This document shows positions 1-64,000 of a DNA stretch of 64,000 nt, piece after piece (positions within the stretch are counted from its first letter, which is position 1; each line of letters starts with the position of its first letter). The notes under the pieces were generated by a model, which did no database searches, was not told where the DNA came from, and saw only the letters and a list, made by a program, of their open reading frames with translations. The translations under genes and the position numbers were made by a program. Source of the stretch: a virus. The stretch lies in the IMG/VR virus record IMGVR_UViG_3300025030_000090, positions 4,754 through 68,753 of that record. The stretch is one strand, 5' to 3'.

Positions 1-169
1 GAACTGTCTGGGAGTGTACTTCTATGCTAGGGGTTTTGGTTCCACTGTGGCCATAGCAGAGGTGGAGTTTTCTGATTCCACTCTTTGTCCATCCATAAGC
101 CAACCATCTACTATTGAGTATGGTAACATTTCCCTGGATAAGACATACATCGCAGATTTTGACGTCCAT
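1..169 (-). CDS. hypothetical protein, partial (runs off window)
   Basis: ATG at 169, open frame MDVKICDVCLIQ... to the edge; directly follows the 175..624 gene. Confidence 0.55.
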   Translation of the reverse strand, partial: MDVKICDVCLIQGNVTILNSRWLAYGWTKSGIRKLHLCYGHSGTKTPSIEVHSQTV

Positions 170-174
170 TTTGT

Positions 175-624
175 CTATATCCTCCCATCACATATTGGAC
201 CTATTCCAGTGGCTATAGACTCGGGGACAGTAAGCTTCCTACCACACCTTCCACATTTCCCTTCGTGCCAGACTTCCAAGTAGGCAGGAATTCGGTTCTG
301 GGAAATGGCAGCCCAGAATTGGTTGAATACCTTTTCCGAAGGAGCTTCCAGGGAAATCCTACTCTTTGCTCCGTGCTTGTAAACCTTGCCAGAAAAGATG
401 GTGCCCAAGTACTGGTAACTTCCTTCATTATCTGGGCCACTCATCAGAGCCACGAAGTGGGGAGATTCATCCCCAGGCTTCCTGATTCTGTAGGTCATGT
501 GAAGTCCAGAAATCTTGCTCTTGAGAGTAAAAGTGGCATTTCCTGCCAGAGCAAATTCCAGAACCTTCTCAGGGGTTTCCAGCATACCAGACATCATCTT
601 CTCTTTTCCCTTTCCTACCTTCAC
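175..624 (-). CDS. DUF6011-type Zn-binding phage protein
   Basis: C-terminal CGRCGRKLTVPESIATGIGPIC; real start probably the ATG near 597 after a purine-rich RBS. Confidence 0.75.
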   Translation of the reverse strand: MKVGKGKEKMMSGMLETPEKVLEFALAGNATFTLKSKISGLHMTYRIRKPGDESPHFVALMSGPDNEGSYQYLGTIFSGKVYKHGAKSRISLEAPSEKVFNQFWAAISQNRIPAYLEVWHEGKCGRCGRKLTVPESIATGIGPICDGRI

Positions 625-628
625 TTAT

Positions 629-738
629 ATCTTACTACTTATCTTGAGGAGAGTAAAATGTCTAAAATCGCCAAAATCAGCTGATTTACCCATGAAATCT
701 CATTAGTTCTCACTTTCTCTTTGGTTTTCTCACTTTTT
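629..738 (-). promoter_or_regulatory. early promoter P1 (TTTACT-N17-TAAGAT) with upstream 10-bp repeat array
   Basis: -35 at 652-657, -10 at 629-634; array begins at 699. Confidence 0.8.
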
Positions 739-1943
739 CACTCGAAGTCGGCAAGTTTGTATACTTTTGACTTTCTGGGAAGGTGTCGTGTTTTTCCCCC
801 TGGAAGCAAGAACCAAGACCATCGTTCTGGGTGTTTGGGGCTTATAGGATTTGCTTCTCCATCTGTGAATACCCAAACTACTTCGGGATATTTGCTCCTG
901 CTCAGCAGAGCATCTTCTATGCATGAGAAGGAAGTTCCTCCTCCGTCATATATCTTTTTCTCTTGGAGGTTGATTTCCTTGGCCCTTGTATCAAACACAT
1001 AAGCATGGATTTCAAAGTGTTTCTTTGGGATGCTTTTTGCCGCTTGCACGAATTGTGTGTTTGCATTCGAACAAGAACCAGAGATATCCAAAAATAGGTA
1101 GATTTCTACTTTTTTCTTCCCAAAATCATCACTTGAATTGTCGCTAGGAAGAAAGAAGTCACTTTGTAATCCTGAAAGTCTTCGATTCACTCTGGTCCAT
1201 TGCTCGGATTCTTCTTCATCCAGGGCCTTCTTGTTCCAGTTCTTTATTAGAGACATCCACTTCTTCTTTTCCACTACTTTGATTGAAGAAGCTTGCCATT
1301 GGATGTTGCTTTCATTGCCAGGAAGCTTTCCCGCTGTTTCTTCTATTTCTTCTTGAGTAATTTTCTCCCCAGCATCTTCTTGGCTTTTTCCTTGTAGCCA
1401 ATCTTCTATTGCCTTTCCTTCCCCAGAGGGATTGTCCATGGCCATCGGAATTCCGTCTTCACCTTTAGGAAGATTCTTCATCTGTTGAAGGTAGTAGTCA
1501 AAGGTTTGGTCTTCAAAAATCTTTGGCGTCGGGGGAAATACAGTATCAATCCAGCAAAGGCTTTCTCCGATAGAGATTTCCTCTCTTTTGAAGCCAAAGT
1601 ACTTTACCAGAAGATGGTTGATGGAAATGTCCATGGCAACATTCAAGGCTTCTGGAAAAAATTGTTCCAGAAAAGGTTCTCCTCTGGAGCCATGCCTCAA
1701 AGTAATGTGTCCCATTTCATGGCATATGACAAAGATTTTTGTGTTTTCATCCAGAGAATTCCAAAAGGCTTCGTTTATTTGGAACTCCAGGATATCATTC
1801 TCTTTGTTCAAGTGCACCGCAGCAGTTTTGATTTCGTCCGTGAAAACGGGCTTCCCTACTTCCCAAAACCTGGAGAAGAGAATTGCCTTTTCCTCAAGCT
1901 TCCTGGAGATGGAGAGATATTCATCAAGAGGGAAGGTGCTCAT
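738..1943 (-). CDS. metallopeptidase-like + VWA domain protein (DUF2201 type), MoxR partner
   Basis: CHEMGH zincin motif; DISGS MIDAS, GGGT, VFTDG. Confidence 0.85.
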   Translation of the reverse strand: MSTFPLDEYLSISRKLEEKAILFSRFWEVGKPVFTDEIKTAAVHLNKENDILEFQINEAFWNSLDENTKIFVICHEMGHITLRHGSRGEPFLEQFFPEALNVAMDISINHLLVKYFGFKREEISIGESLCWIDTVFPPTPKIFEDQTFDYYLQQMKNLPKGEDGIPMAMDNPSGEGKAIEDWLQGKSQEDAGEKITQEEIEETAGKLPGNESNIQWQASSIKVVEKKKWMSLIKNWNKKALDEEESEQWTRVNRRLSGLQSDFFLPSDNSSDDFGKKKVEIYLFLDISGSCSNANTQFVQAAKSIPKKHFEIHAYVFDTRAKEINLQEKKIYDGGGTSFSCIEDALLSRSKYPEVVWVFTDGEANPISPKHPERWSWFLLPGGKTRHLPRKSKVYKLADFE

Positions 1944-3022
1944 ATTTTTTCTACCGCCATGATATCATTTCCACTGAACTTTGTAGTTTGGTGGTGCTTG
2001 AAGAGATGGTGGGAGCATCGCATATAAGTTTTATATGTCCTCCTACATTCTGGACAGCGATATCGTTTTTCTGAAGCAGCAGCAGGAGACTTTCCCATAA
2101 AGTTTGAGTCACCTGGCTGGTACCTCTTTATGATATCCTTGATGAAGCCAGTTTCTTCTCCAAGCTTTGCGGCCACTTCCTGGGGAAACAAGGGAATGAA
2201 GAACTTGGAGAGTGGAATTGACTTGGTGATAATTGGAGTGATTTCGCTCAGATTTTCTCTGATGATGGTCTTGGCTCCTTTTATGTCTTTGGCAGCATAG
2301 AGACCTTCAAGAAGCTTTTTGAAGTCCTTCTTGCCATTCAGCAGCCCAAGCAAGGTGGTTACATTCACCTCATTGGGAAGAACATCCCTTATATCCCCTT
2401 GGGCTGTCCAAGCTTGCAGCGCATAATCCAGCCTACGGGGAGAGACAAGAATCTTTACCTTCTGCTCCAAATTCTTCCACCAGTCTATGGCATTCTTCGC
2501 CACATCTATGCCATATTTCTGTGTGAAGTATCCCAGGTTGGGAGTAAAGGGAACTGTTACCTGAATCTGGAATCTATCCTTCTGGGCAGGGTCTAGCTTT
2601 TCCACATCATATTCTGCCTCTGTGGAGTCATCTGGGTTAATGGCAGCCCATACTATGCGAAGGTTCTTGAACCTGTGGCCGTTGATGCTCTTGAACTGAA
2701 TAAGCTCCATCACGGCGTTCTTGACCTTCTTTGGAGCACGGTTGTACTCATCGAAGAAGAGAGCTTCTACGATGTCATCCCTGAATGAAAGGGGACGAAC
2801 GATATCCAGGAAAGACTTCCCTTCTGAATCCTTCTGTTCCTTGGGCACTCCGATGAAGTCCACCCAGGGGTCCATGGTGGCAGCAGAGAAGTACTTCCAT
2901 TTTAGATGATTGCGTTCAAAAGCTTCCTTCACGATAGTGGTCTTTCCGACGCCATGTTCTCCTACCAGAAGGACATTGTAGTTGTTAGCAATCCAGAAGT
3001 CCAGCTTTGCGTCAGTAATCAT
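1940..3022 (-). CDS. MoxR-like AAA+ ATPase with C-terminal C2H2-like finger
   Basis: GEHGVGKT, FFDEYNR, AAINP, LDPAQKDRF; CPEC..HLFKHH tail; stop/start overlap with VWA gene. Confidence 0.88.
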   Translation of the reverse strand: MITDAKLDFWIANNYNVLLVGEHGVGKTTIVKEAFERNHLKWKYFSAATMDPWVDFIGVPKEQKDSEGKSFLDIVRPLSFRDDIVEALFFDEYNRAPKKVKNAVMELIQFKSINGHRFKNLRIVWAAINPDDSTEAEYDVEKLDPAQKDRFQIQVTVPFTPNLGYFTQKYGIDVAKNAIDWWKNLEQKVKILVSPRRLDYALQAWTAQGDIRDVLPNEVNVTTLLGLLNGKKDFKKLLEGLYAAKDIKGAKTIIRENLSEITPIITKSIPLSKFFIPLFPQEVAAKLGEETGFIKDIIKRYQPGDSNFMGKSPAAASEKRYRCPECRRTYKTYMRCSHHLFKHHQTTKFSGNDIMAVEKI

Positions 3023-3050
3023 TTTCCCTTCCCCTTTCCCTTACACTATA

Positions 3051-3170
3051 ATCTTACTATAGATAGATTGCGGAGTAAAATGCCTAAATTGGCCTATTTC
3101 GAGTGATTTCAAGGCTGCATCTCATCCATCCTCATTAGTTCTAACTCATTCGCTTGTTTTCTCACTTTTT
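3051..3170 (-). promoter_or_regulatory. early promoter P2 (TTTACT-N17-TAAGAT) with 10-bp array
   Basis: -35 3074-3079, -10 3051-3056; array 3121-3170. Confidence 0.8.
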
Positions 3171-4436
3171 CATGACTTCCATCATTGCCTTACCAATTGC
3201 AAAGGTAAGCTCGCCTTCAAAGGCAATGTCTCCATCTTTGAATCCCTTCCCGTGAAGCCTTTCGTGAATCAGAACCGCAGTGGCGCTTCCGATGCTTCCA
3301 AGATTTTCTCTGGAGAGATAAACGATTCCCTTTTTGTAAAGTCCCACAGTGGTGAGCCCATTCTGAGCATTGTCTGCATTGCTGATGCTTTCTACTATTC
3401 TGACTTGAGAGATTTTTGCATCTGGGACTACCTTCTGGGATACTTCCCTGGCTATTTTCAAAACCTTCTTTTCCGCCTCTGTAAGAGGAGAAGCAAGTTT
3501 CAGAGGCTTGTGAACCTTTGGAGGGATTTCAGAACTTCTTTTTACCCTGCTGACATTCAAAGTGTTTGCAAGGTAGTAGGGGAAAGGAATTGGCCTCCAG
3601 CCCATTTGAATTGCTTTTGAGTCAGAAACTGGCGAATCGCTGATGCAAGCCTTCTTGCCATACAAACCGATGAAAGCGGTCTTCCAAAGCTTTTGTGTCT
3701 TGGAGGGATACATGTAGATTCCTGATTCGGCAATTGGTGATTCTTGGCCACATTTGATGAAATGGGCCAGAGTTTCTATTGAAGCAATGGAAGTGATTTT
3801 CTTGGAAATTTCCCCTTGAACGATTTGGATGTCCAAGATGCTGCGGTCTCTATTGGCAGCAACCTTGGTGGTAATATTGTATCCCCAAAGACACTTCTCC
3901 ATCTTCTGGACAAATACCCCATTGATATACAAGACACCTGATTCCTTTAGGATGCCAAGCCTCTTGGAGATGTATTCCTTGGGGGTCAATTCCAGGAACA
4001 AGTTCTTCGCAGTGAGAAAAATCTCTTTGGTGCAAGTGACGGTGATTTCTGTCCCAGCAGTTCTTCCATTGGGTGAAACATCCAGAGCAAGCACATTTGT
4101 TTCATAAGTAGTGGAGTACTGCATCCTGGGGGACACATCATATCCCACAGTAGACACAACTACGGGGACATTTTCCCTGGCAAGAACCAAAAGGGCCAAC
4201 TTCAAGCCTTCCCCGAATTGTCCTATCTCCCCATGATTTCCTTCCCCAAAAACCCAGAACGGGCGAGGAATTCCAGCAGCTTGGTCGCTGATGGTAGCTT
4301 GCCCTTGGGACTTGTGGTACTTTACGGAAATCTTGGTCTTGGTATCCAAGGCGTTGGCAAGAAGCTCCCGAAGAGCTTCTACCACAGTCCAGTTGGGGAT
4401 ATACTTGGGAGAAAGAGGATATTCGAGGGTTTGCAT
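3162..4436 (-). CDS. GHKL (HATPase_c-like) ATPase with C-terminal HExxH motif
   Basis: RELLANALD, ISDQAAGI, GQFGEGLKLA; LIHERLH near C-terminus. Confidence 0.78.
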   Translation of the reverse strand: MQTLEYPLSPKYIPNWTVVEALRELLANALDTKTKISVKYHKSQGQATISDQAAGIPRPFWVFGEGNHGEIGQFGEGLKLALLVLARENVPVVVSTVGYDVSPRMQYSTTYETNVLALDVSPNGRTAGTEITVTCTKEIFLTAKNLFLELTPKEYISKRLGILKESGVLYINGVFVQKMEKCLWGYNITTKVAANRDRSILDIQIVQGEISKKITSIASIETLAHFIKCGQESPIAESGIYMYPSKTQKLWKTAFIGLYGKKACISDSPVSDSKAIQMGWRPIPFPYYLANTLNVSRVKRSSEIPPKVHKPLKLASPLTEAEKKVLKIAREVSQKVVPDAKISQVRIVESISNADNAQNGLTTVGLYKKGIVYLSRENLGSIGSATAVLIHERLHGKGFKDGDIAFEGELTFAIGKAMMEVMKK

Positions 4437-4443
4437 TGTTTCT

Positions 4444-4677
4444 TTACTTCTTCTCTTCCATCCTGGCCGCTATGGTCTCTGGAAGGATGGCTGCTACTAC
4501 CAGGTGCCCGCTATCAAGATAAAGCACTGCTCTCGTGAGCTTTCCGCAAGTAGCGTCAATGAGAGTCCCCTTCTCTCTGGCATCTCTGATGGACTTCTTC
4601 ACTGGGGAAGATGCAGGTGAAAGAATCGAAAGCACTCTGTTGGGAGATACCAGGTTGCCGTATCCCAGAGAAATCAT
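4444..4677 (-). CDS. remA: RemA/DUF370-family DNA-binding regulator
   Basis: GYGNLVSPNRVLSILSPASSPVKK..A...G.LIDATCGKLTRAVL.LDSGHLV..AI.PETIAAR matches the family; ATG at 4677 overlaps upstream TGA. Confidence 0.85.
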   Translation of the reverse strand: MISLGYGNLVSPNRVLSILSPASSPVKKSIRDAREKGTLIDATCGKLTRAVLYLDSGHLVVAAILPETIAARMEEKK

Positions 4678-5201
4678 TCCTTCTCTCCTTCGTCTTCTAC
4701 TTCCCCTCTGAAGAATGCTTCCAGATGCTTGCAGGTGTGAACTCCAGTTCGCTTGAGGGAGAATCTCCACCCAGGACAAGAGCAGTAGTACTTGCCTTCG
4801 GTGTTGGAGAATCTTATCTCGTATATCCCGTGCTTCCCTGGGACGGTTGCCACCACAGTTGTTATAGTCATCTTGGCTATTCCCCCCAGCTTCTGAGTCA
4901 AGACCGAGGAGATTTCTTGACAGTATTTTTGGACATCCTCCATAGTGGCCCCAGGTTCAGACTTTTGGACTTTCAGGAGCATCCTGTCACCGACAAAGGG
5001 AATCAATTCGGAGAATTGGAAGGAGCGGGGAATGTAACCAACCACCTTATTTTCTCCTTGAGTGGCATTGGTGTAATGCTTCCAACCCCCATCAGCACCA
5101 GCACTTCTGGAGTTCTCCCACATTCCATCACTGATTTGACCTAGAAGCTCTTCGTTCCAGAGGTCTACCATTGCTTGCTTCCTGAAAGTAAAGGTTGCCA
5201 T
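4674..5201 (-). CDS. SWIM zinc-finger protein
   Basis: YYCSCPGWRF...CKHL. Confidence 0.75.
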   Translation of the reverse strand: MATFTFRKQAMVDLWNEELLGQISDGMWENSRSAGADGGWKHYTNATQGENKVVGYIPRSFQFSELIPFVGDRMLLKVQKSEPGATMEDVQKYCQEISSVLTQKLGGIAKMTITTVVATVPGKHGIYEIRFSNTEGKYYCSCPGWRFSLKRTGVHTCKHLEAFFRGEVEDEGEKE

Positions 5202-5235
5202 GTTTCTTTCCTCTCCTTTTCCTACCTACACTTAT

Positions 5236-5355
5236 ATCTTACTACTTGTTCAGGAAGAAGTAAAACCCCTAAATCAGCCGTTTTCGGGCGATTCTATGGG
5301 CTAATCTCACCCGTTCTCATTAGTTCTAACTCTACCTTTCGTTTTCTCATTTTCT
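5236..5355 (-). promoter_or_regulatory. early promoter P3 (TTTACT-N17-TAAGAT) with 10-bp array
   Basis: -35 5259-5264, -10 5236-5241; array 5306-5355. Confidence 0.8.
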
Positions 5356-5632
5356 CGGATATCTTGAATTCCGGAGCCAAAATAAGCCCACCATCGCCAT
5401 CTGGTTCTGGTCCTACAGGAGGGGTATCATCATTGCCCCTCTCATCATCGTCATCTTCAAAGTACTTGCGAAGCCATTCTATGTTTTCTTCTGTCTTGAG
5501 AAGTAATGCTTCCATAAAGGCTATGGTGACTTGAGAGCAAACGATACTGACAAGAATTTCTGATGCGCCGCATCTGGCTAGCTCTATTCTTGTCTTGCAA
5601 ATTCTCTCCTGAAGCTCTTTTTCATATTTCAC
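5294..5632 (-). CDS. hypothetical protein (C-terminus reads through the P3 array)
   Basis: ORF with stop/start overlap to neighbour. Confidence 0.55.
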   Translation of the reverse strand: MKYEKELQERICKTRIELARCGASEILVSIVCSQVTIAFMEALLLKTEENIEWLRKYFEDDDDERGNDDTPPVGPEPDGDGGLILAPEFKISEKMRKRKVELELMRTGEISP

Positions 5633-5820
5633 TTCTTCTTTCCCTCCACATATGCTGCTGCTTTCTCATAGACTCTAACAAAGACTTCATCGGGATTTTT
5701 CATTCCAGAAAACCATCCTTCTATGAAGCGAAAAATCAGTTCCCTCTCCTGAGGACTACCTTTTCGAGCAAGGGAAAGCGCCACATCCATTCGCTGCCGT
5801 AAGGTAAGCTTCTTTTCCAT
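5629..5820 (-). CDS. hypothetical protein
   Basis: AGGAG RBS before MEKKLTL; track ORF extends to 5877. Confidence 0.5.
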   Translation of the reverse strand: MEKKLTLRQRMDVALSLARKGSPQERELIFRFIEGWFSGMKNPDEVFVRVYEKAAAYVEGKKK

Positions 5821-6174
5821 GTTTCTCCTACAGTCGTTCAGTACTACCAGTTCTACAGAGGGATTCTCGTAAACCACAGAGACAACATCTCCTCTCGGTC
5901 CCGATTGATGAGGGTTCTGGTCAGCGCTACTCCATCAAGAATAAGAGAAGGAGGAAACTGCCTTGGCTTGAGTCCTAGCTCAGAGGCTTCCTTTACGATG
6001 ATTGCCATTACTTCTTTCCCTCCATGAACTTTCTGTAGTCTTCTTTGGTGTTGAAAACGGCGTATCCACCACGGACTCGGTGAACTAACCTTGAAGGACT
6101 GGCTGCCATTGCTTCCCACTTGCTTACCTGCACCAGGATTTTCACTTTTCCCTCCCTTTTTCCCTTCCATAGTT

Positions 6175-6294
6175 ATCATACTACTAATAGGTAGTGGAGT
6201 AAAACAGCTATATTCGCCAAAATCAACCGATTTCAAGGGCAAATCTCATTAGTTCTAACTCATTCTCATCCATTCGCTTGTTTTCTCACTTTCT
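6175..6294 (-). promoter_or_regulatory. early promoter P4 (TTTACT-N17-TATGAT) with 10-bp array
   Basis: -35 6198-6203, -10 6175-6180; array 6245-6294. Confidence 0.8.
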
Positions 6295-6315
6295 CTATTT
6301 TTGGGCTGAAAATGA

Positions 6316-6366
6316 ATATAGGGAGCAATCTAGCAGTGCTACCATCTGCTTTCATACTCCCTATAT
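6316..6366 (-). terminator. stem-loop at the 3' end of the structured-RNA/small-ORF transcript
   Basis: ATATAGGGAG/CTCCCTATAT outer stem, AGCAG/CTGCT inner stem; only a weak U tract. Confidence 0.4.
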
Positions 6367-6389
6367 CCAGAAGGGAAGGAAAAGAAGGA

Positions 6390-6614
6390 CTATGCTCTAA
6401 TAATGAGCTCTGCTACATAACCCAATTCAGTTAATTGCTCCTCAGAAAGAGAAACCCCTGCCCGAACATAGAATTCCGCAGTTTTTCTTCCTGCAAGGAC
6501 AGTTACTACAGGCTTGTTTCCCCTGATTTGGGATACTTTGTAGCTTCCATCATTGTTTCTGACCAGAGTTATCGTTGGTTTCTTTTCCATGATTCTTTTC
6601 TCCTTTTCGGCCAC
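6390..6614 (-). CDS. small hypothetical protein downstream of the structured RNA
   Basis: ORF; AAGGAG RBS favours the internal MEKKPT start. Confidence 0.6.
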   Translation of the reverse strand: MAEKEKRIMEKKPTITLVRNNDGSYKVSQIRGNKPVVTVLAGRKTAEFYVRAGVSLSEEQLTELGYVAELIIRA

Positions 6615-6816
6615 TATATTGTGGGCTTATGATTTTGAAGATCTTGAGACAACAAATGAAGGAGTTAGGAAGTAGTAGTTTTCGAAGGTTCAGCCTCCAT
6701 TGGAGACCAGTGTCAAAATTCGCGATGCAAAGTCAAGGTAAATTTAGTGGTCGGTTTGCTTTGCCCAAACCTCTGAAAATTCTACTTACTACTACTTTCT
6801 AACTCCTAATTTTTTG

Positions 6817-6873
6817 GCTTCAATTAAGATCCAAGGTTCAACACTAGTTTGAATATTGAGCCCAAACTTTGAA
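6817..6873. repeat. 57-bp direct repeat copy 1 (hairpin-forming)
   Basis: 53/57 identical to 7185-7241. Confidence 0.92.
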
Positions 6874-6907
6874 GCCAACTTTTGGACTTCCTGGTGAGAA
6901 GTTATTC

Positions 6908-6987
6908 TCTGGCTTGTCTCACTCCGCGAGATTGTTTCCTCCTCAACAATTTCATCGTTTACGAATCATCAGTCGCGTATTGCCAGA
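6908..6987 (-). ncRNA. type I hammerhead ribozyme
   Basis: CGCGA-CUGAUGA-uUCGuaaaCGAu-GAAA-UUGUU..AACAA-UC-UCGCG; stem I extended by UCUGGC/GCCAGA. Confidence 0.75.
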
Positions 6988-7184
6988 ACAGATGCCACCT
7001 GCACAGAAGTCCTCTGGTGGCCCACGATATTTAATTTTTAATATATCAGGAAAGATTTCGGGGATATGGCATCCAACTTCCGTTGAATCCGTATGACACA
7101 GTTCCTGACTTTCGCTTCTCTGCTACAGCAAGCCTCCCGACGAAATCTCCTTTGCTTGCGTTAAGTTTTCTCCTGATAATCTCA

Positions 7185-7241
7185 GCTTCAATTAAGACCC
7201 AAGATTCAATACTAGTTTGAATATTGAGCCCGAACTTTGAA
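7185..7241. repeat. 57-bp direct repeat copy 2
   Basis: see copy 1. Confidence 0.92.
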
Positions 7242-7506
7242 ACTAAAGTTATTAAATTAGGCAGCCCTAACCCCAACACTGCCTTTTCTCGACCACTTAT
7301 AAGCAGAGCTTGCTACATCCAATACAGCAAGATGCTCCTGCACTCGAGAATTCCCATATTCGAGGAGGTTGGTGGAAGATGCTTTGCAACTCCCTTACCA
7401 ACAATCCTCAAATACGGAAGGTTTAGGTTATCATCCTTGGCAGTTTTCAGGAAGGGTTGATGAGGCCTTCTCCTTCTGGCTTTGTGCCCTGCCCCTTCCA
7501 TATATA

Positions 7507-7596
7507 AATATACTACATACGAAGGTGGTAGTAAACTCTTTCTACAGGCCAAAATTGGGCAATTTCAAGGCTGTATCTCATTAGTTCTAATGATTT
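7507..7596 (-). promoter_or_regulatory. early promoter P5 (TTTACT-N17-TATATT) driving the structured RNA
   Basis: -35 7530-7535, -10 7507-7512; array starts at 7577. Confidence 0.75.
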
Positions 7597-7634
7597 TGAG
7601 TGGTTTCTTTAGTTTTTGCTTCTTCTAGTTATGA

Positions 7635-7838
7635 TTAGGCTAGTGCAAATGGGTTTCTTTTAGAGGATAATCTTCGTTCTTTCAGAAAATGTATGCGCTT
7701 TTCTAAATCTTTTTTAGAAATTGAGCCATTCAGGGAATCCAATACCTGCAAAGCGGCATGAATGTCGTATATAGCTCCTCTCCTATCCACGTGAATCCTC
7801 TGCTTCATGATTCTTCGAACCTTTTTCTCGGTAGGCAT
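7635..7838 (-). CDS. hypothetical protein
   Basis: AAGGAGG RBS, promoter upstream. Confidence 0.6.
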   Translation of the reverse strand: MPTEKKVRRIMKQRIHVDRRGAIYDIHAALQVLDSLNGSISKKDLEKRIHFLKERRLSSKRNPFALA

Positions 7839-7870
7839 TTTTGTTGCCCTCCTTTTCTTTTTCCAATTTA

Positions 7871-7899
7871 ATGGTATAACTTTTGGGGAGGGGAGTAAA
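7871..7899 (-). promoter_or_regulatory. promoter P6 (TTTACT-N17-TACCAT)
   Basis: same -35 and spacing as P1-P5. Confidence 0.6.
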
Positions 7900-8044
7900 T
7901 AGGTAAAGGTACCTAATTTTGAAGCTGAAGATTTTGAAGTTGTTAGGTATTGTTACTTATGGGTAGGAAACTATAGGCTTGTCTTCCAAGGCTCCGGTTT
8001 TGTGAAAAACTTGAAAAATCCGTATCTGTGTTTTTCGGTTTTCT

Positions 8045-8254
8045 TCAAGGATTTTGCCGCCTGGAAAAAGCTTGCTGGGAAGAATTTCCTGCCAAGTCAG
8101 AGTATCTTCCAACAATCTTCAGAGACACCTTCTCCTTGCATATAGGACAACCTTTGCTGTATTTTTCTGGCCGAAAAACATCACCCCTTTCTGCATATGC
8201 AACAAAGTGTCCATTCTCGCAGTGCCATTCAAGACCAGGAAGAGTAAACATCAA
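8045..8254 (-). CDS. small Zn-ribbon-like hypothetical protein
   Basis: CENGH...CPIC. Confidence 0.5.
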   Translation of the reverse strand: MMFTLPGLEWHCENGHFVAYAERGDVFRPEKYSKGCPICKEKVSLKIVGRYSDLAGNSSQQAFSRRQNP

Positions 8255-8415
8255 TCACCAACACCCGAATATCCCGAGTATGGTTGTGGTTGTAGTAGCA
8301 AGAACGATTCCAGCCCAGAAACAGTATTCTGTTATGCGTAGCATTTTCTTACTACGAACCTTGGTAGCAATCATCAGAGAGAGTATTGATATAGTATATC
8401 CTGTAATAAGAAATA

Positions 8416-8859
8416 TCACAGTTTGATTACCTCACAGTCATAGATTTTCGCCAGGTGAAGAATTGTCTCTTTGTATACTTCACTGGAACTATCAGGAACC
8501 CACAGGCCAGATATAATGGCTCTGTTGCTTCGGAAGCCTTCCCGATGTGTTACTACATTTCCGTAGTGGATAACAGAACCAATAGCCATATTCAAATCTA
8601 GAAACCTATTTGAGCCATCAAGATATAAATTCTGAAGAAGTCGGAGAGAATCTTCATAAGAGTAGTATCCGCAAGTGCATTGTCCCTTGTATGTATGGGT
8701 AGCACAAGCAGAAGCTCTCTCTTTCCAGCTTCCCAGGGTCTTTCGGCATATTCCCAGATTTTCTTTCTTCCACTGTGAGGAAAAAGCCTCGGAAAAAAGA
8801 GCCATATCTCTGGCTCTTGGGTCTTTCTTTATCATCCAGGCTCTGTATCCTACAAACAT
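8416..8859 (-). CDS. conserved-looking phage hypothetical protein
   Basis: GYRAW...CTCGYY...HREGFR pattern; RBS. Confidence 0.6.
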   Translation of the reverse strand: MFVGYRAWMIKKDPRARDMALFSEAFSSQWKKENLGICRKTLGSWKERASACATHTYKGQCTCGYYSYEDSLRLLQNLYLDGSNRFLDLNMAIGSVIHYGNVVTHREGFRSNRAIISGLWVPDSSSEVYKETILHLAKIYDCEVIKL

Positions 8860-9209
8860 TGTCTTCTCCTTTTCTTTCCAGGAGCATTCATTGGTCTTCC
8901 ATCATCAGGTTGAGTAGACCACCTCTCAACGATAATCCCCAGGAAAGATAACCTTCGTAGAGATAGGTTTCCTCTGGGGATTATTTCGGATGCCATTTTT
9001 ATTATAGGTCGCCTTCCTCTTTCGAGGCATTCAATATAAAAACATTTTTTTAGCATTATTCGTTGGCTTCGTCAGGTCATCGTCTCACCTCCACTTTCTC
9101 TGGGACACGCAAAGGAACTGAAGGGAGCCTTCTGGGGCTTGGGAACATTTGCATCTACTTTGGTTGGCTGCCCGATGTTCATCATCCTCTCCTTTTCCCT
9201 TACACCATA

Positions 9210-9238
9210 ATCATACTACTTATTCAGAGGCAGGTAAA
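9210..9238 (-). promoter_or_regulatory. promoter P7 (TTTACC-N17-TATGAT)
   Basis: same architecture; degenerate array starts at 9280. Confidence 0.7.
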
Positions 9239-9737
9239 ACTTGAAAAATAGCCAAAATCAGCCATTTTATCCTTGAAATCTCACTTATTCGCATTATTTC
9301 GTGTGATTTCTTTTGTTTTCTTGTACTTTCAGAGTATTCAATCTTGCTTGTATGATTATTAATGCAGTTTCCAAGCCATCTTTCTTCCCAGATTTTTTGC
9401 CTGACATATCTGGGATTCAAACCTTCGTATGTCATATCAATCTCTCATTTCCCAAGTCTCTGATTTTTGACTGTATAAGCATCATATCTTGCAGAGTAGG
9501 CTGCTCTTTGCTCAACATCGGCAGAGAATCTTCAAGAAGCTTCCGAAGTTTTTCCAGCAGTTTTCTCTGCATCTCTTTGGCTGTTTTATTAGCATCTCTT
9601 CTTGGCATCATATGTTTTTACTTTCCCTTCTTGCTTGGTATTATCTTTTGTGCATAAATAACAAGGAATTTTTACTTTTTGTTGCAAATTGAGCATTGAA
9701 TAGAACCATTTCTTTCCGTTGCACAAAATACAAGTCA

Positions 9738-10001
9738 TTATGCCACCACATACGTCACGAAAAATGCGCCTCTGGAAAAAGGTTTTGCTTGAAGAATTTC
9801 CAAGTCATAAGAAGCATACTTTACAGGAACATATCTCCACCAAGCTTGCTTTACTTTCTCTGGCGATGCTTCTATATCATATTCCTGCTTGAGTTTTTCA
9901 CAAAATGCTTTGGCGTCTTGTTCTCCTTTGGAAAAGTAGGTGTAATAATCAGTTGCTCCATCGTCTTCAGTATATTCTATCTTCAAAGGATGCTTTTTCA
10001 T
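9738..10001 (-). CDS. hypothetical protein
   Basis: stop/start-coupled ORF. Confidence 0.6.
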   Translation of the reverse strand: MKKHPLKIEYTEDDGATDYYTYFSKGEQDAKAFCEKLKQEYDIEASPEKVKQAWWRYVPVKYASYDLEILQAKPFSRGAFFVTYVVA

Positions 10002-10309
10002 TGTGACAAAATTTTCACGGGTCTAAGAACTGTGCATTCACGACAATTATCTTGTTCATCACTCCAGAAGAACAGTTTTCCATTTCGTGTAAAGTAATCG
10101 CCTTGTTTAGCTATTCTTTCTCCTGTCTCTTCAAAGACAACATTTCCAAAGGTATATCTCTCAGACACCTTTCGGAAAATTGCATAGTAGAAGATTGTAC
10201 GGTCATTCATTTGTTCTACAATGCCGTTTTCTGAAAGGAAATACTCTCTCTCATGAGGTATATCGTATTTCACAAACTCGAATTTGTCTTGTCCTTGGTT
10301 TACAATCAT
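9998..10309 (-). CDS. hypothetical protein
   Basis: stop/start-coupled ORF. Confidence 0.6.
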   Translation of the reverse strand: MIVNQGQDKFEFVKYDIPHEREYFLSENGIVEQMNDRTIFYYAIFRKVSERYTFGNVVFEETGERIAKQGDYFTRNGKLFFWSDEQDNCRECTVLRPVKILSQ

Positions 10310-10797
10310 TTCTTGTCCTTCATAATTTCCATCATCGTTTCCCAGGCTTCTACATTTCCCATTGCGTCACCTACTGGGTTGTGTGTATGCTTTGTTTTTC
10401 TGAACTTTTTCCAGCTGGAAGTATCACTTATATTTCCAGTGATTCCAGCCCAAACATCCCCAATTCTTCTAGCAGAATGTCCAAAAGGATTTTTCCCGAT
10501 TGAAGAAAAGCCATCTGCAATCCACTGCCAATCATATGCAGGATTATCGCTTATAAGAACGAGTCTTTCATCTATGCATATTCTGTTTAGCCACGAATTG
10601 AAACGCATGAATACTTCTGGAAGTTCTTCTGCCATGTTTTCTATTTCAGGAATTGCTGGATTCAGCAAAGAAGGATGTGTTACATAGATGATGCCATGGA
10701 AAGATTCCTTGGAAGGATATGCCACTGCAGCAAATTCTGTTAGAACACCATCCCTGGGGCAAGTTCCTGTGGCTTCACAATCTACGAAGATTAGCAT
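10306..10797 (-). CDS. DEDDh 3'-5' exonuclease
   Basis: VDCEATG, DNPAYDW, HTHNPVGDA. Confidence 0.82.
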   Translation of the reverse strand: MLIFVDCEATGTCPRDGVLTEFAAVAYPSKESFHGIIYVTHPSLLNPAIPEIENMAEELPEVFMRFNSWLNRICIDERLVLISDNPAYDWQWIADGFSSIGKNPFGHSARRIGDVWAGITGNISDTSSWKKFRKTKHTHNPVGDAMGNVEAWETMMEIMKDKK

Positions 10798-11111
10798 TCC
10801 AGTACTTCCTTATATTTTTCGGGAATGAAATCATTCGCCAGTAGTATTCTATCTGGATACATCAAAGTTCCTGGTTTGGATTTCTCTAGATAATCTGGTC
10901 TCCAACCAGGTTGCCAGTCTTCTACACCTATAACACGAATATGCCACTCTTCTTTAGATTTATCCCAATCAGGAGAAACTTTTTCTATTTTGATTACTTT
11001 GCCAAATTTCAAAGCAGCACATCTTCCCAGTAGGCTTCCATATGCTATGAAATCACCTACATGAACAGTGTTGCTTGCTTTATCAAGAAAACAATATTTA
11101 GTGTGTCTCAT
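10791..11111 (-). CDS. hypothetical protein
   Basis: coupled ORF. Confidence 0.6.
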   Translation of the reverse strand: MRHTKYCFLDKASNTVHVGDFIAYGSLLGRCAALKFGKVIKIEKVSPDWDKSKEEWHIRVIGVEDWQPGWRPDYLEKSKPGTLMYPDRILLANDFIPEKYKEVLEC

Positions 11112-11356
11112 TGGTAAGTTTCTGCAAATTGGGTGTCTAGTTTTTGTTCTTGGAGAAATTCCATAATTTTATCTACTTCATCTTGTTTTGCCCCTCCAAG
11201 AAAGTAATGTTTTGTTTCGCCTATATAAGTATCTCTGAGATGAGTAATTTTGAGCCAATCTCGGAAAGCTTCTTGCTGCTCTTTGGTCATGTAGGCTTTT
11301 CCAATTACGAAAGAGCAAGAAGAAGAATTTGATACAAAAGCAGTTCTGATTTTCAT
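11108..11356 (-). CDS. phage hypothetical protein with MKIRxxFVSNSSSxSF N-terminus
   Basis: N-terminal motif recurrent in large phages. Confidence 0.7.
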   Translation of the reverse strand: MKIRTAFVSNSSSCSFVIGKAYMTKEQQEAFRDWLKITHLRDTYIGETKHYFLGGAKQDEVDKIMEFLQEQKLDTQFAETYQ

Positions 11357-11601
11357 GATATCTCCTTATTTTCAATTTTCTTCGGGGAAGCAATTTTTGG
11401 TCTTGAAGAAGAACAAGGAAGTTTGAATACAATAGGGTCATAACATCCTTTCTTGCTGGCTTCTGCTAAAACGCTTTCCATATCTTCTCCAACAGCAACA
11501 ATTCCGCAGAAATCTACAGCAAGCCATTTTCCGCTGTGTTGTCTGATTTCTTCCATATGGGATTCAATCCATTTTTGAGCAGTCATATTATCTTTCCACA
11601 C
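11353..11601 (-). CDS. DUF5678-like protein
   Basis: WIESHMEEI..HSGKWLAV...IVAVGED...L.EA. Confidence 0.6.
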   Translation of the reverse strand: MWKDNMTAQKWIESHMEEIRQHSGKWLAVDFCGIVAVGEDMESVLAEASKKGCYDPIVFKLPCSSSRPKIASPKKIENKEIS

Positions 11602-11692
11602 CTCTTGCAGCTTATTGGCTTCCAGATATTTTCAGGAAAACACCAATAATGTCCCAATACAGTACATGTAAGATTGTCTACTATTTGCTTTA

Positions 11693-12088
11693 TCAGTCTA
11701 ATGATGTTTGTATTTCCCACGCAAGCACTCCGAATGAAGGATATATTTTCCCATGGAATTTTTTCAGCAACGAGGAAAGCTCTTTGTATTTCTTCTCACA
11801 ATCTGGGCGGAATTGCATCGGAGCAAGGGCAGGATTTACAATCCAGGGATGCAAGAATATCATTCTCCTGTCTATCACAGAAGATAGCCCTGCAAGTGTA
11901 GTAGCTGGCTTGCTATATGTCCCTATAGAATCAAGTTTATCTGGTAGTTTTATTGAGGTTTCTTTTTTCTTTTCATCTTCTTTCTGGATTTGTAGTGTTG
12001 CTTCAGAGGGGACAATAGTTCTTTTCCTTTTGCCCATAGTTTTTTTCCTTTTTTCTATATTGCTTCCAGCATGGTCCAAGGGAAACAA
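11693..12088 (-). CDS. hypothetical protein
   Basis: ORF; start uncertain. Confidence 0.45.
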   Translation of the reverse strand: MFPLDHAGSNIEKRKKTMGKRKRTIVPSEATLQIQKEDEKKKETSIKLPDKLDSIGTYSKPATTLAGLSSVIDRRMIFLHPWIVNPALAPMQFRPDCEKKYKELSSLLKKFHGKIYPSFGVLAWEIQTSLD

Positions 12089-12340
12089 ACTGGCTGAAAG
12101 AAATTATCTAGTTGAATAAGATAGAAACCTTCCCATATAGAGGTCTGCTTTGCATTCAGAGCAAAATCCCATGTTATCTTTTTTTACTACCCAGCCTTCT
12201 TCATATTCCCTTCTATTGAATTCTGGAACATCATCTGTGTATCCCCCGAATACATCACCACACACAGGACATTTTCTTTCATATTTTTGTATGCGAATTT
12301 TGACTCTTTGAAAGGGGTCAAAATTCAGGAATCACAAACT

Positions 12341-12865
12341 CTATTGTCTCTTGTCTTTCCAGTATTTTGCCATAGATTCTTTTTCACAAAATTGGCATCG
12401 TATTTCTTCCCAATCAGGCTCGGGTTCATCAAAGGAGACGATATCAACAATGAAGTGCATGTAACCTTGGCCTCTATTTTGGTGTGATAGAATAGTCATG
12501 CTTCTAGATTTTGGGTCTAGGATATAAATCCATTCAAGAAACAGAGGATCGCAACTAGCTCCTTCTTCCAGGGGCTTTCTTACATCTCTTGAAGGCACAT
12601 ATGGCTTCTGATGGCATTCGCAGCCATGCAAGAAAGCTTCCCCAAATTCCTCTGGGTCATTGAAACTTCCCTCGGAAATAACTTCCCAGCCTCCTGGGTG
12701 CTCTTCAATTGCGTAATGGAGGAATGCTTCTATATCGCCTTGAAATTTTCCCCTTACCAAATTCCAAATATCTTTACCTAAACCAGAAGGATATCCATCC
12801 CAGTGATGGAAAATCCCCTTCCAGCCATCGCCATCAATTCTTGCTATTGCTGCTCTTGTAGACAT
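12341..12865 (-). CDS. phage hypothetical protein (MSTRxxI..HWDGYP type)
   Basis: HHWDGYPSGLG, EWIYI motifs. Confidence 0.7.
   Translation of the reverse strand: MSTRAAIARIDGDGWKGIFHHWDGYPSGLGKDIWNLVRGKFQGDIEAFLHYAIEEHPGGWEVISEGSFNDPEEFGEAFLHGCECHQKPYVPSRDVRKPLEEGASCDPLFLEWIYILDPKSRSMTILSHQNRGQGYMHFIVDIVSFDEPEPDWEEIRCQFCEKESMAKYWKDKRQ
12351..12400. repeat. 50-bp exact duplicate of 18942-18991
   Basis: identical sequence encoding RCQFCEKESMAKYWKD in two genes. Confidence 0.92.
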
Positions 12866-12902
12866 TAACTTTTCTCCTGCTTTTCTAGTGGTAGTATTTT
12901 GA

Positions 12903-13343
12903 CTATATATATCTATCAGTGTGTTTTGAGAAAGGATTTAATCCCTTTTTTGGGCACGTATATACAGCCTTGTATACCGCACATCCTTCTGGTGTTATTC
13001 CTACTGGAATGACGGTGCTAGCTCTTTCCAAAAGTGTTCCGCACTCCTTGCAAAAAAGACCAGGCTGAGTTTCTGGGGTTATTGAATTATCCATGTTTGA
13101 TGCGTTCAATGTTGCCAGGCCAGGAATGTTTATTTTCCCCGAATCTAGTCCAGGTTCTATTAAATCTATCAAGTGGGCAAGTTCTTTTCTTATGGGTTCT
13201 GCTCTTTCTTGTTCTTGTTGTCCTGCTGAATCTACTAGATATTGCAGGATGTTGCGAACTTGTAGCATGTAGTCATCGCTCCAATGCTGGCCGTTGCTAA
13301 TATCTTTTAGAGCAACTTCTATTTTGGCTTGCATGAGACTCAT
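12903..13343 (-). CDS. hypothetical protein with Zn-ribbon tail
   Basis: CKECG...CP; promoter directly upstream. Confidence 0.6.
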   Translation of the reverse strand: MSLMQAKIEVALKDISNGQHWSDDYMLQVRNILQYLVDSAGQQEQERAEPIRKELAHLIDLIEPGLDSGKINIPGLATLNASNMDNSITPETQPGLFCKECGTLLERASTVIPVGITPEGCAVYKAVYTCPKKGLNPFSKHTDRYI

Positions 13344-13376
13344 AGATTCCTCTCAAATTCCATATTTCCTACTCTT

Positions 13377-13406
13377 ATTATACCTATAGACAGATACGAA
13401 AGTAAA
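13377..13406 (-). promoter_or_regulatory. promoter TTTACT-N18-TATAAT
   Basis: intergenic; same -35. Confidence 0.65.
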
Positions 13407-13483
13407 AGTTCAATTTGGCTCTTTTTGGAGACTTTTTCTTTAATTTTTGCCCCGAAATAAAGATTTTCTTGAGTTTTCTTTCT

Positions 13484-13666
13484 TTATCTCATGTGTCCTT
13501 CATAAGCAATGCAGCCATCACATTGGTAATTGGCAAAACACTTATTGGCCACAGAATCACTTTTAGGTTGTGGGGTTTCATAAACAGAACAAGTAGGACA
13601 CCCTCTCAGAATCATTCTGTGCTTCTTCTTGCAAGTCGGGCAGAACATTAAAAAGGATTTGCTCAT
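13484..13666 (-). CDS. small Cys-rich protein
   Basis: three CxxC pairs. Confidence 0.55.
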   Translation of the reverse strand: MSKSFLMFCPTCKKKHRMILRGCPTCSVYETPQPKSDSVANKCFANYQCDGCIAYEGHMR

Positions 13667-13926
13667 TTCAGATTCTCTTTTCTAATCAACATCGTATTCT
13701 TGAATATCCCAAGATTCTTGAATGTTCTATCAATTTTGATTCCACACTCTACACAGATTATTGCTGTATCGCCCAATGCCCCTTGATTTTGCTCTACGAT
13801 AACTCTCCATTCCATTACATGGATATGACAAATGTCTTTCTTACAAACAGAGCAAACTCTCATTTGTGTTTGTGCTTGTCCACAAACATCACAAGCAGTT
13901 TCTTCTATAGGCCTTGTTACTTTCAT
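13663..13926 (-). CDS. small Cys-rich protein
   Basis: CDVC, CSVC, CHIH, CVEC. Confidence 0.6.
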   Translation of the reverse strand: MKVTRPIEETACDVCGQAQTQMRVCSVCKKDICHIHVMEWRVIVEQNQGALGDTAIICVECGIKIDRTFKNLGIFKNTMLIRKENLK

Positions 13927-14287
13927 GTGTGAATTATTCCTGTTAACAATAGAATAAATAGAAATAAAAGCATCCCTACTATAACTATTAAGAATGGCAG
14001 CATACCCAAAAAGTCTTTCATTCTATTCACCTTTGATCCATTTCATTACTTCTTTTGGCCATATCATGCAAACAGAAAGAATTAACAATAATGGCCCCAT
14101 TGTAGCTATAAAGAATAATAACCAGGCTAATTCAAATGTCATGGACGTCTTGTGCAGGAGCAGTCATTACATGTTCTCCAGGTATCGGACAGACAACGAT
14201 TAGCCTGTCGTGGGTTGATAGGACATCTATTGGGAATATGTCTTGTGAAATAACGCCAATAGAATAAAAACTTATTCATTGTCTTGT

Positions 14288-14560
14288 CTATGTTGTTGAG
14301 TTGGCTAGTTCTAATAGCACATCACCATGACAGGGTTGTGGGTGGCACCAACAGACAAGGTCTCGACCCCGTAATTCGCTTAAATTGTAGACATGCGGGT
14401 TGTTCTGAATGTTCTGGATTATCCAGGCTCGGTATTTAGCGATGACTTCTTGGCGAGTCCCATGCCTACCAATCTTAAATGGATTGCCCCACTTCGACGG
14501 ACGGCCCACATAGACCGCCCCCACTGGGCAGTCAGCGTTGTGTTTGTTCCAGACCTTCAT
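14288..14560 (-). CDS. DUF4326 protein
   Basis: VYVGRPSKWGNPF...LRGRDLVCWCHPQPCHGDVL. Confidence 0.88.
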   Translation of the reverse strand: MKVWNKHNADCPVGAVYVGRPSKWGNPFKIGRHGTRQEVIAKYRAWIIQNIQNNPHVYNLSELRGRDLVCWCHPQPCHGDVLLELANSTT

Positions 14561-14650
14561 GGCCTCATCTTCATAATATCCACCACCACAGACATACGAT
14601 GCCAGCTATCACCCAAAGGACAACCCAACTAATGAGGAAGGCACGGAACC

Positions 14651-14878
14651 TCATTCCAGCGCCGCCTTGAGGTCGGCCCAGCACTCGGAGCACTCGGAGC
14701 GCCGGACTCTGAATATCAGATGCTGGTTGACGTGCGGACACGCCTTCTCCATTTCTGCCACCACCTTGCGGGCCTGGGCCAGTGCGGTATCCTCTGGGGA
14801 GTGGCAGGCTCGTAGTAGTTCGTGCTGGCTCAACAGCACTTGGTTCCGCAATGCTGCCTGTTCAGGTGTCATGGGCAT
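14651..14878 (-). CDS. hypothetical protein
   Basis: CPH...CSEC. Confidence 0.55.
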   Translation of the reverse strand: MPMTPEQAALRNQVLLSQHELLRACHSPEDTALAQARKVVAEMEKACPHVNQHLIFRVRRSECSECWADLKAALE

Positions 14879-14987
14879 ATCATTAAATTTAGTAGGCTGG
14901 CCCAGGATACTCCAACCAAGATGCCCATAGCCAGAGCCATCCCTGTTCCAATCAGGGCAAGCCTGAACATTCTCCGCTCGGTAGGGG

Positions 14988-15503
14988 TCATGGCTTTAGC
15001 ACCATCAGCGCCCTCCATAGGGCCTCAAGTGGATTCTCTAGATTGCAGAACCAGCGCAGCCACCACGATATGTATGACTCACGCAGCCGCCTCATGTGGG
15101 CATCAGTATTGGCGGTGTGCTCCAAGGCAAGAAATAGCTGCTGTTGGTCTGTCTGTGGCAAGTGTCTGACAGTTCCTAGCCACTTCCCCACGTCCAGGGA
15201 GACGGTGTAGCCGAGGCCCTTACACAGGTCACAGGGTATACCCGTTAAGTCTGCCATTTCTTCTTCTGTGTATGGCGCTCCGTAACGAAAAGGGTACACA
15301 ATACCATTTAGGCAGTGTTTGCATTTCTCCCGCACGCCCTGGAGCCAGAAGCCTGACCCACGGCAAGTGGGGCACGGCAATACTCCAGGCGAGATGCTTG
15401 CGATACGGGTTACTATCCCAGGGTCGAAAACTTCTTTCTCTCCCTTGCACGTTGGGCACTTCCTGGTGGCCAGTTCTAACCCAAGGTCAACTGTTTCTGT
15501 CAC
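14988..15503 (-). CDS. DnaJ-like CxxCxGxG zinc-finger protein
   Basis: four CxxCxG repeats. Confidence 0.65.
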   Translation of the reverse strand: MTETVDLGLELATRKCPTCKGEKEVFDPGIVTRIASISPGVLPCPTCRGSGFWLQGVREKCKHCLNGIVYPFRYGAPYTEEEMADLTGIPCDLCKGLGYTVSLDVGKWLGTVRHLPQTDQQQLFLALEHTANTDAHMRRLRESYISWWLRWFCNLENPLEALWRALMVLKP

Positions 15504-15969
15504 ACTCTACCTCCTTCTCCAAATACTTGTTCAGGTCTTTAAGGCTTTCTGCATCACAATCATTGTCACACAGGCAAGCCCGCAGAACGTTGTATAGTAT
15601 GCCCCAACTCCGTGCTAACCGTAGGTGTCCTACTATGGTTAGAGTCTTTGCTTCTTTCTGGGCCACCTTGATAAGTGCCCCAGTGAGAGCGCCTTCTGGC
15701 AAATTGATGTAATCGCCGCTGCCATCGCCAAGGTCAATTGGGTTGTGGCGCTTCTGGGCCAGTGCCCATCTCACTACTTTCCGCAGCCCGTCGTAGCCTG
15801 GGGCTGGAATGTAGTCAATGCCCCTGCATCTGGAACAATAAATAGTATGTGTATCTTGACAATGGGCACAGAATAACTCTCTCCGCCCGGTAGAGAGACA
15901 AGGGCACCTCACCATCAGCTTCTCCAGCAATCCTCTAGTCTCCCGAAGCAAGGGAATCAGGTCACTCAT
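15487..15969 (-). CDS. Cys-rich hypothetical protein
   Basis: CPC, CAHC, CSRCRG. Confidence 0.55.
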   Translation of the reverse strand: MSDLIPLLRETRGLLEKLMVRCPCLSTGRRELFCAHCQDTHTIYCSRCRGIDYIPAPGYDGLRKVVRWALAQKRHNPIDLGDGSGDYINLPEGALTGALIKVAQKEAKTLTIVGHLRLARSWGILYNVLRACLCDNDCDAESLKDLNKYLEKEVECDRNS

Positions 15970-16118
15970 GGCCTAATCTTCTTCATCGCCGCTTCCAGGA
16001 GCCTGACCAGATGCCGTAATTCCCTCTCCAACCTGGTCGCGGGCTGGTCGTCTCACCCTATCCTCCTTTCACCTATCCGGAAATTCCGGATAACTGGCTC
16101 CCCCACTGTTTTTTCTGA

Positions 16119-16196
16119 TTAGCCGTCGCCGGAGCCGGAGCCGTCGCCGCAGCCGCAGCCGGAGCCGTCGCCGTCTATCGTCACTTCCGTTTTCAC
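16119..16196 (-). CDS. 25-aa Gly/Asp/Ser repeat peptide
   Basis: AAGGAGG RBS, GTG start, MKTEVTIDGDGSGCGCGDGSGSGDG*. Confidence 0.45.
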   Translation of the reverse strand: MKTEVTIDGDGSGCGCGDGSGSGDG

Positions 16197-16304
16197 CCTA
16201 TCCTCCTTTTGAGATATATGCATTTTTTGCATATTGCTGGCTCCCCGTAGCCTGCCCCACGGGGAGCGCCCGCGTCTCTGCGAGCAAGGTTGCTAGTTCA
16301 TCCA

Positions 16305-16871
16305 TCATAATCTCCTAAACATGCTTGCCACTCTGAATCTGTGATTAGTGCTTCGTACTATGCCAATCAGTCCGCACAGGTGCATTTCATCTTTTCTGAA
16401 CATAGGCAATACCTGATCGAGCCAGACTAAATATCCCCCAGAAGGCAACACAAGGTAACACTCTGTTAGAACCTTGTTTCTGTTAATCATTGGTTGACCA
16501 TAATGTAGAGCATCTTCTACAGAGTATGGTGGATCCGCCAAAATCAAGTCGAATTGGTCAACTTTCACATATTGTGACAATTGCTCTGCATTGCAAATTA
16601 TATCAGCATCATGTGTGTCCAATCTGGTATATTTTGAAGAAGCTGGCAAACTACCGCTGAACAGATGTAGCACATTTTCTGCGTCTGGAAACATGCTCAT
16701 TATTCTATTCAAATAATTAGGAGGATATGCGCCATACAAGCCGCTTCCTCGATAATTGTTTCCCAATACCCACATTCCATCTAGCCATCTTTCATCCGCC
16801 CTTGGTGCTGGCCAATTGGGAAATTTCAAGCGATAGAAATCTGCTCTTGCCATCAAGCTATAGGGTTTCAT
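16305..16871 (-). CDS. small amino-methyltransferase (N6-adenine type)
   Basis: VLHLFSG (motif I), ILADPPY (motif IV). Confidence 0.75.
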   Translation of the reverse strand: MKPYSLMARADFYRLKFPNWPAPRADERWLDGMWVLGNNYRGSGLYGAYPPNYLNRIMSMFPDAENVLHLFSGSLPASSKYTRLDTHDADIICNAEQLSQYVKVDQFDLILADPPYSVEDALHYGQPMINRNKVLTECYLVLPSGGYLVWLDQVLPMFRKDEMHLCGLIGIVRSTNHRFRVASMFRRL

Positions 16872-16888
16872 TTGTCCTCTTCAAAACA

Positions 16889-16918
16889 ATTATACTTTCT
16901 ATTACACCAGGCAGTAAA
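16889..16918 (-). promoter_or_regulatory. promoter TTTACT-N18-TATAAT
   Basis: intergenic; same -35. Confidence 0.65.
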
Positions 16919-17234
16919 AGACTAAATAGGCTACTTTTTGGACTCTTTCTTTCGGTTTCTTTCTTTTCTTATTAGTTTTTTGTGTTCTATTAACTCTATA
17001 ATGAAAGCGGAAATATTTATGAGAAATAGGAAACCTGCTATTGCAATGGCTATTTCCAATGCTATTTTCATCGATTATTCAATGCCTTTCTTCGTTCATT
17101 CTTTTACCCAGTCCTTTCTGTCCCACTTTTTGTTGTATTTTCTGTGCATTACATAAGCCAACCACATCGTGCAAACAGGGTTGTATTTCTTCGGCCTTCT
17201 CGCACATCAAAACATAAGCATCTGAAAAGTCCAT

Positions 17235-17705
17235 TTAGTCTTCTCCTATAATGCTATTATCATGACCTTTGGTGCATCTTAATTGGGTAAATTTCTGGAA
17301 TTTGCTATAATCCGAAATTGCCCTTTTGTAATTCGTCTTATCTACAGTAAAAGATAAAGTGTAAATAAGCTTTTCAGTTGTGCATTTTTTGCACCTGAGC
17401 AAAACACCATGTGAAAAAGCTTTAACTGTGAAATCTTCGCCATTGCAGTTATAGCATACTATTCTTTCATATTCGGATTTTGTAGTGTCTTCTGTGAATG
17501 TAGGAAGAGTTTGTCTGTTTTCTTTATGATCATCATTTACTTTTATATCAAGACATTTCATTCCTTCTTGGAAAGCCAAATCATATAATGCCAAGCTTTC
17601 ATCATTTTCTTTGGCATCTATAAAACCTGCTGTATACGTCATTAGGTCTATGAGATCATTTTCATCTAGGGAATCAATAAGCTCAACTCTTTCCAAATAA
17701 TTCAC
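17235..17705 (-). CDS. hypothetical protein (Zn-ribbon motifs)
   Basis: CYNC, CKKC. Confidence 0.55.
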   Translation of the reverse strand: MNYLERVELIDSLDENDLIDLMTYTAGFIDAKENDESLALYDLAFQEGMKCLDIKVNDDHKENRQTLPTFTEDTTKSEYERIVCYNCNGEDFTVKAFSHGVLLRCKKCTTEKLIYTLSFTVDKTNYKRAISDYSKFQKFTQLRCTKGHDNSIIGED

Positions 17706-17975
17706 TCAATCTTCTCCTAGCTCTTCAATTTCTTTGTCTTCTATTTCCCCCAAGTCTTCTATGACCTCATCAAGAAAGGAGATTTCTGTCCATTCTACAT
17801 AGCCAGAGGGATATTCTATTTTCACTCTTTTTTGGCTTGGAGAAACTTCTTGCACCAGTATTTCATATAAAAAGCTCTTCGAGGACTTCAAGCTTCTAAC
17901 TTTGAATCCATTACTATCAAGTTCTGGTTTTGCCTTGAGAATGTATCTATGTTTCGCTTCAAGCATTTGCAGCAC
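17706..17975 (-). CDS. hypothetical protein
   Basis: coupled ORF. Confidence 0.55.
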   Translation of the reverse strand: MLQMLEAKHRYILKAKPELDSNGFKVRSLKSSKSFLYEILVQEVSPSQKRVKIEYPSGYVEWTEISFLDEVIEDLGEIEDKEIEELGED

Positions 17976-18165
17976 ACGCCTTCTGTAATGGCATTACAGT
18001 GCGAGGGTCTACTGCAGATACTTCTGTTCTGTCCAGTGTTTCATTTTCACCTGTGTCCCAATGGACCTTGATTATGTCTGTCCCTAAATCATGGCATAGA
18101 ATGGTTCCTGTTTGCAGGGGTCTACACAGATGTAGTACTCTTTGTCCTGTTTTGTACGCTGCCAT
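17959..18165 (-). CDS. hypothetical protein
   Basis: GAGGAG RBS. Confidence 0.5.
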   Translation of the reverse strand: MAAYKTGQRVLHLCRPLQTGTILCHDLGTDIIKVHWDTGENETLDRTEVSAVDPRTVMPLQKACAANA

Positions 18166-18454
18166 TTACATCTCCTCTCTTGAAGTATCCATTCTTGCGG
18201 AATCTTTTATATGTTTTTTCTAGTTCTTCTACCCAATCATCATGCGATTTTATACATGGTGGATTAACAGCTACATGAGTAAACATATAGATACTTCCTA
18301 GTTTATGTTGAAGTATTTCTGCTTCTTCTGTAGTAATTGGATCTCTATCAAATCCATGTAAAGTTCGCATTTCCAAATCCATCACCAGATCATCATACAT
18401 CAGCCATTCTATTACTTTGCATGCTTTTTCTTGTAGCGTCAGCTTTTTGCTCAT
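18122..18454 (-). CDS. hypothetical protein
   Basis: ORF. Confidence 0.55.
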   Translation of the reverse strand: MSKKLTLQEKACKVIEWLMYDDLVMDLEMRTLHGFDRDPITTEEAEILQHKLGSIYMFTHVAVNPPCIKSHDDWVEELEKTYKRFRKNGYFKRGDVNGSVQNRTKSTTSV

Positions 18455-18463
18455 AAGATTGTC

Positions 18464-18871
18464 TTATACTCCCACAATTTTTTCTATGATTGTCCTGAGT
18501 TTATGGGTTATAGTAGTATTTTCAGGAGTTGTGTTTGATACAAGCAATTCTTCGTCCTCTTCTAAAGACATATCGGAAAGCTTTTTGATAATTTTGTCCA
18601 TGTATTTCATATTGATCTCATAAATGTTTAATTCTCGATAATACAATTGAGATGTGTATGGATTAGGAGTTTCTATATATGCAGGTCTTTTTGATGGCAT
18701 AATAGAAAAGAATTCAAGAAGAGCTTCTTTTATGGCCTTTAATTGTTCTTCTTTTTCTGATGCTTCTTTATTCAATGGTTTAACTTGTGATGTAATAGCA
18801 TCAATTTGCTTGGTTATTTCGTTGTAAGAAGATACCCAGGAAGCTAGAGCTAGTATTTTTTGACTATTCAT
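18464..18871 (-). CDS. hypothetical coiled-coil protein
   Basis: ORF. Confidence 0.6.
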   Translation of the reverse strand: MNSQKILALASWVSSYNEITKQIDAITSQVKPLNKEASEKEEQLKAIKEALLEFFSIMPSKRPAYIETPNPYTSQLYYRELNIYEINMKYMDKIIKKLSDMSLEEDEELLVSNTTPENTTITHKLRTIIEKIVGV

Positions 18872-18874
18872 GTC

Positions 18875-19075
18875 TTATTCCTCATTATCTTGGGCCACTA
18901 ACCAGCTGTATTTTTTGTCACACAAAGGACAAATGGTTTGATTGTCTTTCCAGTATTTTGCCATAGATTCTTTTTCACAAAATTGGCATCGCAGAAGATA
19001 TTCAGAAGGATACTGGTTACTCATTTTTTCCGCCAAAAAATTCAAGAAATTCTTCTGCTGTGGCACGAGAAGCAA
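18875..19075 (-). CDS. small Zn-ribbon protein
   Basis: CQFC...CPLC; start likely MSNQY. Confidence 0.55.
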   Translation of the reverse strand: MLLVPQQKNFLNFLAEKMSNQYPSEYLLRCQFCEKESMAKYWKDNQTICPLCDKKYSWLVAQDNEE

Positions 19076-19250
19076 AAAGTTTCCTTATTTCATCATACAT
19101 CTTTTGGGCACCAGCCTCAAAATTTGCTTGAGCAGTTGCCTGGCCACAAGACCAATTACATATCATCCCATATGAATCTTCTTCTTTGTGGTCACAGGAA
19201 TCGCAGGGATTTTTGGGCCAATTTTTAGGACGCCAATTTTTCGCACTCAT
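19017..19250 (-). CDS. hypothetical protein (WRPKNW.NP N-terminus)
   Basis: coupled ORF; FEAGA motif. Confidence 0.55.
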   Translation of the reverse strand: MSAKNWRPKNWPKNPCDSCDHKEEDSYGMICNWSCGQATAQANFEAGAQKMYDEIRKLFASRATAEEFLEFFGGKNE

Positions 19251-19558
19251 GGTAATACTATTGCATCATACAGTTCTGATAAACTTCCCATTGGAATATC
19301 CTTTCCTTCTTTTGATGTTATCATTCCAGGCTTCCAAGCTGATCCCCATTGCAATTCACATGTAAAATATCCAATTTGTTCATCGGTGTCACCCATTGCT
19401 TCTTTCAAGATGTCTTCAATCAACGAATCTACACGACCAAGTGTAAATCCACCAAAATCTGGGTCTAATTTGCATATTGCTTCGTCTACTGCATTTATAT
19501 CTTTTTGTATCTCATGCAATTCTTCCATAAATTCGATGAACTTTTCTTTGCTTAACAT
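19247..19558 (-). CDS. hypothetical protein
   Basis: coupled ORF. Confidence 0.6.
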   Translation of the reverse strand: MLSKEKFIEFMEELHEIQKDINAVDEAICKLDPDFGGFTLGRVDSLIEDILKEAMGDTDEQIGYFTCELQWGSAWKPGMITSKEGKDIPMGSLSELYDAIVLP

Positions 19559-19963
19559 TTATTTCTGTTTTCCTTCTTTCAATCTTTCCTCGTATACCAC
19601 TAGAGCTTTTTTATGCAAGGAGCCTTCTCGGTGCTTTGCATATTTTATAGGAATTTTTGCCCAATTGAAAATATCCCAAGCCATGTTCCAGTAGTCTTCA
19701 TTGTGTGATTTTCCTGGGGCAAGAAGATGAGCAATTTCATGAAGCAAAACAAGTTTTTGGTCTATTCTTTTCTTCCCAGCAGAAATTGAAATAGAACCAA
19801 ACTCAGAATCATCTACATTGTTGTGACAATGTCCTGTAGAGTAAGTGTATTTGCTATGTCTCCAACGAAGGGAAATCTGACAAGGCATAGTTTTCCCTTG
19901 CTTAAACCACCATGCGAGAAATTCTTCCTTTAGGTCTTCAGCCCATTTAGGTGTTGTGGTCAT
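19559..19963 (-). CDS. SprT-like zincin metallopeptidase
   Basis: LLHEIAHLL....H...W. Confidence 0.68.
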   Translation of the reverse strand: MTTTPKWAEDLKEEFLAWWFKQGKTMPCQISLRWRHSKYTYSTGHCHNNVDDSEFGSISISAGKKRIDQKLVLLHEIAHLLAPGKSHNEDYWNMAWDIFNWAKIPIKYAKHREGSLHKKALVVYEERLKEGKQK

Positions 19964-19985
19964 GTCTTATTATTATCCTACCAAT

Positions 19986-20015
19986 ATTATATATCTTGTT
20001 GAATAATAAAGTAAA
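19986..20015 (-). promoter_or_regulatory. promoter TTTACT-N18-TATAAT
   Basis: intergenic; same -35. Confidence 0.6.
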
Positions 20016-20080
20016 AGGCACAAATTGCTGAAGAAACATTCCTTTTCTTTACTTTTCGGTGGTTTTTATTGATTTCTTTG

Positions 20081-20311
20081 CTAATTTACTATGGTTAGAT
20101 TCGGGTCGACAGAAATAGGTGTGGTTTTCTTGAATTCTTCTTCGCTTATCAAATTGAAGAAAAATTTAGTCCCACAATAATCACAATGGCTACCATTTCG
20201 GGCGTGCCAAACAACTCCGAATCTTTCCATAAATCTTTTGTCTTCATCTTGAACCAGAAATTTATCCAGATGGCAAACAGGACATTCTTTCATCAATGTT
20301 TCATTGCTCAT
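20081..20311 (-). CDS. small Zn-ribbon protein
   Basis: CPVC...CDYC. Confidence 0.55.
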   Translation of the reverse strand: MSNETLMKECPVCHLDKFLVQDEDKRFMERFGVVWHARNGSHCDYCGTKFFFNLISEEEFKKTTPISVDPNLTIVN

Positions 20312-20559
20312 TGTTCTAATGCTTCTCCTTGGCTTTCTATCAGAGCCTTTATTGCCTTGTCTAAAATTCTTGATCGTTTTCTGTTGTCTTCATTCATTGC
20401 CTCAAAAATGGGGTTTTGAGAAGGTTCTCCTGAAGTATTGTCTGACCACATACAATCACAATCCTGGCGATAAGCTTGAAGAATCCGTAAAGGGTATTCT
20501 TCATTCGGTGTAGCATCTATGTATTTGATTGGTTGTTGAGTTAAATCAGGTAGTTTCAT
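20308..20559 (-). CDS. hypothetical protein
   Basis: coupled ORF. Confidence 0.55.
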   Translation of the reverse strand: MKLPDLTQQPIKYIDATPNEEYPLRILQAYRQDCDCMWSDNTSGEPSQNPIFEAMNEDNRKRSRILDKAIKALIESQGEALEQ

Positions 20560-20639
20560 CGTATTTTCCTTTCCCCGCTAATAATCTAACAGTGAAGTAT
20601 CAGTCCAGATGTGTGGACCATATTCTATAAAATTTGCTA

Positions 20640-21044
20640 TCATTTGTCTTCGTATTTGATTTTAATATATGGCTTAAAATGCATCAAAAGCCTTGTCATC
20701 TTATCATGTGTTTCAGGAGTGATATCTCCTTGACTGTATTCAAGATCGAAGTAAAACATCAGTTGAATCCAAGCATTCCAATCGCCACAAGCAGAAATAC
20801 TAGAATTGTCGTCTTGTTTAGATGTTTTGTGTTCATCTTTCTTATGGTCGTCCAAAATAGACATTTCTTCAAGTTTGTCAAAAATCCTGGTTGACATGAT
20901 TTGTGCTCCCCAATGTGCACTAACAATGTCTGGCATAAGTCCTGATTTTAAGTGTTTTTCTTCTTCTGAAAGTTTATTGTATGTTTCTTCGTAGGGGTTT
21001 TCGGGCCACCAATCAGGAATATTGGTCATTTTGCGCCCCCTCAA
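20640..21044 (-). CDS. hypothetical protein
   Basis: PDWWPENPY N-terminus. Confidence 0.55.
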   Translation of the reverse strand: MRGRKMTNIPDWWPENPYEETYNKLSEEEKHLKSGLMPDIVSAHWGAQIMSTRIFDKLEEMSILDDHKKDEHKTSKQDDNSSISACGDWNAWIQLMFYFDLEYSQGDITPETHDKMTRLLMHFKPYIKIKYEDK

Positions 21045-21161
21045 TTATCGGACAGCTTTTTCCAGCATAATGTAGGGCTTCTCGTATTTTACCCCAAGTA
21101 CATTCTTGCAAATCGCCTTTATTGTGTTTTTCAAGCCATTCTTTGACTAACTTATAGTCTT

Positions 21162-21506
21162 TCATTTTTCTTCCTCTTTTTCAAATCCTTTCAAAGAAAT
21201 TGGAGAAATATACCACATTCCAGCTTTGTAATCTGCATAATCTACAGATTTTATTTGGAAGTATACCTTGATGTTGTCAGTTGTTCTAAATTCGATGTAA
21301 TAGACCATCCCATTATTCAAGCGCCATTTTTGGTCTGAAGGAATATGAAGGTCTTCTACACACATTTCTTCTGTAGAAAACTCTACATAATTTCCCCTTC
21401 CACCATGAACAATCCTGGTAAATGATGTTGCTACAAGAATGTCATTTTTTGTTCGAATATCATCATTTTCAGAATCTGGACTTTTAACAAATTTGTATTT
21501 ATTCAC
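21162..21506 (-). CDS. hypothetical phage protein
   Basis: RIVHGGRGNYVEF, VDYADYKAGMWYISP. Confidence 0.65.
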   Translation of the reverse strand: MNKYKFVKSPDSENDDIRTKNDILVATSFTRIVHGGRGNYVEFSTEEMCVEDLHIPSDQKWRLNNGMVYYIEFRTTDNIKVYFQIKSVDYADYKAGMWYISPISLKGFEKEEEK

Positions 21507-22276
21507 AATGATTTTAGCATGGTTATTTTGTCTACAGGATAGTCATTCCTGTATGAGTCTGTCGTGTAGATTTTTTCTATTCCTGGCAAATCAAATCCCT
21601 TGCTGAATATGCCGTGGCTTACATACAAAATCACTTTTGTTGCCCCTGCTTTTCGCAACTCAGAAGCTATTCCAACAAAAGTGCCTCCGCCATCACACAG
21701 ATCATCTATGATAAGACATTCTTTCCTGTTTACTTTTTCTGGGTCAAGAACTGTGAATCCAGAAAGTTTTCCTGATTGTGAATCTCTGGTTTTTTCACAT
21801 CCGACATAGTTCCCTACCAGGTGACCAACCCATTTTGCAGAACCTTTGTCTGGAGCAATGCAAACAGCATTAGGATTTTCTATTCTTGCAATCATCACTT
21901 GGCTGCTAGGCATAATATTCTGCGCCCGAAGCAAATTGGGTGCTACTTCCGAATGTGCATGGAATATTCTGATATTGCTCCACCACATAGAGTTGATTAT
22001 GTTGCACACCGTTTTTAGGGTGAATGGTTGTGTTTCATCAATGGCTCTATCCATTCTTGCACCCATTAAATAGGTTATGTCTAGAGATATCTGTTTTGGG
22101 ACATATCTGGAAACAACCTCGTGTGTTAGCGCCAGATTCAATAGCTCTTCAGAATTTCTTATTGAACAAGTGATTAAAGCGAATTCGCTTCCGATTATGT
22201 TTTCGTCAAGATAGATGTGTGGCTGTCCATCAGGAAAAACCATCTTTTTGACTTCGATTCCGTTAACCTTTAGCAT
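21503..22276 (-). CDS. prs: ribose-phosphate pyrophosphokinase-like protein (candidate NARP1 Adps)
   Basis: FPDGQ, YLMGARMDR, IAPDKGS, IIDDLCDGGGTF, VSHGIFS. Confidence 0.88.
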   Translation of the reverse strand: MLKVNGIEVKKMVFPDGQPHIYLDENIIGSEFALITCSIRNSEELLNLALTHEVVSRYVPKQISLDITYLMGARMDRAIDETQPFTLKTVCNIINSMWWSNIRIFHAHSEVAPNLLRAQNIMPSSQVMIARIENPNAVCIAPDKGSAKWVGHLVGNYVGCEKTRDSQSGKLSGFTVLDPEKVNRKECLIIDDLCDGGGTFVGIASELRKAGATKVILYVSHGIFSKGFDLPGIEKIYTTDSYRNDYPVDKITMLKSL

Positions 22277-22539
22277 TTATCTTCCTCATACTTTTCGGCA
22301 AACTCTGAAGAGTTTAGTATTTCATATCCTTCTCTAAACTTTACAACCCAATTTCCTGGGCAAACAATATGTCCACCTTCTAGTGTTATTATCCAACCAT
22401 GTTTGCACATTGACTTATAGCAATGCTGACAGGGTACTGTGTTTTCACCATATGGGTCATAGTCATGAACTTGTGGGTGGTCACCTGTCCTAAACCATTG
22501 AGATGCTTCTATGACTACTGGTTTTTTGACGAATTTCAT
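22270..22539 (-). CDS. conserved phage protein (KKPVVIEA type)
   Basis: KKPVVIEASQW...I.TLEG.H.V.PGNWV. Confidence 0.72.
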   Translation of the reverse strand: MKFVKKPVVIEASQWFRTGDHPQVHDYDPYGENTVPCQHCYKSMCKHGWIITLEGGHIVCPGNWVVKFREGYEILNSSEFAEKYEEDKC

Positions 22540-23996
22540 AGCTGACTTTCCACCAATGCTCTTATTTGGGCCAATGTCTGATTCCTAATTAGTTTGCTAT
22601 CAAGAAAGACCGTCTGCAGCAAACCGCCATGTTCTTCTTCCATTGTGCATTGTTGCTTTACAATGATTTTTCCAGAGTCATCCCTATCAAGTCTCAGTAG
22701 CCCTCTGTGTGATTTCTTTGTTCCATCATCTGTCTTTGGATTCTTGTAGATATCCATATCCCCACGAGAAGTTGTTTGTCCCCAAGTTGCTTTCATGGCA
22801 AACCCATAGGAGTCTCTGGTAACATATTCATAGGTGTAAGAACCAATTCCCAAAACTACGTTTGTGCTAGCAAATCCCTTGGCCTCAAGTCTTGACAATA
22901 TATCTTGTTGCCTGGCAAGAGTAATGGAGTCACCATATATTGTGCCGATATGAGGATTTAGCTCTTTGAATCCTAGTTTTGAGTAAGTGCCTCCAAAAAT
23001 ATCCCAAAGACATTCTACTACACCTTTTCTGACGAGTTCATTTGTGCTATTTGTATCACCACATAGTATATCCGCTGGGTCACCGCTGTCAGGACGGATA
23101 ACCAATTTGCCATTCCTATTTAGAATCATATCTTTCTTCACAGGAAGTATTTCTCCGATTACTTTCCATAAGTCCCATGTGTCAGAAACTACTGATAGAA
23201 TTCCAGATGGGTAAATTTCCGTCAGTAGTCTTTCGAATGTTCCAGATTCGTTTTCTGGGGTGCCCATAGACATCACACTATGTTCAGTCGCTGGAACACT
23301 TCCATCCACTAACTCTCTGTCAGAGTTTGCCCCATAGTATTGTTCCAAAAAATCAATGGCAGGAATAGTATCAGTTCCAGTAAATGAAAGAAGATGGGCT
23401 GCTCCTGACATGCAAGCATCTTCGACTCCACTCATTCCACGAAAGCTGAAGTCGTGTCCTTGCCACTTTACGAAATCCCTGGAGCCTCCAGTTCTTTTTG
23501 CAAAGTCTTCAAATACACGCCTGTATTGAAATGCGGTTGTAGCAGAAGTGCAAGGTTTCCAAAGAACAGCACTCATAAGGGTTTCTAGCATGTTTGTTAG
23601 AAACATTGCTTCTGGCTTTGTATTCCTGATTGTTAGAACAGGAACATTTGCAGGAACTAGTGTGCCTTCTGGAACTGCCTTGATACGAAGAGGAAGATAT
23701 CCCAGTTCCCATAGAGTTGCTATGTGGTCTATAGAAATAGGCCCAACATAATTTGAGATACGCCTCTTGTACTCTCGAAGCACAATATCTTTGGGCTGTT
23801 TGAAGAAATTCTCATTGAATTGATCTATGAGATACTCTTTGATAAAGTATTGAAGTCCAAATAGCATTGTGTAGTCAAATCCAGTTCGACTTTTTCTTGG
23901 AGTAAAATTTGAGTATACAAACTGAGTGTCATAGGGGTACTGAAAAACATGTCCAACTTTGTAGCCATCTTTTAACAGCACAGGAAGTATCTTCAT
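22536..23996 (-). CDS. nadV: nicotinamide phosphoribosyltransferase-like protein (candidate NARP1 Namat)
   Basis: DGYKVGH, HDFSFRG, VPATEHSVM, SVVSDTWD, IRPDSGDP, IYGDSIT. Confidence 0.92.
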   Translation of the reverse strand: MKILPVLLKDGYKVGHVFQYPYDTQFVYSNFTPRKSRTGFDYTMLFGLQYFIKEYLIDQFNENFFKQPKDIVLREYKRRISNYVGPISIDHIATLWELGYLPLRIKAVPEGTLVPANVPVLTIRNTKPEAMFLTNMLETLMSAVLWKPCTSATTAFQYRRVFEDFAKRTGGSRDFVKWQGHDFSFRGMSGVEDACMSGAAHLLSFTGTDTIPAIDFLEQYYGANSDRELVDGSVPATEHSVMSMGTPENESGTFERLLTEIYPSGILSVVSDTWDLWKVIGEILPVKKDMILNRNGKLVIRPDSGDPADILCGDTNSTNELVRKGVVECLWDIFGGTYSKLGFKELNPHIGTIYGDSITLARQQDILSRLEAKGFASTNVVLGIGSYTYEYVTRDSYGFAMKATWGQTTSRGDMDIYKNPKTDDGTKKSHRGLLRLDRDDSGKIIVKQQCTMEEEHGGLLQTVFLDSKLIRNQTLAQIRALVESQL

Positions 23997-24026
23997 CTGT
24001 ATCCTCCAATTAACTTTTCAATACAA

Positions 24027-24056
24027 ATTGTAATGGGTTTGAAGGGGGAAAGTAAA
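24027..24056 (-). promoter_or_regulatory. promoter TTTACT-N18-TACAAT upstream of nadV
   Basis: intergenic; GGAGG RBS follows. Confidence 0.65.
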
Positions 24057-24097
24057 AATCGGAATTGGTGATGATATGGTTGTTTTTTATAGTATTT

Positions 24098-24397
24098 CTA
24101 TTGTTTTGACTGCTTTTCTACAGTATTCAATATTGCATTTCTTTTCTTCAGAAGGTCTTGAATTGCAAATTCAAGTTCTTTCAGATCTTCGATCAATTCT
24201 ATTCCTTTTATCACAGCATCGTCTTTTTCAGGCACATCAGGAAGTTCTCTTATTGTCTGTTGCAGAAGCTGTTCTACAAATTTGATTTTGTTGATTGTGT
24301 CCATGCTTGGCGATTTGCTCAAGAAAAAACAAGAAAAGCATTCTCTTTGCATTTCTAAGAACTGTTTTTCTACAAAAGCAAAATCTATTTCACTCAC
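24098..24397 (-). CDS. hypothetical protein
   Basis: coupled ORF. Confidence 0.55.
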   Translation of the reverse strand: MSEIDFAFVEKQFLEMQRECFSCFFLSKSPSMDTINKIKFVEQLLQQTIRELPDVPEKDDAVIKGIELIEDLKELEFAIQDLLKKRNAILNTVEKQSKQ

Positions 24398-25029
24398 AAT
24401 TTTACAAAGTCTCCATTACATAGCTTTGTAAGCCAATCTGCTTTTTCAAATTCAGGGTGCTTTCGATATTCTTGTTTACAAATTTCACAAATACACTCCC
24501 CAGAAGCCCGATGCCATTCAGAATAATTCTCCTGTAAGGATTCCATTTCACTATCCCAGGATCCATCTTTTTGCATTCTTTCTTTTATTGGCTTTTGTGG
24601 CTGGTCTCCTCTGTGCTTGCATACCCATTTTATTATAGCCCATTTTTCTTGTGATTGCCAAGCTCTAAACAAAGACGGAACTTCATCATATGATACACCT
24701 TCTCCATCAGCACTCGCCCAAGCAAAAAGGTCATTGCACAAAACAGTCAGAGTTACAGTATGTTCAACCTTTTTGTCTTGATAGTAAATATCCCCTTCTC
24801 CCGCGAATAGCACTTCTTCATCTAACAAAATAGAGAGAGCTACTTCTGTATTGCAATATTCTTTGCCATCTATGTCAAGAAAAACATTCTTTATCTGTTG
24901 TTGTCTTTCTACTTGAGAGAGCCTTTCAAACAGCCATTCCATTTCATCTACACATTGTCCAGCACCAATAAGCTCTTTGAAGGCTGTATCTAATTCTTCG
25001 TCAGCTTCTAGAATTTCATTTATTTTCAT
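24394..25029 (-). CDS. hypothetical protein
   Basis: C-terminal RASGECICEIC..Y..HP...LC.G..VKL module. Confidence 0.6.
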   Translation of the reverse strand: MKINEILEADEELDTAFKELIGAGQCVDEMEWLFERLSQVERQQQIKNVFLDIDGKEYCNTEVALSILLDEEVLFAGEGDIYYQDKKVEHTVTLTVLCNDLFAWASADGEGVSYDEVPSLFRAWQSQEKWAIIKWVCKHRGDQPQKPIKERMQKDGSWDSEMESLQENYSEWHRASGECICEICKQEYRKHPEFEKADWLTKLCNGDFVKL

Positions 25030-25829
25030 TACATTCCCTTTATTTTTGTGCTATTCAAAACTTGTTCTCTAAAGTCTTGTATTTCTTCAGCAAATTGAAC
25101 ATCTTCTTTGGTGGGCTGTATTGCTTTGTATTCAATAATTGGAATGATGAAAGAATCAGCCATGATTTTCTCTCCGAACAAACTTATTAGCCTAGTGGCA
25201 TATTCATCATAGTAGTTCATGTTGGGATTGGTAAAAGTTAGATAGAAATTAACTTTTGCTGCCATCAAGTGCTCTAGATTTCTTTCTATTTCTGACATAG
25301 AAATTGGGATGCCAGTATTTCTATGGTAATCTTCTCTAGTTACACCTTTTATGTTTGCAGCATATAAGCAATTTGACTTCGCGATAGCTCTGAGATTTTC
25401 CGCAGTATATTGTGTTCCCAGCAAAAGAAAGTCGCTGTGAAAAACGGAATCAAAAGGGAGTATGCTAATGATGTCATTCCATTTGGATAGAAAAATATCT
25501 GGTGCCCCGCCCATGAGGTGAAATACTTCTTGTTTAGAATCTACAAATGCTTTTGCTAATTCTCTAGTTGTATATTCTTTGTATGTTCCCCAAATGCCTT
25601 GTTTGGTAACATAGCAATACCAGCAATTCAGAGGACATCCATAAAGTTGAACAACGAATTGTTTGTGCAGTCTTTTTCCCAGTCTTTTTTCGCAGATGGC
25701 GGGAAATTGGTCATATCCTCCGCCACCTTTGTATGTATCACACTTGCGAAAAATACCGCCATTCAAGAGATCTTCTGGAGAAACATCTCTTTTTTGGGCT
25801 TCACATATAGGAACCACTTTCCAGTTCAT
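25029..25829 (-). CDS. radical SAM protein
   Basis: GCPLNCWYC, LMGGAP. Confidence 0.8.
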   Translation of the reverse strand: MNWKVVPICEAQKRDVSPEDLLNGGIFRKCDTYKGGGGYDQFPAICEKRLGKRLHKQFVVQLYGCPLNCWYCYVTKQGIWGTYKEYTTRELAKAFVDSKQEVFHLMGGAPDIFLSKWNDIISILPFDSVFHSDFLLLGTQYTAENLRAIAKSNCLYAANIKGVTREDYHRNTGIPISMSEIERNLEHLMAAKVNFYLTFTNPNMNYYDEYATRLISLFGEKIMADSFIIPIIEYKAIQPTKEDVQFAEEIQDFREQVLNSTKIKGM

Positions 25830-26019
25830 ATTCGGTATCTTCTTCCAAATAATTCTCTGTTTGAGTAGTCACAATACCTGCATTTCCAATTTGGTGACTC
25901 TGTCCAGTGTGAGCGATTGCATTCAGGACATTTAAGATGTGAATCGTCCCATATCAAAATTGTCACAAGAACAACAAGAGAAACTAGCAGCCAACCCATT
26001 TCAGCATCCTTTCAGCACT

Positions 26020-26048
26020 ATTATATTAGGATGGGGGAGAAAAGTATA
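26020..26048 (-). promoter_or_regulatory. promoter TATACT-N17-TATAAT
   Basis: variant of the same promoter family. Confidence 0.5.
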
Positions 26049-26261
26049 GGGAGAAATTATTTGAATTTAACTTCTGGCATCCAGAATCTTTGTGCGGTTT
26101 TTGTGCTTTTGTTTTTCGGCTCAATTTCTACAGGAGGAAGCAAAAATGGGTTCACGGGGAAAACCATACCATTAATTACTTTGTATTGAAGAGTAGGAAA
26201 ATAGTTAATGGAGCAAATATCACAAGCAGAAGTTCCAGAACAAGAGCAATTACAAAACATT

Positions 26262-26477
26262 TTATTTTTCCCCTATCTTTTTCATGTGCAGTAGAACCTT
26301 TTTTCTTATACTGGCCAATACAGCATCAATTTCATTTGACAAATCTCTGATTGGAATATTCGTTTTTGTAGAATTTTCTGGGTTGTCTTTGTCTTCAACT
26401 TCTATGGATAGGGCAACAAAATCTGGCTTTGAAAAACGAGAGAAGGATATGTTTACTACTTTTCCTTCATAAATCAT
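26262..26477 (-). CDS. hypothetical protein
   Basis: coupled ORF. Confidence 0.5.
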   Translation of the reverse strand: MIYEGKVVNISFSRFSKPDFVALSIEVEDKDNPENSTKTNIPIRDLSNEIDAVLASIRKKVLLHMKKIGEK

Positions 26478-26743
26478 TAAGCTGACATTTCCTTGATGAT
26501 GACATTCAAAGCATCTGTCATTTCATTTTTGTATACTGTCAGTGTCTCCAAATTCATACCTTGCATGAAAGAAATCATCTGGGCAACTTTGTCAGAGACA
26601 AAATCTGTCTGATAAACAATACCATTCACCAACTTGGTTGTCATTTTTCCGTTTGTAAAAGTAGATTCTATTGTCCTTACATCATCTTTTGTTACAATTG
26701 CTTCAACTGCCATATTTTTATCCTCCCACCCAATCATATTCAC
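26477..26743 (-). CDS. hypothetical protein
   Basis: GGAGG RBS favours the MAVEA start. Confidence 0.55.
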   Translation of the reverse strand: MNMIGWEDKNMAVEAIVTKDDVRTIESTFTNGKMTTKLVNGIVYQTDFVSDKVAQMISFMQGMNLETLTVYKNEMTDALNVIIKEMSA

Positions 26744-27119
26744 CGTAGGCTTCTGAAAGAATTATTGGTTTTATTTGCGGCATATCTTTCATCACATCTA
26801 GGATTCTTTCCACCAAACATGCTTTTTGTTCCCAGGTTAGATTCTCATTAAATCGTGGGCCTTGTTTGAAGTGCTTGTCTCTGTATGTTTCTTTGTCCCA
26901 TTCTTTGTCTATTTTTTGTAAAATAGATTCTACAGCTTCTTTGCACATAGGCTTGGAAGGAAACCAATATTGAATTCTTCCAGATGCCATTGCTCCGATG
27001 CAATCTTGATAAATTTGTCTGATTTTGAACAGAAATTCTCCATCATTATGGCCATTGAATTGGTGTTGATAGTATTTTGATGCAACAGATTCAAAAGGAC
27101 TTCCCAGGATGTAGGACAT
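26718..27119 (-). CDS. hypothetical protein
   Basis: ORF. Confidence 0.55.
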   Translation of the reverse strand: MSYILGSPFESVASKYYQHQFNGHNDGEFLFKIRQIYQDCIGAMASGRIQYWFPSKPMCKEAVESILQKIDKEWDKETYRDKHFKQGPRFNENLTWEQKACLVERILDVMKDMPQIKPIILSEAYGEYDWVGG

Positions 27120-27120
27120 C

Positions 27121-27243
27121 TTATGGCAAGCCTCTGCGAACTTGATCTGGACAAATAGGCTGTGAAGGCATAGGATTTATCACAGGACGAGGCGCAATCT
27201 TGGGCCGAATCGAAGGTTTTGTAGGAGCTTTGACTGGAGGCAT
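27121..27243 (-). CDS. 40-aa proline-rich peptide
   Basis: MPPVKAPTKPSIRPKIAPRPVINPMPSQPICPDQVRRGLP*; AAGGA RBS. Confidence 0.5.
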   Translation of the reverse strand: MPPVKAPTKPSIRPKIAPRPVINPMPSQPICPDQVRRGLP

Positions 27244-27249
27244 TTTTTA

Positions 27250-27648
27250 TTATCCTTCTTGCTCTGGGGCAATTTTTAGAAGCGATCGGTACAATTTCTG
27301 CTTCAAAGAAAGTCCTATGTCGTCAATTCCAATTTGGTAACTATTTGGTACCACTACAATAAGTTCTAGAAGTTCTGTTTTCAAAATTTCTACGGGGTGC
27401 AGAACATTGTTCAGAATCTTGGTTTCTTCCTCATCTTTGCCTGAATTATAAGCAAGGAAAGCACTGCCAATTCTTTGTCTGAGATTTATTTTTTCTTTGC
27501 TACGCAGACGTTCAAATAGGTCATAGTCCCATGAGTGAACAGTCTATAAGAAGAGCTTCTTTCGGAGTAAGATGCAAAACAAAAGATTCATAATCATTTG
27601 TTTTCTGTGACAAAAGTCTTTTGAATTCTCTATCCATGTCATCCATCA
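27250..27648 (-). pseudogene. frameshifted hypothetical gene directly downstream of the prohead protease
   Basis: MMDDMDREF..IDCSL continues in another frame as SWDYDLFERLR..EQEG*. Confidence 0.5.
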
Positions 27649-27650
27649 TC

Positions 27651-29354
27651 TCAATACTCCTTTATCATGCTCTTGAATCTCTCCAAAGCGGTTTGGGTCT
27701 GTTCTCCTTCTTGGATGTTTTTTGTAGTGGCAAGATTCAAATTATTCTTGCTGGAGATAATCTTCAAATCTGGCATTTGTTGTCTGAAAATATCCCCCTC
27801 TACAGTAATTATATATACCCCATCATCATTTTTAATGGTCAAATCACCATCATCATGTTCTCTGAGAATTTTATGTCCTTTGAAAGATCTCAAAGCAACT
27901 TGTTGTTTTATTGTGGGATCTTTCTTCAGTCCCTTTTTGTCATCTTCAGAAAGCTCTATTGCGCCAGCGTCAATCGGCTCCAAAGAAAGAGAAAATAGTG
28001 GAATAAAGTTTTCTTTCGGCCCGAAAGGATCATATATGAATTTCGCTTTCTTCAGCAATTTTGGATTCTCTAAAAGAAGCTTTTGTGTTATTCTAGTTTT
28101 TATTGCCTTTCCAAGGAAGGAATTTTTTGAGGCTCTAATAATGATACTGGGATAATCTCCAGTTCTCACTAATGAAACAGTGTAATCAGAAATTCGCATT
28201 GGGTTATCAAGAACATGTTGAATTTGTTCTAATTGATAGGACTCCAATTCTTTTTCGTCGGAGTAAGGTTTTTCATCAAAATGAATTTCTGTGTTTACTT
28301 GAGTATCTTCTCCAGTTATTACGGGACTTCTTTTAGGCGCTATAGGATCGTCTTCGGATTTAATAATGAAGAAGTTGGATTTTTGATTGACTGGTGACTC
28401 GCAGTATGTCGCTTCGCACAAATCTAGTCCATTCACTACCATCACTTGTCTACCCTGCATGTTTTTGTATTCTTTCTTGGTAGCAGTTCCTGCGATAGAA
28501 TAAGATTTTATGGTTCCTTTTTCTATTTCTTTTCGCATTCTTTTCGCAATTTCTATGTCTGGTCGTACTTCACTAATCATAAAGAGTCCCTTTTCATCTA
28601 CCCCAGACTTGAATGTTTCTCCATCTTTGTTGATATATGATCTTAATAACCAACCACATTGGATGCTAGAATGACTCAATTGGTTATTGCGTGTTCTGAA
28701 TGATTTCACAAACCTTCCGAAAGCATCTTCGAGAGCTTCTGTGGTGATAAGATGATTTTCTTTGTCAACCATTTCAACACTGGCATAGCCCGCAACTACG
28801 AGAGGTTCTTGTTCTCTTCCTCGTTTTTTCCAATAGTTTTGATATTTTTTGTCTTTTGTATAACGATACAGAGTCAAAAGTTCTGCATCCGAAACTAATT
28901 CTGCACCGCCAGCTTTCTGCTCGGCATCATATAGAGCTTTGTATTCTTGTATTGCATCACCAATATCTGATGCTTTGGTAATTCCCACCATTTTGCTGAT
29001 TATGGTAAATTCTGGGTCTGAAAGAATTGGTGTGAAAAAATTCCTGTTGACCTTTCTTACTTCATTGATTGCTTCCATTCCGGAAAATTCGTCAAGTTTC
29101 TTTTTAATGTCTGCATAATTGGCAAGAGGATATAACTTTTTAGCAAAGTTTTCATCAATGTGCATCTGATGAGCACAGTTATCAATAGCTATAGCTTTCT
29201 CAAGCTGAGAAGAAACATCACAAACAGCCTTTGCGATATGTGTATTTTGTACACGAGGAATTAAATCCATATGCAAAGAGTCTATTTCTTCCGAAGAAGC
29301 CTCTTGTTTTACCAGACGTTCATATACAGACAAAAAGTGATTTATGTTCATCAT
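27651..29354 (-). CDS. HK97-type prohead protease with N- and C-terminal extensions
   Basis: VVAGYASVEMVDKENHLI, QLSHS (His), DEKGLF, KSYSIAG (Ser), EATYCESPVN. Confidence 0.82.
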   Translation of the reverse strand: MMNINHFLSVYERLVKQEASSEEIDSLHMDLIPRVQNTHIAKAVCDVSSQLEKAIAIDNCAHQMHIDENFAKKLYPLANYADIKKKLDEFSGMEAINEVRKVNRNFFTPILSDPEFTIISKMVGITKASDIGDAIQEYKALYDAEQKAGGAELVSDAELLTLYRYTKDKKYQNYWKKRGREQEPLVVAGYASVEMVDKENHLITTEALEDAFGRFVKSFRTRNNQLSHSSIQCGWLLRSYINKDGETFKSGVDEKGLFMISEVRPDIEIAKRMRKEIEKGTIKSYSIAGTATKKEYKNMQGRQVMVVNGLDLCEATYCESPVNQKSNFFIIKSEDDPIAPKRSPVITGEDTQVNTEIHFDEKPYSDEKELESYQLEQIQHVLDNPMRISDYTVSLVRTGDYPSIIIRASKNSFLGKAIKTRITQKLLLENPKLLKKAKFIYDPFGPKENFIPLFSLSLEPIDAGAIELSEDDKKGLKKDPTIKQQVALRSFKGHKILREHDDGDLTIKNDDGVYIITVEGDIFRQQMPDLKIISSKNNLNLATTKNIQEGEQTQTALERFKSMIKEY

Positions 29355-29626
29355 TCACCTAGTAATATTTTGCCTAGATCTTTAGCATCTTCTGGCCTCA
29401 AGATGAATTCTAATTTGCAATCTCTTTTTCCCATTATCAAATTGAGACAAGCTTTGAATCTAGACCAAAAAGGAAGTGGCTCTCTGTAGAAAGAGAATTC
29501 CAACAAATCCATATCTTTGTCTATGAATAGGTCCAAAGTATGTTCTACATCTAGACAATCACAAGAGAATCTATACATGCAAGTATTATCCTTGGGGCGT
29601 GTGGTGTATATTGTATCCATTTTCAA
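29351..29626 (-). CDS. hypothetical protein
   Basis: CDC...H motif; coupled ORF. Confidence 0.55.
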   Translation of the reverse strand: MKMDTIYTTRPKDNTCMYRFSCDCLDVEHTLDLFIDKDMDLLEFSFYREPLPFWSRFKACLNLIMGKRDCKLEFILRPEDAKDLGKILLGE

Positions 29627-29829
29627 ACCTTCAATTGATTCGCTATTGTAGACAACAATCTTCCCTTTATGGCTTCTGGATGGAATGGAGGATATTGCGC
29701 TCTTTTTTCCGCTTCCGAAGTTAATTCCTTGAGGTACTTTCGCATATTGGTTCTGAATTGGTTGTGAGTAGATTTTTCAGCAATTTCTTTGAGCTTGTAT
29801 CCTACTTCTGAAAGAGTTTTTCCAGTCAT
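29623..29829 (-). CDS. hypothetical protein
   Basis: coupled ORF. Confidence 0.5.
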   Translation of the reverse strand: MTGKTLSEVGYKLKEIAEKSTHNQFRTNMRKYLKELTSEAEKRAQYPPFHPEAIKGRLLSTIANQLKV

Positions 29830-30188
29830 TCTTTTGTTTTGGTCTTTCGCATTGTGGTATAAATCAAAACCTTGTCTTGATAGGCTATCAGCAATTCCTG
29901 TTACAGTATCTCTTCTGATTTCAAAAACTCCATGGTCTGCACTAACCCACCTATGAGTGCTTTCTTTCCATCTTAAATTGGGTCTCGGAGGAGGGCCAGG
30001 CGGCTGTCAAGGAGCTTCTGGAACTCCCATTGTTTTTGCAAACTCTTGTATTTTAGTCATCTCTCAAACTCATACTCTGCGCCACAATTTGGACAGAGAT
30101 ATACTTTTCTTAAATTGTCATTGTATCTGAATTCCCAAGTAGATATGTGAGATTTCTTGCTGCATTTTGGACAAATAAGATACATGTT

Positions 30189-30446
30189 TTATCGTCCTAT
30201 CAATAATAATTTCCATCCTTTGAAAAACAAAACATTAAGATCTATCAGATACCATCTATTATGCTTTTTGATGTTTTGCAAATGCTGTTTCAAATTGAAA
30301 GTTAGAGATCGTCCTCTGAATTTCCACTCTACTTTTAGGTAATATTTTTGTCCAAAAGAAATCGCGAATTTTCTTTTTGGTTCTTTCATCCACTTATAAG
30401 GATAAAGCTTTCTTCTTCTTTGGTATTCAAAGAATTTTCTTAACAT
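30189..30446 (-). CDS. basic hypothetical protein
   Basis: ORF. Confidence 0.45.
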   Translation of the reverse strand: MLRKFFEYQRRRKLYPYKWMKEPKRKFAISFGQKYYLKVEWKFRGRSLTFNLKQHLQNIKKHNRWYLIDLNVLFFKGWKLLLIGR

Positions 30447-30449
30447 TTT

Positions 30450-30632
30450 TTATCCTTTATTTGCCATATCTACTAGTTCTTCAAAGCTAATTCTGGAATC
30501 GTCGCAATTGCAATGCTCTGTACAGTTTTTACATCTTCTGCATATTTGAATATTGCAAGAGCACGGAAGAAATTTTTTGTATTCTACAGTCTCTTCATAT
30601 TCTTCCCCACAGCAAATACAGATGGAAGACAT
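30450..30632 (-). CDS. small Cys-rich protein
   Basis: multiple Cys pairs. Confidence 0.5.
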   Translation of the reverse strand: MSSICICCGEEYEETVEYKKFLPCSCNIQICRRCKNCTEHCNCDDSRISFEELVDMANKG

Positions 30633-30637
30633 GATGA

Positions 30638-31099
30638 TTATCTTTCAAGACCAATGCTGTAGAAATTCATTCCTTGCTGTATTTTGATGGCGGGATCTTT
30701 CACCCTTTCATTCCAGTCACTTGCCAGTTTATTGGCTTCTTTTTCAGAATCACAAAGCCTTGCCACTCTTCTGTATTCCTTGTCACAGACAGAGCAAAAG
30801 GTATGTACCCCATTTTTTCCAGCGGATTCACAAAGAGGTCTTATGGCATATCTATTTACTTCAATATGACCAACCCATCTGGTGTCCACGTGGATGACGT
30901 CCACTCGATGTGCCACTGGCCATGCTGGTATCTTTGGGGGTTTTTCAGAAACATAAAGGGGCGCAGGAGTAGCAGATTCTTCTTTTACTTCTGAAACTTC
31001 TTGCTTCTGTGTAGTGAATACGTCTGCATTGACTTGCATGATAGATTCAGAAGAGCTTTTTTGGCTCTTTTCCTTTTGTGTTTTCTTTGCAGGACTCAT
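30638..31099 (-). CDS. hypothetical protein
   Basis: AAGGAG RBS, coupled. Confidence 0.6.
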   Translation of the reverse strand: MSPAKKTQKEKSQKSSSESIMQVNADVFTTQKQEVSEVKEESATPAPLYVSEKPPKIPAWPVAHRVDVIHVDTRWVGHIEVNRYAIRPLCESAGKNGVHTFCSVCDKEYRRVARLCDSEKEANKLASDWNERVKDPAIKIQQGMNFYSIGLER

Positions 31100-31353
31100 T
31101 TTATGGTTTCTCCTTTGTTTTTCTTAACAGGCATTTTGATAACTACTTCGCCATATTCCAATTTAGACGGCATAACTCTAGACCATTTTTTGGCTACGAA
31201 ATCGGATCCTTTTCCGCGAATTGCTATCAGAAAATTTGCACCTGTGCCTTTTGGAAGAGCTTGTATATTCCTTATGTCTAATTTGTTGTTATATTCAATA
31301 ATTCTTTGTCCTTTCGGGACTTGTTTGACGTCCTCTTCTTTTTCTCGTATCAT
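31096..31353 (-). CDS. hypothetical protein
   Basis: coupled ORF. Confidence 0.5.
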   Translation of the reverse strand: MIREKEEDVKQVPKGQRIIEYNNKLDIRNIQALPKGTGANFLIAIRGKGSDFVAKKWSRVMPSKLEYGEVVIKMPVKKNKGETIK

Positions 31354-31394
31354 TCTAGTTAGTTGTTGAATATTTTTTCCTTTTGATGGAATTC

Positions 31395-31631
31395 CTAATT
31401 TTTCTGTTTTTTTTCTGCAAGTTTTTTATGCTCTTTTTCAGCTTCTGCTAGAACTTTGTCTTGCTTTTTGTTGTATTCTCCCCAATCAATATCACCGAAT
31501 CTTTTAGGCAAATCTTTGCCTTCAGAAAAGTATTTTTGGTGATTTTTTACAGCTACTGGGTGCTCTGAAAAACCATCATGAAAATGAAATCCTACTTTCA
31601 TTTTTTCTAGAAAATCTTTTATGCAATTCAT
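31395..31631 (-). CDS. small protein consisting mostly of the His-rich tag B
   Basis: IKDFLEKMKVGFHFHDGFSEHPVAVKNHQKYF. Confidence 0.7.
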   Translation of the reverse strand: MNCIKDFLEKMKVGFHFHDGFSEHPVAVKNHQKYFSEGKDLPKRFGDIDWGEYNKKQDKVLAEAEKEHKKLAEKKQKN

Positions 31632-31634
31632 ATT

Positions 31635-33872
31635 TTACACATTTAATGCATCATCAAATTCTGGCATAGATTTTATTGGTGGCTTGTTTTCCTTATCAAA
31701 TTCTTGTGCAAGTCGTAAGATTTCGTCTTTAGAAATGTCTCCAAGTTCTCCAGCATCTCTATCAGCCCTATTGTTTACTATTATATATTCTCTAAACTCG
31801 TTAGAATCATATTTAGGGTTTTGGCGAATGAATTTGTGGTAGAATCCATTGCTGAAGCCTGTGTGTTTTTCATGCAGCGATTTTTGAAACAATTCCAAAG
31901 CGCTTTTCTCTTCATTTTCTTCGGAATCATCTTCTTCTATTTCTTCCCAATCTTCTGGTTCTTCATCATATTGAATAGAATCAAGCCATTGGTTAAATGG
32001 AGTGTTGGATTTTACTAAAGAAGCAAACTGCGGAAACTTTGATGTGAAGATTTCTGGAGAGATATAGCTTGAAAGTGCGACAGAACGAGTGTTACCTAGC
32101 TCTTTTGAAACAATGTCCCCTATTTGGAATCTGAATTTTTTGAATTCTTTCTCGTTTGTAGGGGGTGGTAATTGTTGGATCACCTCATGGGCAATTCTCG
32201 TGCCTAGATGTGTGCGAAAATCTTTAGGAGAAAATTTGTGTCCTGAAATTCCACCCAGGTACTTTCTTACTTCATAGTCATTCACTTTGAACAATGGTTT
32301 TTCTTCATTTTTCTTTTTACGTGCAAGCAAAGCAGCTATTTTTGGGTCTTTGATTTGTTTCTGTATATGAACACCCTTTTTGCCGATGAAATCAAATGAA
32401 ATACTATCACCATTTATTTGAACATGTTTTCCTAATAAAGTAGAAACTCCATACGCTTTTACTTTGGCTAGGGTTTCATCATTGCTACCTATTCTAAACC
32501 CTGTTTTTGAGATAATATACAACACTAGCGCTTCTTCTGATTTTGATACATCTTTGGAAATTCTCTGTTCAATACGAGGAAGAACTTGGGCAAAGGCTTT
32601 CACCCTTTTGAATTTTGCGGCTGTATGCTTCTTAGAATGTTCAGCAGAATACAGATATTGCAATCTTCCTTTTGAGTCTTGTCCAATTGCTTGCAATGGG
32701 GAATTTTTGCTTTTTGCTACAAGAACATTCTGCCAGTTTGGGGGAATTCTAGAACCAGAAGGAGAAATATTTTCACCTCTCTTCTTTTGTCGCATTTCGG
32801 GATAACGATCTTGATACGGATTCACATACACAGTTCTTGTTCTTGGGAAGGTTTTTCCTTCTCTATGGACAGTTTCTTGTATTTGTTTGGGAACTAGGTT
32901 TGTATTATTTGCTTTTTTAATTTCACTAGTTTTTACTTCAATGTTTTCTATCCAGTTAGGGGGGACTCTTCTTGTCATGGCTACGTATGTCCCAAGTAAG
33001 TTATTGGTTGGATGTTTAAGCAAAATGATTTGTTCAACACTTAACTTATCGGACCAACCATATGTCATAGAATCAGGCACAAGTTGATTGATATATTGTT
33101 TAGGAACTCTGAATTTAACGATAGTTTTTATCTTAGTATTTACAAAATTGCTTGGTTCTCCTATTGAGGCAAAATTACTTTCTTCAATAAGTCCTCTAGT
33201 TTGTACTGATTCTTTTACATTTCCAGGAGATTCGTGATATAATATTATCCCATTATTAACTTCTGATATACGCCTTAATCGCCCCAAAAATGTTTTTTCA
33301 GCTGCTTCCGGTGTTCTAATATTTTCTGGAAGGCTGTTTATGAAGTTCTGGTCTATTTCATCATCAAATTCTGGTATTTTATAGGTTGTTTTTGAAGGGT
33401 CTTGATTTTTAGATCCCAAAGGTTGTCGGATATTATGTGTAGTAAAATATTTTTGGTGATCTATTACTCGTACTGGGTGTTCTGGAAAGTTATCATGTTT
33501 GTGTTTCCAGGATTCTTTTTTAATTTCTTCATTATTGCGTTGTTGTAAACTTCCAGAGTCTTTCTCCCCGCTATTTTCATCCTCAGCTTTTTCTTCTTCT
33601 CCCTTTTCTCCCATTTTGAATTCTGGTAGTAGTTCTCTGTATCTATCTGTTCCTTCATCATCTTGATCCCATAGTCCTTCTACTCGTATTTGTTGGATAT
33701 TGTCTTCGATAACCTTTTTTGCATCATTGAGTTGCATTTCTTCAGAGACAGAAATTTCGGGTGAAGAAAGTTTCTCATTTATCTCATCATCCATTGCAAT
33801 AAGCTCTTTCAGATATCGTTTTATTGCAATATCAATAGAATGGTAGTTGGCATCAATTTCGGATATAGACAT
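31635..33872 (-). CDS. polyprotein: tag B + putative ART/KptA-like domain + tag A + DNA topoisomerase IB
   Basis: TopIB catalytic set TGFRIG, FIGKKG, KDFRT, LGNT..V...SYI; upstream LYHES..GL..VPPNWI domain. Confidence 0.85.
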   Translation of the reverse strand: MSISEIDANYHSIDIAIKRYLKELIAMDDEINEKLSSPEISVSEEMQLNDAKKVIEDNIQQIRVEGLWDQDDEGTDRYRELLPEFKMGEKGEEEKAEDENSGEKDSGSLQQRNNEEIKKESWKHKHDNFPEHPVRVIDHQKYFTTHNIRQPLGSKNQDPSKTTYKIPEFDDEIDQNFINSLPENIRTPEAAEKTFLGRLRRISEVNNGIILYHESPGNVKESVQTRGLIEESNFASIGEPSNFVNTKIKTIVKFRVPKQYINQLVPDSMTYGWSDKLSVEQIILLKHPTNNLLGTYVAMTRRVPPNWIENIEVKTSEIKKANNTNLVPKQIQETVHREGKTFPRTRTVYVNPYQDRYPEMRQKKRGENISPSGSRIPPNWQNVLVAKSKNSPLQAIGQDSKGRLQYLYSAEHSKKHTAAKFKRVKAFAQVLPRIEQRISKDVSKSEEALVLYIISKTGFRIGSNDETLAKVKAYGVSTLLGKHVQINGDSISFDFIGKKGVHIQKQIKDPKIAALLARKKKNEEKPLFKVNDYEVRKYLGGISGHKFSPKDFRTHLGTRIAHEVIQQLPPPTNEKEFKKFRFQIGDIVSKELGNTRSVALSSYISPEIFTSKFPQFASLVKSNTPFNQWLDSIQYDEEPEDWEEIEEDDSEENEEKSALELFQKSLHEKHTGFSNGFYHKFIRQNPKYDSNEFREYIIVNNRADRDAGELGDISKDEILRLAQEFDKENKPPIKSMPEFDDALNV

Positions 33873-36800
33873 TATTTCTCACCCACAAATAACCCAGGAC
33901 TGCTTGCTCGCAACATTTTCATTTGTGCCATAATATCAAGAAATTTTGCTTGTTCTGTAGGGTTGTCTTCGTACATATATGTATTTACAGTCACATCACC
34001 AGTTCTTGGGGAGCGAGCAATTCTTCCTTGGGCCTGGAGAAGGACACTCGCATCTTGAGGGTTTCCTAAAATATGCAAATGGTCTCCTGTTTGCAAATTG
34101 TAGCCGCTACTAGATTTATTATCTATAAAGATAACCCTCACATCTTTGTTTCTTCTGAATTCTTCTGCTCTTGCAGCCATTTCTTCCCCAGTCATGCTGG
34201 TAGTAGAAGCGGCAAGATTTTTTACTTGACTTTGTTTCAGGCCAAGCTCTTTGATGATGTCATTCACAGAATTTCTTTGAGTCCGACTATCTATAAAAAC
34301 CACATGTTTTTTGTTTGAATCTCTTTGCAAAGCAGTTTTTAGGGCTGTAAGTTTCGAATTGGTAGCGATTGGTCCATCATCAAGATTTTCAGTATGCTCT
34401 TGTTCTATTTCTGTTCTCGCAACTTTAGTAGCATTTTGTCCTAGATTTCTTTCCCAATTTTCAGAACGATGTAGCGGGTGATTAGGATTGCTTCTTACTT
34501 CATTTATGATTTCTTGTCTTCTGGTGGCGATTTTCTCAGCACTTTCTAATTCAATTTCTTTCTGATTTTGGACCTGATAATCTGTTTTTCTAACATTAAC
34601 ATTGTTATGGTTTACTTTCCAAGGAGGGGTAGAAAGTTTATCACCACTAATAAAAGGCCTGATGGTATGAAAGAACATGGAGCTCAATCCCGTGTCTTGC
34701 GCATTTGTCCCGCTGCCAAATCCTGAGTATACTCTTTGGAATGATGCTTTGCTACCAAGAGATTTTGTTTGAGTTGCCCATTTTATCAAATCATGCGCTT
34801 CAAGGGGGATTCTTCTCGCAGGAGTGGCTGTAAGCCCGATTCTATGGTTCACAGGAAGTCGCATTATTCTTTTGCCGTATTCTCCGATGTTTCCTGATTG
34901 TCCTCTTGCTTGAAGCTCTTGTGGCTCATCAACTACAAACCCATGAAATTTTTTGTTCCCCAATTGTTCATTTGTCTGCATCTGGGTGAGCATTTCAGAA
35001 GAACGTGCAGCTTCTCTGTGGGCAATTACATATACAGTTCCTGGTTTGCTATCAAGAAGAATATCATCTACTTTGTCTCTTGCAGTCCCATCTGGGATGT
35101 ATTCTATTTTCAAATTTGTGAACTTTTCTGCCTCTGATTTCCATTGCTCTCCTCTGCCTTTAGGAACAACCACAAGCCCTTTGTAATTAGGATCATCATT
35201 CATTTTATGAGCAAAAAACCCCAAAGCAGTGTTTGTCTTTCCAGCACCCGTGACTCTGGTAATCAACCCACCTCCATTTCCTAGAGGATTTTCTGTTGAA
35301 GGTTTTGTAGTTTCCAGAAGCCAATTTATATCATTTCTTTGTTCAAGACGCCATTTGTATGGTTGAGTTACTCCTGATTCGTCAGTAAATTCTTTCTTCC
35401 ACAAAGGAACGTCAAAATTTGATACAACAAGATTTCCCTTATCATCATATTCTGAACCAGAGGTATCAGTCTTTAGTTTTTCATATTTGTCAGAGATTTC
35501 TTTGTCTTGTTGAGTTTCAGTAATTAATTTTCTAAGAGAATCAAGTCCTACTTTCACAGAAATATTATCTGGGTCAGAGTTGTCTATGGTGTGATGTTTA
35601 TCTGAAAGTTTTAATCTTTCAGCAATTGCTTCTGCATCTTTTTGGTTATTTCCGGCATAAATGTGTATTATGTCATTCTTTGCCGTTTTTAGTTTTTCCA
35701 TTTGGTCGTAAAGTGTAGCAGATGCTTGTAAAGAGCCAATTGCAGCACCTATGTTTCTTTTTTGTTCCAAGAGATTTTTCATTTCCAATGAAGAAATTTT
35801 TATCTTGTCTAGAAGTTCGCCACTTCCTTTTTGTTTTTGGATTTCATTCCATTGATCTTTGAGCATTTTGTGTCTATCAAGGGCTTTTTTTTCAGTTGAT
35901 TGCTGATTTGTAGCATTGAAGTCCCTTAATTGTTCTACTGCTCTGGCATATCCTTCAGTAGATTTTGAATTTTCATGTATTTCATAGGCAACCATAGCCG
36001 TAGCAACTTCAATATTGGAAGCATCAATAAGTCTTTTGACATCTACTGTTTTCCCTAAAAATTGCTGTGCAAGAGAGGCAAGAGCAATAGAAGCTCCGGC
36101 ATTCAAATGGAATTTTAGAGTAGTATCTATTTTCTTGTCATCTCCTATGGCATCCATCAGGCTCTTTTTGTTGTTCCAGTGTTCCGCAGCAACCTCATAA
36201 AGAGCTATAGCAGTATTGTTTCTCAACCACTGGTCATAAGATTGCGTAGTTTTTTCTTCTAATTCCTCTATAGACATATCAGATTCTATAGATACCAGGT
36301 CTTGTCTCAATTGGGCAATAGTAGAAGGGGCAGCATCTACCATAGGAACTTTCTTAATAGCTCCTTTCTTTAATTCTGCTTCTTTTCTTTTGTCCCAATA
36401 TGATTTGACAGAATTGATAGCCTTCTTCAAATCTTCTTCGGATTTCAATTCAAGTTTTTCTATAGGAGCGATTTTTATCTCTGGAGCTTTTTCATCAGGA
36501 TTAGTTGGATTTTCGCCATCTTCAAGGATATTGTCTATTTGTCTGTCCATGTGATTGGCGACAGCACTATCCAATTGATTTTGATTCAAGTCTTTCAGTT
36601 CTTCAATATTCGGCATGGAAAGTTGAACGTCGCCAATTTCTTGAAGATCTTTTGATTCTTCTTGAATTATTTGCTCTGTATTTGCTTCGGAGCCAAGTTG
36701 TGAAAGCCGCTTGCCGATTTTTGCTACTACAAGTTGTCTTTCTCTTTGGACTTTTTCGCCAACTTTTCTATTGGCTGCTACAATTTGTCTTGTGATGGTA

Positions 36801-37351
36801 TCGGTAATTCTTTTTGCTTGCTCTTTGTCTTCTACAATCTTTTCTACGTAGTTCTGAATATCATCTTTTTGTTCTAGAAGCTGCTTTTTATCTACTTTTT
36901 TGATTCCAAGTGCTTCTTTCATTTCTTCTGCAGCTTTTCTGACTTCTACTCTGGACTCTTCTTCTAGTTCTTTTTTGGCTACAATGATAGGTTCATTATA
37001 TTTTTCAGCTTCTTTTGCTGTTTCTTCTAGTTCTACATCTCGCTCTGTTTTCTTTGGAGCACCGCCAAGAACTTGATGCCGACGAGCTTCAACCTCGGGA
37101 TCGAAATGTTGCCCGCCCCCAACTATAGCTAGGAGGTTGTCAGGCCTCTTTTGAATTAAAAGTTTTCTGTGGTGGAGCGGCGACTCAGGATCAGATACTG
37201 TAATCCAAGCTGAATCACCGACAGCAAGCGATTCGGCGTCAAACTTCCCGTCCTTCATAGGTGTGGGAACTGTAGCCTTGTTAAAAGATACAAATTCTTT
37301 AGAATGCTTTTTGCTGCCTAACATTTTCAATAGTTCTAAAAGCTTACTCAT
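33872..37351 (-). CDS. large coiled-coil protein with SF2 (SNF2-like) helicase/ATPase
   Basis: VTGAGKT, VVDEPQE, LTATP, SSGYNLQ, QAQGRIAR. Confidence 0.8.
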   Translation of the reverse strand: MSKLLELLKMLGSKKHSKEFVSFNKATVPTPMKDGKFDAESLAVGDSAWITVSDPESPLHHRKLLIQKRPDNLLAIVGGGQHFDPEVEARRHQVLGGAPKKTERDVELEETAKEAEKYNEPIIVAKKELEEESRVEVRKAAEEMKEALGIKKVDKKQLLEQKDDIQNYVEKIVEDKEQAKRITDTITRQIVAANRKVGEKVQRERQLVVAKIGKRLSQLGSEANTEQIIQEESKDLQEIGDVQLSMPNIEELKDLNQNQLDSAVANHMDRQIDNILEDGENPTNPDEKAPEIKIAPIEKLELKSEEDLKKAINSVKSYWDKRKEAELKKGAIKKVPMVDAAPSTIAQLRQDLVSIESDMSIEELEEKTTQSYDQWLRNNTAIALYEVAAEHWNNKKSLMDAIGDDKKIDTTLKFHLNAGASIALASLAQQFLGKTVDVKRLIDASNIEVATAMVAYEIHENSKSTEGYARAVEQLRDFNATNQQSTEKKALDRHKMLKDQWNEIQKQKGSGELLDKIKISSLEMKNLLEQKRNIGAAIGSLQASATLYDQMEKLKTAKNDIIHIYAGNNQKDAEAIAERLKLSDKHHTIDNSDPDNISVKVGLDSLRKLITETQQDKEISDKYEKLKTDTSGSEYDDKGNLVVSNFDVPLWKKEFTDESGVTQPYKWRLEQRNDINWLLETTKPSTENPLGNGGGLITRVTGAGKTNTALGFFAHKMNDDPNYKGLVVVPKGRGEQWKSEAEKFTNLKIEYIPDGTARDKVDDILLDSKPGTVYVIAHREAARSSEMLTQMQTNEQLGNKKFHGFVVDEPQELQARGQSGNIGEYGKRIMRLPVNHRIGLTATPARRIPLEAHDLIKWATQTKSLGSKASFQRVYSGFGSGTNAQDTGLSSMFFHTIRPFISGDKLSTPPWKVNHNNVNVRKTDYQVQNQKEIELESAEKIATRRQEIINEVRSNPNHPLHRSENWERNLGQNATKVARTEIEQEHTENLDDGPIATNSKLTALKTALQRDSNKKHVVFIDSRTQRNSVNDIIKELGLKQSQVKNLAASTTSMTGEEMAARAEEFRRNKDVRVIFIDNKSSSGYNLQTGDHLHILGNPQDASVLLQAQGRIARSPRTGDVTVNTYMYEDNPTEQAKFLDIMAQMKMLRASSPGLFVGEK

Positions 37352-37818
37352 TAGCGAAATCCGATATCATTTTTCGTATTAGCTCTTCGTTTTTCAAATC
37401 ATGTTCCCAAATAATCAGAGTCCCATATCCACTTTGTTTGAATAAAGAAATTCTTTCCAGGTCTTGATTGATTTCGTCTGCTGATTTCGGAAAACAAGTT
37501 TTGCAATTGTGGAAGTAACAACCATTGAATTCAATTAGTTTCTTCTCACTTTCATTCAAAAAGTCAGGATTCTTTCTATGAATCCAAAACGATCCATCAC
37601 CTACATATTTCCATCCCGAAGTAGAATTCTTAATGATTTCTAACAACTTAATTTCTGCGGAATTTGGATGTATAGAAGCGTTTTTGAGAGCTTTCTCGCA
37701 GCGTATATTTCTTTCTGAATCGCTCAATCTATCCCAACTCTTTTATTTTTCGTTTAGATCTTGGAAATATCGTTTCTCCACACCCACAAGCACAATATTT
37801 TATTTCCATGTTACTCAT
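37344..37818 (-). pseudogene. degenerate Vsr/DUF559-type homing endonuclease
   Basis: PDF..IEFNGCYFH..C..C, LIIWEHDL at 37344-37727; N-terminal CACGCG part (ATG 37818) is out of frame. Confidence 0.65.
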
Positions 37819-37885
37819 ATTCAAATCCTAGGAACCCAATTGTCTGGTTCGGGAAGTTTTGGGTCTTGAAAAAAATTCTTTTAGT

Positions 37886-38185
37886 TTATTCATCCTCTAT
37901 TTTCTCTGGATAATCTGCTTTTACATAAGTTCCATAAAGACAAAAATGAAGATTTTCTACAAGTTCTCTTCCGTCTTTCAAGGAAAGTCTCTTTCCTCTA
38001 GATCCATCTTTTTCTATTTTTACCAGCCCACGTTTTAGCATTTCTTCCAACGTTTCTGTGTATTCACCAACAATAGATATCTTATCTGTTTTGCTATCCC
38101 ACTCTACATTAGCGATTTCGCTATCATGGACATTGTATACTTTGGAAATGATTTTCATTGTTGTACCCTGTATCCTATATTCCAA
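37886..38185 (-). CDS. hypothetical protein overlapping the kinase 3' end (possible inhibitor)
   Basis: likely start MKIISKV overlaps the kinase stop. Confidence 0.55.
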   Translation of the reverse strand: MEYRIQGTTMKIISKVYNVHDSEIANVEWDSKTDKISIVGEYTETLEEMLKRGLVKIEKDGSRGKRLSLKDGRELVENLHFCLYGTYVKADYPEKIEDE

Positions 38186-39426
38186 TTAGGCTGTTGTTGG
38201 AGGAGGATGTCTGCCCGATACCGCATAGCTTCTGCTTGCATGCTGGAGATATAATTTCCTAATTTTTTTGCCATCACATCATCACTAATGTTAGAAATAT
38301 CTGACAATTTCTTTCTCCATTTATCTGGTATGCGTAATTTTCTTGCTCTCGCCTTATCATGTATAATTTGATATGAGGCAGTTACATATGGATATTTTGA
38401 GAAACTTCCCCCATTGTCTATTGCTATTATTCTGCCATTTTTTCCTAACAACCAATTTCCATCATGGCGATCGGGATTGTCTATAAGATAATCAAAAAGG
38501 ATAGTATCTATAAGATCTTCATCAGATAATTTGTTTGCTTTTGATGAACTGCCAATATCAGCATCTACAAATTGTTGTATGCTCCCATGTTTTTCGCCTA
38601 TGCTTCGCATAGATGTTGTAGGAACTATATCTAAATTAAGCATCTCTGACAAAAGAAAAGCAGACACTTCATACTTTGGTTCTCCATAAGCTGATTTGTA
38701 TTTGAAAACAGCTTTTCCATCATCTTCCAATTCAACAATTTCTGGGTTGTTAACACCCTTGCCAATTTTTTGTGATTTGGTTACGTTTCTTAAAAGAATC
38801 TCAACTGGGACATAATGTGTTTTTGGAGATTCTTTTGGTTTTTCTTTTTGGGGTTCTGAAGATGATTGCTGAACTGCATGTGTAGCAAAATATTTTATAT
38901 GGTCTATAACTCTAACTGGATGTTTTGGAAAATTATCATGTTTATGTTTCCAGTTCCCTTTTTCTATCAGAGGATTTTCCCCCACAAGTTCAGAAAGAAC
39001 ATCTCCTTCCAGGAGCATCTCTTCTTCTTCGCTTTTTATCATTCTAGAAAGTTCCCAAAAAGTGGAAATTTTCGCAGGAGTAGAAAAAAGGACTTCTGGT
39101 TTTATTAACCAAATGCTATTTCCATCTGTAATTGCTTTTTTGACTTCTATTCTAATTGTATCACCAGCTTCTGCTTTTATATCTGTAGGAGCAGTATACC
39201 CAGCATTCAAAACATGATGCCCATGAATTGCTCCTGATTGCTGCTTTTGAGAAACAATAGAAGTTTTTCCATCACCTAGTTTTTTAGGTCTTGAAGAAGT
39301 TACCCCAGCTTGTTGTCGAACCATTTCTTTTCTATAAAAGGGTCGTCCCATTTTAGGATGAACTAAAACAAGTTTTTGTGTCAAATTAGGATTAGCTTTT
39401 TTCAGGAATTCTTGAAGTTTGCTCAC
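38155..39426 (-). CDS. tag A + tag B + PI3/PI4-kinase-like (HipA/CtkA superfamily) kinase
   Basis: AVFK, EVSAFLLS..L.L..VP.T, GSIQQFV, FDYLIDNPDRHDGNWL, IAIDNG. Confidence 0.85.
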   Translation of the reverse strand: MSKLQEFLKKANPNLTQKLVLVHPKMGRPFYRKEMVRQQAGVTSSRPKKLGDGKTSIVSQKQQSGAIHGHHVLNAGYTAPTDIKAEAGDTIRIEVKKAITDGNSIWLIKPEVLFSTPAKISTFWELSRMIKSEEEEMLLEGDVLSELVGENPLIEKGNWKHKHDNFPKHPVRVIDHIKYFATHAVQQSSSEPQKEKPKESPKTHYVPVEILLRNVTKSQKIGKGVNNPEIVELEDDGKAVFKYKSAYGEPKYEVSAFLLSEMLNLDIVPTTSMRSIGEKHGSIQQFVDADIGSSSKANKLSDEDLIDTILFDYLIDNPDRHDGNWLLGKNGRIIAIDNGGSFSKYPYVTASYQIIHDKARARKLRIPDKWRKKLSDISNISDDVMAKKLGNYISSMQAEAMRYRADILLQQQPNWNIGYRVQQ

Positions 39427-39686
39427 TATCGCTTCAACCCGATTTTATACACGAATTGCCCATCTGGGAGTTCTTTCTTTTCTAGAATCTGAACATTGAT
39501 TCTTTCATCAATATTGACAGTTCTCCAATTTGAATCTTCTTTAGGGGCTTCTTTTTCGAGATTTTCTGGCTGTGAAATATCTTCCATACTTCTATTGTAA
39601 ACCTTTTCTATAGGGGTGCTATCATTTTTGTTTTCTTTTTGCTCCCATTGTATATCTGTTTCTTCCCAAACGAATCTATTTTTCAT
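39426..39686 (-). CDS. small acidic protein after ART (NxFxWExxDI N-terminus)
   Basis: overlaps the ART stop. Confidence 0.6.
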   Translation of the reverse strand: MKNRFVWEETDIQWEQKENKNDSTPIEKVYNRSMEDISQPENLEKEAPKEDSNWRTVNIDERINVQILEKKELPDGQFVYKIGLKR

Positions 39687-40398
39687 TTATCAAAAGCTCC
39701 AATACTATTTGGTCATTTTCTTTAGATACTTTGAATCTACTATTGCGAGGAAGGAGTATTTCTTCTTCTTTCTGTGAAGATGTTCCAGCTGCAAAATCTA
39801 AAGGAATTACTTTTGTTCCTTTTGGTATTTTTATTAATATCAGTTTTCCAAATTTTTGGGCAATATTTGCATTTGATGTGGTTGATAAAAACCCATTATC
39901 CGTAAAAATCCGTCCTATGTTAGCATCAAGATGTTCATATATTTTTGTGTCACTTCTTATCCCTCTGAACAAAAACATATTTTCTGAAGTTAGAGGGACT
40001 TTTTGGAATGCTTTGTCCATTGTTAAGATTTGTTGTTTTAATTCTTCTTCACTTGTAGGACTTCCAGAGATCAGAATACCATTTCTAAGTAGCAAATTGA
40101 TTGGTCTGCTGCCAAATTCTTTATAATTTTGTAGTACTTGTTTTTCATTTGGGCTCAGTAGTTTTTCTATGTCCTCAAAACCTTTTCTTGGCCGAACCCA
40201 TCTAATAGACCAATATGGCTTTTTCTCCCAAGTGCTGGGAATGATTTGTACTTTTTTGGGTACTAATCCTTCTCTTGCTTTTTCTAGAAAATCTTCAAGT
40301 TTTGAAGAGGGGGTAGTTATATACCTCTTTTGTTCCAAACCCCTCTGTTTTGAAGAAAAAGTGATTTTTTCAGATAGGGATTTTTTGATTTTTAGCAA
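39676..40398 (-). CDS. tag A + VIP2/C3-like (R-S-E) ADP-ribosyltransferase
   Basis: IN.LLR, LFRG, FLSTT, KEEEILLPRNSRF. Confidence 0.88.
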   Translation of the reverse strand: MLKIKKSLSEKITFSSKQRGLEQKRYITTPSSKLEDFLEKAREGLVPKKVQIIPSTWEKKPYWSIRWVRPRKGFEDIEKLLSPNEKQVLQNYKEFGSRPINLLLRNGILISGSPTSEEELKQQILTMDKAFQKVPLTSENMFLFRGIRSDTKIYEHLDANIGRIFTDNGFLSTTSNANIAQKFGKLILIKIPKGTKVIPLDFAAGTSSQKEEEILLPRNSRFKVSKENDQIVLELLINEK

Positions 40399-40423
40399 AG
40401 TATCCGTCCTCTAAAACTTTGAA

Positions 40424-43400
40424 TCAATCGTCCATTTGTACCCATTTTGCAGGCTTTGATTCTTTTGCCATAACAAGAAATTCTCTTTCATTTTCGTTAT
40501 ATGAATGTGCGTAATAGAAAGACCAAATATCTTCCCTTTTTGTTTTTATTTGCAACGTTATATTCCCAAAATTTTTTGCCTTATAATAAGAATGAGACCA
40601 GGAAGATAAAGCATCTTGATTTAGAAGCACTGGGACATAAGAGTGAGTTCCGCTGTACCCAACAAGCTTCGGTTTTCTCTTTACTTCATTAAGACTTGTT
40701 CCTCTATATAAAGTGATGAATTCGTCTTCTTCATTCTTTTTCGGAAATGCTTCTGCCAGAATTCTTTGCGTTAAATCATAATGAATTCTAACATATTCAT
40801 CTATCTCTTTTCCGCCTAGTCTGAATCGCATTTCTTTTACTTGTCCTTCCATCTTATCTGTGAATCTTGGATGGGCATATGTTTGTTTTTGAATTATTCT
40901 AGAAACTGCTTCTTTTATAGTATACGCATCCATAGAAGTAGAAGATACTGCCCAACCCTCTTTCAACGTTTCATGTATGAATTCATATGGCGTCCCTTTA
41001 TAGAGTTCATCTACAATTTGCACCATCGTTTGCGAAGGACCTTTATTAGAAGTTAGTTGTCCGATGTATTCTTTGAATTTGTCAGATAGTTTTTCAGGCA
41101 ATTTCCAGGTTCTATGGAATTCATCTATGAATTTTTCCCCAAGAATATTATCTCTGATTAGGCTTCTAATTTCTATTTTTCCTCGTTCACCTGTGCTCCA
41201 ATTTGAAATATTGTGGTTTTTCATGTGTTTCCCAATAAGTTTTCTGACAAACAAATATTGAGCATCTTCATCGCTTGAATGTTTCTCATAAAATTCTTGA
41301 AAAACATTTCCATTACTTCTTGATACAGAATCAAGAAAAGTTTTAGGAGATACTTCTTTTATGTTTTCTAGTATCTCAAGAGTTATCTCTTTGTTTGGTA
41401 TTCTTTTTGAAACTGTTTCTTTTACGAATATATCTCTATCTTTTGTTAATTTTTTCAGGATTCGTATATTTCTTATTTTACCAGCTACAAGTTCTCTGAT
41501 TCTCGCAGAGCTATCATCTGCTAACATTTCCAGAATAGGTTGTAAATCTCTTTCATAAGCCGCCGAAGCTGCCAAAAAACGTTCTGTTTCATTTGGCGAT
41601 TCTACCCATTTGATAAATGTGTCTATAGCTTTGTGTTCTTCTGGGTTAACATATATAGTTCTAGTTCTTCTGAATGGTGGGCCGTCTTTGGGGTGAACTA
41701 TCTCATGTATCTGTTTAGGAATTTTTCCTCTGGTTTCTCTTTTTTCCAGTTCATTGTCAAAGAACTTTCTAATAACTTCCTCAAAATCACCTAAAAACAA
41801 ATCATCAAGTTCTTCTTCTGAAACCCATTTGTAGCTAGAATGCTCCTTGTTTAACTTGATCTCTCCAGAAATTTCCACTTTGTAGAAAAGAACTGGATGT
41901 TCGTCCTTTCCTATCTCTGTTTCCCCAGAAATGTCAAATTCTTCTATGTCTTCTACTTTGCAGTTTATCTCTTCCTGAAGTTCTCTTCGCAGCGCTTCCT
42001 TTGCGTCCTCTTTTTGGTCGATGTGGCCTCCTGGGAGGTCGTATGGAAATTTAGAATTGGTAGGATTATGAAGTAAAAGCAATCTTCCTTCTTCATCCAG
42101 TATCAATGCTTTTGCAGAAATAGGAAGGTTTGCTTTTTCTATTTTGTCCTTTGTTTCTATCTTTCTTGTTTCGGGATTAAAAGTTGCAGCAGAATCCAGT
42201 TGCCAACCTCCGGAACCATCTGGAACTATAAGATTCTTTGGAATTCTGAAAGAATAAACTTGGCTATCTTCTGGGTAATCTACATCCCTGCCTTGAGCAT
42301 AACTTCTATCAGTAGCAAAGAATTTTCCTTTAGGAATTTCTTCTCCAGAAACCCATTTTTCATATTCTTTAGCACTCATGTCTCTATAAACACGAATAAG
42401 TTTTGGTTCTTTTCCTTGGTGTAGAGAAATAAAACTAGGAAAATATCCCACATTGGATTTCCATTTCGAATAATCTGGTTTCCCATAAAGCATTTCATAT
42501 ATTGTTTTGACTTGTCCAAACATGCTTTCTTGAATGTCTTTTCCATTTTCTTCAGCTTCTTCGAATGAGGACAGGTCATCTCCATCCCAAAAATCTACTT
42601 CCCCGTCATCACCTATAGAAATTTGGGCCGAAGAAGTATATTTGGAATTTGGCATCTTTTGATGAATAACCATTCTGATGTCAAAATTATCTTCCATTTT
42701 ATCATAGTCAGGAAAGTCAGAATACATAGGCGGAAGAAGTTCAATCTTCGTCATCAAAAAATCTTCCATTCTGTGAATGTGGGCTTTTAGTTTTTCGAAT
42801 GTTTCTTTTCCGAATTGGTGAAAAAGAACATAATCAATAGCATTTTGTCTGTCTTCTTTTTCCCAAAACTCCCCTATGTCTTTGTTCTTTCTATAGCTGG
42901 CCCAGTCGTTGGTATCATGTCTTTCCATCCCTAGAGAGAACCAGACTTGTCCAGGGGAATAATTTGTAATTGGCTTTCCAAAAATTAGAGTTTCTTCCCA
43001 TTCTGGTTTGTTTTCTATATGGGATTCTTCCGCTTCTTCTTTTGCTTCTTCAGGAGAAACCCATCGAATACCCCAAAATGTTTTTCCTTGCTGATGGATC
43101 TGCACCTTTTTAGGAATAAGGTTTGGATTTGAATCAGATTTTTGAATTTCTTCTTTCTCTTGTATTGCTTTTTCGGGGTGGAAAACTACAAATTCAGCAC
43201 CTCTTTGTATTCCGAATTGTGTTTTTCTGGGTTCATTTGTTAGAATAATTCCATCATATCCTTGATTCTCTAGCTTCTGTCTTATAAGCTTGCTTTTTTG
43301 CTCTAATTTTTCGGTCAAAGAACCTTTGAAATTCGCCAAATCTTTGGAAACTAGCTCATCTATATCTCCAGGAGTTCTTGGGACATAGGGTTTTTGCAGA

Positions 43401-45505
43401 TGCAAATGATGCTGTTGGACATCACCATATCCTTCAGCAATTTGCTTATGGGAAGAAAAATAAGTTCCTTTTCCCCACATTCCTTCATCTACAGGTGTAT
43501 GTTTTCCAGTTCCTCTCCATACAATGCCTTGAAATGGTTTTCCATGTTCGATTCCCTTTGCTTCATGAACATCTACATTATAGGGATTGTCTTGCTTCGG
43601 GAGATTGGAAAAATATTCTTGATGGTGTTCTACGGCAACAGGGTGTTCTTGCCAGCCATCATGCTGATGATATGCAACCCTAGCCTTCTCAAAATCATCC
43701 CCGAAGTATTCTTCTGCTTCTTTCTTTGTAGGTGGCCCTTCAGACCATTTTTTAGAAGCAAGGCCATACTTTAGTTCTCTTTCGGAAACAATGTCATCAT
43801 CAGCTTCTTTTTCTTTTCTAAAGGCATTTCCGTGGGGAGTACAAAAATGGGCTGTGGCCATCGCTTCGGCCCAAAGAAATTCTACTGTGGGTGACATGCT
43901 GCATTTCATGCATTTGCTTCTGCTGTAGGCTTTTGTTAAATCTGACTTTGAAAGATACTCAGAATAGTTATCTTTTACATATTGCAATGCTTGGTCTGGA
44001 GTAGAAAATTCTCCTTCCTCTTGCTTTTCTCTAATCTCTTTTATGACTTTGCCCATCATTTTGCTCGGAGGAAGTCCTATAGAAATAAGATCGTCACCTG
44101 TAACAAGCGGAGGAATTTTGCCTTCAGAAGTCATTACTCCAATCTTGCCTTTAACTTCTTGAAGCTTATCTCTAAACCATGAGCTTTCATTTCTTGAAGC
44201 AGGTTCTGGCTCCCCATCTTCTTTTCGATGTAATCTTCCAGTAGTATCTGCTTCAGAAAAGTCAGCAAGAAGGTTGAGTTTGTCTATTCCATGTTTGTTG
44301 ATTAGTCTTTTGAAGGCAGATTCTGGAACTTTTTGTCTCCAAAAGGCAGTCGGAATGCCATGATTTGCTACTAGGAAAAGAACCCTTTCAACTATTTCTT
44401 CATTATTTGTAAGTCTTGATAGGAATTTTTTAGTTGGATCTATTCCTAATTCTTCATGACCATGTTGAGTGATTTTTCCATCTTCTTCTTTTGTAGCATC
44501 AGGTTTTCCGAAATCGTGTGCAATAGAAGCAAGCATTAAAGCAAGCTTGTCTTTCTCATTATCATATTTTTTGATGATTTCAGCAGACTTGTCCATAACC
44601 ATACGAATATGGTTGTATACAGAACCTTCAAAATGAAAGTCTCCCCGTTGTTTTGTAGTTTTCAGCACGAAAATTTCTGGCCAATATCTCTTCAGCACAT
44701 CCATATCATCAAGAGCTTCTAATCCAATAGACGGCTTTTTTGAACGAAGAAGAAGCTTTTTGAATTCCTCAAAGATTCTTTCAGACGGAAGATGTGACAA
44801 ATCTATTGTAGAAGCTAAATCTACTGTTTCTGGAGCAATAGAAAAACCAAAGCGGGCAGCAAATTGTGCTGCACAATACACCCTCAGTGAATCTTCCTGA
44901 AATGTTTTATCATTTACGTGACGAATAACACCATTTTTTAGATCTTTTATCCCGCCAAAATGATCCAGGATCTTCTTTTTTTCTAGATCGTAATAAATTG
45001 AGTTTATGGAAAAATCACGTCTTTTTGCAGCCGTTTCTGTGTCCAAATAAGGATCTGACTCTACTTCGAAATCGGTGTGTTTCTCCCCTATCTTCTTTTC
45101 TTTTCGAGGCAAGGAAATATCAAAATCGGTTCCTATTTTGAATACACCAAATTGCTTTCCTACTTGTTCACTTTTTCCACCCAGTTCTTCTACTATTTCT
45201 CCAAGTCTTTCTTTTGGAATATCATAAACTTCGATATCAAAATCTTTTACTGCTTTTCCTAGAAGAGCATCCCGCACACTACCACCGACAAGATATGGTG
45301 TTCCATATTTTGTAAGTGTGGATGTTATTCTTTCAAAATCTGGATGTTGAAAAAATAAGGGAGAGGTTTCTTCTTCTGAAGAGACCATGATAACACGATC
45401 TCTCTCAAAAGTAGTTCCTCCTCTGTGAACTACCTCATGTATTTTCTTGGGAACTAAATTGGGGTTAGTCATCTTCTTGTGAAAAATTTCCCTTGTATAA
45501 GACAA
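40424..45505 (-). CDS. polyprotein: CCA-adding/HD tRNA nucleotidyltransferase, two ART-like domains, NUDIX hydrolase and C-terminal R-S-E ART, separated by tags
   Basis: LVGGSVRD/DFDIE/RRDFSIN/EDSLR, IAHDFGK; VWRGTG..GTYFS..YDGI; GGHIDQKEDAKEALRRELQEE; LYRG/LSSWS/NEREFLV; true start likely ATG 45472. Confidence 0.88.
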   Translation of the reverse strand: MSYTREIFHKKMTNPNLVPKKIHEVVHRGGTTFERDRVIMVSSEEETSPLFFQHPDFERITSTLTKYGTPYLVGGSVRDALLGKAVKDFDIEVYDIPKERLGEIVEELGGKSEQVGKQFGVFKIGTDFDISLPRKEKKIGEKHTDFEVESDPYLDTETAAKRRDFSINSIYYDLEKKKILDHFGGIKDLKNGVIRHVNDKTFQEDSLRVYCAAQFAARFGFSIAPETVDLASTIDLSHLPSERIFEEFKKLLLRSKKPSIGLEALDDMDVLKRYWPEIFVLKTTKQRGDFHFEGSVYNHIRMVMDKSAEIIKKYDNEKDKLALMLASIAHDFGKPDATKEEDGKITQHGHEELGIDPTKKFLSRLTNNEEIVERVLFLVANHGIPTAFWRQKVPESAFKRLINKHGIDKLNLLADFSEADTTGRLHRKEDGEPEPASRNESSWFRDKLQEVKGKIGVMTSEGKIPPLVTGDDLISIGLPPSKMMGKVIKEIREKQEEGEFSTPDQALQYVKDNYSEYLSKSDLTKAYSRSKCMKCSMSPTVEFLWAEAMATAHFCTPHGNAFRKEKEADDDIVSERELKYGLASKKWSEGPPTKKEAEEYFGDDFEKARVAYHQHDGWQEHPVAVEHHQEYFSNLPKQDNPYNVDVHEAKGIEHGKPFQGIVWRGTGKHTPVDEGMWGKGTYFSSHKQIAEGYGDVQQHHLHLQKPYVPRTPGDIDELVSKDLANFKGSLTEKLEQKSKLIRQKLENQGYDGIILTNEPRKTQFGIQRGAEFVVFHPEKAIQEKEEIQKSDSNPNLIPKKVQIHQQGKTFWGIRWVSPEEAKEEAEESHIENKPEWEETLIFGKPITNYSPGQVWFSLGMERHDTNDWASYRKNKDIGEFWEKEDRQNAIDYVLFHQFGKETFEKLKAHIHRMEDFLMTKIELLPPMYSDFPDYDKMEDNFDIRMVIHQKMPNSKYTSSAQISIGDDGEVDFWDGDDLSSFEEAEENGKDIQESMFGQVKTIYEMLYGKPDYSKWKSNVGYFPSFISLHQGKEPKLIRVYRDMSAKEYEKWVSGEEIPKGKFFATDRSYAQGRDVDYPEDSQVYSFRIPKNLIVPDGSGGWQLDSAATFNPETRKIETKDKIEKANLPISAKALILDEEGRLLLLHNPTNSKFPYDLPGGHIDQKEDAKEALRRELQEEINCKVEDIEEFDISGETEIGKDEHPVLFYKVEISGEIKLNKEHSSYKWVSEEELDDLFLGDFEEVIRKFFDNELEKRETRGKIPKQIHEIVHPKDGPPFRRTRTIYVNPEEHKAIDTFIKWVESPNETERFLAASAAYERDLQPILEMLADDSSARIRELVAGKIRNIRILKKLTKDRDIFVKETVSKRIPNKEITLEILENIKEVSPKTFLDSVSRSNGNVFQEFYEKHSSDEDAQYLFVRKLIGKHMKNHNISNWSTGERGKIEIRSLIRDNILGEKFIDEFHRTWKLPEKLSDKFKEYIGQLTSNKGPSQTMVQIVDELYKGTPYEFIHETLKEGWAVSSTSMDAYTIKEAVSRIIQKQTYAHPRFTDKMEGQVKEMRFRLGGKEIDEYVRIHYDLTQRILAEAFPKKNEEDEFITLYRGTSLNEVKRKPKLVGYSGTHSYVPVLLNQDALSSWSHSYYKAKNFGNITLQIKTKREDIWSFYYAHSYNENEREFLVMAKESKPAKWVQMDD

Positions 45506-45884
45506 TCATATCATTATCAGGAAACTTCTCACAAACAAAATCAGGATAACTTTTTTTTATATCTTCTATTGTTTGGTTTTCTTTCAATGGGAAAATATGG
45601 GCAACAAATTGTTTTGCTATTCTACAACTATCTCTGATGATTTTCTCTTGGTTGTCCATATTTCGAAGAACATTGTACGAAAACACAGAATCAAATTCAT
45701 CATCCTCATACGGAAGCTTGTTTCCTAATTCTATATCACAAATAGAAGAAGTAGATTTTTGAAGCACTTCCAATGAGTCTGATTGTTTTATTTCTAAAAT
45801 AGAGCTTCCTGGAATAGAAAGAAGAAATTTTTCTAATCCGCCTAAAAAATAAATATCCTCTTTCTCCCAAGCAAATTTATTCAT
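45465..45884 (-). CDS. NxFxWExxDI peptide fused to a degenerate class I SAM methyltransferase fold
   Basis: SILEI (no GxG), LPYEDDEFDSVFS..VL. Confidence 0.6.
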   Translation of the reverse strand: MNKFAWEKEDIYFLGGLEKFLLSIPGSSILEIKQSDSLEVLQKSTSSICDIELGNKLPYEDDEFDSVFSYNVLRNMDNQEKIIRDSCRIAKQFVAHIFPLKENQTIEDIKKSYPDFVCEKFPDNDMIVLYKGNFSQEDD

Positions 45885-46584
45885 TCATTATCCCTGTCCA
45901 CTGATATACAGGCACCCCATTTTGATCTGCTACCCACTTAAAAATCGAATTTCTTGGTATGATCACCTCTTCTTCGTCTGATTCGGTTACAGTATCAGGT
46001 ACATGAAGTGCTGAGGCTCCTTTTGGTATTTTTATTGCAATAGTTTTATAATCGTCAAATTCCAATTCCTGTATCCGACTATTTAGGGATGTAGAAACAA
46101 ATCCTCTGTCTACAAAAGTTCCTTTTGGAAAGCTAACATTTATAGCTCTAAAGCATGTGATACTGAATGGTAGAATACTTTTTGAAATTGCTTTGTCCAT
46201 CACATCAATTTTGTACGCCAATGATCCTATTGTATATGGTGCGGCAGTTAATTTTATATTTTTGTTTCTCAAAGATCTATTTATTTCTTTATACCCGTTT
46301 ATCTGATAGTCATTAATAACAACCTTTTCTTTTTCAAGCAAAGCATTATATGCAATTATCAATTCTTTTTCAATTTGCTTTCTTGTAGATCTTGAATATG
46401 GTAAGGAAAATTTTTCTTTTTCTTCTGGGTTCACCATCACAGTTCTTTCACGAGGAAATACTTTTCCTCCACGATGTACTTCTTCGTGAATCTTTTTGGG
46501 AATGAGATTAGATTTGTTTAATTCCAGAAATTCTTGTAATTTTCCCAATTGGAAATTATCCCCAAATTGTTTTTTGCCAGTCAC
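45877..46584 (-). CDS. tag A + VIP2-like (R-S-E) ADP-ribosyltransferase
   Basis: Y..IN.SLR, CFRA, FVSTS, DEEEVIIPRNS. Confidence 0.86.
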   Translation of the reverse strand: MTGKKQFGDNFQLGKLQEFLELNKSNLIPKKIHEEVHRGGKVFPRERTVMVNPEEKEKFSLPYSRSTRKQIEKELIIAYNALLEKEKVVINDYQINGYKEINRSLRNKNIKLTAAPYTIGSLAYKIDVMDKAISKSILPFSITCFRAINVSFPKGTFVDRGFVSTSLNSRIQELEFDDYKTIAIKIPKGASALHVPDTVTESDEEEVIIPRNSIFKWVADQNGVPVYQWTGIMNE

Positions 46585-47179
46585 TCTCTACAATTTGGTC
46601 TACAATACCATAATCTACTGCTTCTTTCGGAGAAAGCCAAAATTCTCTATCAATGTCTTTGTCAAGCTGTTTTCTATCTCTAGTGATCCCATTATTCATC
46701 AAAATGCCTATATATCTTTCCTCAAGGCGCTCTATTTCTTTTTGCTGTTTCTTGAGCTCTTTTACATCACCTTCTGTTCCGCCAGAGATTAAATGCATCA
46801 TCACCCTGCCATTCGGAATGATAAATCTCTTTCCTTTTTGTCCTGCTGATAGAATGGCCACAGCAGCAGAGCAAGCAAAAAGCCCAACAGTATAAACAGG
46901 AGAGCGAAGCATCTTTATGGTATCGTGGAGAGCAAAGCAGTCATCTAGCTCTCCCCCACCACTGTCTATTATAAGAGTAATAGGCTCATCAGAAATAGTG
47001 TCCAAAGCAAGCATATGGTCTCTGGCAACCCAACTTGCAAACTGATCTTGTCGCATAGGGAAGCCCGTCATTACAGAGTAAAAGAAAATAGTTCTTTTTT
47101 GTTCCAAGAAATATTCATAAATAGAAGCATAGTACTTGTTGTCTTGAGTTCCCTTTGGCCGCTGAATCATCTTCATCAT
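46556..47179 (-). CDS. clpP: ClpP-family protease subunit
   Basis: IDSGGG, ACSAA (Ser), MMH (His), DREFWLSPKEAVDYGIVDQI. Confidence 0.9.
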   Translation of the reverse strand: MMKMIQRPKGTQDNKYYASIYEYFLEQKRTIFFYSVMTGFPMRQDQFASWVARDHMLALDTISDEPITLIIDSGGGELDDCFALHDTIKMLRSPVYTVGLFACSAAVAILSAGQKGKRFIIPNGRVMMHLISGGTEGDVKELKKQQKEIERLEERYIGILMNNGITRDRKQLDKDIDREFWLSPKEAVDYGIVDQIVESDWQKTIWG

Positions 47180-47180
47180 C

Positions 47181-47513
47181 TTACTTTACTCCTAGATTCA
47201 ATTCTTTCTTCAGGTCATCTGCAAACATCGAAACAGCATTCGAAAATGCCGTTAAATCTTGTTGATTCGTGAGTGGAATAGAAGAAATTGTGTTGATTCT
47301 TGTCGCCAAATCATCTACAATGCTTGCATTTCTACCATCCATCATTTCATTTCTGGAAGCATATATTGTTTTTTCCATCAGTCTTTTCCATTTCACCAAT
47401 CTCTCATCATCCACAGGAGAACTTTCCGCAAGAGTCAAAATACTACCAACGAAATGAGAGAATGCCTTCATTGTTTCAGTTGCTTGTATAGCCTGAGCAT
47501 TGTCTTCTACCAT
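47181..47513 (-). CDS. hypothetical protein
   Basis: ORF. Confidence 0.6.
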   Translation of the reverse strand: MVEDNAQAIQATETMKAFSHFVGSILTLAESSPVDDERLVKWKRLMEKTIYASRNEMMDGRNASIVDDLATRINTISSIPLTNQQDLTAFSNAVSMFADDLKKELNLGVK

Positions 47514-47514
47514 T

Positions 47515-47916
47515 CTATCTTCCTCCCAAATTCCTTTTCAATATGCTAAAAAAACTTCCAAAAGCTGATACCGTTGCACTGGTAAGAAAAAATTTCCCTG
47601 GTCTGGCCTTGATTTTGTCAATTACTCTGAATCCTACTCCTGGAATGAAAATTAGCCTTTTATTTACGTATTTCCTCCCATTCTTTGTTGTCTGAGTTCC
47701 TGTTATAGGAATGTCTTTTTCGACGCCGAATTCTTGAGTTGCGCTATATGGTTCTTCAAATCCAGTCTCAGAATATCCAAGATGATGTTTTGTGTAAGCA
47801 CTTTCTCTCAATGCTCCAGTTTTTATGGGTGCGAGAAGCTGCGCTTGTTGATATGTTTCTTCAACAACATCTCTGATACTTTTTTCGATTCCTTGGAGAA
47901 TTTCTTTTCGAATCAT
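47515..47916 (-). CDS. HK97 gp10-like tail/head-completion protein
   Basis: APIKTGALRES, PYSATQEFG, FFLTSA. Confidence 0.65.
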   Translation of the reverse strand: MIRKEILQGIEKSIRDVVEETYQQAQLLAPIKTGALRESAYTKHHLGYSETGFEEPYSATQEFGVEKDIPITGTQTTKNGRKYVNKRLIFIPGVGFRVIDKIKARPGKFFLTSATVSAFGSFFSILKRNLGGR

Positions 47917-47996
47917 ATTTCTCTAGGATACCACTTATTTACCTCTTCTTCAGAGCATTTTCTACCTTTGTTCCAAGGAATATGTATTTCTTTCAT
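47913..47996 (-). pseudogene. NUMOD3-like homing endonuclease remnant
   Basis: MKEIHIPWNKGRKCSEEE resembles HIPWNKGRPWSSEER in the RNR intein. Confidence 0.5.
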
Positions 47997-48005
47997 AACT
48001 ACATT

Positions 48006-49196
48006 TTATTCCAAATAAATTAAATCCATAGATGTAAGTCTGTCTTTGTGAACAGAAAATGACCACTGCTCAGCAGGACAAGCAAAACCCATTTTTTTGT
48101 GGGAATACTCATCGCCTGTAAGAAAAGAACCATTCATGAATATGTTGACATCATTGAACGTTAAATATGTAGGAGTGTGGAAGTGTCCCATACACACATA
48201 AGAAAATGGGTTGGAAAATAATTTGGCAACAATATCTTCCTTTCTTACTTTTCCTTCTTGAAAATTTCCTAACATTTCACAAATATCGTTCTTTGATAAT
48301 CCTATGGAATTCTTCCAACGCAAACTTCTAGTTGTTACCCCATAGAAGGGCAAAGAATTTGTACAAGGAATACTGTCTCCATGTGTGAGTAAGAAATTAT
48401 GCCCCATAACATCAACTATTTTGTAAAAACTATCTCTTTGGCAGTCAAATTCTATATTTTTGTAATTTGACAACCAAGCTTGGGTCAGTTGATATGCGAA
48501 TAAATCCCAATTCGTCCCGTACGAAGACTCTTTCCCTGCGGGCCAACCATGGTTCCCTTCAATCCCATGAACGATGATTTTTTCATAATGTGGACTTAAA
48601 TTCAAAAGAGCTTCGCAAAATTCTGGTACAAAAACTTCAGAAATTTGCCAATGGGCAGGCCCCTCGAACTCCTCTAAATTGATTTGTTTTGCTATACGTT
48701 CTCCGTGAACCATGTCTCCTAGACAAAAAACATGTAATGTTTTTATTTCATGGAAGTTACGTCGTAAGTCTCCTATTCTGATAACTTTATTTGTCATTTG
48801 ATTCATTCTATTTTTGAATACCAAACTATTGTAAGAGCTTGTCTTTATTCCAACCTGAGTATCTGAGAAAAGCAAAACTTGGGCTTCTTCGCTATTATGC
48901 GATTCTTGTTTGATCGGATGAATGTTTAGGTTAGGAATCGCATTGATCTTTTCACTCAATATTCTTTCTAGTATTTTTTCTTCATTTTTTATATCAGACA
49001 GAGTATTGAGGAAATTGGATCCGCTTTTTGCTGTAAACCCCCTAAAATTTCGCCCTAGATATTCGGGCTTTGAGTATCCCAGTCTACAAGCCATCTCTTT
49101 TCGTTCTTCTAAAGAACCATTTAGCCATTCTTTTGCCAAGATGTTCCATTCATCAGTACCACGTTCAGGGATTAATCTACTACCCAATTTGTACAT
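48006..49196 (-). CDS. calcineurin-like metallophosphoesterase
   Basis: FSDTQVG, LGDMVHG, EGNHG, THGD, MGHFH. Confidence 0.85.
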   Translation of the reverse strand: MYKLGSRLIPERGTDEWNILAKEWLNGSLEERKEMACRLGYSKPEYLGRNFRGFTAKSGSNFLNTLSDIKNEEKILERILSEKINAIPNLNIHPIKQESHNSEEAQVLLFSDTQVGIKTSSYNSLVFKNRMNQMTNKVIRIGDLRRNFHEIKTLHVFCLGDMVHGERIAKQINLEEFEGPAHWQISEVFVPEFCEALLNLSPHYEKIIVHGIEGNHGWPAGKESSYGTNWDLFAYQLTQAWLSNYKNIEFDCQRDSFYKIVDVMGHNFLLTHGDSIPCTNSLPFYGVTTRSLRWKNSIGLSKNDICEMLGNFQEGKVRKEDIVAKLFSNPFSYVCMGHFHTPTYLTFNDVNIFMNGSFLTGDEYSHKKMGFACPAEQWSFSVHKDRLTSMDLIYLE

Positions 49197-49204
49197 TACT
49201 CCTT

Positions 49205-50095
49205 TTATTCATCTTCTATGCCCAAATCCATTGTCTTAAAAAATCCAGGAACTCCTTTCCATCTATTTGTTTTGTTTTCGACCTCATTCATAGAATTACT
49301 TCTAGAGATCCCGCACTTTTGATTGTAAAAATCATGTTGAATTCCTACTGGTTTTCCGAAGTCTTGAGATTGGTGTTGCCACATAAATAGAATTTCGGGC
49401 CACGCCATCGGGTTTTGGTTGTTTCTCCATATTGAGATGTATTTGGAAGTAGGAGAAGGAAAATTGTTCCAAAAATAATCATATTTGTATCTATCTGGAT
49501 CCAAAGACCAAGCAATCAATTTTCCAGCGGTCGAAAAAGATCCTACTTCTGTTCTTGTTATAAGCTGCAATCTATTTCGCACTTTCTCCAAATAGTCAAC
49601 AATTTCATTCTCAAGTTGCTCTTTATTCAGTGTATTATTGATATTATATGAGTTTGCAATGATTTTTTGTATCCTATTGAGTACTTCTTTTCGTAGTTCT
49701 TGGAATTTTGGCTCCATTCTATTGGGATCATTCACCATTATTTCTAATCTTTGTTCAAAATCTTCCATATTTGGCTTTGCATTTGATTCTGCCAGCCCAG
49801 CATAAAATCCCCTACGAAGAAGCTCTTTATCTGTTTCTTCCACGCCTTCATACATTCTTCTTCGCCAAGCATCAATGGCATTTTCCAGCTTCTGGGAAAC
49901 TTCATATTGAAACTGGCTTTCATCTACTTCCTTCAGAGCATTCCACAATCTTTTTTGCAGTCCAGAATACAGCCTCTGCTCTATTTGTTTTCCAAGGACT
50001 TTTGTGCCTTTAGGAAATTGTCCCGTCAGGATCAAACCAGATTTTTGGATAGAAGAATCAATAGCATCATAGAAACTGTCAGAAGAAAAATCCAT
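49205..50095 (-). CDS. MuF/gp7-like head morphogenesis protein
   Basis: position after portal; RLQLITRTEV motif. Confidence 0.55.
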   Translation of the reverse strand: MDFSSDSFYDAIDSSIQKSGLILTGQFPKGTKVLGKQIEQRLYSGLQKRLWNALKEVDESQFQYEVSQKLENAIDAWRRRMYEGVEETDKELLRRGFYAGLAESNAKPNMEDFEQRLEIMVNDPNRMEPKFQELRKEVLNRIQKIIANSYNINNTLNKEQLENEIVDYLEKVRNRLQLITRTEVGSFSTAGKLIAWSLDPDRYKYDYFWNNFPSPTSKYISIWRNNQNPMAWPEILFMWQHQSQDFGKPVGIQHDFYNQKCGISRSNSMNEVENKTNRWKGVPGFFKTMDLGIEDE

Positions 50096-50098
50096 TTT

Positions 50099-50323
50099 TT
50101 AGGACTCTTTTTCTGTTTTCTTTCTAGATGAATGTAACCAATTGGCGTTTTTGTCATCTCCGTCCACATCAATTACAATAGGCTTTTGCAACCTTTCTTT
50201 TAGCAATTGATTAAGTTGGCTAATTTTGCTTTTCTTTTTCTTTTCTTTTGTGCTTTCTGGTCCAAAAGTTGGAGAAAAAGTTGAAGCTCCTGTTCCTAAA
50301 GATTCTTTCTTAATGTTTTTCAT
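50099..50323 (-). CDS. hypothetical protein
   Basis: FSPTFG, DDKNANWL. Confidence 0.55.
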   Translation of the reverse strand: MKNIKKESLGTGASTFSPTFGPESTKEKKKKSKISQLNQLLKERLQKPIVIDVDGDDKNANWLHSSRKKTEKES

Positions 50324-50324
50324 G

Positions 50325-50573
50325 TTATGTATTCACATAAATTATATCTGTTACGTCTGGAGAATATGTAGTAGTAGTTATAGAGACCAGAGAGTCCAAA
50401 AGAAATCGTTTGTCAATAACTTTGTTGCAAAACAAACAAACCAATACTTCCCCGTTATAATGTCCTGGGGCCCATTCGCTTATCATCCAACTAGATTTTT
50501 CATGTTTGCAGTGTTTTTGCAGCCAAGAAACTCTCTTATCAAATTCATCTTTCAATTCATTAAAGCTCTTCAT
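50325..50573 (-). CDS. hypothetical protein
   Basis: CKH...CLFC. Confidence 0.5.
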   Translation of the reverse strand: MKSFNELKDEFDKRVSWLQKHCKHEKSSWMISEWAPGHYNGEVLVCLFCNKVIDKRFLLDSLVSITTTTYSPDVTDIIYVNT

Positions 50574-50736
50574 CGTCTTCTCCTAATTGTGATGGAAACC
50601 ATAGGTAGTTAGCAAAGAAAGGGGCTGTTCATTCAAAATTTCACCACAATCTTTGCAAATTTGTACTTGAAATATTACAACCTTGTCTTGTTTAAGACCC
50701 ATTGCACTAAAAAGTTTTTTGTGGTTGCATTCATTT

Positions 50737-53184
50737 TCAAGCTTCATCTTCATCATCTTCTCCTATTGGTGCGGAAACAAAAGTGTCGCTATCTTGCGCA
50801 ATTTTCTGAGCAACATGTCCTTTTTTGTCTGGGTTCTTTAGTGGTTTTTGGTCTACTCGCAACAGTTTTCCATCTGGAGGAGTAAATTTTGCCAAGTATC
50901 TTTCTCCATTGCTCATGAATTCAAAATTTACCATTCCCCTTTCTGTGATTTCAAATCTACCCATTTGTTCCACGCAATACCCAGCTTTGTGTAGCTGGCC
51001 TATCCACATTTTATCTTGTGCAGCTGCAAAAGGGTTTTCTTCTTGTGTGCCACCAAATGCTTCATTTCCTGCTTCTGAAGGTGGTTCTCCTTGATTGGGG
51101 ATTCCTCCATCTCCTTCTTCAGAAGCTCCCCCTTCATCACCACCAGGTTCTTGTCCTGGTATTCCGCCACCTAATCCTCCACTAGGAGGAAATCCGCCCA
51201 TTCCACCAAATGCTTGTGGCTTATTGGGCTTTCCAGAAACTTTGAACTGAACATCATCTATTACATCAGAATCACTCATCAGAACAACATCAAATCCCAT
51301 TTGGTTTAGCATATTTGCAGCAGAAATTCTTTGCTGCATAAATGTAAGTCTAGTTTGCTCTGCTTTTTCTTCTGGTTGCTTCATAACAAGCTTCCAGTCT
51401 GTTATGCCAAATGCTTTGCAGATAAAGGGAAATAGTTTTTCGTTGAGAATTCTTTGGTCTTTTTCTACGACACGAGAGGTAACTACTAACTGTTGAGTCT
51501 GTGTAGAAAGTCCACCAGAGGATTCTAGAGAACCTTGCCATAATGGGGAAACTCCCCACATGGCGGCAATTCTTTCTCTGATGTCTGTTTTTTGCTGTGT
51601 AAATTCATATTCTGCAAGAGTAGGAAACAACTTTACAAACTCTGTTCTTCCTCTTGTTCCTTGTCTTGCAGAAACTCCTACCCAAGGAATATCATCAGGG
51701 TTTTCTTTTGCCATTCTTTGGGCATTCAATTTTTCTCTGCGAAGACCTTCTACATCATCTGTATGAACCATCAAGATAGCAGGAGGAGTTTTACGCTCAA
51801 AAAAGTGACGAAAAAGCGTGTTTCCAGACCATACAGTTTTCCCATTTCTTCTTACACACAGAAGAGTGTTCGGTACTTCTACACAATATACAATGCCGTT
51901 GTAGTTTTCCCATCTATCTTCCGGATATTCTTTGTTTGCGTTAGAAAGTCTCTTTAATGGTCTTCCTTTTGAACTGGCCCGCAAATACTTAACTGGCTTT
52001 CCTATGATATTTTGTGCTTCTTCGATATGAAATGTTTTTCCCCCGTCATCACTGATATACATTCTGTGGTGCGGGGTAACTAATAAATCTACATTTTTAG
52101 TTTCTATGTGATACATTTTTCCGATATGAAAAAATTTCTGAACATTTGTTGGTTTTTGATACTCTACAATATGCTGCTTGTTTAATGTGGCATACTCGTC
52201 ATCTGAATTTGTATCTTTGAAAAATTTCCATCCATTTTTAGTTAAAACTTCTGTTTGGCCATCATAACATTTGTCCATCCCAGTTAAAGCTAGAGTCTTC
52301 TCAAATACAGTAAGTATAGGGCTGAAACCGTAAAGTTCACCTGGATAAAACTTGCTAACTTTGCAAACTTCTGCACCAGAAAGATATAGAATGCTTCCTC
52401 TGTTGTCAAACTTAAACATTGCAGGTTCTAGTTCAAGTCCGCAAGGTTGTCCTTCTACATCAACGGTGCATTTTCCTGGACTTGAGAGAACTAATTGTTG
52501 TCCAGAATCACTCATTCTGTGAATATAACAGAACCAATGATTTGCTTTAGGAATTCCTTCTCCATTCAAGTCCCACTCAATAGAAGCAGGATGAATTCTT
52601 CTGATTTCTAGAGGTTTAGAAACAATAGCATCTTCATTGTTTTTGTATCTTTTGATGACATAAAGGAAGCCATCATCTACCATATTGATGTCTACAAATA
52701 TTTGTCGCAGTACTTCCTCTAGAGATTGGTCAAATGCATTTGCGTCATTTTGGAATGTTTTGATTTGCTTTAGCTGTGATTCATCTGGTTCTTTCAAATC
52801 TTCTGAATCACATTCTGGGCACTTGTCTGATTTCCTTTCTAATTCTTGGCCGCATTGATTGCATTTTTGTGCAAATGCAGGAAGAATCTCAAAACCCTTT
52901 CGAAACACTTCATTTACAAGGACATTTATTGGCCCTGCAAGTTCAGCAACATTGCTTGCCAATTGTATAAGGTCAAGAATCATCCTCTTTCGGTATGCGG
53001 ATTGCTGCCGAACCCAGGAATTGACAACATAATCCATCCCGAAAGATGGCGAAGATGCAGTTTGTCCTGTAACACCAGAACCTACTGCCTTTGATAGATA
53101 ATCAAATTGTTGGAGTTTCTGGGACATATCCCAATTTTGCTTTATTGCATTATGTGCTTCAGGAATATACTTGGAAAGTTTCAT
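50737..53184 (-). CDS. portal protein (intein-containing)
   Basis: after terminase; YGFSPI, PPAIL, RERIAAMWGVSP; Gly/Glu-rich tail. Confidence 0.85.
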   Translation of the reverse strand: MKLSKYIPEAHNAIKQNWDMSQKLQQFDYLSKAVGSGVTGQTASSPSFGMDYVVNSWVRQQSAYRKRMILDLIQLASNVAELAGPINVLVNEVFRKGFEILPAFAQKCNQCGQELERKSDKCPECDSEDLKEPDESQLKQIKTFQNDANAFDQSLEEVLRQIFVDINMVDDGFLYVIKRYKNNEDAIVSKPLEIRRIHPASIEWDLNGEGIPKANHWFCYIHRMSDSGQQLVLSSPGKCTVDVEGQPCGLELEPAMFKFDNRGSILYLSGAEVCKVSKFYPGELYGFSPILTVFEKTLALTGMDKCYDGQTEVLTKNGWKFFKDTNSDDEYATLNKQHIVEYQKPTNVQKFFHIGKMYHIETKNVDLLVTPHHRMYISDDGGKTFHIEEAQNIIGKPVKYLRASSKGRPLKRLSNANKEYPEDRWENYNGIVYCVEVPNTLLCVRRNGKTVWSGNTLFRHFFERKTPPAILMVHTDDVEGLRREKLNAQRMAKENPDDIPWVGVSARQGTRGRTEFVKLFPTLAEYEFTQQKTDIRERIAAMWGVSPLWQGSLESSGGLSTQTQQLVVTSRVVEKDQRILNEKLFPFICKAFGITDWKLVMKQPEEKAEQTRLTFMQQRISAANMLNQMGFDVVLMSDSDVIDDVQFKVSGKPNKPQAFGGMGGFPPSGGLGGGIPGQEPGGDEGGASEEGDGGIPNQGEPPSEAGNEAFGGTQEENPFAAAQDKMWIGQLHKAGYCVEQMGRFEITERGMVNFEFMSNGERYLAKFTPPDGKLLRVDQKPLKNPDKKGHVAQKIAQDSDTFVSAPIGEDDEDEA
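51820..52269 (-). mobile_element. 150-aa mini-intein in portal
   Basis: CYDGQTEVLT, LLVTPHH (block B), VYCVEVPN...SGN|T; no endonuclease. Confidence 0.9.
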
Positions 53185-53192
53185 TGTTTGTC

Positions 53193-53414
53193 TTATTGTT
53201 CTTTGCTAAAGTTTGCATTAGAAGTTGAATCCCAACTAAAAATAGGTGGAATGACCCATATGTTTGGAGGATCTGGAATCCATGGAGTTTCACGAATAGG
53301 ATTTGGGAAATATGAAGGTGGATTCCAAACAGGATCATTAACTTCCTTCATTCTGTCATGTTTTATCAATTCTTCTCTGATGATTTCTCTCAGACGTTCT
53401 TCTGATATTTCCAT
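53193..53414 (-). CDS. Pro/Trp-rich hypothetical protein
   Basis: AGGAGG RBS. Confidence 0.55.
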   Translation of the reverse strand: MEISEERLREIIREELIKHDRMKEVNDPVWNPPSYFPNPIRETPWIPDPPNIWVIPPIFSWDSTSNANFSKEQ

Positions 53415-53438
53415 CTTTTCCTCCTGGGGATTATAAAG

Positions 53439-53885
53439 TTACTTGTTGACTTCTGCCATCCCTGCAAGTTTCAAAACAGTTTCCATCGCTTGTTTTCTGG
53501 TGTGATATTGCTCTGTAAAAATAGGAGTAGATTCTTTTTCTCTTAACTGCTGCTCTAATTCTGCAATTCTTTTTTCCATTAACATGATTTTTCCTGTTGC
53601 AGCTGCTTCTGCTTCCCCATTTTTCGGATCAGGAATAGATGCTATATACCTTTGTGCAATGCCAATTCTTTTTGCTTCGTTTATCAAAGCAGTAAAAGCC
53701 ATATCTGGAATTAGAGTTATCGCAGGAGAGGAATCGGGAATTTCATCGTTTTCTATGTCCCCGTATTTAAGCAGATCTTCATGCCATCTGTCGCATATTC
53801 TCCACAGCCCTGTTTCTTGTGTATATACAGCAGCATATCTTTCTAGCTTATCCTTGAATAATCCTGTTATTGAGCTTTCAGGCAC
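53439..53885 (-). CDS. hypothetical protein between terminase and portal
   Basis: GGAGG RBS, GTG start. Confidence 0.65.
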   Translation of the reverse strand: MPESSITGLFKDKLERYAAVYTQETGLWRICDRWHEDLLKYGDIENDEIPDSSPAITLIPDMAFTALINEAKRIGIAQRYIASIPDPKNGEAEAAATGKIMLMEKRIAELEQQLREKESTPIFTEQYHTRKQAMETVLKLAGMAEVNK

Positions 53886-54040
53886 TTGTTACCTCCGTTA
53901 CTATTTCATATCTGTTTCTATCTTGAATCAATTCTTTCCAAGATTTTATATCTTGTGAAAAGGCATAAAAAATTCTTTTCTTACTGTCTTCTTCCGTAAA
54001 ATTTATTCTGGGAAAAATCAAATATTTCACTTTTTCCAAT

Positions 54041-55699
54041 CTATCTCCTCCATCTTTCTATCCTGTTTAATGCATCAGCCAAAGAACTTTTCAGCCTAAT
54101 TGGTTGTCCTTCTTTATCATAATCTGTCCCACAGTTAAAGCACCTAAAGATTTCATTTTCCATTATTAAACAAGACTTTAAGCCACATCTGGGACAATTT
54201 GTATATACTTCTTTTCTATCAAATCCTGTAAGTCTACCTTCTATTATAGGGTCTCTAGCGTCATTATTTTCAAAAAGTGAGCCTACTGTGCCAATTGTTT
54301 CGGTAGAAGAAACGGGATCCATAAAGCATAAAGCAAGAGAGTCCGCTCTGTCTGGGCTTCTGCCTATTCTTTCTTTGATCTCTTCCTTACTTTCTATCTG
54401 TATTTTCCCAGAAGAATTAAACTTGTATTTGATTTTAGAAAGCTCATCTGCTAATATTGTATCATCTGGGATTGAAATTTGACCATTTCTGAAAAGTTCT
54501 CGCAAATGCCAATACATTTCTGCTCGGATATTGATAAAAGTATCTGATCTATTGGCTCTCTCTCCAAAATTTATTCCTTTGACGTTGTATCCTTGTTCTT
54601 TCAGTCTGTCTACAGAACCTGCCCCCATTGCCCCTTCATCAATATTGGAAACTCCGATATTCAAATCTTTCATCATCAATCCCAGTCTTCTTGCGGCATA
54701 CATGGTATCCTGTTTACTCCAAGCAATAATTCCTTCCGTTTTTCCACCATCTCTTACAGTAGCAATAGTTTCATCACTCCCGAATCTAGAAATATCGAGC
54801 CCAATGACTCTGTCACCATTTGGTTCTATGTCTCTATTGATGGCATTTTCTATCCATGTAAGCGAAATAAGAGAGTCCTCAGCTTGATCTGGAAAATTTC
54901 CTAAAATTCTAACTTGATACAATGGGCTATCTTCGCCCCATTCTTTCTTTTTGTCTTCAACCCATTGTTTTGAAACAAGATAAGGAAGAACAACTTTCCC
55001 TGTCTTTAGATTTGGAGTATCAAAAGCAGAAATGTGTATTTTGTTATACGGAGAAGCAGATTTGAAAGAATCTCCAAAAACAGAGGCTTTGTCTATTGGG
55101 TTTCCGATAAGGAGAAGTTTTGCATTTCCAGAAGATAAAAGACCTTCAATTCCTTCAAAGATATTTTTAGAAATACCAGAAGCCTCGTCAGCAATGATTA
55201 GAATATTTTCATTGTGGAAACCCTGGAATCTATCTGAAGAGTATTCTCTTGCGGTAAAACCCATTGCGAACCATTTTTCAGTGTTGCTCATAGTTAAGTT
55301 TTGTGTAAGCAATCTTCCGCCAATAGGTTCTTTGGAATTATGGTATATGGAGGCTATTTCCTGCCACAAAACCCCTTTAACCTGTCTATCAGTAGGTGCT
55401 GTTGTAATTACAGTCGAAGGACGAAATGATTTCAAAAACCACAATACAGTGCAAGCAGCAATGAAAGATTTGCCTATTGAGTGACAACTTCTTACTGTGG
55501 TTCTGCTATTGTCTTTGACGCTGTTCATAATTTCTTTTTGCTTGTCCCAGATTGTTACACCTAGAACTTCTTCGCAAAAAAGAACAGGATTTTCTCTGTA
55601 TTTCTCCATTAGTTTTTCTGATAGTGTTTCTTTCGAATCTTCTTCTATCATTCTAGCCAATTGAGAAATTGCTTCTGGTATAGAAAAATCTTTAGGCAT
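54041..55699 (-). CDS. terL: terminase large subunit
   Basis: SCHSIGKS, IADEASG, IGNP, GLDISRFGSDET, SPDRADSLAL. Confidence 0.93.
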   Translation of the reverse strand: MPKDFSIPEAISQLARMIEEDSKETLSEKLMEKYRENPVLFCEEVLGVTIWDKQKEIMNSVKDNSRTTVRSCHSIGKSFIAACTVLWFLKSFRPSTVITTAPTDRQVKGVLWQEIASIYHNSKEPIGGRLLTQNLTMSNTEKWFAMGFTAREYSSDRFQGFHNENILIIADEASGISKNIFEGIEGLLSSGNAKLLLIGNPIDKASVFGDSFKSASPYNKIHISAFDTPNLKTGKVVLPYLVSKQWVEDKKKEWGEDSPLYQVRILGNFPDQAEDSLISLTWIENAINRDIEPNGDRVIGLDISRFGSDETIATVRDGGKTEGIIAWSKQDTMYAARRLGLMMKDLNIGVSNIDEGAMGAGSVDRLKEQGYNVKGINFGERANRSDTFINIRAEMYWHLRELFRNGQISIPDDTILADELSKIKYKFNSSGKIQIESKEEIKERIGRSPDRADSLALCFMDPVSSTETIGTVGSLFENNDARDPIIEGRLTGFDRKEVYTNCPRCGLKSCLIMENEIFRCFNCGTDYDKEGQPIRLKSSLADALNRIERWRR

Positions 55700-55701
55700 A
55701 A

Positions 55702-55953
55702 TTATTTAGCCTTGAATCCATTTGTTTCTTTATCAAATACTATTACTTTGCAGGGAGGCCTTTTAGCAAATTCTTGTTTGAAAAATAGTCTGACTTCTGG
55801 AGAAACATCATCTAAATTTTCCTCTTCTCTTTTTCCTGTGGTTTTTATCCTGTGATAGTGATTTCCCTTGCTGCAATATAAGTACATCCAATCTTTATGA
55901 ACACCAAATGTCCAGTCCCAAATACATTTGTGTTTCTTTAATTTTTTAGACAT
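55702..55953 (-). CDS. hypothetical protein
   Basis: ORF. Confidence 0.5.
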   Translation of the reverse strand: MSKKLKKHKCIWDWTFGVHKDWMYLYCSKGNHYHRIKTTGKREEENLDDVSPEVRLFFKQEFAKRPPCKVIVFDKETNGFKAK

Positions 55954-55975
55954 ACTTTCCTATTTCAACTTATTT

Positions 55976-56194
55976 TTAGCCTTGATACAATTTATCTTCA
56001 CAATCACACCCTAAATACTCATCTATCATCTTTTCAAATTTATCATCTTCAACATAGAAAATGTCCATGCTTTTTGCTATGTCAAACCCAACATTAGAAG
56101 TAAGTTGACAAAACCTTAAATCTGGATGTTGAATCCAGAACGCCTCAAATTTTTTTATTATCCTAGAAATTCTATTAGGATCTCTCATTGACAT
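55976..56194 (-). CDS. conserved phage protein (MRDPxRI..W..PDLRxxQ)
   Basis: motif plus DIFYVED. Confidence 0.7.
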   Translation of the reverse strand: MSMRDPNRISRIIKKFEAFWIQHPDLRFCQLTSNVGFDIAKSMDIFYVEDDKFEKMIDEYLGCDCEDKLYQG

Positions 56195-56468
56195 CCGTTA
56201 TTGAAAGAATGCAATACCCATCAGGAAGTCCGAAATAAGGACTTTCAAGAATGTATGTTACCCTTTTTGCTATCATTCCTCCAGTATATTTTTCTGTTTT
56301 CGGGTCAAATTCTTGTAGAATTAAAACATCGCCTACTTTGAAATCCCTATCATTCTTTCGGTACTCAAATTTTTTGGTTCCGTCACAAACTGCCTTGAAA
56401 TATTCTGGCCAAGTCTTAAGATCAATTATTTTGTTCAACTTTTTCCTCCGAAGGCTTTTCAAGGCCAT
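56175..56468 (-). CDS. DUF3850/ASCH-like protein
   Basis: LKTWPEYF.AV..G.KKFEYRKNDRDFKVGD.L.L.E. Confidence 0.85.
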   Translation of the reverse strand: MALKSLRRKKLNKIIDLKTWPEYFKAVCDGTKKFEYRKNDRDFKVGDVLILQEFDPKTEKYTGGMIAKRVTYILESPYFGLPDGYCILSITDVNERS

Positions 56469-56853
56469 TAAGAAAATACCAATCTCTCATTACCACATCT
56501 CCGCATTCTTGGCATGTTTCTATTGACACTTTCATAAAAACTCCAGAAGAAGTTTCTTGTAATTCTTCAGATTGAATTTTTGTAGTTGTCTTCATGCATT
56601 TTGAGCATAATGTATTTGTTGTTTCTTCTTGCTGACAATATTCTGGACATCCTGCGCAATCAGTACAATATTGTTGCCATAATTTCTCTGAACATTCTTC
56701 ACTACAAAGATAGCATTCAAAGTTTATTTCAACAAAATTTGTAAATTCCTTACAGATAAAGCAAGATCCTTCATCTGGAGAAACCATTATGTTGTTCTCT
56801 ACCATTCCCAAAGGGGGAACTTTTGAATAGTAATGTTTTTCTCTGTATTTCAT
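56422..56853 (-). CDS. Cys-rich hypothetical protein
   Basis: multiple CxxC. Confidence 0.55.
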   Translation of the reverse strand: MKYREKHYYSKVPPLGMVENNIMVSPDEGSCFICKEFTNFVEINFECYLCSEECSEKLWQQYCTDCAGCPEYCQQEETTNTLCSKCMKTTTKIQSEELQETSSGVFMKVSIETCQECGDVVMRDWYFLNGLEKPSEEKVEQNN

Positions 56854-57431
56854 TGTGCTGAAATTCCCATTTGCTCTGCTACGTATGATTTTAATCTAAT
56901 TGCCACCTTTGAAAGCACCGAAGGATCCCCAATTTCTTCCTTCAAAACACGAAAAACCATCTCAAGGAATTTGAATTGCACTACTCCACTATCTATTGCT
57001 CGCAATCCTTTTATTGCTCTGTCAATCATTTCAGAAGCACCTTCCATACTTCTAGAAGAGGCTCCTTGTTTAACCAATTCTTGAAGTCCCATTACAAGAA
57101 CTTGCTTGTATGCAGTTACTTGTTCATTTATGTCCTTGGAAATGACACCAAGATTTTGATTATCATTAGCCAGAACTGCCCTTCCAATTGCTTCTATTTT
57201 TGCATTTTGCCAATCATATTCTTTTGCCCATTTGGAGATTAAAGGAATTGAGGGTTTTCTTCCAATTGTGTCATTTATCTTTTGAGAAATATCCTCATAT
57301 CTTTCTCCTTGAATAAACATGTCTCTAGCGATCATAATTGCTACAGGAGGATAAGCTACACCTTTCCCTGTGGTCTTTTTTAGGCCGCTTTTTAGAGTGC
57401 CTTTTTTCCTACCCACTATGCATTTTTCCAA
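56850..57431 (-). CDS. putative terminase small subunit (HTH)
   Basis: HTH-like I...I..WAKEYDW followed by helices; upstream of terL. Confidence 0.55.
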   Translation of the reverse strand: MEKCIVGRKKGTLKSGLKKTTGKGVAYPPVAIMIARDMFIQGERYEDISQKINDTIGRKPSIPLISKWAKEYDWQNAKIEAIGRAVLANDNQNLGVISKDINEQVTAYKQVLVMGLQELVKQGASSRSMEGASEMIDRAIKGLRAIDSGVVQFKFLEMVFRVLKEEIGDPSVLSKVAIRLKSYVAEQMGISAQ

Positions 57432-57735
57432 ATAAAGATAGCCAAGAATATTTAATCCCCAGAAGAAAATATCCCATAGATGTATTCAATCTCCAAAGAA
57501 AAAGAACAGGATATTTATACCATCCATTCCTAACCATCCAATAGCACAAACGATTTGGGTCATCATCAAGAGTTTTCCAATTTTCTACCAAGGATGGATA
57601 GCTTTTAATTGTCATATAAGATATTGGCTGAACTATAGATCCTTTGGTAACAAAATATGCATTATTCCTTTCTGCTAGTCCAACTCTAGCGTATTTTGCA
57701 TTGTTTTCGAACCATCTTCTCATTGGATGAAACAT
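57409..57735 (-). CDS. hypothetical protein
   Basis: ORF. Confidence 0.5.
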   Translation of the reverse strand: MFHPMRRWFENNAKYARVGLAERNNAYFVTKGSIVQPISYMTIKSYPSLVENWKTLDDDPNRLCYWMVRNGWYKYPVLFLWRLNTSMGYFLLGIKYSWLSLFGKMHSG

Positions 57736-57751
57736 TTCACTTTTCCCTTTT

Positions 57752-58114
57752 TCACCACTTTGGAAAATTAGCCATGTTCACATTAGGGCTAGTTTTTTGG
57801 GTCGCAAAGGGACATTCTGCAAGAGAATAATCCGCTAAATTTGTTCTAATCTCTCTGCTGTTAATGGCAATTTCGTTCCTAGAGCAAACCCCATTATACT
57901 TACCAGAATCTTCAAAAAACCTTTTTCCTTGGCCAGCAGTCCTAACTTCTGTTTCAAAAGGAACTTCTTTCCGCCAAAGACATTCTTCTTTGCTGCAATA
58001 AACAATTTTTGCGAACTTCAAAAAGAACCTCCCACATTCTCTACATTCACTTTCTAACTCTGTGCAATCTATTTGGTCTATCCAACAAGGCTTCCTATAG
58101 GTTGAACTACTCAT
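57752..58114 (-). CDS. Cys-rich hypothetical protein
   Basis: AGGAGG RBS. Confidence 0.6.
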   Translation of the reverse strand: MSSSTYRKPCWIDQIDCTELESECRECGRFFLKFAKIVYCSKEECLWRKEVPFETEVRTAGQGKRFFEDSGKYNGVCSRNEIAINSREIRTNLADYSLAECPFATQKTSPNVNMANFPKW

Positions 58115-58168
58115 TCTGCCTCCTTATTCAATCTCTCTCTAGCGATGATACTGTAATCTTTGGAGATT

Positions 58169-58633
58169 TCAATCCCATAAAGCAAAAAAGTATTCTTTGA
58201 ACAAATCCATTGCTTCATCAAATATTTTCTTGTCTTCTTTGATTTTTTCCTCCCAGGAGGAATCATATGTCTCTCTGTAATCCAAATCTATGATTCTTCT
58301 TCCTGCTTCCATGCCTTCAACCATTTTGTCCAGTGCTTCATCAAATTTTCTTTCACATTGACAATCTCTATTATTGTCCCAAGGCTTTTCACAGTCGCAT
58401 GGGTAGCCATGTTTTATTCTTTTTAGTTCTTTCATTCCATTGTGAAGGACTTGCAGCAAATATGCGTCAAAAGACCATAAATCTCTGTGAGAATATCCTT
58501 TTGTCCCTCTTTTTATGACTTCTTTTGGATAGTACCAAAAAAGCTCTTTGAGGTTGTGAACGGTGTTTGCTACTGAATACCAATTAAAATTGAAGTACCA
58601 ATCATATAAATGTGGGCCAAAAAATTTATTCAT
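58169..58633 (-). CDS. conserved phage hypothetical protein
   Basis: RG..GYS..DLWSFD..HGYP..LF.EYF.ALWD. Confidence 0.7.
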   Translation of the reverse strand: MNKFFGPHLYDWYFNFNWYSVANTVHNLKELFWYYPKEVIKRGTKGYSHRDLWSFDAYLLQVLHNGMKELKRIKHGYPCDCEKPWDNNRDCQCERKFDEALDKMVEGMEAGRRIIDLDYRETYDSSWEEKIKEDKKIFDEAMDLFKEYFFALWD

Positions 58634-58636
58634 CGT

Positions 58637-59266
58637 TTACTCTCCAAAACAATTAACTTCACAGACATTTTTTCCGTTCCTCAAAGCAGAGCAAGAAAAC
58701 TCTTTTCCTTCCCAGGACACTGTTATTTTATCATCTTTAGCACATCTGTTTTCTCCAGTCCAAGAAACCAACTTTGAATCTTCACAATTGATTCCTCTTC
58801 CTTGTTTTTGAAGCTTCAAAATATGAACTGGTGTATTTGTCCTAATAGAGAATAAAATAGCATCATGAACTCTTTGTTCATTTCCTTTAGCATTGACTAC
58901 ATGTAAACTAACTTTATGACTATCACTCAAATACATGTTAGCGGCTTGTATAGAACTGAAATTCAAAACCGATACAATTATCTCATCTATTTGTCCTGAA
59001 TCACGTATTATATCATATTGCCCGTTTGTCATCAATACAACTCTGTATCCCAAATTTCGAGCTTCTGATAGGATGCTACCTAAATCTGGGTGAAGAGTTG
59101 GCTCTCCTCCGGAAATTCTCGCCACACCACATTGTTTTCTATGCTTCCTCAAAGCAACTAAACAATCTTTAAGTGGCATATGTTCACCATTTTCAGTAGC
59201 AGAAACACTACACCATTTGCAGTTTGAATAACATTTGTTAGTTATTTCTAGTGTAAGCTCTTTCAT
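58637..59266 (-). CDS. radical SAM protein
   Basis: ITNKCYSNCKWC, SGGEPTLHPD, MTNG. Confidence 0.85.
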   Translation of the reverse strand: MKELTLEITNKCYSNCKWCSVSATENGEHMPLKDCLVALRKHRKQCGVARISGGEPTLHPDLGSILSEARNLGYRVVLMTNGQYDIIRDSGQIDEIIVSVLNFSSIQAANMYLSDSHKVSLHVVNAKGNEQRVHDAILFSIRTNTPVHILKLQKQGRGINCEDSKLVSWTGENRCAKDDKITVSWEGKEFSCSALRNGKNVCEVNCFGE

Positions 59267-59727
59267 ATCTTTTCCCCAACTAGGGCCACCTTGGTGACAG
59301 TTTCTTGAGGCTTTCTTTCAAACTTGATTCCTAGTTTATCAAGGGTAGAAAACACGTTGACTCCCATTGCTTCTGGCAAAAGTGTAAAGAAAACATCCTT
59401 TCCAAAGTTATTATATACTGATTCTTTTAGATTTTTCCTAACACCATTTTGCCAATACAGAACGCATCTTGCTTGTGAATCACTCCAATTAGGATGTAAA
59501 GATTTCATTTTCTTTATATGCGATCCTAAATCAAATGTGGAAACTACAAAATAGTGTGGTTTTTGCAAATCGAAACATTCTTCAACTCTTGGGACTATCG
59601 GAGGACAATTTTTAGACATCCCATAATTGGGACACCCTTTGGAATGTCCAGGATATGGAATTTTGCACCATTCCCTGGATTTATAGTTTATCACCAGAGA
59701 ACCAGAAACATCATAAATAGAAATCAT
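59263..59727 (-). CDS. DUF2284-like metal-binding protein
   Basis: C...GCPNYG...CPP, PEAMGVNVF.T; start at MISIYD. Confidence 0.6.
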   Translation of the reverse strand: MISIYDVSGSLVINYKSREWCKIPYPGHSKGCPNYGMSKNCPPIVPRVEECFDLQKPHYFVVSTFDLGSHIKKMKSLHPNWSDSQARCVLYWQNGVRKNLKESVYNNFGKDVFFTLLPEAMGVNVFSTLDKLGIKFERKPQETVTKVALVGEKI

Positions 59728-59729
59728 TT

Positions 59730-62696
59730 TTACTCTTTTTCTGGTAGGGGGCAAATACCGTCTTCGCATTCTATACATTTCGTGTCCAAAACTTGCTTTG
59801 AACGACTTCCATCACGAAACACAGTAAATCCCTTCAGTCCTAAATCATACGCTAGAAAAATAGCATTCTTCACATCCTCTACAATAGCTTCATTTGGCAT
59901 ATTGATTGTTTTTGAACATGCATTATCGATGTTTCTTTGAAATGCAGCTTGCATCTTTATATGCCATTCCGGAGAAATATCCAATGCTGTTGCAAATACT
60001 TTTTGCCACTTCTCTGGTATTCCTGATAGATTTTTCACACTACCATTATTTTGAATAATTCTACTCACCAATCCCTTATCGTGCCAGCCTTCTCTTTTCG
60101 CGATACTTTCGAATACAGGATTTACTTCAAAAAGAGTTTGGTTGTTCAAAATATTCGTCCTCTGGAAAACAATTCCATAATTAGGCTCAATGCCTCCAGA
60201 GCAATTATGAACAAAAACATTGTTAGCCACAAAGTTGTGTGTTTCTGGGATCTCCATATCATATACATCTATTATATCATAATTAAAAATGATTTCTTTT
60301 ACTCTGTGATTAGACAATCGCACTTTTCCATTACGCCAAGCAGTTCCGTAACACTTGTGAGAGCAGAAACGATTAGCATATCTCCCCAATTCAGAACCAC
60401 AAATCTCACAAAATTTAGGTATTCTGCGTCTATTTGCCATTCCAATTTCAAATTTCTGTCTTGCTTTGGGTTGCGCCATTCCTATTTTTGTTCTTTCAGA
60501 GATTTTTTCTCTCTCTTCGCTTGACCAGGGCCTTCCCTTGTTCCAAGGAATGTGTTTCATACTGGATTTAATTTCAGATGCTCTTTCTTTTCCAAAAAGT
60601 TCATCAAAGGTTTTTCCTGTGATATGCTCTTTGGCCCAAATAGCCCCATTTCTGCCTTGAATTTTTGCATGTTCGCTATTAGTCAGCACTTGAATGTTGT
60701 TAGGGTTATTATTTAATTTGTTACCATCGATATGATGGGCACATTCATTTTTATTCATTTTTCTACCAATGTTGTATTCAGCTACTATACGCTGTTCAGA
60801 ACAAAATCCTTTGTTTGTGATGCCTATTCCTATGCGACCCAAACTGTTCATATGTTTGTAAAATGCCATTACAGACTCACCTATCTTCATTTCAGTAGCC
60901 TTCTTGTATGACCCATCAGGTTTCATAATTAGGTGATCTGGAGTGCAAACTATGGAAGTGTCATCATCAAACACTATTTTGATAACTGGCACATTGGGTT
61001 TTGACATCCAAACTTTTGCAGCTTTTGCTATAGTAGGTTTTCCATCCTTGAAAGAATAAACAAAAGGATTGGTCCCGACCAAATCTTTGATTTTGAAACG
61101 ACCATTCAAAGTATTGATTTCGGTGTCTCCTGCAAGACATTCGCTTATTATAGATATGCTTCCAGTAGGTGCCAGTGTGCATAATGCTGCATTACGTCGA
61201 GGGGATTTTATTGTAGACATTTCTATATCAGGAAAACTTCCTCTTTCCTCCGCAAGTTTAGCAGAAGCTTTTTGGGACTCAGAATAAATAAATGACATAA
61301 TTTCTTCGGCTACTTTGATCGCTTCATCCGAAGCATAAGGAATCTCCATCAAAAATAAGGCATCTGCGAAACCCATAATCCCAAGGCCAATTCTTCTGTC
61401 TGCGAGACAGTTTTTCTTGATTTCCTCAAGAGGATAGTATGAAACATCTAGCACATTGTCCAAAAATCTAACAGCACTATGTACAACTTTTCTCAAAGAT
61501 GGATACACAATTCTCTTATTTTCTACAAATTTGGAAAGATTTATTGACCCCAAGTCACATGCGGAGGAAGGTAGAAGCGGCTGTTCGCCACATAAGTTGA
61601 GAATGAGATTTCCTTTTGTTGGGGTGGAATTATCCTTTTGAACTCTATCCCAGAAAACAATTCCTGGTTCTCCATTTCGGTATGCTGATTCAACCAATAT
61701 GCTGAACAGCATGTTTGCGTCTATTTCCCTGGCTTTTCGGCCATTTCTAGGATTGATTAGACTGAAATTTTCTTTTCTGTGGACTGCTTCCATAAAATCG
61801 TCTGTTATTGCTACAGAAATATTGAAATTATTTAGTCTATTTTCATCAGTTTTGCAGCGAATGAATTCTAAAATATCGGGATGTGAGATCTTTAGAAGAC
61901 CTAAATTTCCACCACGCCTTAATCCGCCTTGCAAAGTAACAGAGGTTATGGTATCAAAAATTTGCATGAATGAGATAGGGCCACTTGCAACTCCTTCTGT
62001 GCTGGCTACAGAATCTCCTGCTGGTCGAATGTTAGACAGATGCAAGCCAACCCCACCACCAGCTTTTTGAACCATTCCGGAATCTTTTGCTATTTGCAAA
62101 ACACTTTCCATGGAGTCCTGTATTTCAAATGCAAAACATGCGAAGCTGCTTAATTCTTGATTCAATCCTGCATTTGCCAAAACAGGAGTAGAAGGCATAA
62201 ACATCTGGGTAGTCATCAAATTCTGAAAAGCTTTTCCCCAATGGTTAACATCGCCACCATATTTTCTTTCAGCTTCTGCTACAGCAAAAGCCACTCTATG
62301 AAAAAGCTGCGAAGGAGTTTCTTTTTTACCATCCCTGGTTTTCAAATATCTTTTGTCCAGAAGAGATAAAGAATTCATTCCGAAGTGCAAATCATCAGAA
62401 ATCCCCAACTTGTCTTTGAATGTTCTCAACTCAGATCGTTTTGCTCTATACAAAATGTATGATTTTGCCAAAATTGGATTTCCTAGTTCAATTAGTGCAT
62501 CTTCTACTTTATCATGTATGTCCTCAACTGAAACTTCTGATGCAGTTAATTTCTTCTCTACCTTATCTGCGATTTCTTGAGCAATTTTCTCATCAACATT
62601 TCCAGAAGCTTGCATAGCTTTGGAAACAGCTATTACAATTTTGCTCTTATCAAATCGAACAATACGCCCATCTCGTTTGATAACCTTTTGTACCAT
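59730..62696 (-). CDS. nrdJ: class II (AdoCbl-dependent) ribonucleotide reductase with ATP cone and intein
   Basis: VIKRDG ATP cone, PSTPVLANAG, RRGGN, GEPG, NLCGEQPL, RRIGLGIMG, APTGSIS, SKTINMP, C-terminal Cys. Confidence 0.92.
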   Translation of the reverse strand: MVQKVIKRDGRIVRFDKSKIVIAVSKAMQASGNVDEKIAQEIADKVEKKLTASEVSVEDIHDKVEDALIELGNPILAKSYILYRAKRSELRTFKDKLGISDDLHFGMNSLSLLDKRYLKTRDGKKETPSQLFHRVAFAVAEAERKYGGDVNHWGKAFQNLMTTQMFMPSTPVLANAGLNQELSSFACFAFEIQDSMESVLQIAKDSGMVQKAGGGVGLHLSNIRPAGDSVASTEGVASGPISFMQIFDTITSVTLQGGLRRGGNLGLLKISHPDILEFIRCKTDENRLNNFNISVAITDDFMEAVHRKENFSLINPRNGRKAREIDANMLFSILVESAYRNGEPGIVFWDRVQKDNSTPTKGNLILNLCGEQPLLPSSACDLGSINLSKFVENKRIVYPSLRKVVHSAVRFLDNVLDVSYYPLEEIKKNCLADRRIGLGIMGFADALFLMEIPYASDEAIKVAEEIMSFIYSESQKASAKLAEERGSFPDIEMSTIKSPRRNAALCTLAPTGSISIISECLAGDTEINTLNGRFKIKDLVGTNPFVYSFKDGKPTIAKAAKVWMSKPNVPVIKIVFDDDTSIVCTPDHLIMKPDGSYKKATEMKIGESVMAFYKHMNSLGRIGIGITNKGFCSEQRIVAEYNIGRKMNKNECAHHIDGNKLNNNPNNIQVLTNSEHAKIQGRNGAIWAKEHITGKTFDELFGKERASEIKSSMKHIPWNKGRPWSSEEREKISERTKIGMAQPKARQKFEIGMANRRRIPKFCEICGSELGRYANRFCSHKCYGTAWRNGKVRLSNHRVKEIIFNYDIIDVYDMEIPETHNFVANNVFVHNCSGGIEPNYGIVFQRTNILNNQTLFEVNPVFESIAKREGWHDKGLVSRIIQNNGSVKNLSGIPEKWQKVFATALDISPEWHIKMQAAFQRNIDNACSKTINMPNEAIVEDVKNAIFLAYDLGLKGFTVFRDGSRSKQVLDTKCIECEDGICPLPEKE
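60204..61139 (-). mobile_element. 312-aa intein with HNH endonuclease, NUMOD3-like motif and Zn finger
   Basis: CLAGDT, CTPDH, HHIDGNKLNN.P.N....N.EH, PWNKG, VYDMEI..HNFVAN.VFVHN|C. Confidence 0.92.
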
Positions 62697-62710
62697 AAAT
62701 TTCTCCCTTA

Positions 62711-63568
62711 CTATAAATTAGTTAAAATGATTTCTTGATAGTCTTTTGCAGAAAACTTCCAGGGTGTGACCTTGTATTTCTTGTTGATTTTGATTGTCTT
62801 GAAGTTTGCTAAATTCTGCTGAAAAAAGGAATCTTCAATAGTAGAAAGAATAATTCCTTGTCTTGCTCTATTGCTTATTCGGATTAGACCCAATAAATCT
62901 TCATCTTCGTTTTGCGACCAGCTGTATATTCCTTTTTGTCCTCCCATAGCACCAGTCCCAGAATATGGGGGATCAAAGTAGATTACATCGGCTCTTGAAT
63001 AATCAACATGTCTGAAGTCCTGAATAGAAAAGAAAGAATTTGGCCTAACGTAATTATATGAAGAAATGAATTCTTGTTTGCTAATACATCTTCCTCCGTA
63101 TGATTGGTTAAATCCATTTGGGCCAAATCGCAGCATTCCATTTATGCAAGAATTTGCCAAAACAATAAATGCTAAATCTTTTTCGAACGAATCTTCTGGC
63201 TTCTTGTTCCACCATTCTCTGAAAGAATAATAATCACCTTTATTGTTTGTGATATCATATTTTTCCTGTATTTTATCATAGCACTCTGATAGAACTTCAG
63301 GAGGATACTTATGTTGCAAAAATGAAACTACATACGGAAATATGTCAGAACAATGATACTCTTTGAATGTTTTTGGAAGGTTGCAATATGCACCGCCACT
63401 TCCGAAAAATGGCTCCATGTATATTAGATCAGAGCAATCTTCTGGAAGCACCGAAAATACTTCGTCCGCAATTGCTTTCTTGTTTCCTGTCATACTTATG
63501 AAAGACATCTTTTTCATATTTTGTAGTTCAGAAAATACAGAAGGCTGGCACCGCCACCAGCCCTCCAT
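62711..63568 (-). CDS. Dam/D12-class DNA adenine methyltransferase
   Basis: G.KK, YMEPFFGSGG, NGMLRF...GFNQSYG, YFDPPY. Confidence 0.88.
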   Translation of the reverse strand: MEGWWRCQPSVFSELQNMKKMSFISMTGNKKAIADEVFSVLPEDCSDLIYMEPFFGSGGAYCNLPKTFKEYHCSDIFPYVVSFLQHKYPPEVLSECYDKIQEKYDITNNKGDYYSFREWWNKKPEDSFEKDLAFIVLANSCINGMLRFGPNGFNQSYGGRCISKQEFISSYNYVRPNSFFSIQDFRHVDYSRADVIYFDPPYSGTGAMGGQKGIYSWSQNEDEDLLGLIRISNRARQGIILSTIEDSFFQQNLANFKTIKINKKYKVTPWKFSAKDYQEIILTNL

Positions 63569-63583
63569 ATTTCTTTCTTTCGC

Positions 63584-63844
63584 TTACTCGGAGTCTTGGT
63601 CTTTGGCTAGAACAACCCTTTGTGTTTCCTTGCGAGGACGAACAAACTCAGCTACCTTTTCGGCATATACATCAGCCTGGTCATAGTCAAGTCCTGCACT
63701 GGCAATTACCTTGCCAACACCAACCTTTTCCCTGGCTTCTGCTTCTGTTGCGGCCACAACAGAAATACCATCAAGTAGCACAGTTCCACTACCCTTTGGA
63801 TTTACGACGTATACTTTCCATAGACTTCTATTAGGATTTGGCAT
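63584..63844 (-). CDS. hypothetical protein
   Basis: start MPNPNR overlapping the upstream stop. Confidence 0.55.
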   Translation of the reverse strand: MPNPNRSLWKVYVVNPKGSGTVLLDGISVVAATEAEAREKVGVGKVIASAGLDYDQADVYAEKVAEFVRPRKETQRVVLAKDQDSE

Positions 63845-64000
63845 CTCTAGGTTTCTTTTCCTTTTCCAGCACATTGGCTGTGAATTTAGCAACCGACTTG
63901 TCAAGATCTTCCTCCCTGGCGGTGAAAGAAAGAGTATCTTTTTCACTGTATGCAGCATCATCAGTATTCACACCACTAGATGCCATTGCGGAATAAAACG
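63831..64000 (-). CDS. hypothetical protein, partial (3' end only)
   Basis: open frame ...FTAREEDLDKSVAKF..RDAKS* from the window edge. Confidence 0.45.
   Translation of the reverse strand, partial: FYSAMASSGVNTDDAAYSEKDTLSFTAREEDLDKSVAKFTANVLEKEKKPRDAKS

Follow-up and report, generated by a model that had tools for sequence, protein, structure and literature searches.

Between the portal gene and the prohead protease gene of this virus lies a block of effector genes, in which a short histidine-rich peptide leads otherwise unrelated head-module proteins. What this peptide is, and what it does there, is the question that we address for the window, that is, the whole 64-kb stretch of DNA that was analysed. 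A preliminary description had called the peptide tag B, beside another recurrent peptide, tag A, and had proposed it as a metal-binding mini-domain and a second interchangeable address for phage effectors. Our analysis identifies tag B as an autonomous mini-module at the starts of effector cassettes, in the ‘polyvalent’ proteins encoded by uncultivated tailed phages that form a small clade. As to its function, we consider it plausible, though short of probable, that tag B is a metal-binding cassette leader serving as a signal for capsid loading and processing, a reading in which we infer the binding of metal, the packaging and the cleavage alike.

Four copies of tag B in the effector block

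The pattern [KR]x[AG][YFW]HxHD[GNS][FWY]xxHP[VI]xVxxHxxYF is matched exactly four times in the window, each time on the minus strand and within a head-module ORF. Because a degenerate DNA pattern encoding H-x-H-[DE]-x-[FWY]-x-x-H-P-[VIM]-x-V-x-x-H-x-x-[FWY]-F finds four real matches in the window and none in 100 dinucleotide-preserving shuffles, the motif is taken to be real and non-random, and its reported occurrence in four proteins is confirmed to the number. The matches lie at 31527-31586, 33444-33503, 38887-38946 and 43610-43669 (minus strand), in agreement with a six-frame regular-expression search, and no Pfam, PHROGs or NCBIfam model, the LPD families included, covers the tag region in any of the four proteins.

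The first module (31524..31622, minus strand), in which the junction helix IKDFLEK precedes the His-rich tag, occupies residues 4-36 of a 78-aa protein (31395..31631, minus strand), with the core motif at residues 16-36. The motif had been described as most of this protein; it makes up about one third of it, or, counting the helix ahead of it, 36 of the 78 residues, and the remainder is a K/E-rich tail predicted to be helical by AF2. An identical protein is on record in 10 contigs, no family was matched in Pfam, PHROGs or NCBIfam, and its tail is partially shared with a single relative (P0019). We also considered that the gene might be a piece split off the downstream ORFs, an idea that we rejected, as the 85- and 153-aa ORFs found there have no relatives among the tag-bearing proteins and loci compared.

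The second module (33441..33530, minus strand; junction EEIKKE) spans residues 115-144, with the core at 124-144, of a 745-aa protein (31635..33872, minus strand) in which tag B is followed by a domain at residues 146-318, a tag A copy (about residues 326-348) and a topoisomerase IB domain (376-600). The third (38884..38973, minus strand; junction PLIEKG) spans residues 152-181, with the core at 161-181, of a 423-aa protein (38155..39426, minus strand) that begins with the junction KLQEFLKK and a tag-A-like stretch and continues, after tag B, with a PI3/PI4-kinase-like domain. The kinase assignment made earlier stands on a Pfam PI3_PI4_kinase match (E 2.2e-6) just above the cut-off, at 28.2 versus 27.1 bits. 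The fourth module (43607..43699, minus strand; junction DDFEKA) lies at residues 603-633, with the core at 613-633, inside a 1693-aa polyvalent protein (40424..45505, minus strand) that is composed, in this order, of tag A, a CCA/polyA-polymerase with an HD domain, tag B, ART-PolyVal, tag A, NUDIX, tag A and, at the C-terminus, a region in which an R-S-E-like ART signature was read by eye. The ART-PolyVal domain behind tag B matches Pfam with E 4.3e-7 and a score exactly at the 31.2-bit cut-off. Tag B had been said to precede an ART-like domain twice, and this is the case in the 1693-aa protein; in the 745-aa protein, residues 146-318 match no family in Pfam or PHROGs, and structure comparison links them no more than weakly to RNA 2'-phosphotransferase models, at a TM of 0.42 that falls short of the threshold.

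The likeness of the second and third copies at the DNA level, noticed from the start, amounts to 81% over 86 nt and 83% over the 63-nt core, and makes them the top direct-repeat family within 27000-47500. These two closest copies differ synonymously in 8 and non-synonymously in 6 of 28 codons, and their flanks, with 22-46% ungapped identity, are unrelated. Because of the many synonymous differences and the unrelated flanks, the comparison points to selection on the peptide and not to recent DNA exchange between the two. The same observations rule out a DNA or RNA element or a recent gene conversion, and they do not bear out the suggestion that tag B is a recombination point for domain shuffling.

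Head-module context and the possible processing of polyproteins

Tag B genes lie between portal/MuF genes and prohead-protease genes. In the window, the effector genes are flanked by terminase, portal and MuF genes and by a prohead protease gene: the portal gene (50737..53184, minus strand) forms the upstream boundary of the block, and is followed by a stand-alone MuF-like minor head protein of 296 aa (49205..50095, minus strand), a ClpP-like head maturation protease (46556..47179, minus strand) and, beyond the effectors, an XkdF/S78-like prohead protease of 567 aa with extensions (27651..29354, minus strand), a candidate processing enzyme or scaffold. Among the five other records with tag B, the XkdF-like protease is present in all five, the MuF-like protein in four and the ClpP-like protease in one, counts that are soft because the records are fragments, 32-94% complete. 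All ten profile matches in these five related virus records fall in head-module ORFs of 799-3068 aa, and in a 190-kb record (94% complete) the three tag B copies share a single ORF of 1743 aa, which lies between the portal and protease genes. A broad occurrence of homologues outside head loci had been named as the finding that would speak against the proposal; homologues were seen only in phage head-gene neighbourhoods, in 8/8 contexts seen. PHROGs and Pfam scans of about 30 ORFs did not find the major capsid protein in the window or the loci, and the 296-aa ORF, a candidate for it, proved to be MuF-like.

The exact placement of the tags between domains in giant ORFs raises the question of whether they are punctuation only, that is, whether helix and tag serve to be recognized, or to insulate the folding of neighbouring domains, when an XkdF-like or ClpP-like protease, or the zincins of relatives, process the polyprotein, and have no targeting role, loading into the head being governed by something else. 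The constant company of the XkdF-like protease would fit this idea, as would the HExxH peptidase domains found in the same proteins of relatives; embedded zincin peptidases have been proposed, in part of the literature on polyvalent proteins (PMC5512222), to process them. A mere cleavage site, however, would not need four invariant histidines, and 31 of the 71 distinct tag B copies from which our conservation counts are drawn sit at the N-terminus, where only a helix of 10-15 residues could be removed. Moreover, the phage of the window has no zincin domain, its HExxH strings being found only within tag A. We regard a purely punctuating role as unlikely. A junction-like sequence, NEWLEKS, occurs in the C-terminal extension of the XkdF-like protease of two relatives. 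A complex prediction, run without controls, in which residues 1-45 of A3 (the tag-B leader) were combined with the XkdF-like protease protein (A4) at full length and with Zn, scored 0.01 against a mark of 0.32, which speaks neither for nor against binding.

Distribution of the family and its effector partners

Tag B is a rare, conserved and previously unannotated peptide family. Among 1.84 billion proteins, 58 representatives match it, and the degenerate DNA pattern places it on five other IMG/VR contigs and, in a search of 596 Gb of genomes, on two phage-like contigs binned in DPANN MAGs; the INPHARED phages hold no match. A word-index search with A3 returned six proteins and is not a census, the CCA-NTase part of one row being dominant. 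A literature search by motif strings gave unrelated papers only.

That different effectors follow the tag, as the preliminary description stated for the window, is found across the family. In the 46 matching proteins that were scanned, the domains are PI3_PI4_kinase (5), NUDIX and ADPrib_exo_Tox (4 each), Topoisom_I (3), and PolyA_pol, 2_5_RNA_ligase2, ATLF-like, DRAT and M90 (2 each), with single occurrences of DUF72, DUF192, a helicase, HNH, GNAT and HipA_2, so that kinase-like, NUDIX, ART, Topo IB, CCA-NTase, zincin and other domains are represented. Relatives combine NUDIX, Topo IB, zincin and GNAT in a single ORF, and up to three or four repeats of tag B can be present inside a single protein. 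Where a Pfam match shows the start of the following domain, it begins about 25-45 residues downstream of the tag, and the linker behind the tag is P/Q-rich, both residues being enriched about 1.7-1.9-fold. The differing neighbours, together with this linker, rule out that tag B is a part of the adjacent enzyme fold.

The substrates of the enzymes behind the tag (Topo IB, CCA-NTase, NUDIX, ART, 2'-5' ligase-like) are DNA, RNA or NAD, and the knuckle might serve after injection, as a small nucleic-acid- or host-protein-binding handle. It would bring every effector to one shared site in the infected cell, for instance RNA polymerase, the ribosome, the nucleoid or the incoming DNA, or would keep it on the packaged DNA. 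Its predicted β-β-α arrangement with four histidines does resemble, in outline, that of nucleic-acid-binding zinc fingers. No zinc-finger family or structure was matched, however, the tag B family is confined to head-module genes, and the fact, described below, that tag A or a third, unlike tag can take the place of tag B suits a shared role in assembly better than one host target. We consider a function after injection improbable, and retain loading and processing at the head as the reading to be developed.

Conservation and predicted structure

Over the 71 copies, the positions H, H, D, H, P, V, H, Y and F are kept in 67, 68, 63, 71, 69, 71, 69, 64 and 68, respectively. The near-invariance of the four histidines, first noticed in the window, is thus a property of the family (67, 68, 71 and 69 of 71), with the aspartate retained in 63 of 71, and the candidate ligands follow the spacing H-x-H-D-x5-H-x6-H. 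Six degenerate copies (in P0006, P0034, L009 and L010) retain H-x-H-D and the next histidine, and in these the V-x-V and Y-F hydrophobics are partly gone or the copy is shortened. The tag itself measures about 25 residues; a short amphipathic helix, often with a hydrophobic-E-K end, precedes each copy and brings the length to about 40. The lysine-ended junction proposed earlier is present in this sense, with K at -14 in 34/71 and L or I at -16 in 39/71 copies, but the first of these counts also means that the junction is only loosely conserved. The 31 copies placed within 30 residues of the predicted N-terminus have the same helix ahead as the 40 internal ones.

Two AF2 predictions, one for the stand-alone copy in the 78-aa protein and one for the internal copy of the fourth module, show the same predicted topology, a β-hairpin and a short helix. 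In the former, a helix (2-10) is followed by strands 15-18 and 21-25 and a helix 31-36, with a core pLDDT of about 70-74; in the latter, a helix (8-12) precedes strands 17-20 and 23-27 and a helix 33-38, with core pLDDT values of 85 and 84. Foldseek comparison of both models with the PDB gave no match (best E 2.9 for the first, none for the second), nor did the tag B profile match PDB sequences at E up to 10; no known zinc finger or targeting peptide was matched by sequence or structure in Pfam, the PDB or Foldseek.

A β-hairpin and a helix, with a His-Asp pair ending strand 1, could also describe a minimal catalytic or self-cleaving element, for instance a stripped-down His-Me (β-β-α-metal) finger or a metal-dependent autoproteolytic site. 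Against this, the Pfam HNH and nuclease models miss the tag and match other parts of some tag-B proteins, the HNH-type matches being whole-protein ones in single relatives, and the tag recurs up to three or four times as a spacer within one protein. To our knowledge, moreover, 25 residues are fewer than in any known His-Me core. We give this explanation very little credence, and the conserved histidines are considered below as metal ligands of a leader peptide.

Interchange with tag A and a third tag

The 1693-aa protein opens with a tag A copy (45386..45466, minus strand) as the leader of its CCA-NTase cassette, and a related locus (L007) encodes an orthologue of this CCA-NTase/HD protein, 57.6% identical over residues 50-514 versus 49-513, which carries tag B in the same N-terminal position. 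Because orthologous proteins carry one tag in the window and the other in the relative, tags A and B are interchangeable, as had been proposed. The Topo IB leader follows suit, as it is tag A in the window (32826..32897, minus strand, immediately ahead of the domain) and tag B in another protein (P0004). An HExxH string lies inside three window copies of tag A, and tag B is interchangeable as well with a third tag of very different sequence. It is possible, although we lean against it, that tags A and B and at least one more (GLVPQSGDWxKPxRWV) make up an interchangeable and partly metal-dependent set of leaders, a ‘punctuation and address’ code with a lysine-ended junction, by which any effector could be loaded with no fusion to MuF and the cassettes would be freed from polyproteins as separate injected enzymes.

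Discussion

By sequence, tag B is unlike the annotated families, and the proteins that carry it are of a known kind. Polyvalent proteins, as described by Iyer et al. 2017 (PMC5512222), are like the hosts of tag B in joining several effectors (ART-PolyVal, NTase, NUDIX, 2H-like, zincin, helicase) and in being encoded beside portal and head genes, and parts of the main text of that paper hold no mention of such a motif. The 1693-aa protein accordingly holds PolyA_pol with HD, ART-PolyVal and NUDIX in one chain, and the genes sit in an IMG/VR virus record beside virion packaging genes. Classically, the effectors are fusions to a MuF or portal domain, whereas in the window MuF is separate (296 aa) and the effectors bear short tags; P0059, with three copies, is the only relative with both a MuF domain and tag B.

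Among short peptides with an established role in the phage head, a close parallel is the capsid targeting sequence (CTS) of T4, described in parts of the T4 literature as a short conserved leader of unrelated head-injected proteins (IPI-III, Alt) that adjoins a prohead-protease site (PMC3012670, PMC9026906, PMC5694885). Tag B is likewise a conserved leader of head-module proteins that are in other respects unrelated, although its internal copies would come to lie at an N-terminus only on cleavage at the junction. The CTS differs in its size of 10-20 residues, in being strictly N-terminal, in having no histidine cluster and in being cut after Glu, whereas tag B has about 40 residues with its helix, is internal in 40/71 copies, and possesses four invariant histidines and a Lys-ended junction. 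The N-terminal helices KLQEFLKK, KLEDFLEK and IKDFLEK of the window presumably resemble the CTS in form. Further short terminal peptides that dock cargo inside an HK97-fold shell, and that are transferable from one cargo to another, are the cargo-loading peptides of encapsulins and the C-terminal targeting tail of the HK97 protease; unlike tag B as we propose it, they are not known to bind metal, are usually C-terminal and occur once per cargo. With β-β-α zinc fingers and knuckles, tag B shares a length of about 25 residues, a predicted hairpin and helix, and four invariant potential ligands distributed over the hairpin and the helix start, but its ligands are all His and Asp with no Cys, in another spacing.

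Seen against these systems, the capsid-loading and processing signal that we tentatively propose could operate as follows. As conservation and the predicted fold suggest, a single metal ion, in all likelihood Zn2+, may be held by the four histidines and the aspartate, and this would make the folding of so short a peptide possible. The helix and the knuckle would then dock each effector to the assembling prohead, through the scaffold or protease, through MuF or the portal, or at the shell interior, as the genomic context suggests, in a manner comparable by analogy to the T4 capsid targeting sequence or to an encapsulin cargo peptide. The XkdF-like prohead protease might cut the polyproteins at the lysine-ended junction into single effectors, and the effectors so freed would be ejected along with the DNA.

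It could also be imagined that tag B acts at this last stage, either as the new N-terminal end that, after cleavage, would lead the way into the channel of portal and tail, or as a lock that depends on metal and would unfold when the protein is released. The leader orientation and the flexible linker behind the tag would suit such a role, and large effectors do pass through a narrow channel, as is established for T4 Alt and the N4 vRNAP (PMC5512222). Internal copies, however, could work in this way only after a putative cleavage, and we hold an ejection leader to be very unlikely compared with a signal for loading and processing.

Whatever the function of tag B, its description defines an unannotated protein family and provides a practical rule for splitting giant ORFs into cassettes. 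Beyond T4 and a few giant phages, we know of no detailed account of how polyvalent and ejection proteins are recognized, loaded into the prohead and cut. If the tags are signals for loading and processing, they would offer defined handles of 25-40 residues for assays of metal binding, cleavage and procapsid docking in vitro, and, as loading signals, they could be reused for the packaging of foreign proteins. Throughout the clade, each effector cassette seems to bear one of a small number of short, exchangeable peptides as its mark and, if this is indeed a code, it would represent a natural portable cargo-loading system for the capsids of tailed phages.

Results

A degenerate DNA pattern for the His-rich peptide of about 25 residues referred to as tag B (H-x-H-[DE]-x-[FWY]-x-x-H-P-[VIM]-x-V-x-x-H-x-x-[FWY]-F) matches the window exactly four times, always on the minus strand, which carries every long ORF of the region, and is found in 0/100 dinucleotide-preserving shuffles of the window. 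The source, an IMG/VR virus record, is linear, 68,753 b long, and an estimated 78% complete; its bases 4754-68753 form the window. The matches lie at 31527-31586 in a 78-aa ORF (31395-31631, residues 16-36), at 33444-33503 in a 745-aa ORF (31635-33872, residues 124-144), at 38887-38946 in a 423-aa ORF (38155-39426, residues 161-181), and at 43610-43669 in a 1693-aa ORF (40424-45505, residues 613-633), all on the minus strand, so that the motif in four proteins of the preliminary description is confirmed. Tag B, as an 86-nt repeat, is also the strongest direct-repeat family of the interval 27000-47500 at the DNA level; over it the identity is 81% between the 745-aa and 423-aa copies, in agreement with the likeness pointed out in the preliminary description, and 63% between the 78-aa copy and the reference copy.

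In transcription order, the genes are the large terminase (54041-55699), the portal (50737-53184), a MuF-like protein that stands alone (49205-50095) and has a language-model score of 0.95 and a structural TM of 0.64 to Phage_Mu_F clusters, an Mre11/SbcD-like phosphoesterase, and a ClpP-like head protease (46556-47179), followed by an effector block; the located genes are on the minus strand. The block opens with two ADP-ribosyltransferases (ARTs), continues with the 1693-aa protein (CCA/polyA-polymerase + HD, ART-PolyVal, and NUDIX), a kinase-like protein, and a 1159-aa helicase, and ends with a Topo IB protein and the 78-aa protein. Its position is the one described as the usual coding place of head-packaged "polyvalent" effectors (Iyer et al. 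2017, PMC5512222). Past the block lies an XkdF/S78-like prohead protease of 567 aa (27651-29354, minus strand), so that the head module holds two unlike head-protease candidates, this one and the ClpP-like protein. The window yielded no recognisable major capsid protein. Residues 303-379 of the portal are an insert that matches ribonucleotide-reductase and thymidylate-synthase PHROGs and looks like an intein-type insertion; the portal of the related locus L007 (1082 aa) also appears interrupted, and the ribonucleotide reductase large subunit of the window (59730-62696) contains an intein with an HNH endonuclease. The same phage, with at least three ADP-ribosyltransferase domains, encodes the NAD salvage enzymes nicotinamide phosphoribosyltransferase and PRPP synthetase (21503-23996). 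The GC content is 0.51 at 14001-16000 vs about 0.35-0.40 across most of the window.

Tag B is a very rare peptide family without earlier annotation. No Pfam, PHROGs, or NCBIfam model covers it, and none of the Pfam LPD families of polyvalent-protein domains matched; the polyvalent-protein paper describes 40 new domains, defined by its supplementary alignments (PMC5512222). A search of all 1.84 billion representative proteins with a profile built from the four copies retrieved 58 at E <= 1e-3, 11 of them at E <= 1e-10. The DNA pattern found six stretches on five other IMG/VR contigs, and two stretches only in bacterial and archaeal genomes (596 Gb, 185,579 species genomes), both on short contigs (L014 and L015) binned into DPANN archaeal MAGs (Woesearchaeota, Nanoarchaeota). 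In one, a tagged giant protein comes after a portal, and the other has Topo IB, ART, and NUDIX; both are plainly of the same phage type as the window, and their binning could be an error or a hint of the host. In 50,697 deposited phage genomes there was no match by tblastn at E <= 0.1 and none at the DNA level, PDB sequences gave none, and full-text literature searches for the motif strings returned only unrelated papers.

Pooling of the window, the related loci, and the 58 proteins gave 71 distinct copies. With the His of "HP" set to position 0 (H in 71/71), they have H at -8 (67/71) and -6 (68/71), D at -5 (63/71), an aromatic residue at -3 (69/71), P at +1 (69/71), V or I at +2 (69/71), V at +4 (71/71), H at +7 (69/71), Y at +10 (64/71), and F at +11 (68/71). 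Six weak, degenerate copies (in proteins P0006 and P0034 and loci L009 and L010) retain H-x-H-D at the start and the His that follows, and either are truncated or have partly lost V-x-V and Y-F; His and Asp are thus the most persistent feature of the peptide.

A short helix, often W/L-[LI]-E-K-[QA], precedes the tag, with K at -14 (34/71 copies) and L or I at -16 (39/71); this is the "K junction" of the preliminary description. A like helix stands at the start of several more proteins in the block, where the kinase-like protein has KLQEFLKK, the two ARTs have KLQEFLELNK and KLEDFLEK, and the helicase has KLLELLKM; it also precedes the window's copies of tag A, a second short peptide of these proteins. 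Tag B lies within 30 residues of the predicted N-terminus in 31/71 copies and is internal in the others. In the 30 residues after tag B, P (0.079 vs 0.046) and Q (0.080 vs 0.042) are enriched and hydrophobic residues scarce, and the next domain, where a Pfam match shows one, begins roughly 25-45 residues on. AF2 models were made for the 78-aa protein from an alignment of 20 rows (helix 2-10, strands 15-18 and 21-25, helix 31-36; pLDDT about 70-74 over the tag) and for the tag inside the 1693-aa protein from one of 48 rows (helix 8-12, strands 17-20 and 23-27, helix 33-38; pLDDT 85 and 84 over the core). They share one topology, in which strand 1 bears H-x-H, D-G forms the turn, strand 2 ends at H-P, and a short helix opens with the fourth His. 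Tag B is a conserved, autonomous module of a helix and a predicted beta-beta-alpha unit, and Foldseek found no solved structure similar to the models. We consider it somewhat more probable than not that the peptide binds metal.

Tag B leads unrelated effector cassettes. A Pfam scan of 46 matched proteins gave as partners PI3_PI4_kinase (5), NUDIX and ADPrib_exo_Tox (4 each), Topoisom_I (3), PolyA_pol, 2_5_RNA_ligase2, ATLF-like zincin, DRAT, and M90 (2 each), and DUF72, DUF192, ResIII/SNF2, HNH, GNAT, and HipA_2 (1 each), which upholds the earlier claim of different effectors. Giant proteins have several copies with a different domain after each: a 3060-aa ORF of L006 contains three, and in a 1743-aa ORF of L007 one canonical, one divergent, and two degenerate copies precede CCA-NTase, ART-PolyVal, and two zincin domains. 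The relative P0059 is a 1391-aa polypeptide in which three copies of tag B occur alongside a CCA-NTase and a Phage_Mu_F domain, so tags and MuF are not mutually exclusive.

The clearest single result is the swap of tags between the 1693-aa protein of the window and the 1743-aa protein of L007. Their CCA-NTase + HD regions (residues 50-514 and 49-513) are 57.6% identical, yet at its start the former bears tag A (residues 14-40), the latter tag B (residues 17-41). Topo IB, likewise, has tag A in front of it in the window and tag B in P0004, and a third tag, GLVPQSGDWxKPxRWV (9 copies), occupies equivalent places in relatives. Tag B is therefore interchangeable with other tags, as had been proposed for tag A, and the tags are alternative occupants of one architectural slot. 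The third tag is often preceded by EAKRRG or PPRPG, and relatives also have a tag SHNNLRxMNPPSRPP..GAVWN..THRW; these additional short junction tags lie in L005 4576-7395, L006 6411-9968 and 9977-19159, L007 9971-15202, and L015 2-1369. Three window copies of tag A (45386-45466, 41642-41728, and 46435-46506, minus strand) contain IHEVVH, IHEIVH, or IHEEVH, and that of the 745-aa protein QETVH; beyond those three copies the head-module proteins of the window have no HExxH string, so tag A, too, may be a metal binder. A small FxPT[FY]G motif, followed by a run of lysines and found in three different phages about 10-20 residues before a junction helix (window 50099-50323, minus strand; L007 8016-9047; L015 2-1369), may be another processing or docking site. 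A GPxGGxYY-type motif follows PEGV in a relative's 1756-aa protease-led protein (L022 10183-15453) and in a Topo IB polyvalent protein (L014 858-3524).

The proposal that tag B is a recombination point found no support. The two closest window copies are 83% identical over a 63-nt core, their 28 codons comprise 14 identical, 8 with synonymous, and 6 with non-synonymous differences, and their flanks (22-46% ungapped identity) are taken as unrelated. The synonymous differences and unrelated flanks argue for selection on the peptide, not for recent DNA exchange, and nothing marks the tag DNA as a crossover site. Swapping between orthologues does show shuffling near the tags on an evolutionary scale.

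In the window and in five related virus records, tag B is confined to head-module genes. The five records gave 10 profile matches, all within ORFs of 799-3068 aa; the three in a 94%-complete 190-kb record share a single ORF, with the portal on one side of it and the ClpP-like and XkdF-like proteases on the other. Across these records, which are 32-94% complete, an XkdF-like protease is present in 5/5, a MuF-like protein in 4/5, and a ClpP-like protease in 1/5. The XkdF-like domain opens proteins of 1756 aa and 1210 aa in two records, and in two others the C-terminal extension of the protease contains NEWLEKS, which by its sequence looks like a junction.

Discussion

The interpretation offered in the preliminary description is thus supported in part, for interchangeability and different effectors and not for recombination. 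In the model that we tentatively favour, the four His and the Asp would bind one metal ion, probably Zn2+, letting 25 residues fold; the module would act as a cassette leader docking effectors to the assembling prohead, and the lysine-ended junction would be cut by the conserved XkdF-like protease. That the tag is punctuation for proteolysis only is less likely, and we give a similarly low weight to a handle that the diverse effectors use after injection. An ejection leader is very unlikely, and a minimal catalytic or self-cleaving element seems most improbable.

The docking role proposed here would parallel that of the T4 capsid targeting sequence, described as the sole conserved element of otherwise diverse injected proteins and as removed by the prohead protease (PMC3012670, PMC9026906, PMC5694885). 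We rate tag B as belonging with the short peptides that serve head-packaged phage effectors as leaders or targeting signals, among which it is unusual in its putative all-His ligand set, its repeated internal use in polyproteins, and its swapping with other tags.

Follow-up and report, generated by a model that had tools for sequence, protein, structure and literature searches.

Why should a topoisomerase, a kinase, two ADP-ribosyltransferases and a large multidomain protein, encoded by five adjacent genes of one phage, carry the same short basic sequence? We addressed this question in a stretch of 64,000 nucleotides (the window) from a 68.7-kb IMG/VR phage record, IMGVR_UViG_3300025030_000090, in which seven copies of the sequence, here called Tag A, all lie on the minus strand (Table 1). 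A sequence-only reading of the window had quoted seven peptides of a ~28-aa motif, had placed each of them ahead of an effector domain and had proposed that the motif is a packaging or ejection address. All seven peptides were present in the minus-strand translation, at most 3 nt away from where they had been placed. A profile HMM trained on 83 instances, all of them from other contigs and none from the window, recovered all seven copies from the six-frame translation of the window with domain E-values of 3e-17 to 2.3e-6, copy 6 being the weakest. The next-best match had an E-value of 1.9, and with the same HMM the best match in five residue-shuffled sets had an E-value of 0.059. A profile scan of the full 68,753-bp record found 7 tags and no others. 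Among the four long-form copies, third-codon identity at identical residues was 0.14-0.50, and synonymous sites were saturated. This low identity indicates that the copies are conserved at the protein level and do not stem from recent DNA duplication; the copies are old.

Table 1. Tag A copies, tagged genes and neighbouring head genes (positions in the window; aa, residues of the encoded protein).
Feature	Position	Strand	Hairpin core	Location or description	Basis
Terminase large subunit	54041..55699	-			phrog_2, E 2.3e-41
Portal protein	50737..53184	-			phrog_18178
296-aa head-module protein	49205..50095	-			homologues in related loci
ClpP-type head maturation protease	46556..47179	-		directly upstream of first tagged gene	PF00574, E 7.9e-39; phrog_94
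ART_235	45877..46584	-		tag + exoenzyme-type ADP-ribosyltransferase	PF03496, E 3.2e-19
Tag copy 1, long form	46402..46551	-	46426-46509	ART_235 N-terminus, aa 26-53	external HMM; AF2 model
poly_1693	40424..45505	-		polyvalent, 3 tags	Pfam, PHROGs
Tag copy 2, long form	45362..45496	-	45380-45460	poly_1693 N-terminus, aa 16-42	
Tag copy 3, short form	43025..43168	-	43052-43123	internal in poly_1693, unit aa 781-823, core aa 795-818	
Tag copy 4, long form	41621..41767	-	41642-41725	internal in poly_1693, unit aa 1247-1293, core aa 1261-1288	
ART_240	39676..40398	-		tag + exoenzyme-type ADP-ribosyltransferase	PF03496, E 1.8e-22
Tag copy 5, short form	40165..40308	-	40189-40269	ART_240, aa 44-70	
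kin_423	38155..39426	-		tag + PI3/4-kinase/Fam20C-like kinase	PF00454, E 2.2e-6
Tag copy 6, short form, most divergent	39289..39426	-	39316-39387	extreme N-terminus of kin_423, aa 14-37	
SNF2_1159	33872..37351	-		helicase inside tagged block, without hairpin	Pfam
TopIB_745	31635..33872	-		N-terminal half without annotation, tag, type IB topoisomerase	PF01028, E 1.9e-22
Tag copy 7, long form	32793..32942	-	32817-32900	internal in TopIB_745, unit aa 311-359, core aa 325-352	
XkdF-like second head protease	27651..29354	-		downstream end of block	phrog_23555, E 1e-14

The peptides had been read correctly, but the repeating unit is longer than ~28 aa. In Tag A, an amphipathic helix with the consensus K-L-x-[ED]-[FW]-[LI]-E-K leads into a long, basic beta-hairpin of two strands, ~45 aa in all. 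The fold that had been proposed, a basic hairpin with a turn at its centre, was well supported by an AF2 model, by paired indels and by a high pI. The 65-residue model had strands at residues 28-38 and 41-51 with a pLDDT of 94-95. Insertions in the strands paired up in all of the 107 complete instances, with 2 residues inserted in both strands or in neither, so that 75 hairpins were short, 32 were long and none was mixed. The pI of the tag was 10.0-11.3 in 7/7 window copies and an acidic stretch then follows most of them; the sequence around the tag is linker-like, acidic and of low complexity. At least 10 positions are near-invariant. Conserved basic positions lie on either side of a hydrophobic stripe on one face of the hairpin, and a near-invariant P-E-E comes after it. 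The 'xxK-x' junction that was said to precede six copies, with one copy at a protein start, found no support. The Lys lies 2-6 residues upstream at a varying distance and in no fixed register; since it is part of the tag's own helix (E-K-[QA]), there is no junction apart from the tag. Of the seven copies, four lie no more than 45 residues from where an ORF starts.

Placement ahead of an effector domain held directly for four of the seven copies, in which a Pfam catalytic domain (TopIB, the CCA enzyme and the two exoenzyme-type ARTs) began 2-29 residues after the tag; in the other three, the next 180-400 aa had no Pfam match. The gap was 2 aa between copy 5 and the ADP-ribosyltransferase domain of ART_240, 24 aa between copy 7 and the TopIB N-domain and 29 aa between copy 2 and the CCA/PolyA_pol domain (Pfam). 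The domains of poly_1693 were CCA/PolyA_pol+HD, ART-PolyVal and NUDIX, followed by a C-terminal 400 aa without annotation; copies 3 and 4 are immediately C-terminal of ART-PolyVal and NUDIX, respectively, and the ART-PolyVal match of 31.2 bits was exactly at its Pfam cut-off. By these Pfam matches poly_1693 unites effector domains of several unrelated kinds in a single chain, as polyvalent proteins do, while TopIB_745 and kin_423 have extra domains without annotation. MuF and zincin metallopeptidase (MPTase) domains had no Pfam match in the five tagged window proteins. The N-terminus of SNF2_1159 resembled the tag helix, a weak lead given that ~0.7 chance matches were expected among 95 ORFs.

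The tagged genes are bounded by the portal and ClpP-type protease genes at one end and by the XkdF-like protease gene at the other. Terminase and portal genes are 4-9 kb upstream on the same strand, a synteny repeated in related loci, which we gathered with subfamily alignments of the tag. The XkdF-like protease matched PF14550 with an E-value of 4e-4, below the family cut-off, and its homologues follow tagged genes in two related loci (L011 and L014). In L011 the homologue of the 296-aa protein is fused with the portal, in L013 it is joined to a 999-aa protein that carries a tag, and the one in L014 had a weak 'head morphogenesis' match. No major capsid protein was found in the window of this record, which is rated 78% complete. 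The position of the tagged genes suggests that their products are virion components. BLASTP synteny placed a portal of the window type directly upstream of tagged genes in seven loci (L006, L007, L008, L010, L011, L014 and L019), and PF04860-type portals preceded them in L009 and L017. The gene order in L014 was terminase, portal, a 279-aa protein, three tagged genes, protease, a 267-aa protein and major head protein. Related contigs had 3-6 tagged ORFs each, and the tags were confined to a small part of the genome: 7 in 13.7 kb of the 68.7-kb record, 3 in 4.3 kb of a 90-kb record, and 5, 5-6 and 5 in three other viral records, each set in one region. The single tag of a 4.4-Mb Spirochaete MAG was on a phage-like contig.

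To what extent is Tag A a family of its own? Among 1.84 billion proteins, 83 representative clusters matched at E<=1e-3, of which 4 were the window's own and ~77 were foreign and non-artefact; the remaining two, P0018 and P0070, were repetitive translation artefacts and were dropped. A match to a known intrinsic subdomain of the enzymes would have counted against the sequence-only reading. Tag A was no such subdomain of any of them, as its fusion partners came from >25 Pfam families unrelated to one another, and it was covered by none of the Pfam or PHROGs models. The enzyme partners were ARTs, TopIB, CCA enzyme, NUDIX, kinase, metallopeptidase, InPase, LPD1 and RelA/SpoT, with DNA ligase, SNF2 and DarB-like helicases, ParB, HNH and 2H as further partners. 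Several of the tag-bearing relatives' domains are polyvalent markers of the phage type (InPase, LPD1, ART-PolyVal at 63.8 bits, RelA/SpoT, 2H and ParB), and some tagged relatives had M90/ATLF-like peptidases or MuF. Tag A was also joined to head proteins, namely a lambda-type portal (P0048), prohead proteases (XkdF in P0004 and S78 in P0090) and MuF. Most tagged proteins had no known domain. Up to 5 tags occurred per protein, spaced ~300-450 aa apart, and 51 of 110 instances began past residue 60. In single-copy proteins the tag was within 60 residues of the N-terminus in 48/67 and C-terminal in 5/67, all of the latter being 70-189 aa long.

Searches for a known identity were negative. At E<=10, six of the tag segments had 0 Pfam families and the seventh had a single WHH match (E 0.11), none of the Pfam LPD models matched the tag even at that threshold, and newer precomputed Pfam labels for tag-only proteins were '-'. 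PHROGs matches were limited to the enzyme parts of tagged proteins. Foldseek with the AF2 model found 0 matches in the PDB at E<=0.001, and we attached no meaning to its top rows (PhiC31 integrase among them, E ~1), given a model of 65 residues. A profile search of PDB sequences matched ribosomal protein S5 alone, at a non-significant E of 0.6, and the best ESM Atlas scores, 0.76-0.77, were under lead level. Literal tag motif strings had no match in the literature searched, and the passages of PMC5512222 and PMC9503650 on hairpins, packaging and LPDs make no mention of such a motif; their supplementary files could hold it. Tag A thus appears to be a module previously undescribed in Pfam, PHROGs, the PDB and the literature searched. 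Conjugative elements carry the largest share of polyvalent proteins according to PMC5512222, but tblastn of three tag variants against 72,556 plasmids matched nothing at E<=0.1, and by sequence Tag A seems so far to be restricted to phages. The long-form window tag had no tblastn match in cultured phages. Two cultured phages carry Tag A. It was found at ~aa 85-121 of a DarB-like protein of Thermus phage Lalka27a, which its authors hypothesised to be packaged (PMC11437467), and in a 254-aa protein of Bacillus phage YungSlug that adjoins the terminase (37 bits). Of the 29 other records listed, 9 labelled weak homologues of the latter '(virion) structural protein', by annotation only, and no proteomics paper backing these labels in Herelleviridae was found in the literature searched. 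The Herelleviridae homologues had a divergent hairpin that the HMM did not match significantly (Goe8 E 0.012, EFDG1 E 0.29). Matches in Mycobacterium phages, on the strand opposite tape-measure genes and with E of 0.06-0.1, were discarded.

By analogy with the capsid-targeting sequences (CTS) of T4 and P1, we propose, with a probability of roughly 0.45, that Tag A is a cargo-marking domain of effectors that are packaged in the head and injected. It would mark the units of polyvalent effectors in a wide range of tailed phages, most of them uncultured, and would dock each unit onto the interior of the assembling procapsid, where the scaffold or core, the inner coat surface, the portal region and a MuF-like protein are candidate docking sites. 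The docked enzymes would be enclosed before DNA packaging and, on infection, would exit together with the DNA. Where copies are internal in a polyprotein, tag-plus-enzyme units would have fused, and such copies might also be handles near head-protease cuts that separate the units. The packaging or ejection address of the sequence-only reading is compatible with the context of the tags, given their place beside portal genes, their mostly N-terminal position and the lack of plasmid matches. The sequences establish that the domain exists, how its hairpin is built, which family and fusion partners it has, where its genes lie and that it favours N-termini, whereas encapsidation of the tagged proteins, docking, the receptor and any cleavage are inferences of ours.

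The nearest precedents differ from Tag A in several ways. In T4, a conserved CTS is the sole sequence common to the internal proteins IPI, IPII and IPIII and directs unrelated anti-defence cargo into the prohead scaffolding core, as described in PMC3012670. Tag A is likewise one sequence common to otherwise unrelated, presumed cargo, here five window proteins; some of its copies lie near the N-terminus and others inside the protein. The start of IPII/IPIII, MKTYQEFIAEA, is identical to that of kin_423, (M)SKLQEFLKKA, at 5/11 positions in the same register, a stretch too short for statistics. The T4 leader, reportedly ~10 residues long, has no hairpin and is restricted to T4-like phages, whereas Tag A is a folded ~45 aa with the hairpin as its most conserved part, recurs inside polyproteins and is found in phages whose portals are unrelated. 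In T4 both encapsidation and cleavage have been demonstrated, whereas for Tag A they would be predictions. The first 30 residues of P1 DarB, a packaged 250-kDa anti-restriction polyvalent protein, are sufficient to load a reporter into the capsid (PMC9024508), and the DarB-like protein of Lalka27a similarly has its tag near the N-terminus. For the P1 Dar proteins the same paper reports that no N-terminal consensus was found, in contrast to the strongly conserved family described here. Packaging of polyvalent proteins in the capsid was predicted by Iyer et al. 2017 (PMC5512222), and MuF is taken as a mark of head packaging in PMC5512222 and PMC9503650. Like MuF (PF04233), Tag A is a module fused to many effector domains and encoded beside the portal gene, but MuF is a larger, unrelated domain. 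Since the two were together in 2/65 proteins scanned (P0061 and one more), Tag A is not simply a MuF replacement. Like LPD1-LPD40 of Iyer et al. 2017, Tag A is an uncharacterised domain limited to such polyvalent proteins, and it shares proteins with LPD1.

Some of the observations sit poorly with a docking address. The tag is ~50% identical across phages with dissimilar portals (phrog_18178 type, PF04860 and PF05136) and morphotypes, including a Thermus myovirus, an SPO1-like myovirus and an SU10-like capsid context, and a domain that binds fast-evolving head proteins should diverge more. It looks redundant in proteins that already have a head-incorporated domain (P0048, P0004, P0090 and the MuF proteins), and up to five copies per protein exceed what targeting needs. 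The lack of the major capsid protein in the window, and a virion membership that is predicted from gene position, weigh against this reading too. Conservation across different portal families favours a universal ligand such as DNA, and the tag could be a nucleic-acid-binding beta-ribbon with no role in encapsidation. Its basic hairpin would grip dsDNA or RNA, so that effector units would ride the phage genome inside the capsid and during entry, or would be kept at a nucleic-acid substrate. The high pI, the basic positions flanking the hydrophobic stripe, the many nucleic-acid partners (TopIB, CCA enzyme, DNA ligase, SNF2, DarB-like helicases, ParB, HNH and 2H) and the one tag per polyprotein unit, as if one anchor per enzyme, all fit such a ribbon, and lysines of T4 internal proteins contact packaged DNA (PMC3012670). 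A generic binder, however, would be expected in replication, repair, regulatory and cellular proteins too, whereas all tags of six whole phage records were in one head-proximal block and the one tag in the 4.4-Mb bacterial genome was in a phage region. Nor would a DNA-binding module be expected to favour N-termini so strongly, DNA is not the substrate of many partners (protein ARTs, RelA/SpoT, NUDIX, kinase and metallopeptidase), and the structure and profile searches gave no likeness to a solved DNA-binding fold. We regard a DNA-binding ribbon as the main rival, though an unlikely one.

It is very unlikely, in our view, that the tag is a processing handle beside which a head protease of the ClpP or XkdF/S78 type cuts, separating units and removing leaders. 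Tags do stand between polyprotein domains and at the N-termini of single-domain proteins, two head proteases flank the tagged block of the window, and effectors in polyproteins with a prohead protease (P0004, P0090) or portal (P0048) would need cleavage for release. The P-E-E after the hairpin could be read alongside the P1 capsid protein, which is cut after Glu (E120/S121; PMC9024508), and by the argument of Iyer et al. (PMC5512222) processing of polyvalent proteins releases their units. Yet a folded 45 residues with paired indels far exceed the needs of a cleavage site, the protease type varies by locus while the tag is constant, and the proposed junction has no register. Action after injection, with the tag as a docking or oligomerisation element towards a host structure or fellow effectors, or as a mere spacer, would suit the linker-like flanks and partner enzymes with very different substrates. 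It would also suit the residues shared by copies of one contig: 'DPKKGxYYATRYV' in 5/5 copies of P0091, 'QVTRGGKTFEQTVY' in the L011 tags, and N-L, where G-L is usual, in 5/7 window copies. Mean tag identity was 0.33 within contigs against 0.23 between them, a value that 0/2000 label shuffles reached, but this similarity is confounded by shared ancestry and the nearest neighbour was in the same contig for 13/50 tags. Hosts of tag-bearing phages range from Thermus, Bacillus, Spirochaetes and Gammaproteobacteria to candidate-phyla bacteria, which makes a common host protein target unlikely. The lack of any match for the three tag variants in the plasmids searched, whose polyvalent proteins would share a general post-entry role, speaks against such a role, and a passive spacer would not keep so many near-invariant positions. 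A role after injection is improbable.

The cargo-marking reading can be widened, at a likelihood that we would call tentative and well below even, to a portable folded cargo-loading domain that works across unrelated portal and capsid families by binding packaged DNA or a conserved interior feature of the HK97 fold. Phages inject proteins alongside their DNA to disarm bacterial defences, and we know of no sequence rule for recognising injected cargo beyond T4, P1 and MuF fusions. If the tag marks cargo, systematic discovery of injected effectors would become possible and the build of large polyvalent proteins from tag-plus-enzyme units would be explained; it could also serve to bring foreign proteins into the capsids of diverse phages. 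A universal cargo-loading domain would be a general metagenome marker for injected anti-defence effectors, in parallel to the MIX/FIX-type markers that flag effectors of secretion systems. Encapsulin cargo-loading peptides likewise bring diverse enzymes into an HK97-fold shell by means of a short tag that the enzymes have in common, but these peptides are unfolded, mostly C-terminal, belong to cellular nanocompartments and have no sequence relation to Tag A. As a separate observation, the tagged polyprotein P0004 contains a rubrerythrin domain that had an EncFtn-like match below threshold.

The seven Tag A peptides quoted in the sequence-only reading were all found at the positions it gave. 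We aligned the seven copies together with their flanking sequence. The ~28-aa motif originally described was present as a core, but the conserved unit extends ~14 residues further towards the N-terminus, where it begins as a helix with the pattern K-L-x-[ED]-F-L-x-K. The claim that six of the seven tags follow an "xxK-x junction" is not supported, since the lysine lies 2 to 6 residues ahead of the hairpin without a fixed register and corresponds to the E-K-[QA] with which the helix of the tag itself ends. Each tagged gene is an ORF in its own right with its own start, and four of the seven tags lie near those starts. Searched with a profile of the seven copies, the six-frame translation gave no further copy (next match E 0.03), and scanning the whole record by profile gave exactly seven matches. 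As a non-circular check, we built an HMM without window sequence from 83 instances, all on other contigs. This model recovered all seven window copies with domain E-values of 3e-17 to 2.3e-6, while the next window match had an E-value of 1.9 and the best in five shuffled translations 0.059. The Tag A set is thus real and clearly non-random.

The tag was modeled by AlphaFold2 from a 35-row alignment in the numbering of the tagged window protein ART_235. The model had a helix at residues 8-25 and a two-stranded hairpin at 28-38 and 41-51, with a pLDDT of 94-95 for the hairpin block (mean 76; pTM 0.42). The family has two forms, and in each of the two strands the long form is two residues longer than the short form. 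Of the 107 complete instances, 75 had neither insertion, 32 had both and none had one alone; this pairing, without exception, supports the hairpin independently. Near-invariant residues in the profile were L, V, K, V, V, G, F, V and P; seven positions were basic, and the second strand was followed by P-E-E. With a tag pI of 10.0-11.3, the basic beta-hairpin proposed from sequence is well supported. Pairwise third-codon identity at identical residues was 0.14-0.50 among the four long-form copies, indicating that the copies are old and kept by selection on the protein.

A search of 1.84 billion representative proteins with the seven-copy profile identified 83 proteins at E<=1e-3, four of which were the window's own clusters; two were rejected as repetitive artefacts. 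We counted 110 tag instances over 86 proteins, with one copy in 67, two in 15, three in three and four in one, and a further search added 29 tagged proteins, one with five copies. The tag was N-terminal in 48 of the 67 single-copy proteins. It was C-terminal in five, all of 70-189 aa and probably fragments. The domains next to the tag varied widely and included exoenzyme-type ARTs, ART-PolyVal, DRAT, TopIB, PI3/4-kinase-like domains, a CCA enzyme with HD, NUDIX, M90/ATLF-like metallopeptidases, DUF192, HAD, SNF2/Sbno helicase, DNA ligase, RadC, RelA/SpoT, ParB, Zeta toxin, 2H, HNH, InPase, LPD1, DUF6582 and DUF5661. The head proteins joined to the tag were MuF, a lambda-type portal, and S78 and XkdF prohead proteases. 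This diversity rules out that the tag is an intrinsic subdomain of any window enzyme, an outcome that the sequence-only reading had named as refuting its proposal. In two tagged polyproteins there is also a related but shorter motif, G-[LG]-V-F-D-x-x-K-H-R-W-V-x-P, which resembles a truncated form of the hairpin; P0004 has it twice, and P0090 at aa 595-618.

Isolated tag segments had no Pfam match even at E<=10 except one to WHH (E 0.11), and PHROG matches in tagged proteins were limited to the enzyme parts, with none over the tag. Foldseek of the tag model against the PDB gave nothing at E<=0.001, a profile search of PDB sequences gave a single match (E 0.6), and ESM Atlas scores were below 0.8. 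Precomputed Pfam labels from a newer release were absent from proteins of little more than the tag. The motif strings did not occur in the literature searched, and the passages on hairpins, packaging or LPDs in two Aravind-group papers (PMC5512222, PMC9503650) do not describe Tag A, which is therefore undescribed as far as our searches reached. T4 and P1 already provide cases of head cargo that shares a tag; the form, breadth and internal repetition of Tag A are new.

The source record in IMG/VR is linear, 68,753 bp long and rated 78% complete, and the window covers bases 4754-68753. All genes of interest lie on the minus strand. We searched for a major capsid protein gene across the window and detected none.

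Features of the window, from the terminase through the XkdF-like protein in transcription order, followed by other features
Feature	Position	Strand	Remark
Terminase large subunit	54041-55699	minus	first in transcription order
Portal, 815 aa	50737-53184	minus	second, after terminase
296-aa protein		minus	after portal
396-aa metallophosphoesterase-like protein	48006-49196	minus	calcineurin-like phosphoesterase; phrog_284 'exonuclease'
Two small ORFs		minus	
ClpP-type head protease	46556-47179	minus	directly before ART_235
ART_235		minus	tagged
Small methyltransferase-like ORF		minus	
1693-aa polyvalent protein (poly_1693)		minus	tagged, three copies
ART_240		minus	tagged
86-aa ORF		minus	
kin_423		minus	kinase-like; tagged
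Two small ORFs		minus	
SNF2_1159	33872-37351	minus	SNF2-type helicase; untagged
TopIB_745		minus	tagged
XkdF-like protease protein	27651-29354	minus	further downstream
Ribonucleotide reductase	59730-62696	minus	HNH-endonuclease insert
Ribose-phosphate pyrophosphokinase and NAMPT-type nicotinamide phosphoribosyltransferase	21503-22276 and 22536-23996	minus	NAD+ salvage pair
Second repeat, three sites	33408-33527, 38851-38970, 43574-43693	minus	

The effector block is flanked by two types of head protease, ClpP and XkdF-like. The phosphoesterase gene inside the head module, which keeps the same place in the related loci L015/L023 and L020, may encode an untagged cargo enzyme. Within the window portal, an insert at ~aa 303-420 has matches to thymidylate synthase and ribonucleotide reductase PHROGs. 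The portals of related loci, 553-611 aa long, lack this insert, which is therefore probably an intein-like element.

We then compared 23 loci taken from viral, genome and metagenome collections, in which several neighboring ORFs of one strand were again tagged. L009 had six copies over five ORFs, L013 five over four and L014 three over three; L011 had six to seven over four to five, according to the E cut-off used. Immediately upstream of their tagged genes, L006, L007, L008, L010, L011, L014 and L019 had a window-type portal, which in L012 lay downstream; the more distant L009 and L017 (from a Spirochaetales MAG) had a PF04860-type portal upstream. In L014 the terminase and portal genes are followed by one for a 279-aa protein that weakly matches 'head morphogenesis', then by three tagged genes, a protease gene, the gene of a 267-aa protein and that of the major head protein. 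Homologues of the window's 296-aa protein form fusions with the portal (L011) and with a tagged protein of 999 aa (L013). Each phage record was scanned whole and had tags in one block only. A whole-genome scan of a 4.4-Mb Spirochaete genome found one copy, a scan of one genome per species over 185,579 species confirmed only two loci, and 72,556 plasmids gave no match at E<=0.1 with three different tag variants.

Among cultured phages, Thermus phage Lalka27a has one tag at ~85-121 of a 2074-aa DarB-like protein, followed by a Ulx-like gene; its authors hypothesised, by analogy with P1, that these proteins are packaged (PMC11437467, excerpt). In Bacillus phage YungSlug (Herelleviridae), the gene that immediately follows the terminase encodes a 254-aa protein with a clear tag (37 bits). 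Of the 29 other records listed, 9 give '(virion) structural protein' as the annotation label of weak homologues in Enterococcus and Bacillus phages; the hairpin of these homologues is too divergent for the tag HMM, and we found no proteomic source for the label. Two so annotated, in the Herelleviridae phages EFDG1 of Enterococcus (L032, 5854-6699) and Goe8 of Bacillus (L033, 5842-6726), directly follow the terminase large subunit and have a weak GNAT-like C-terminus as well as a divergent stretch resembling the hairpin, K-L-[VK]-P-V-K-R-x-V-M-R-N-G-K.

Tag A is a new, portable helix-hairpin domain, restricted so far to phages and confined to a head-proximal effector block. These properties, the mostly N-terminal position, the T4 and P1 precedents and the partners, which form the domain set assigned by Iyer et al. 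to capsid-packaged polyvalent proteins (PMC5512222), led us to favor a role in marking cargo, with the tag as a candidate for docking in the procapsid (probability roughly 0.45). The closest functional precedent is the T4 capsid targeting sequence (CTS), the sole conserved element of otherwise diverse internal anti-defence proteins, which directs them into the scaffolding core (PMC3012670, excerpt); the N-terminal 30 residues of P1 DarB come next (PMC9024508, excerpt). The window's N-terminal tag helices resemble the leader in the T4 record, over eleven residues that are too short for statistics.

On the other hand, the tag is conserved over phages with unrelated portals and morphotypes, occurs in proteins that already hold a portal, MuF or protease domain, and can be present in as many as five copies in one protein. 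Such observations argue against the cargo reading and favor a tag that binds a universal ligand, most simply DNA, a rival that we consider rather unlikely. A generic DNA-binding domain is disfavored by the block confinement and N-terminal bias, while a ribbon tethering cargo to the packaged genome is compatible with both. The observations against the cargo reading also favor an action after injection, which seems improbable, or proteolytic separation of units, to which we give very little credence.

A second repeat, W-K-H-K-H-D-N-F-P-[EK]-H-P-V-R-V-I-D-H-x-K-Y-F, was present in TopIB_745 (~aa 121-150), kin_423 (~aa 158-190) and, as a divergent copy, poly_1693 (~aa 610-640). It is presumably the 'Tag B' of the sequence-only reading, and its order with respect to Tag A varies. 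Besides the NAD+ salvage pair, the phage encodes a NUDIX domain and four ADP-ribosyltransferase domains. The whole window yielded no tRNA genes, and GC at 14001-16000 was 0.51, against 0.35-0.47 in the rest. SNF2_1159 lacks the hairpin, yet starts with M-S-K-L-L-E-L-L-K like the N-terminal tag helices; this helix pattern occurred in the first 30 residues of 3 of 95 minus-strand ORFs, all in the block, with ~0.7 expected by chance.
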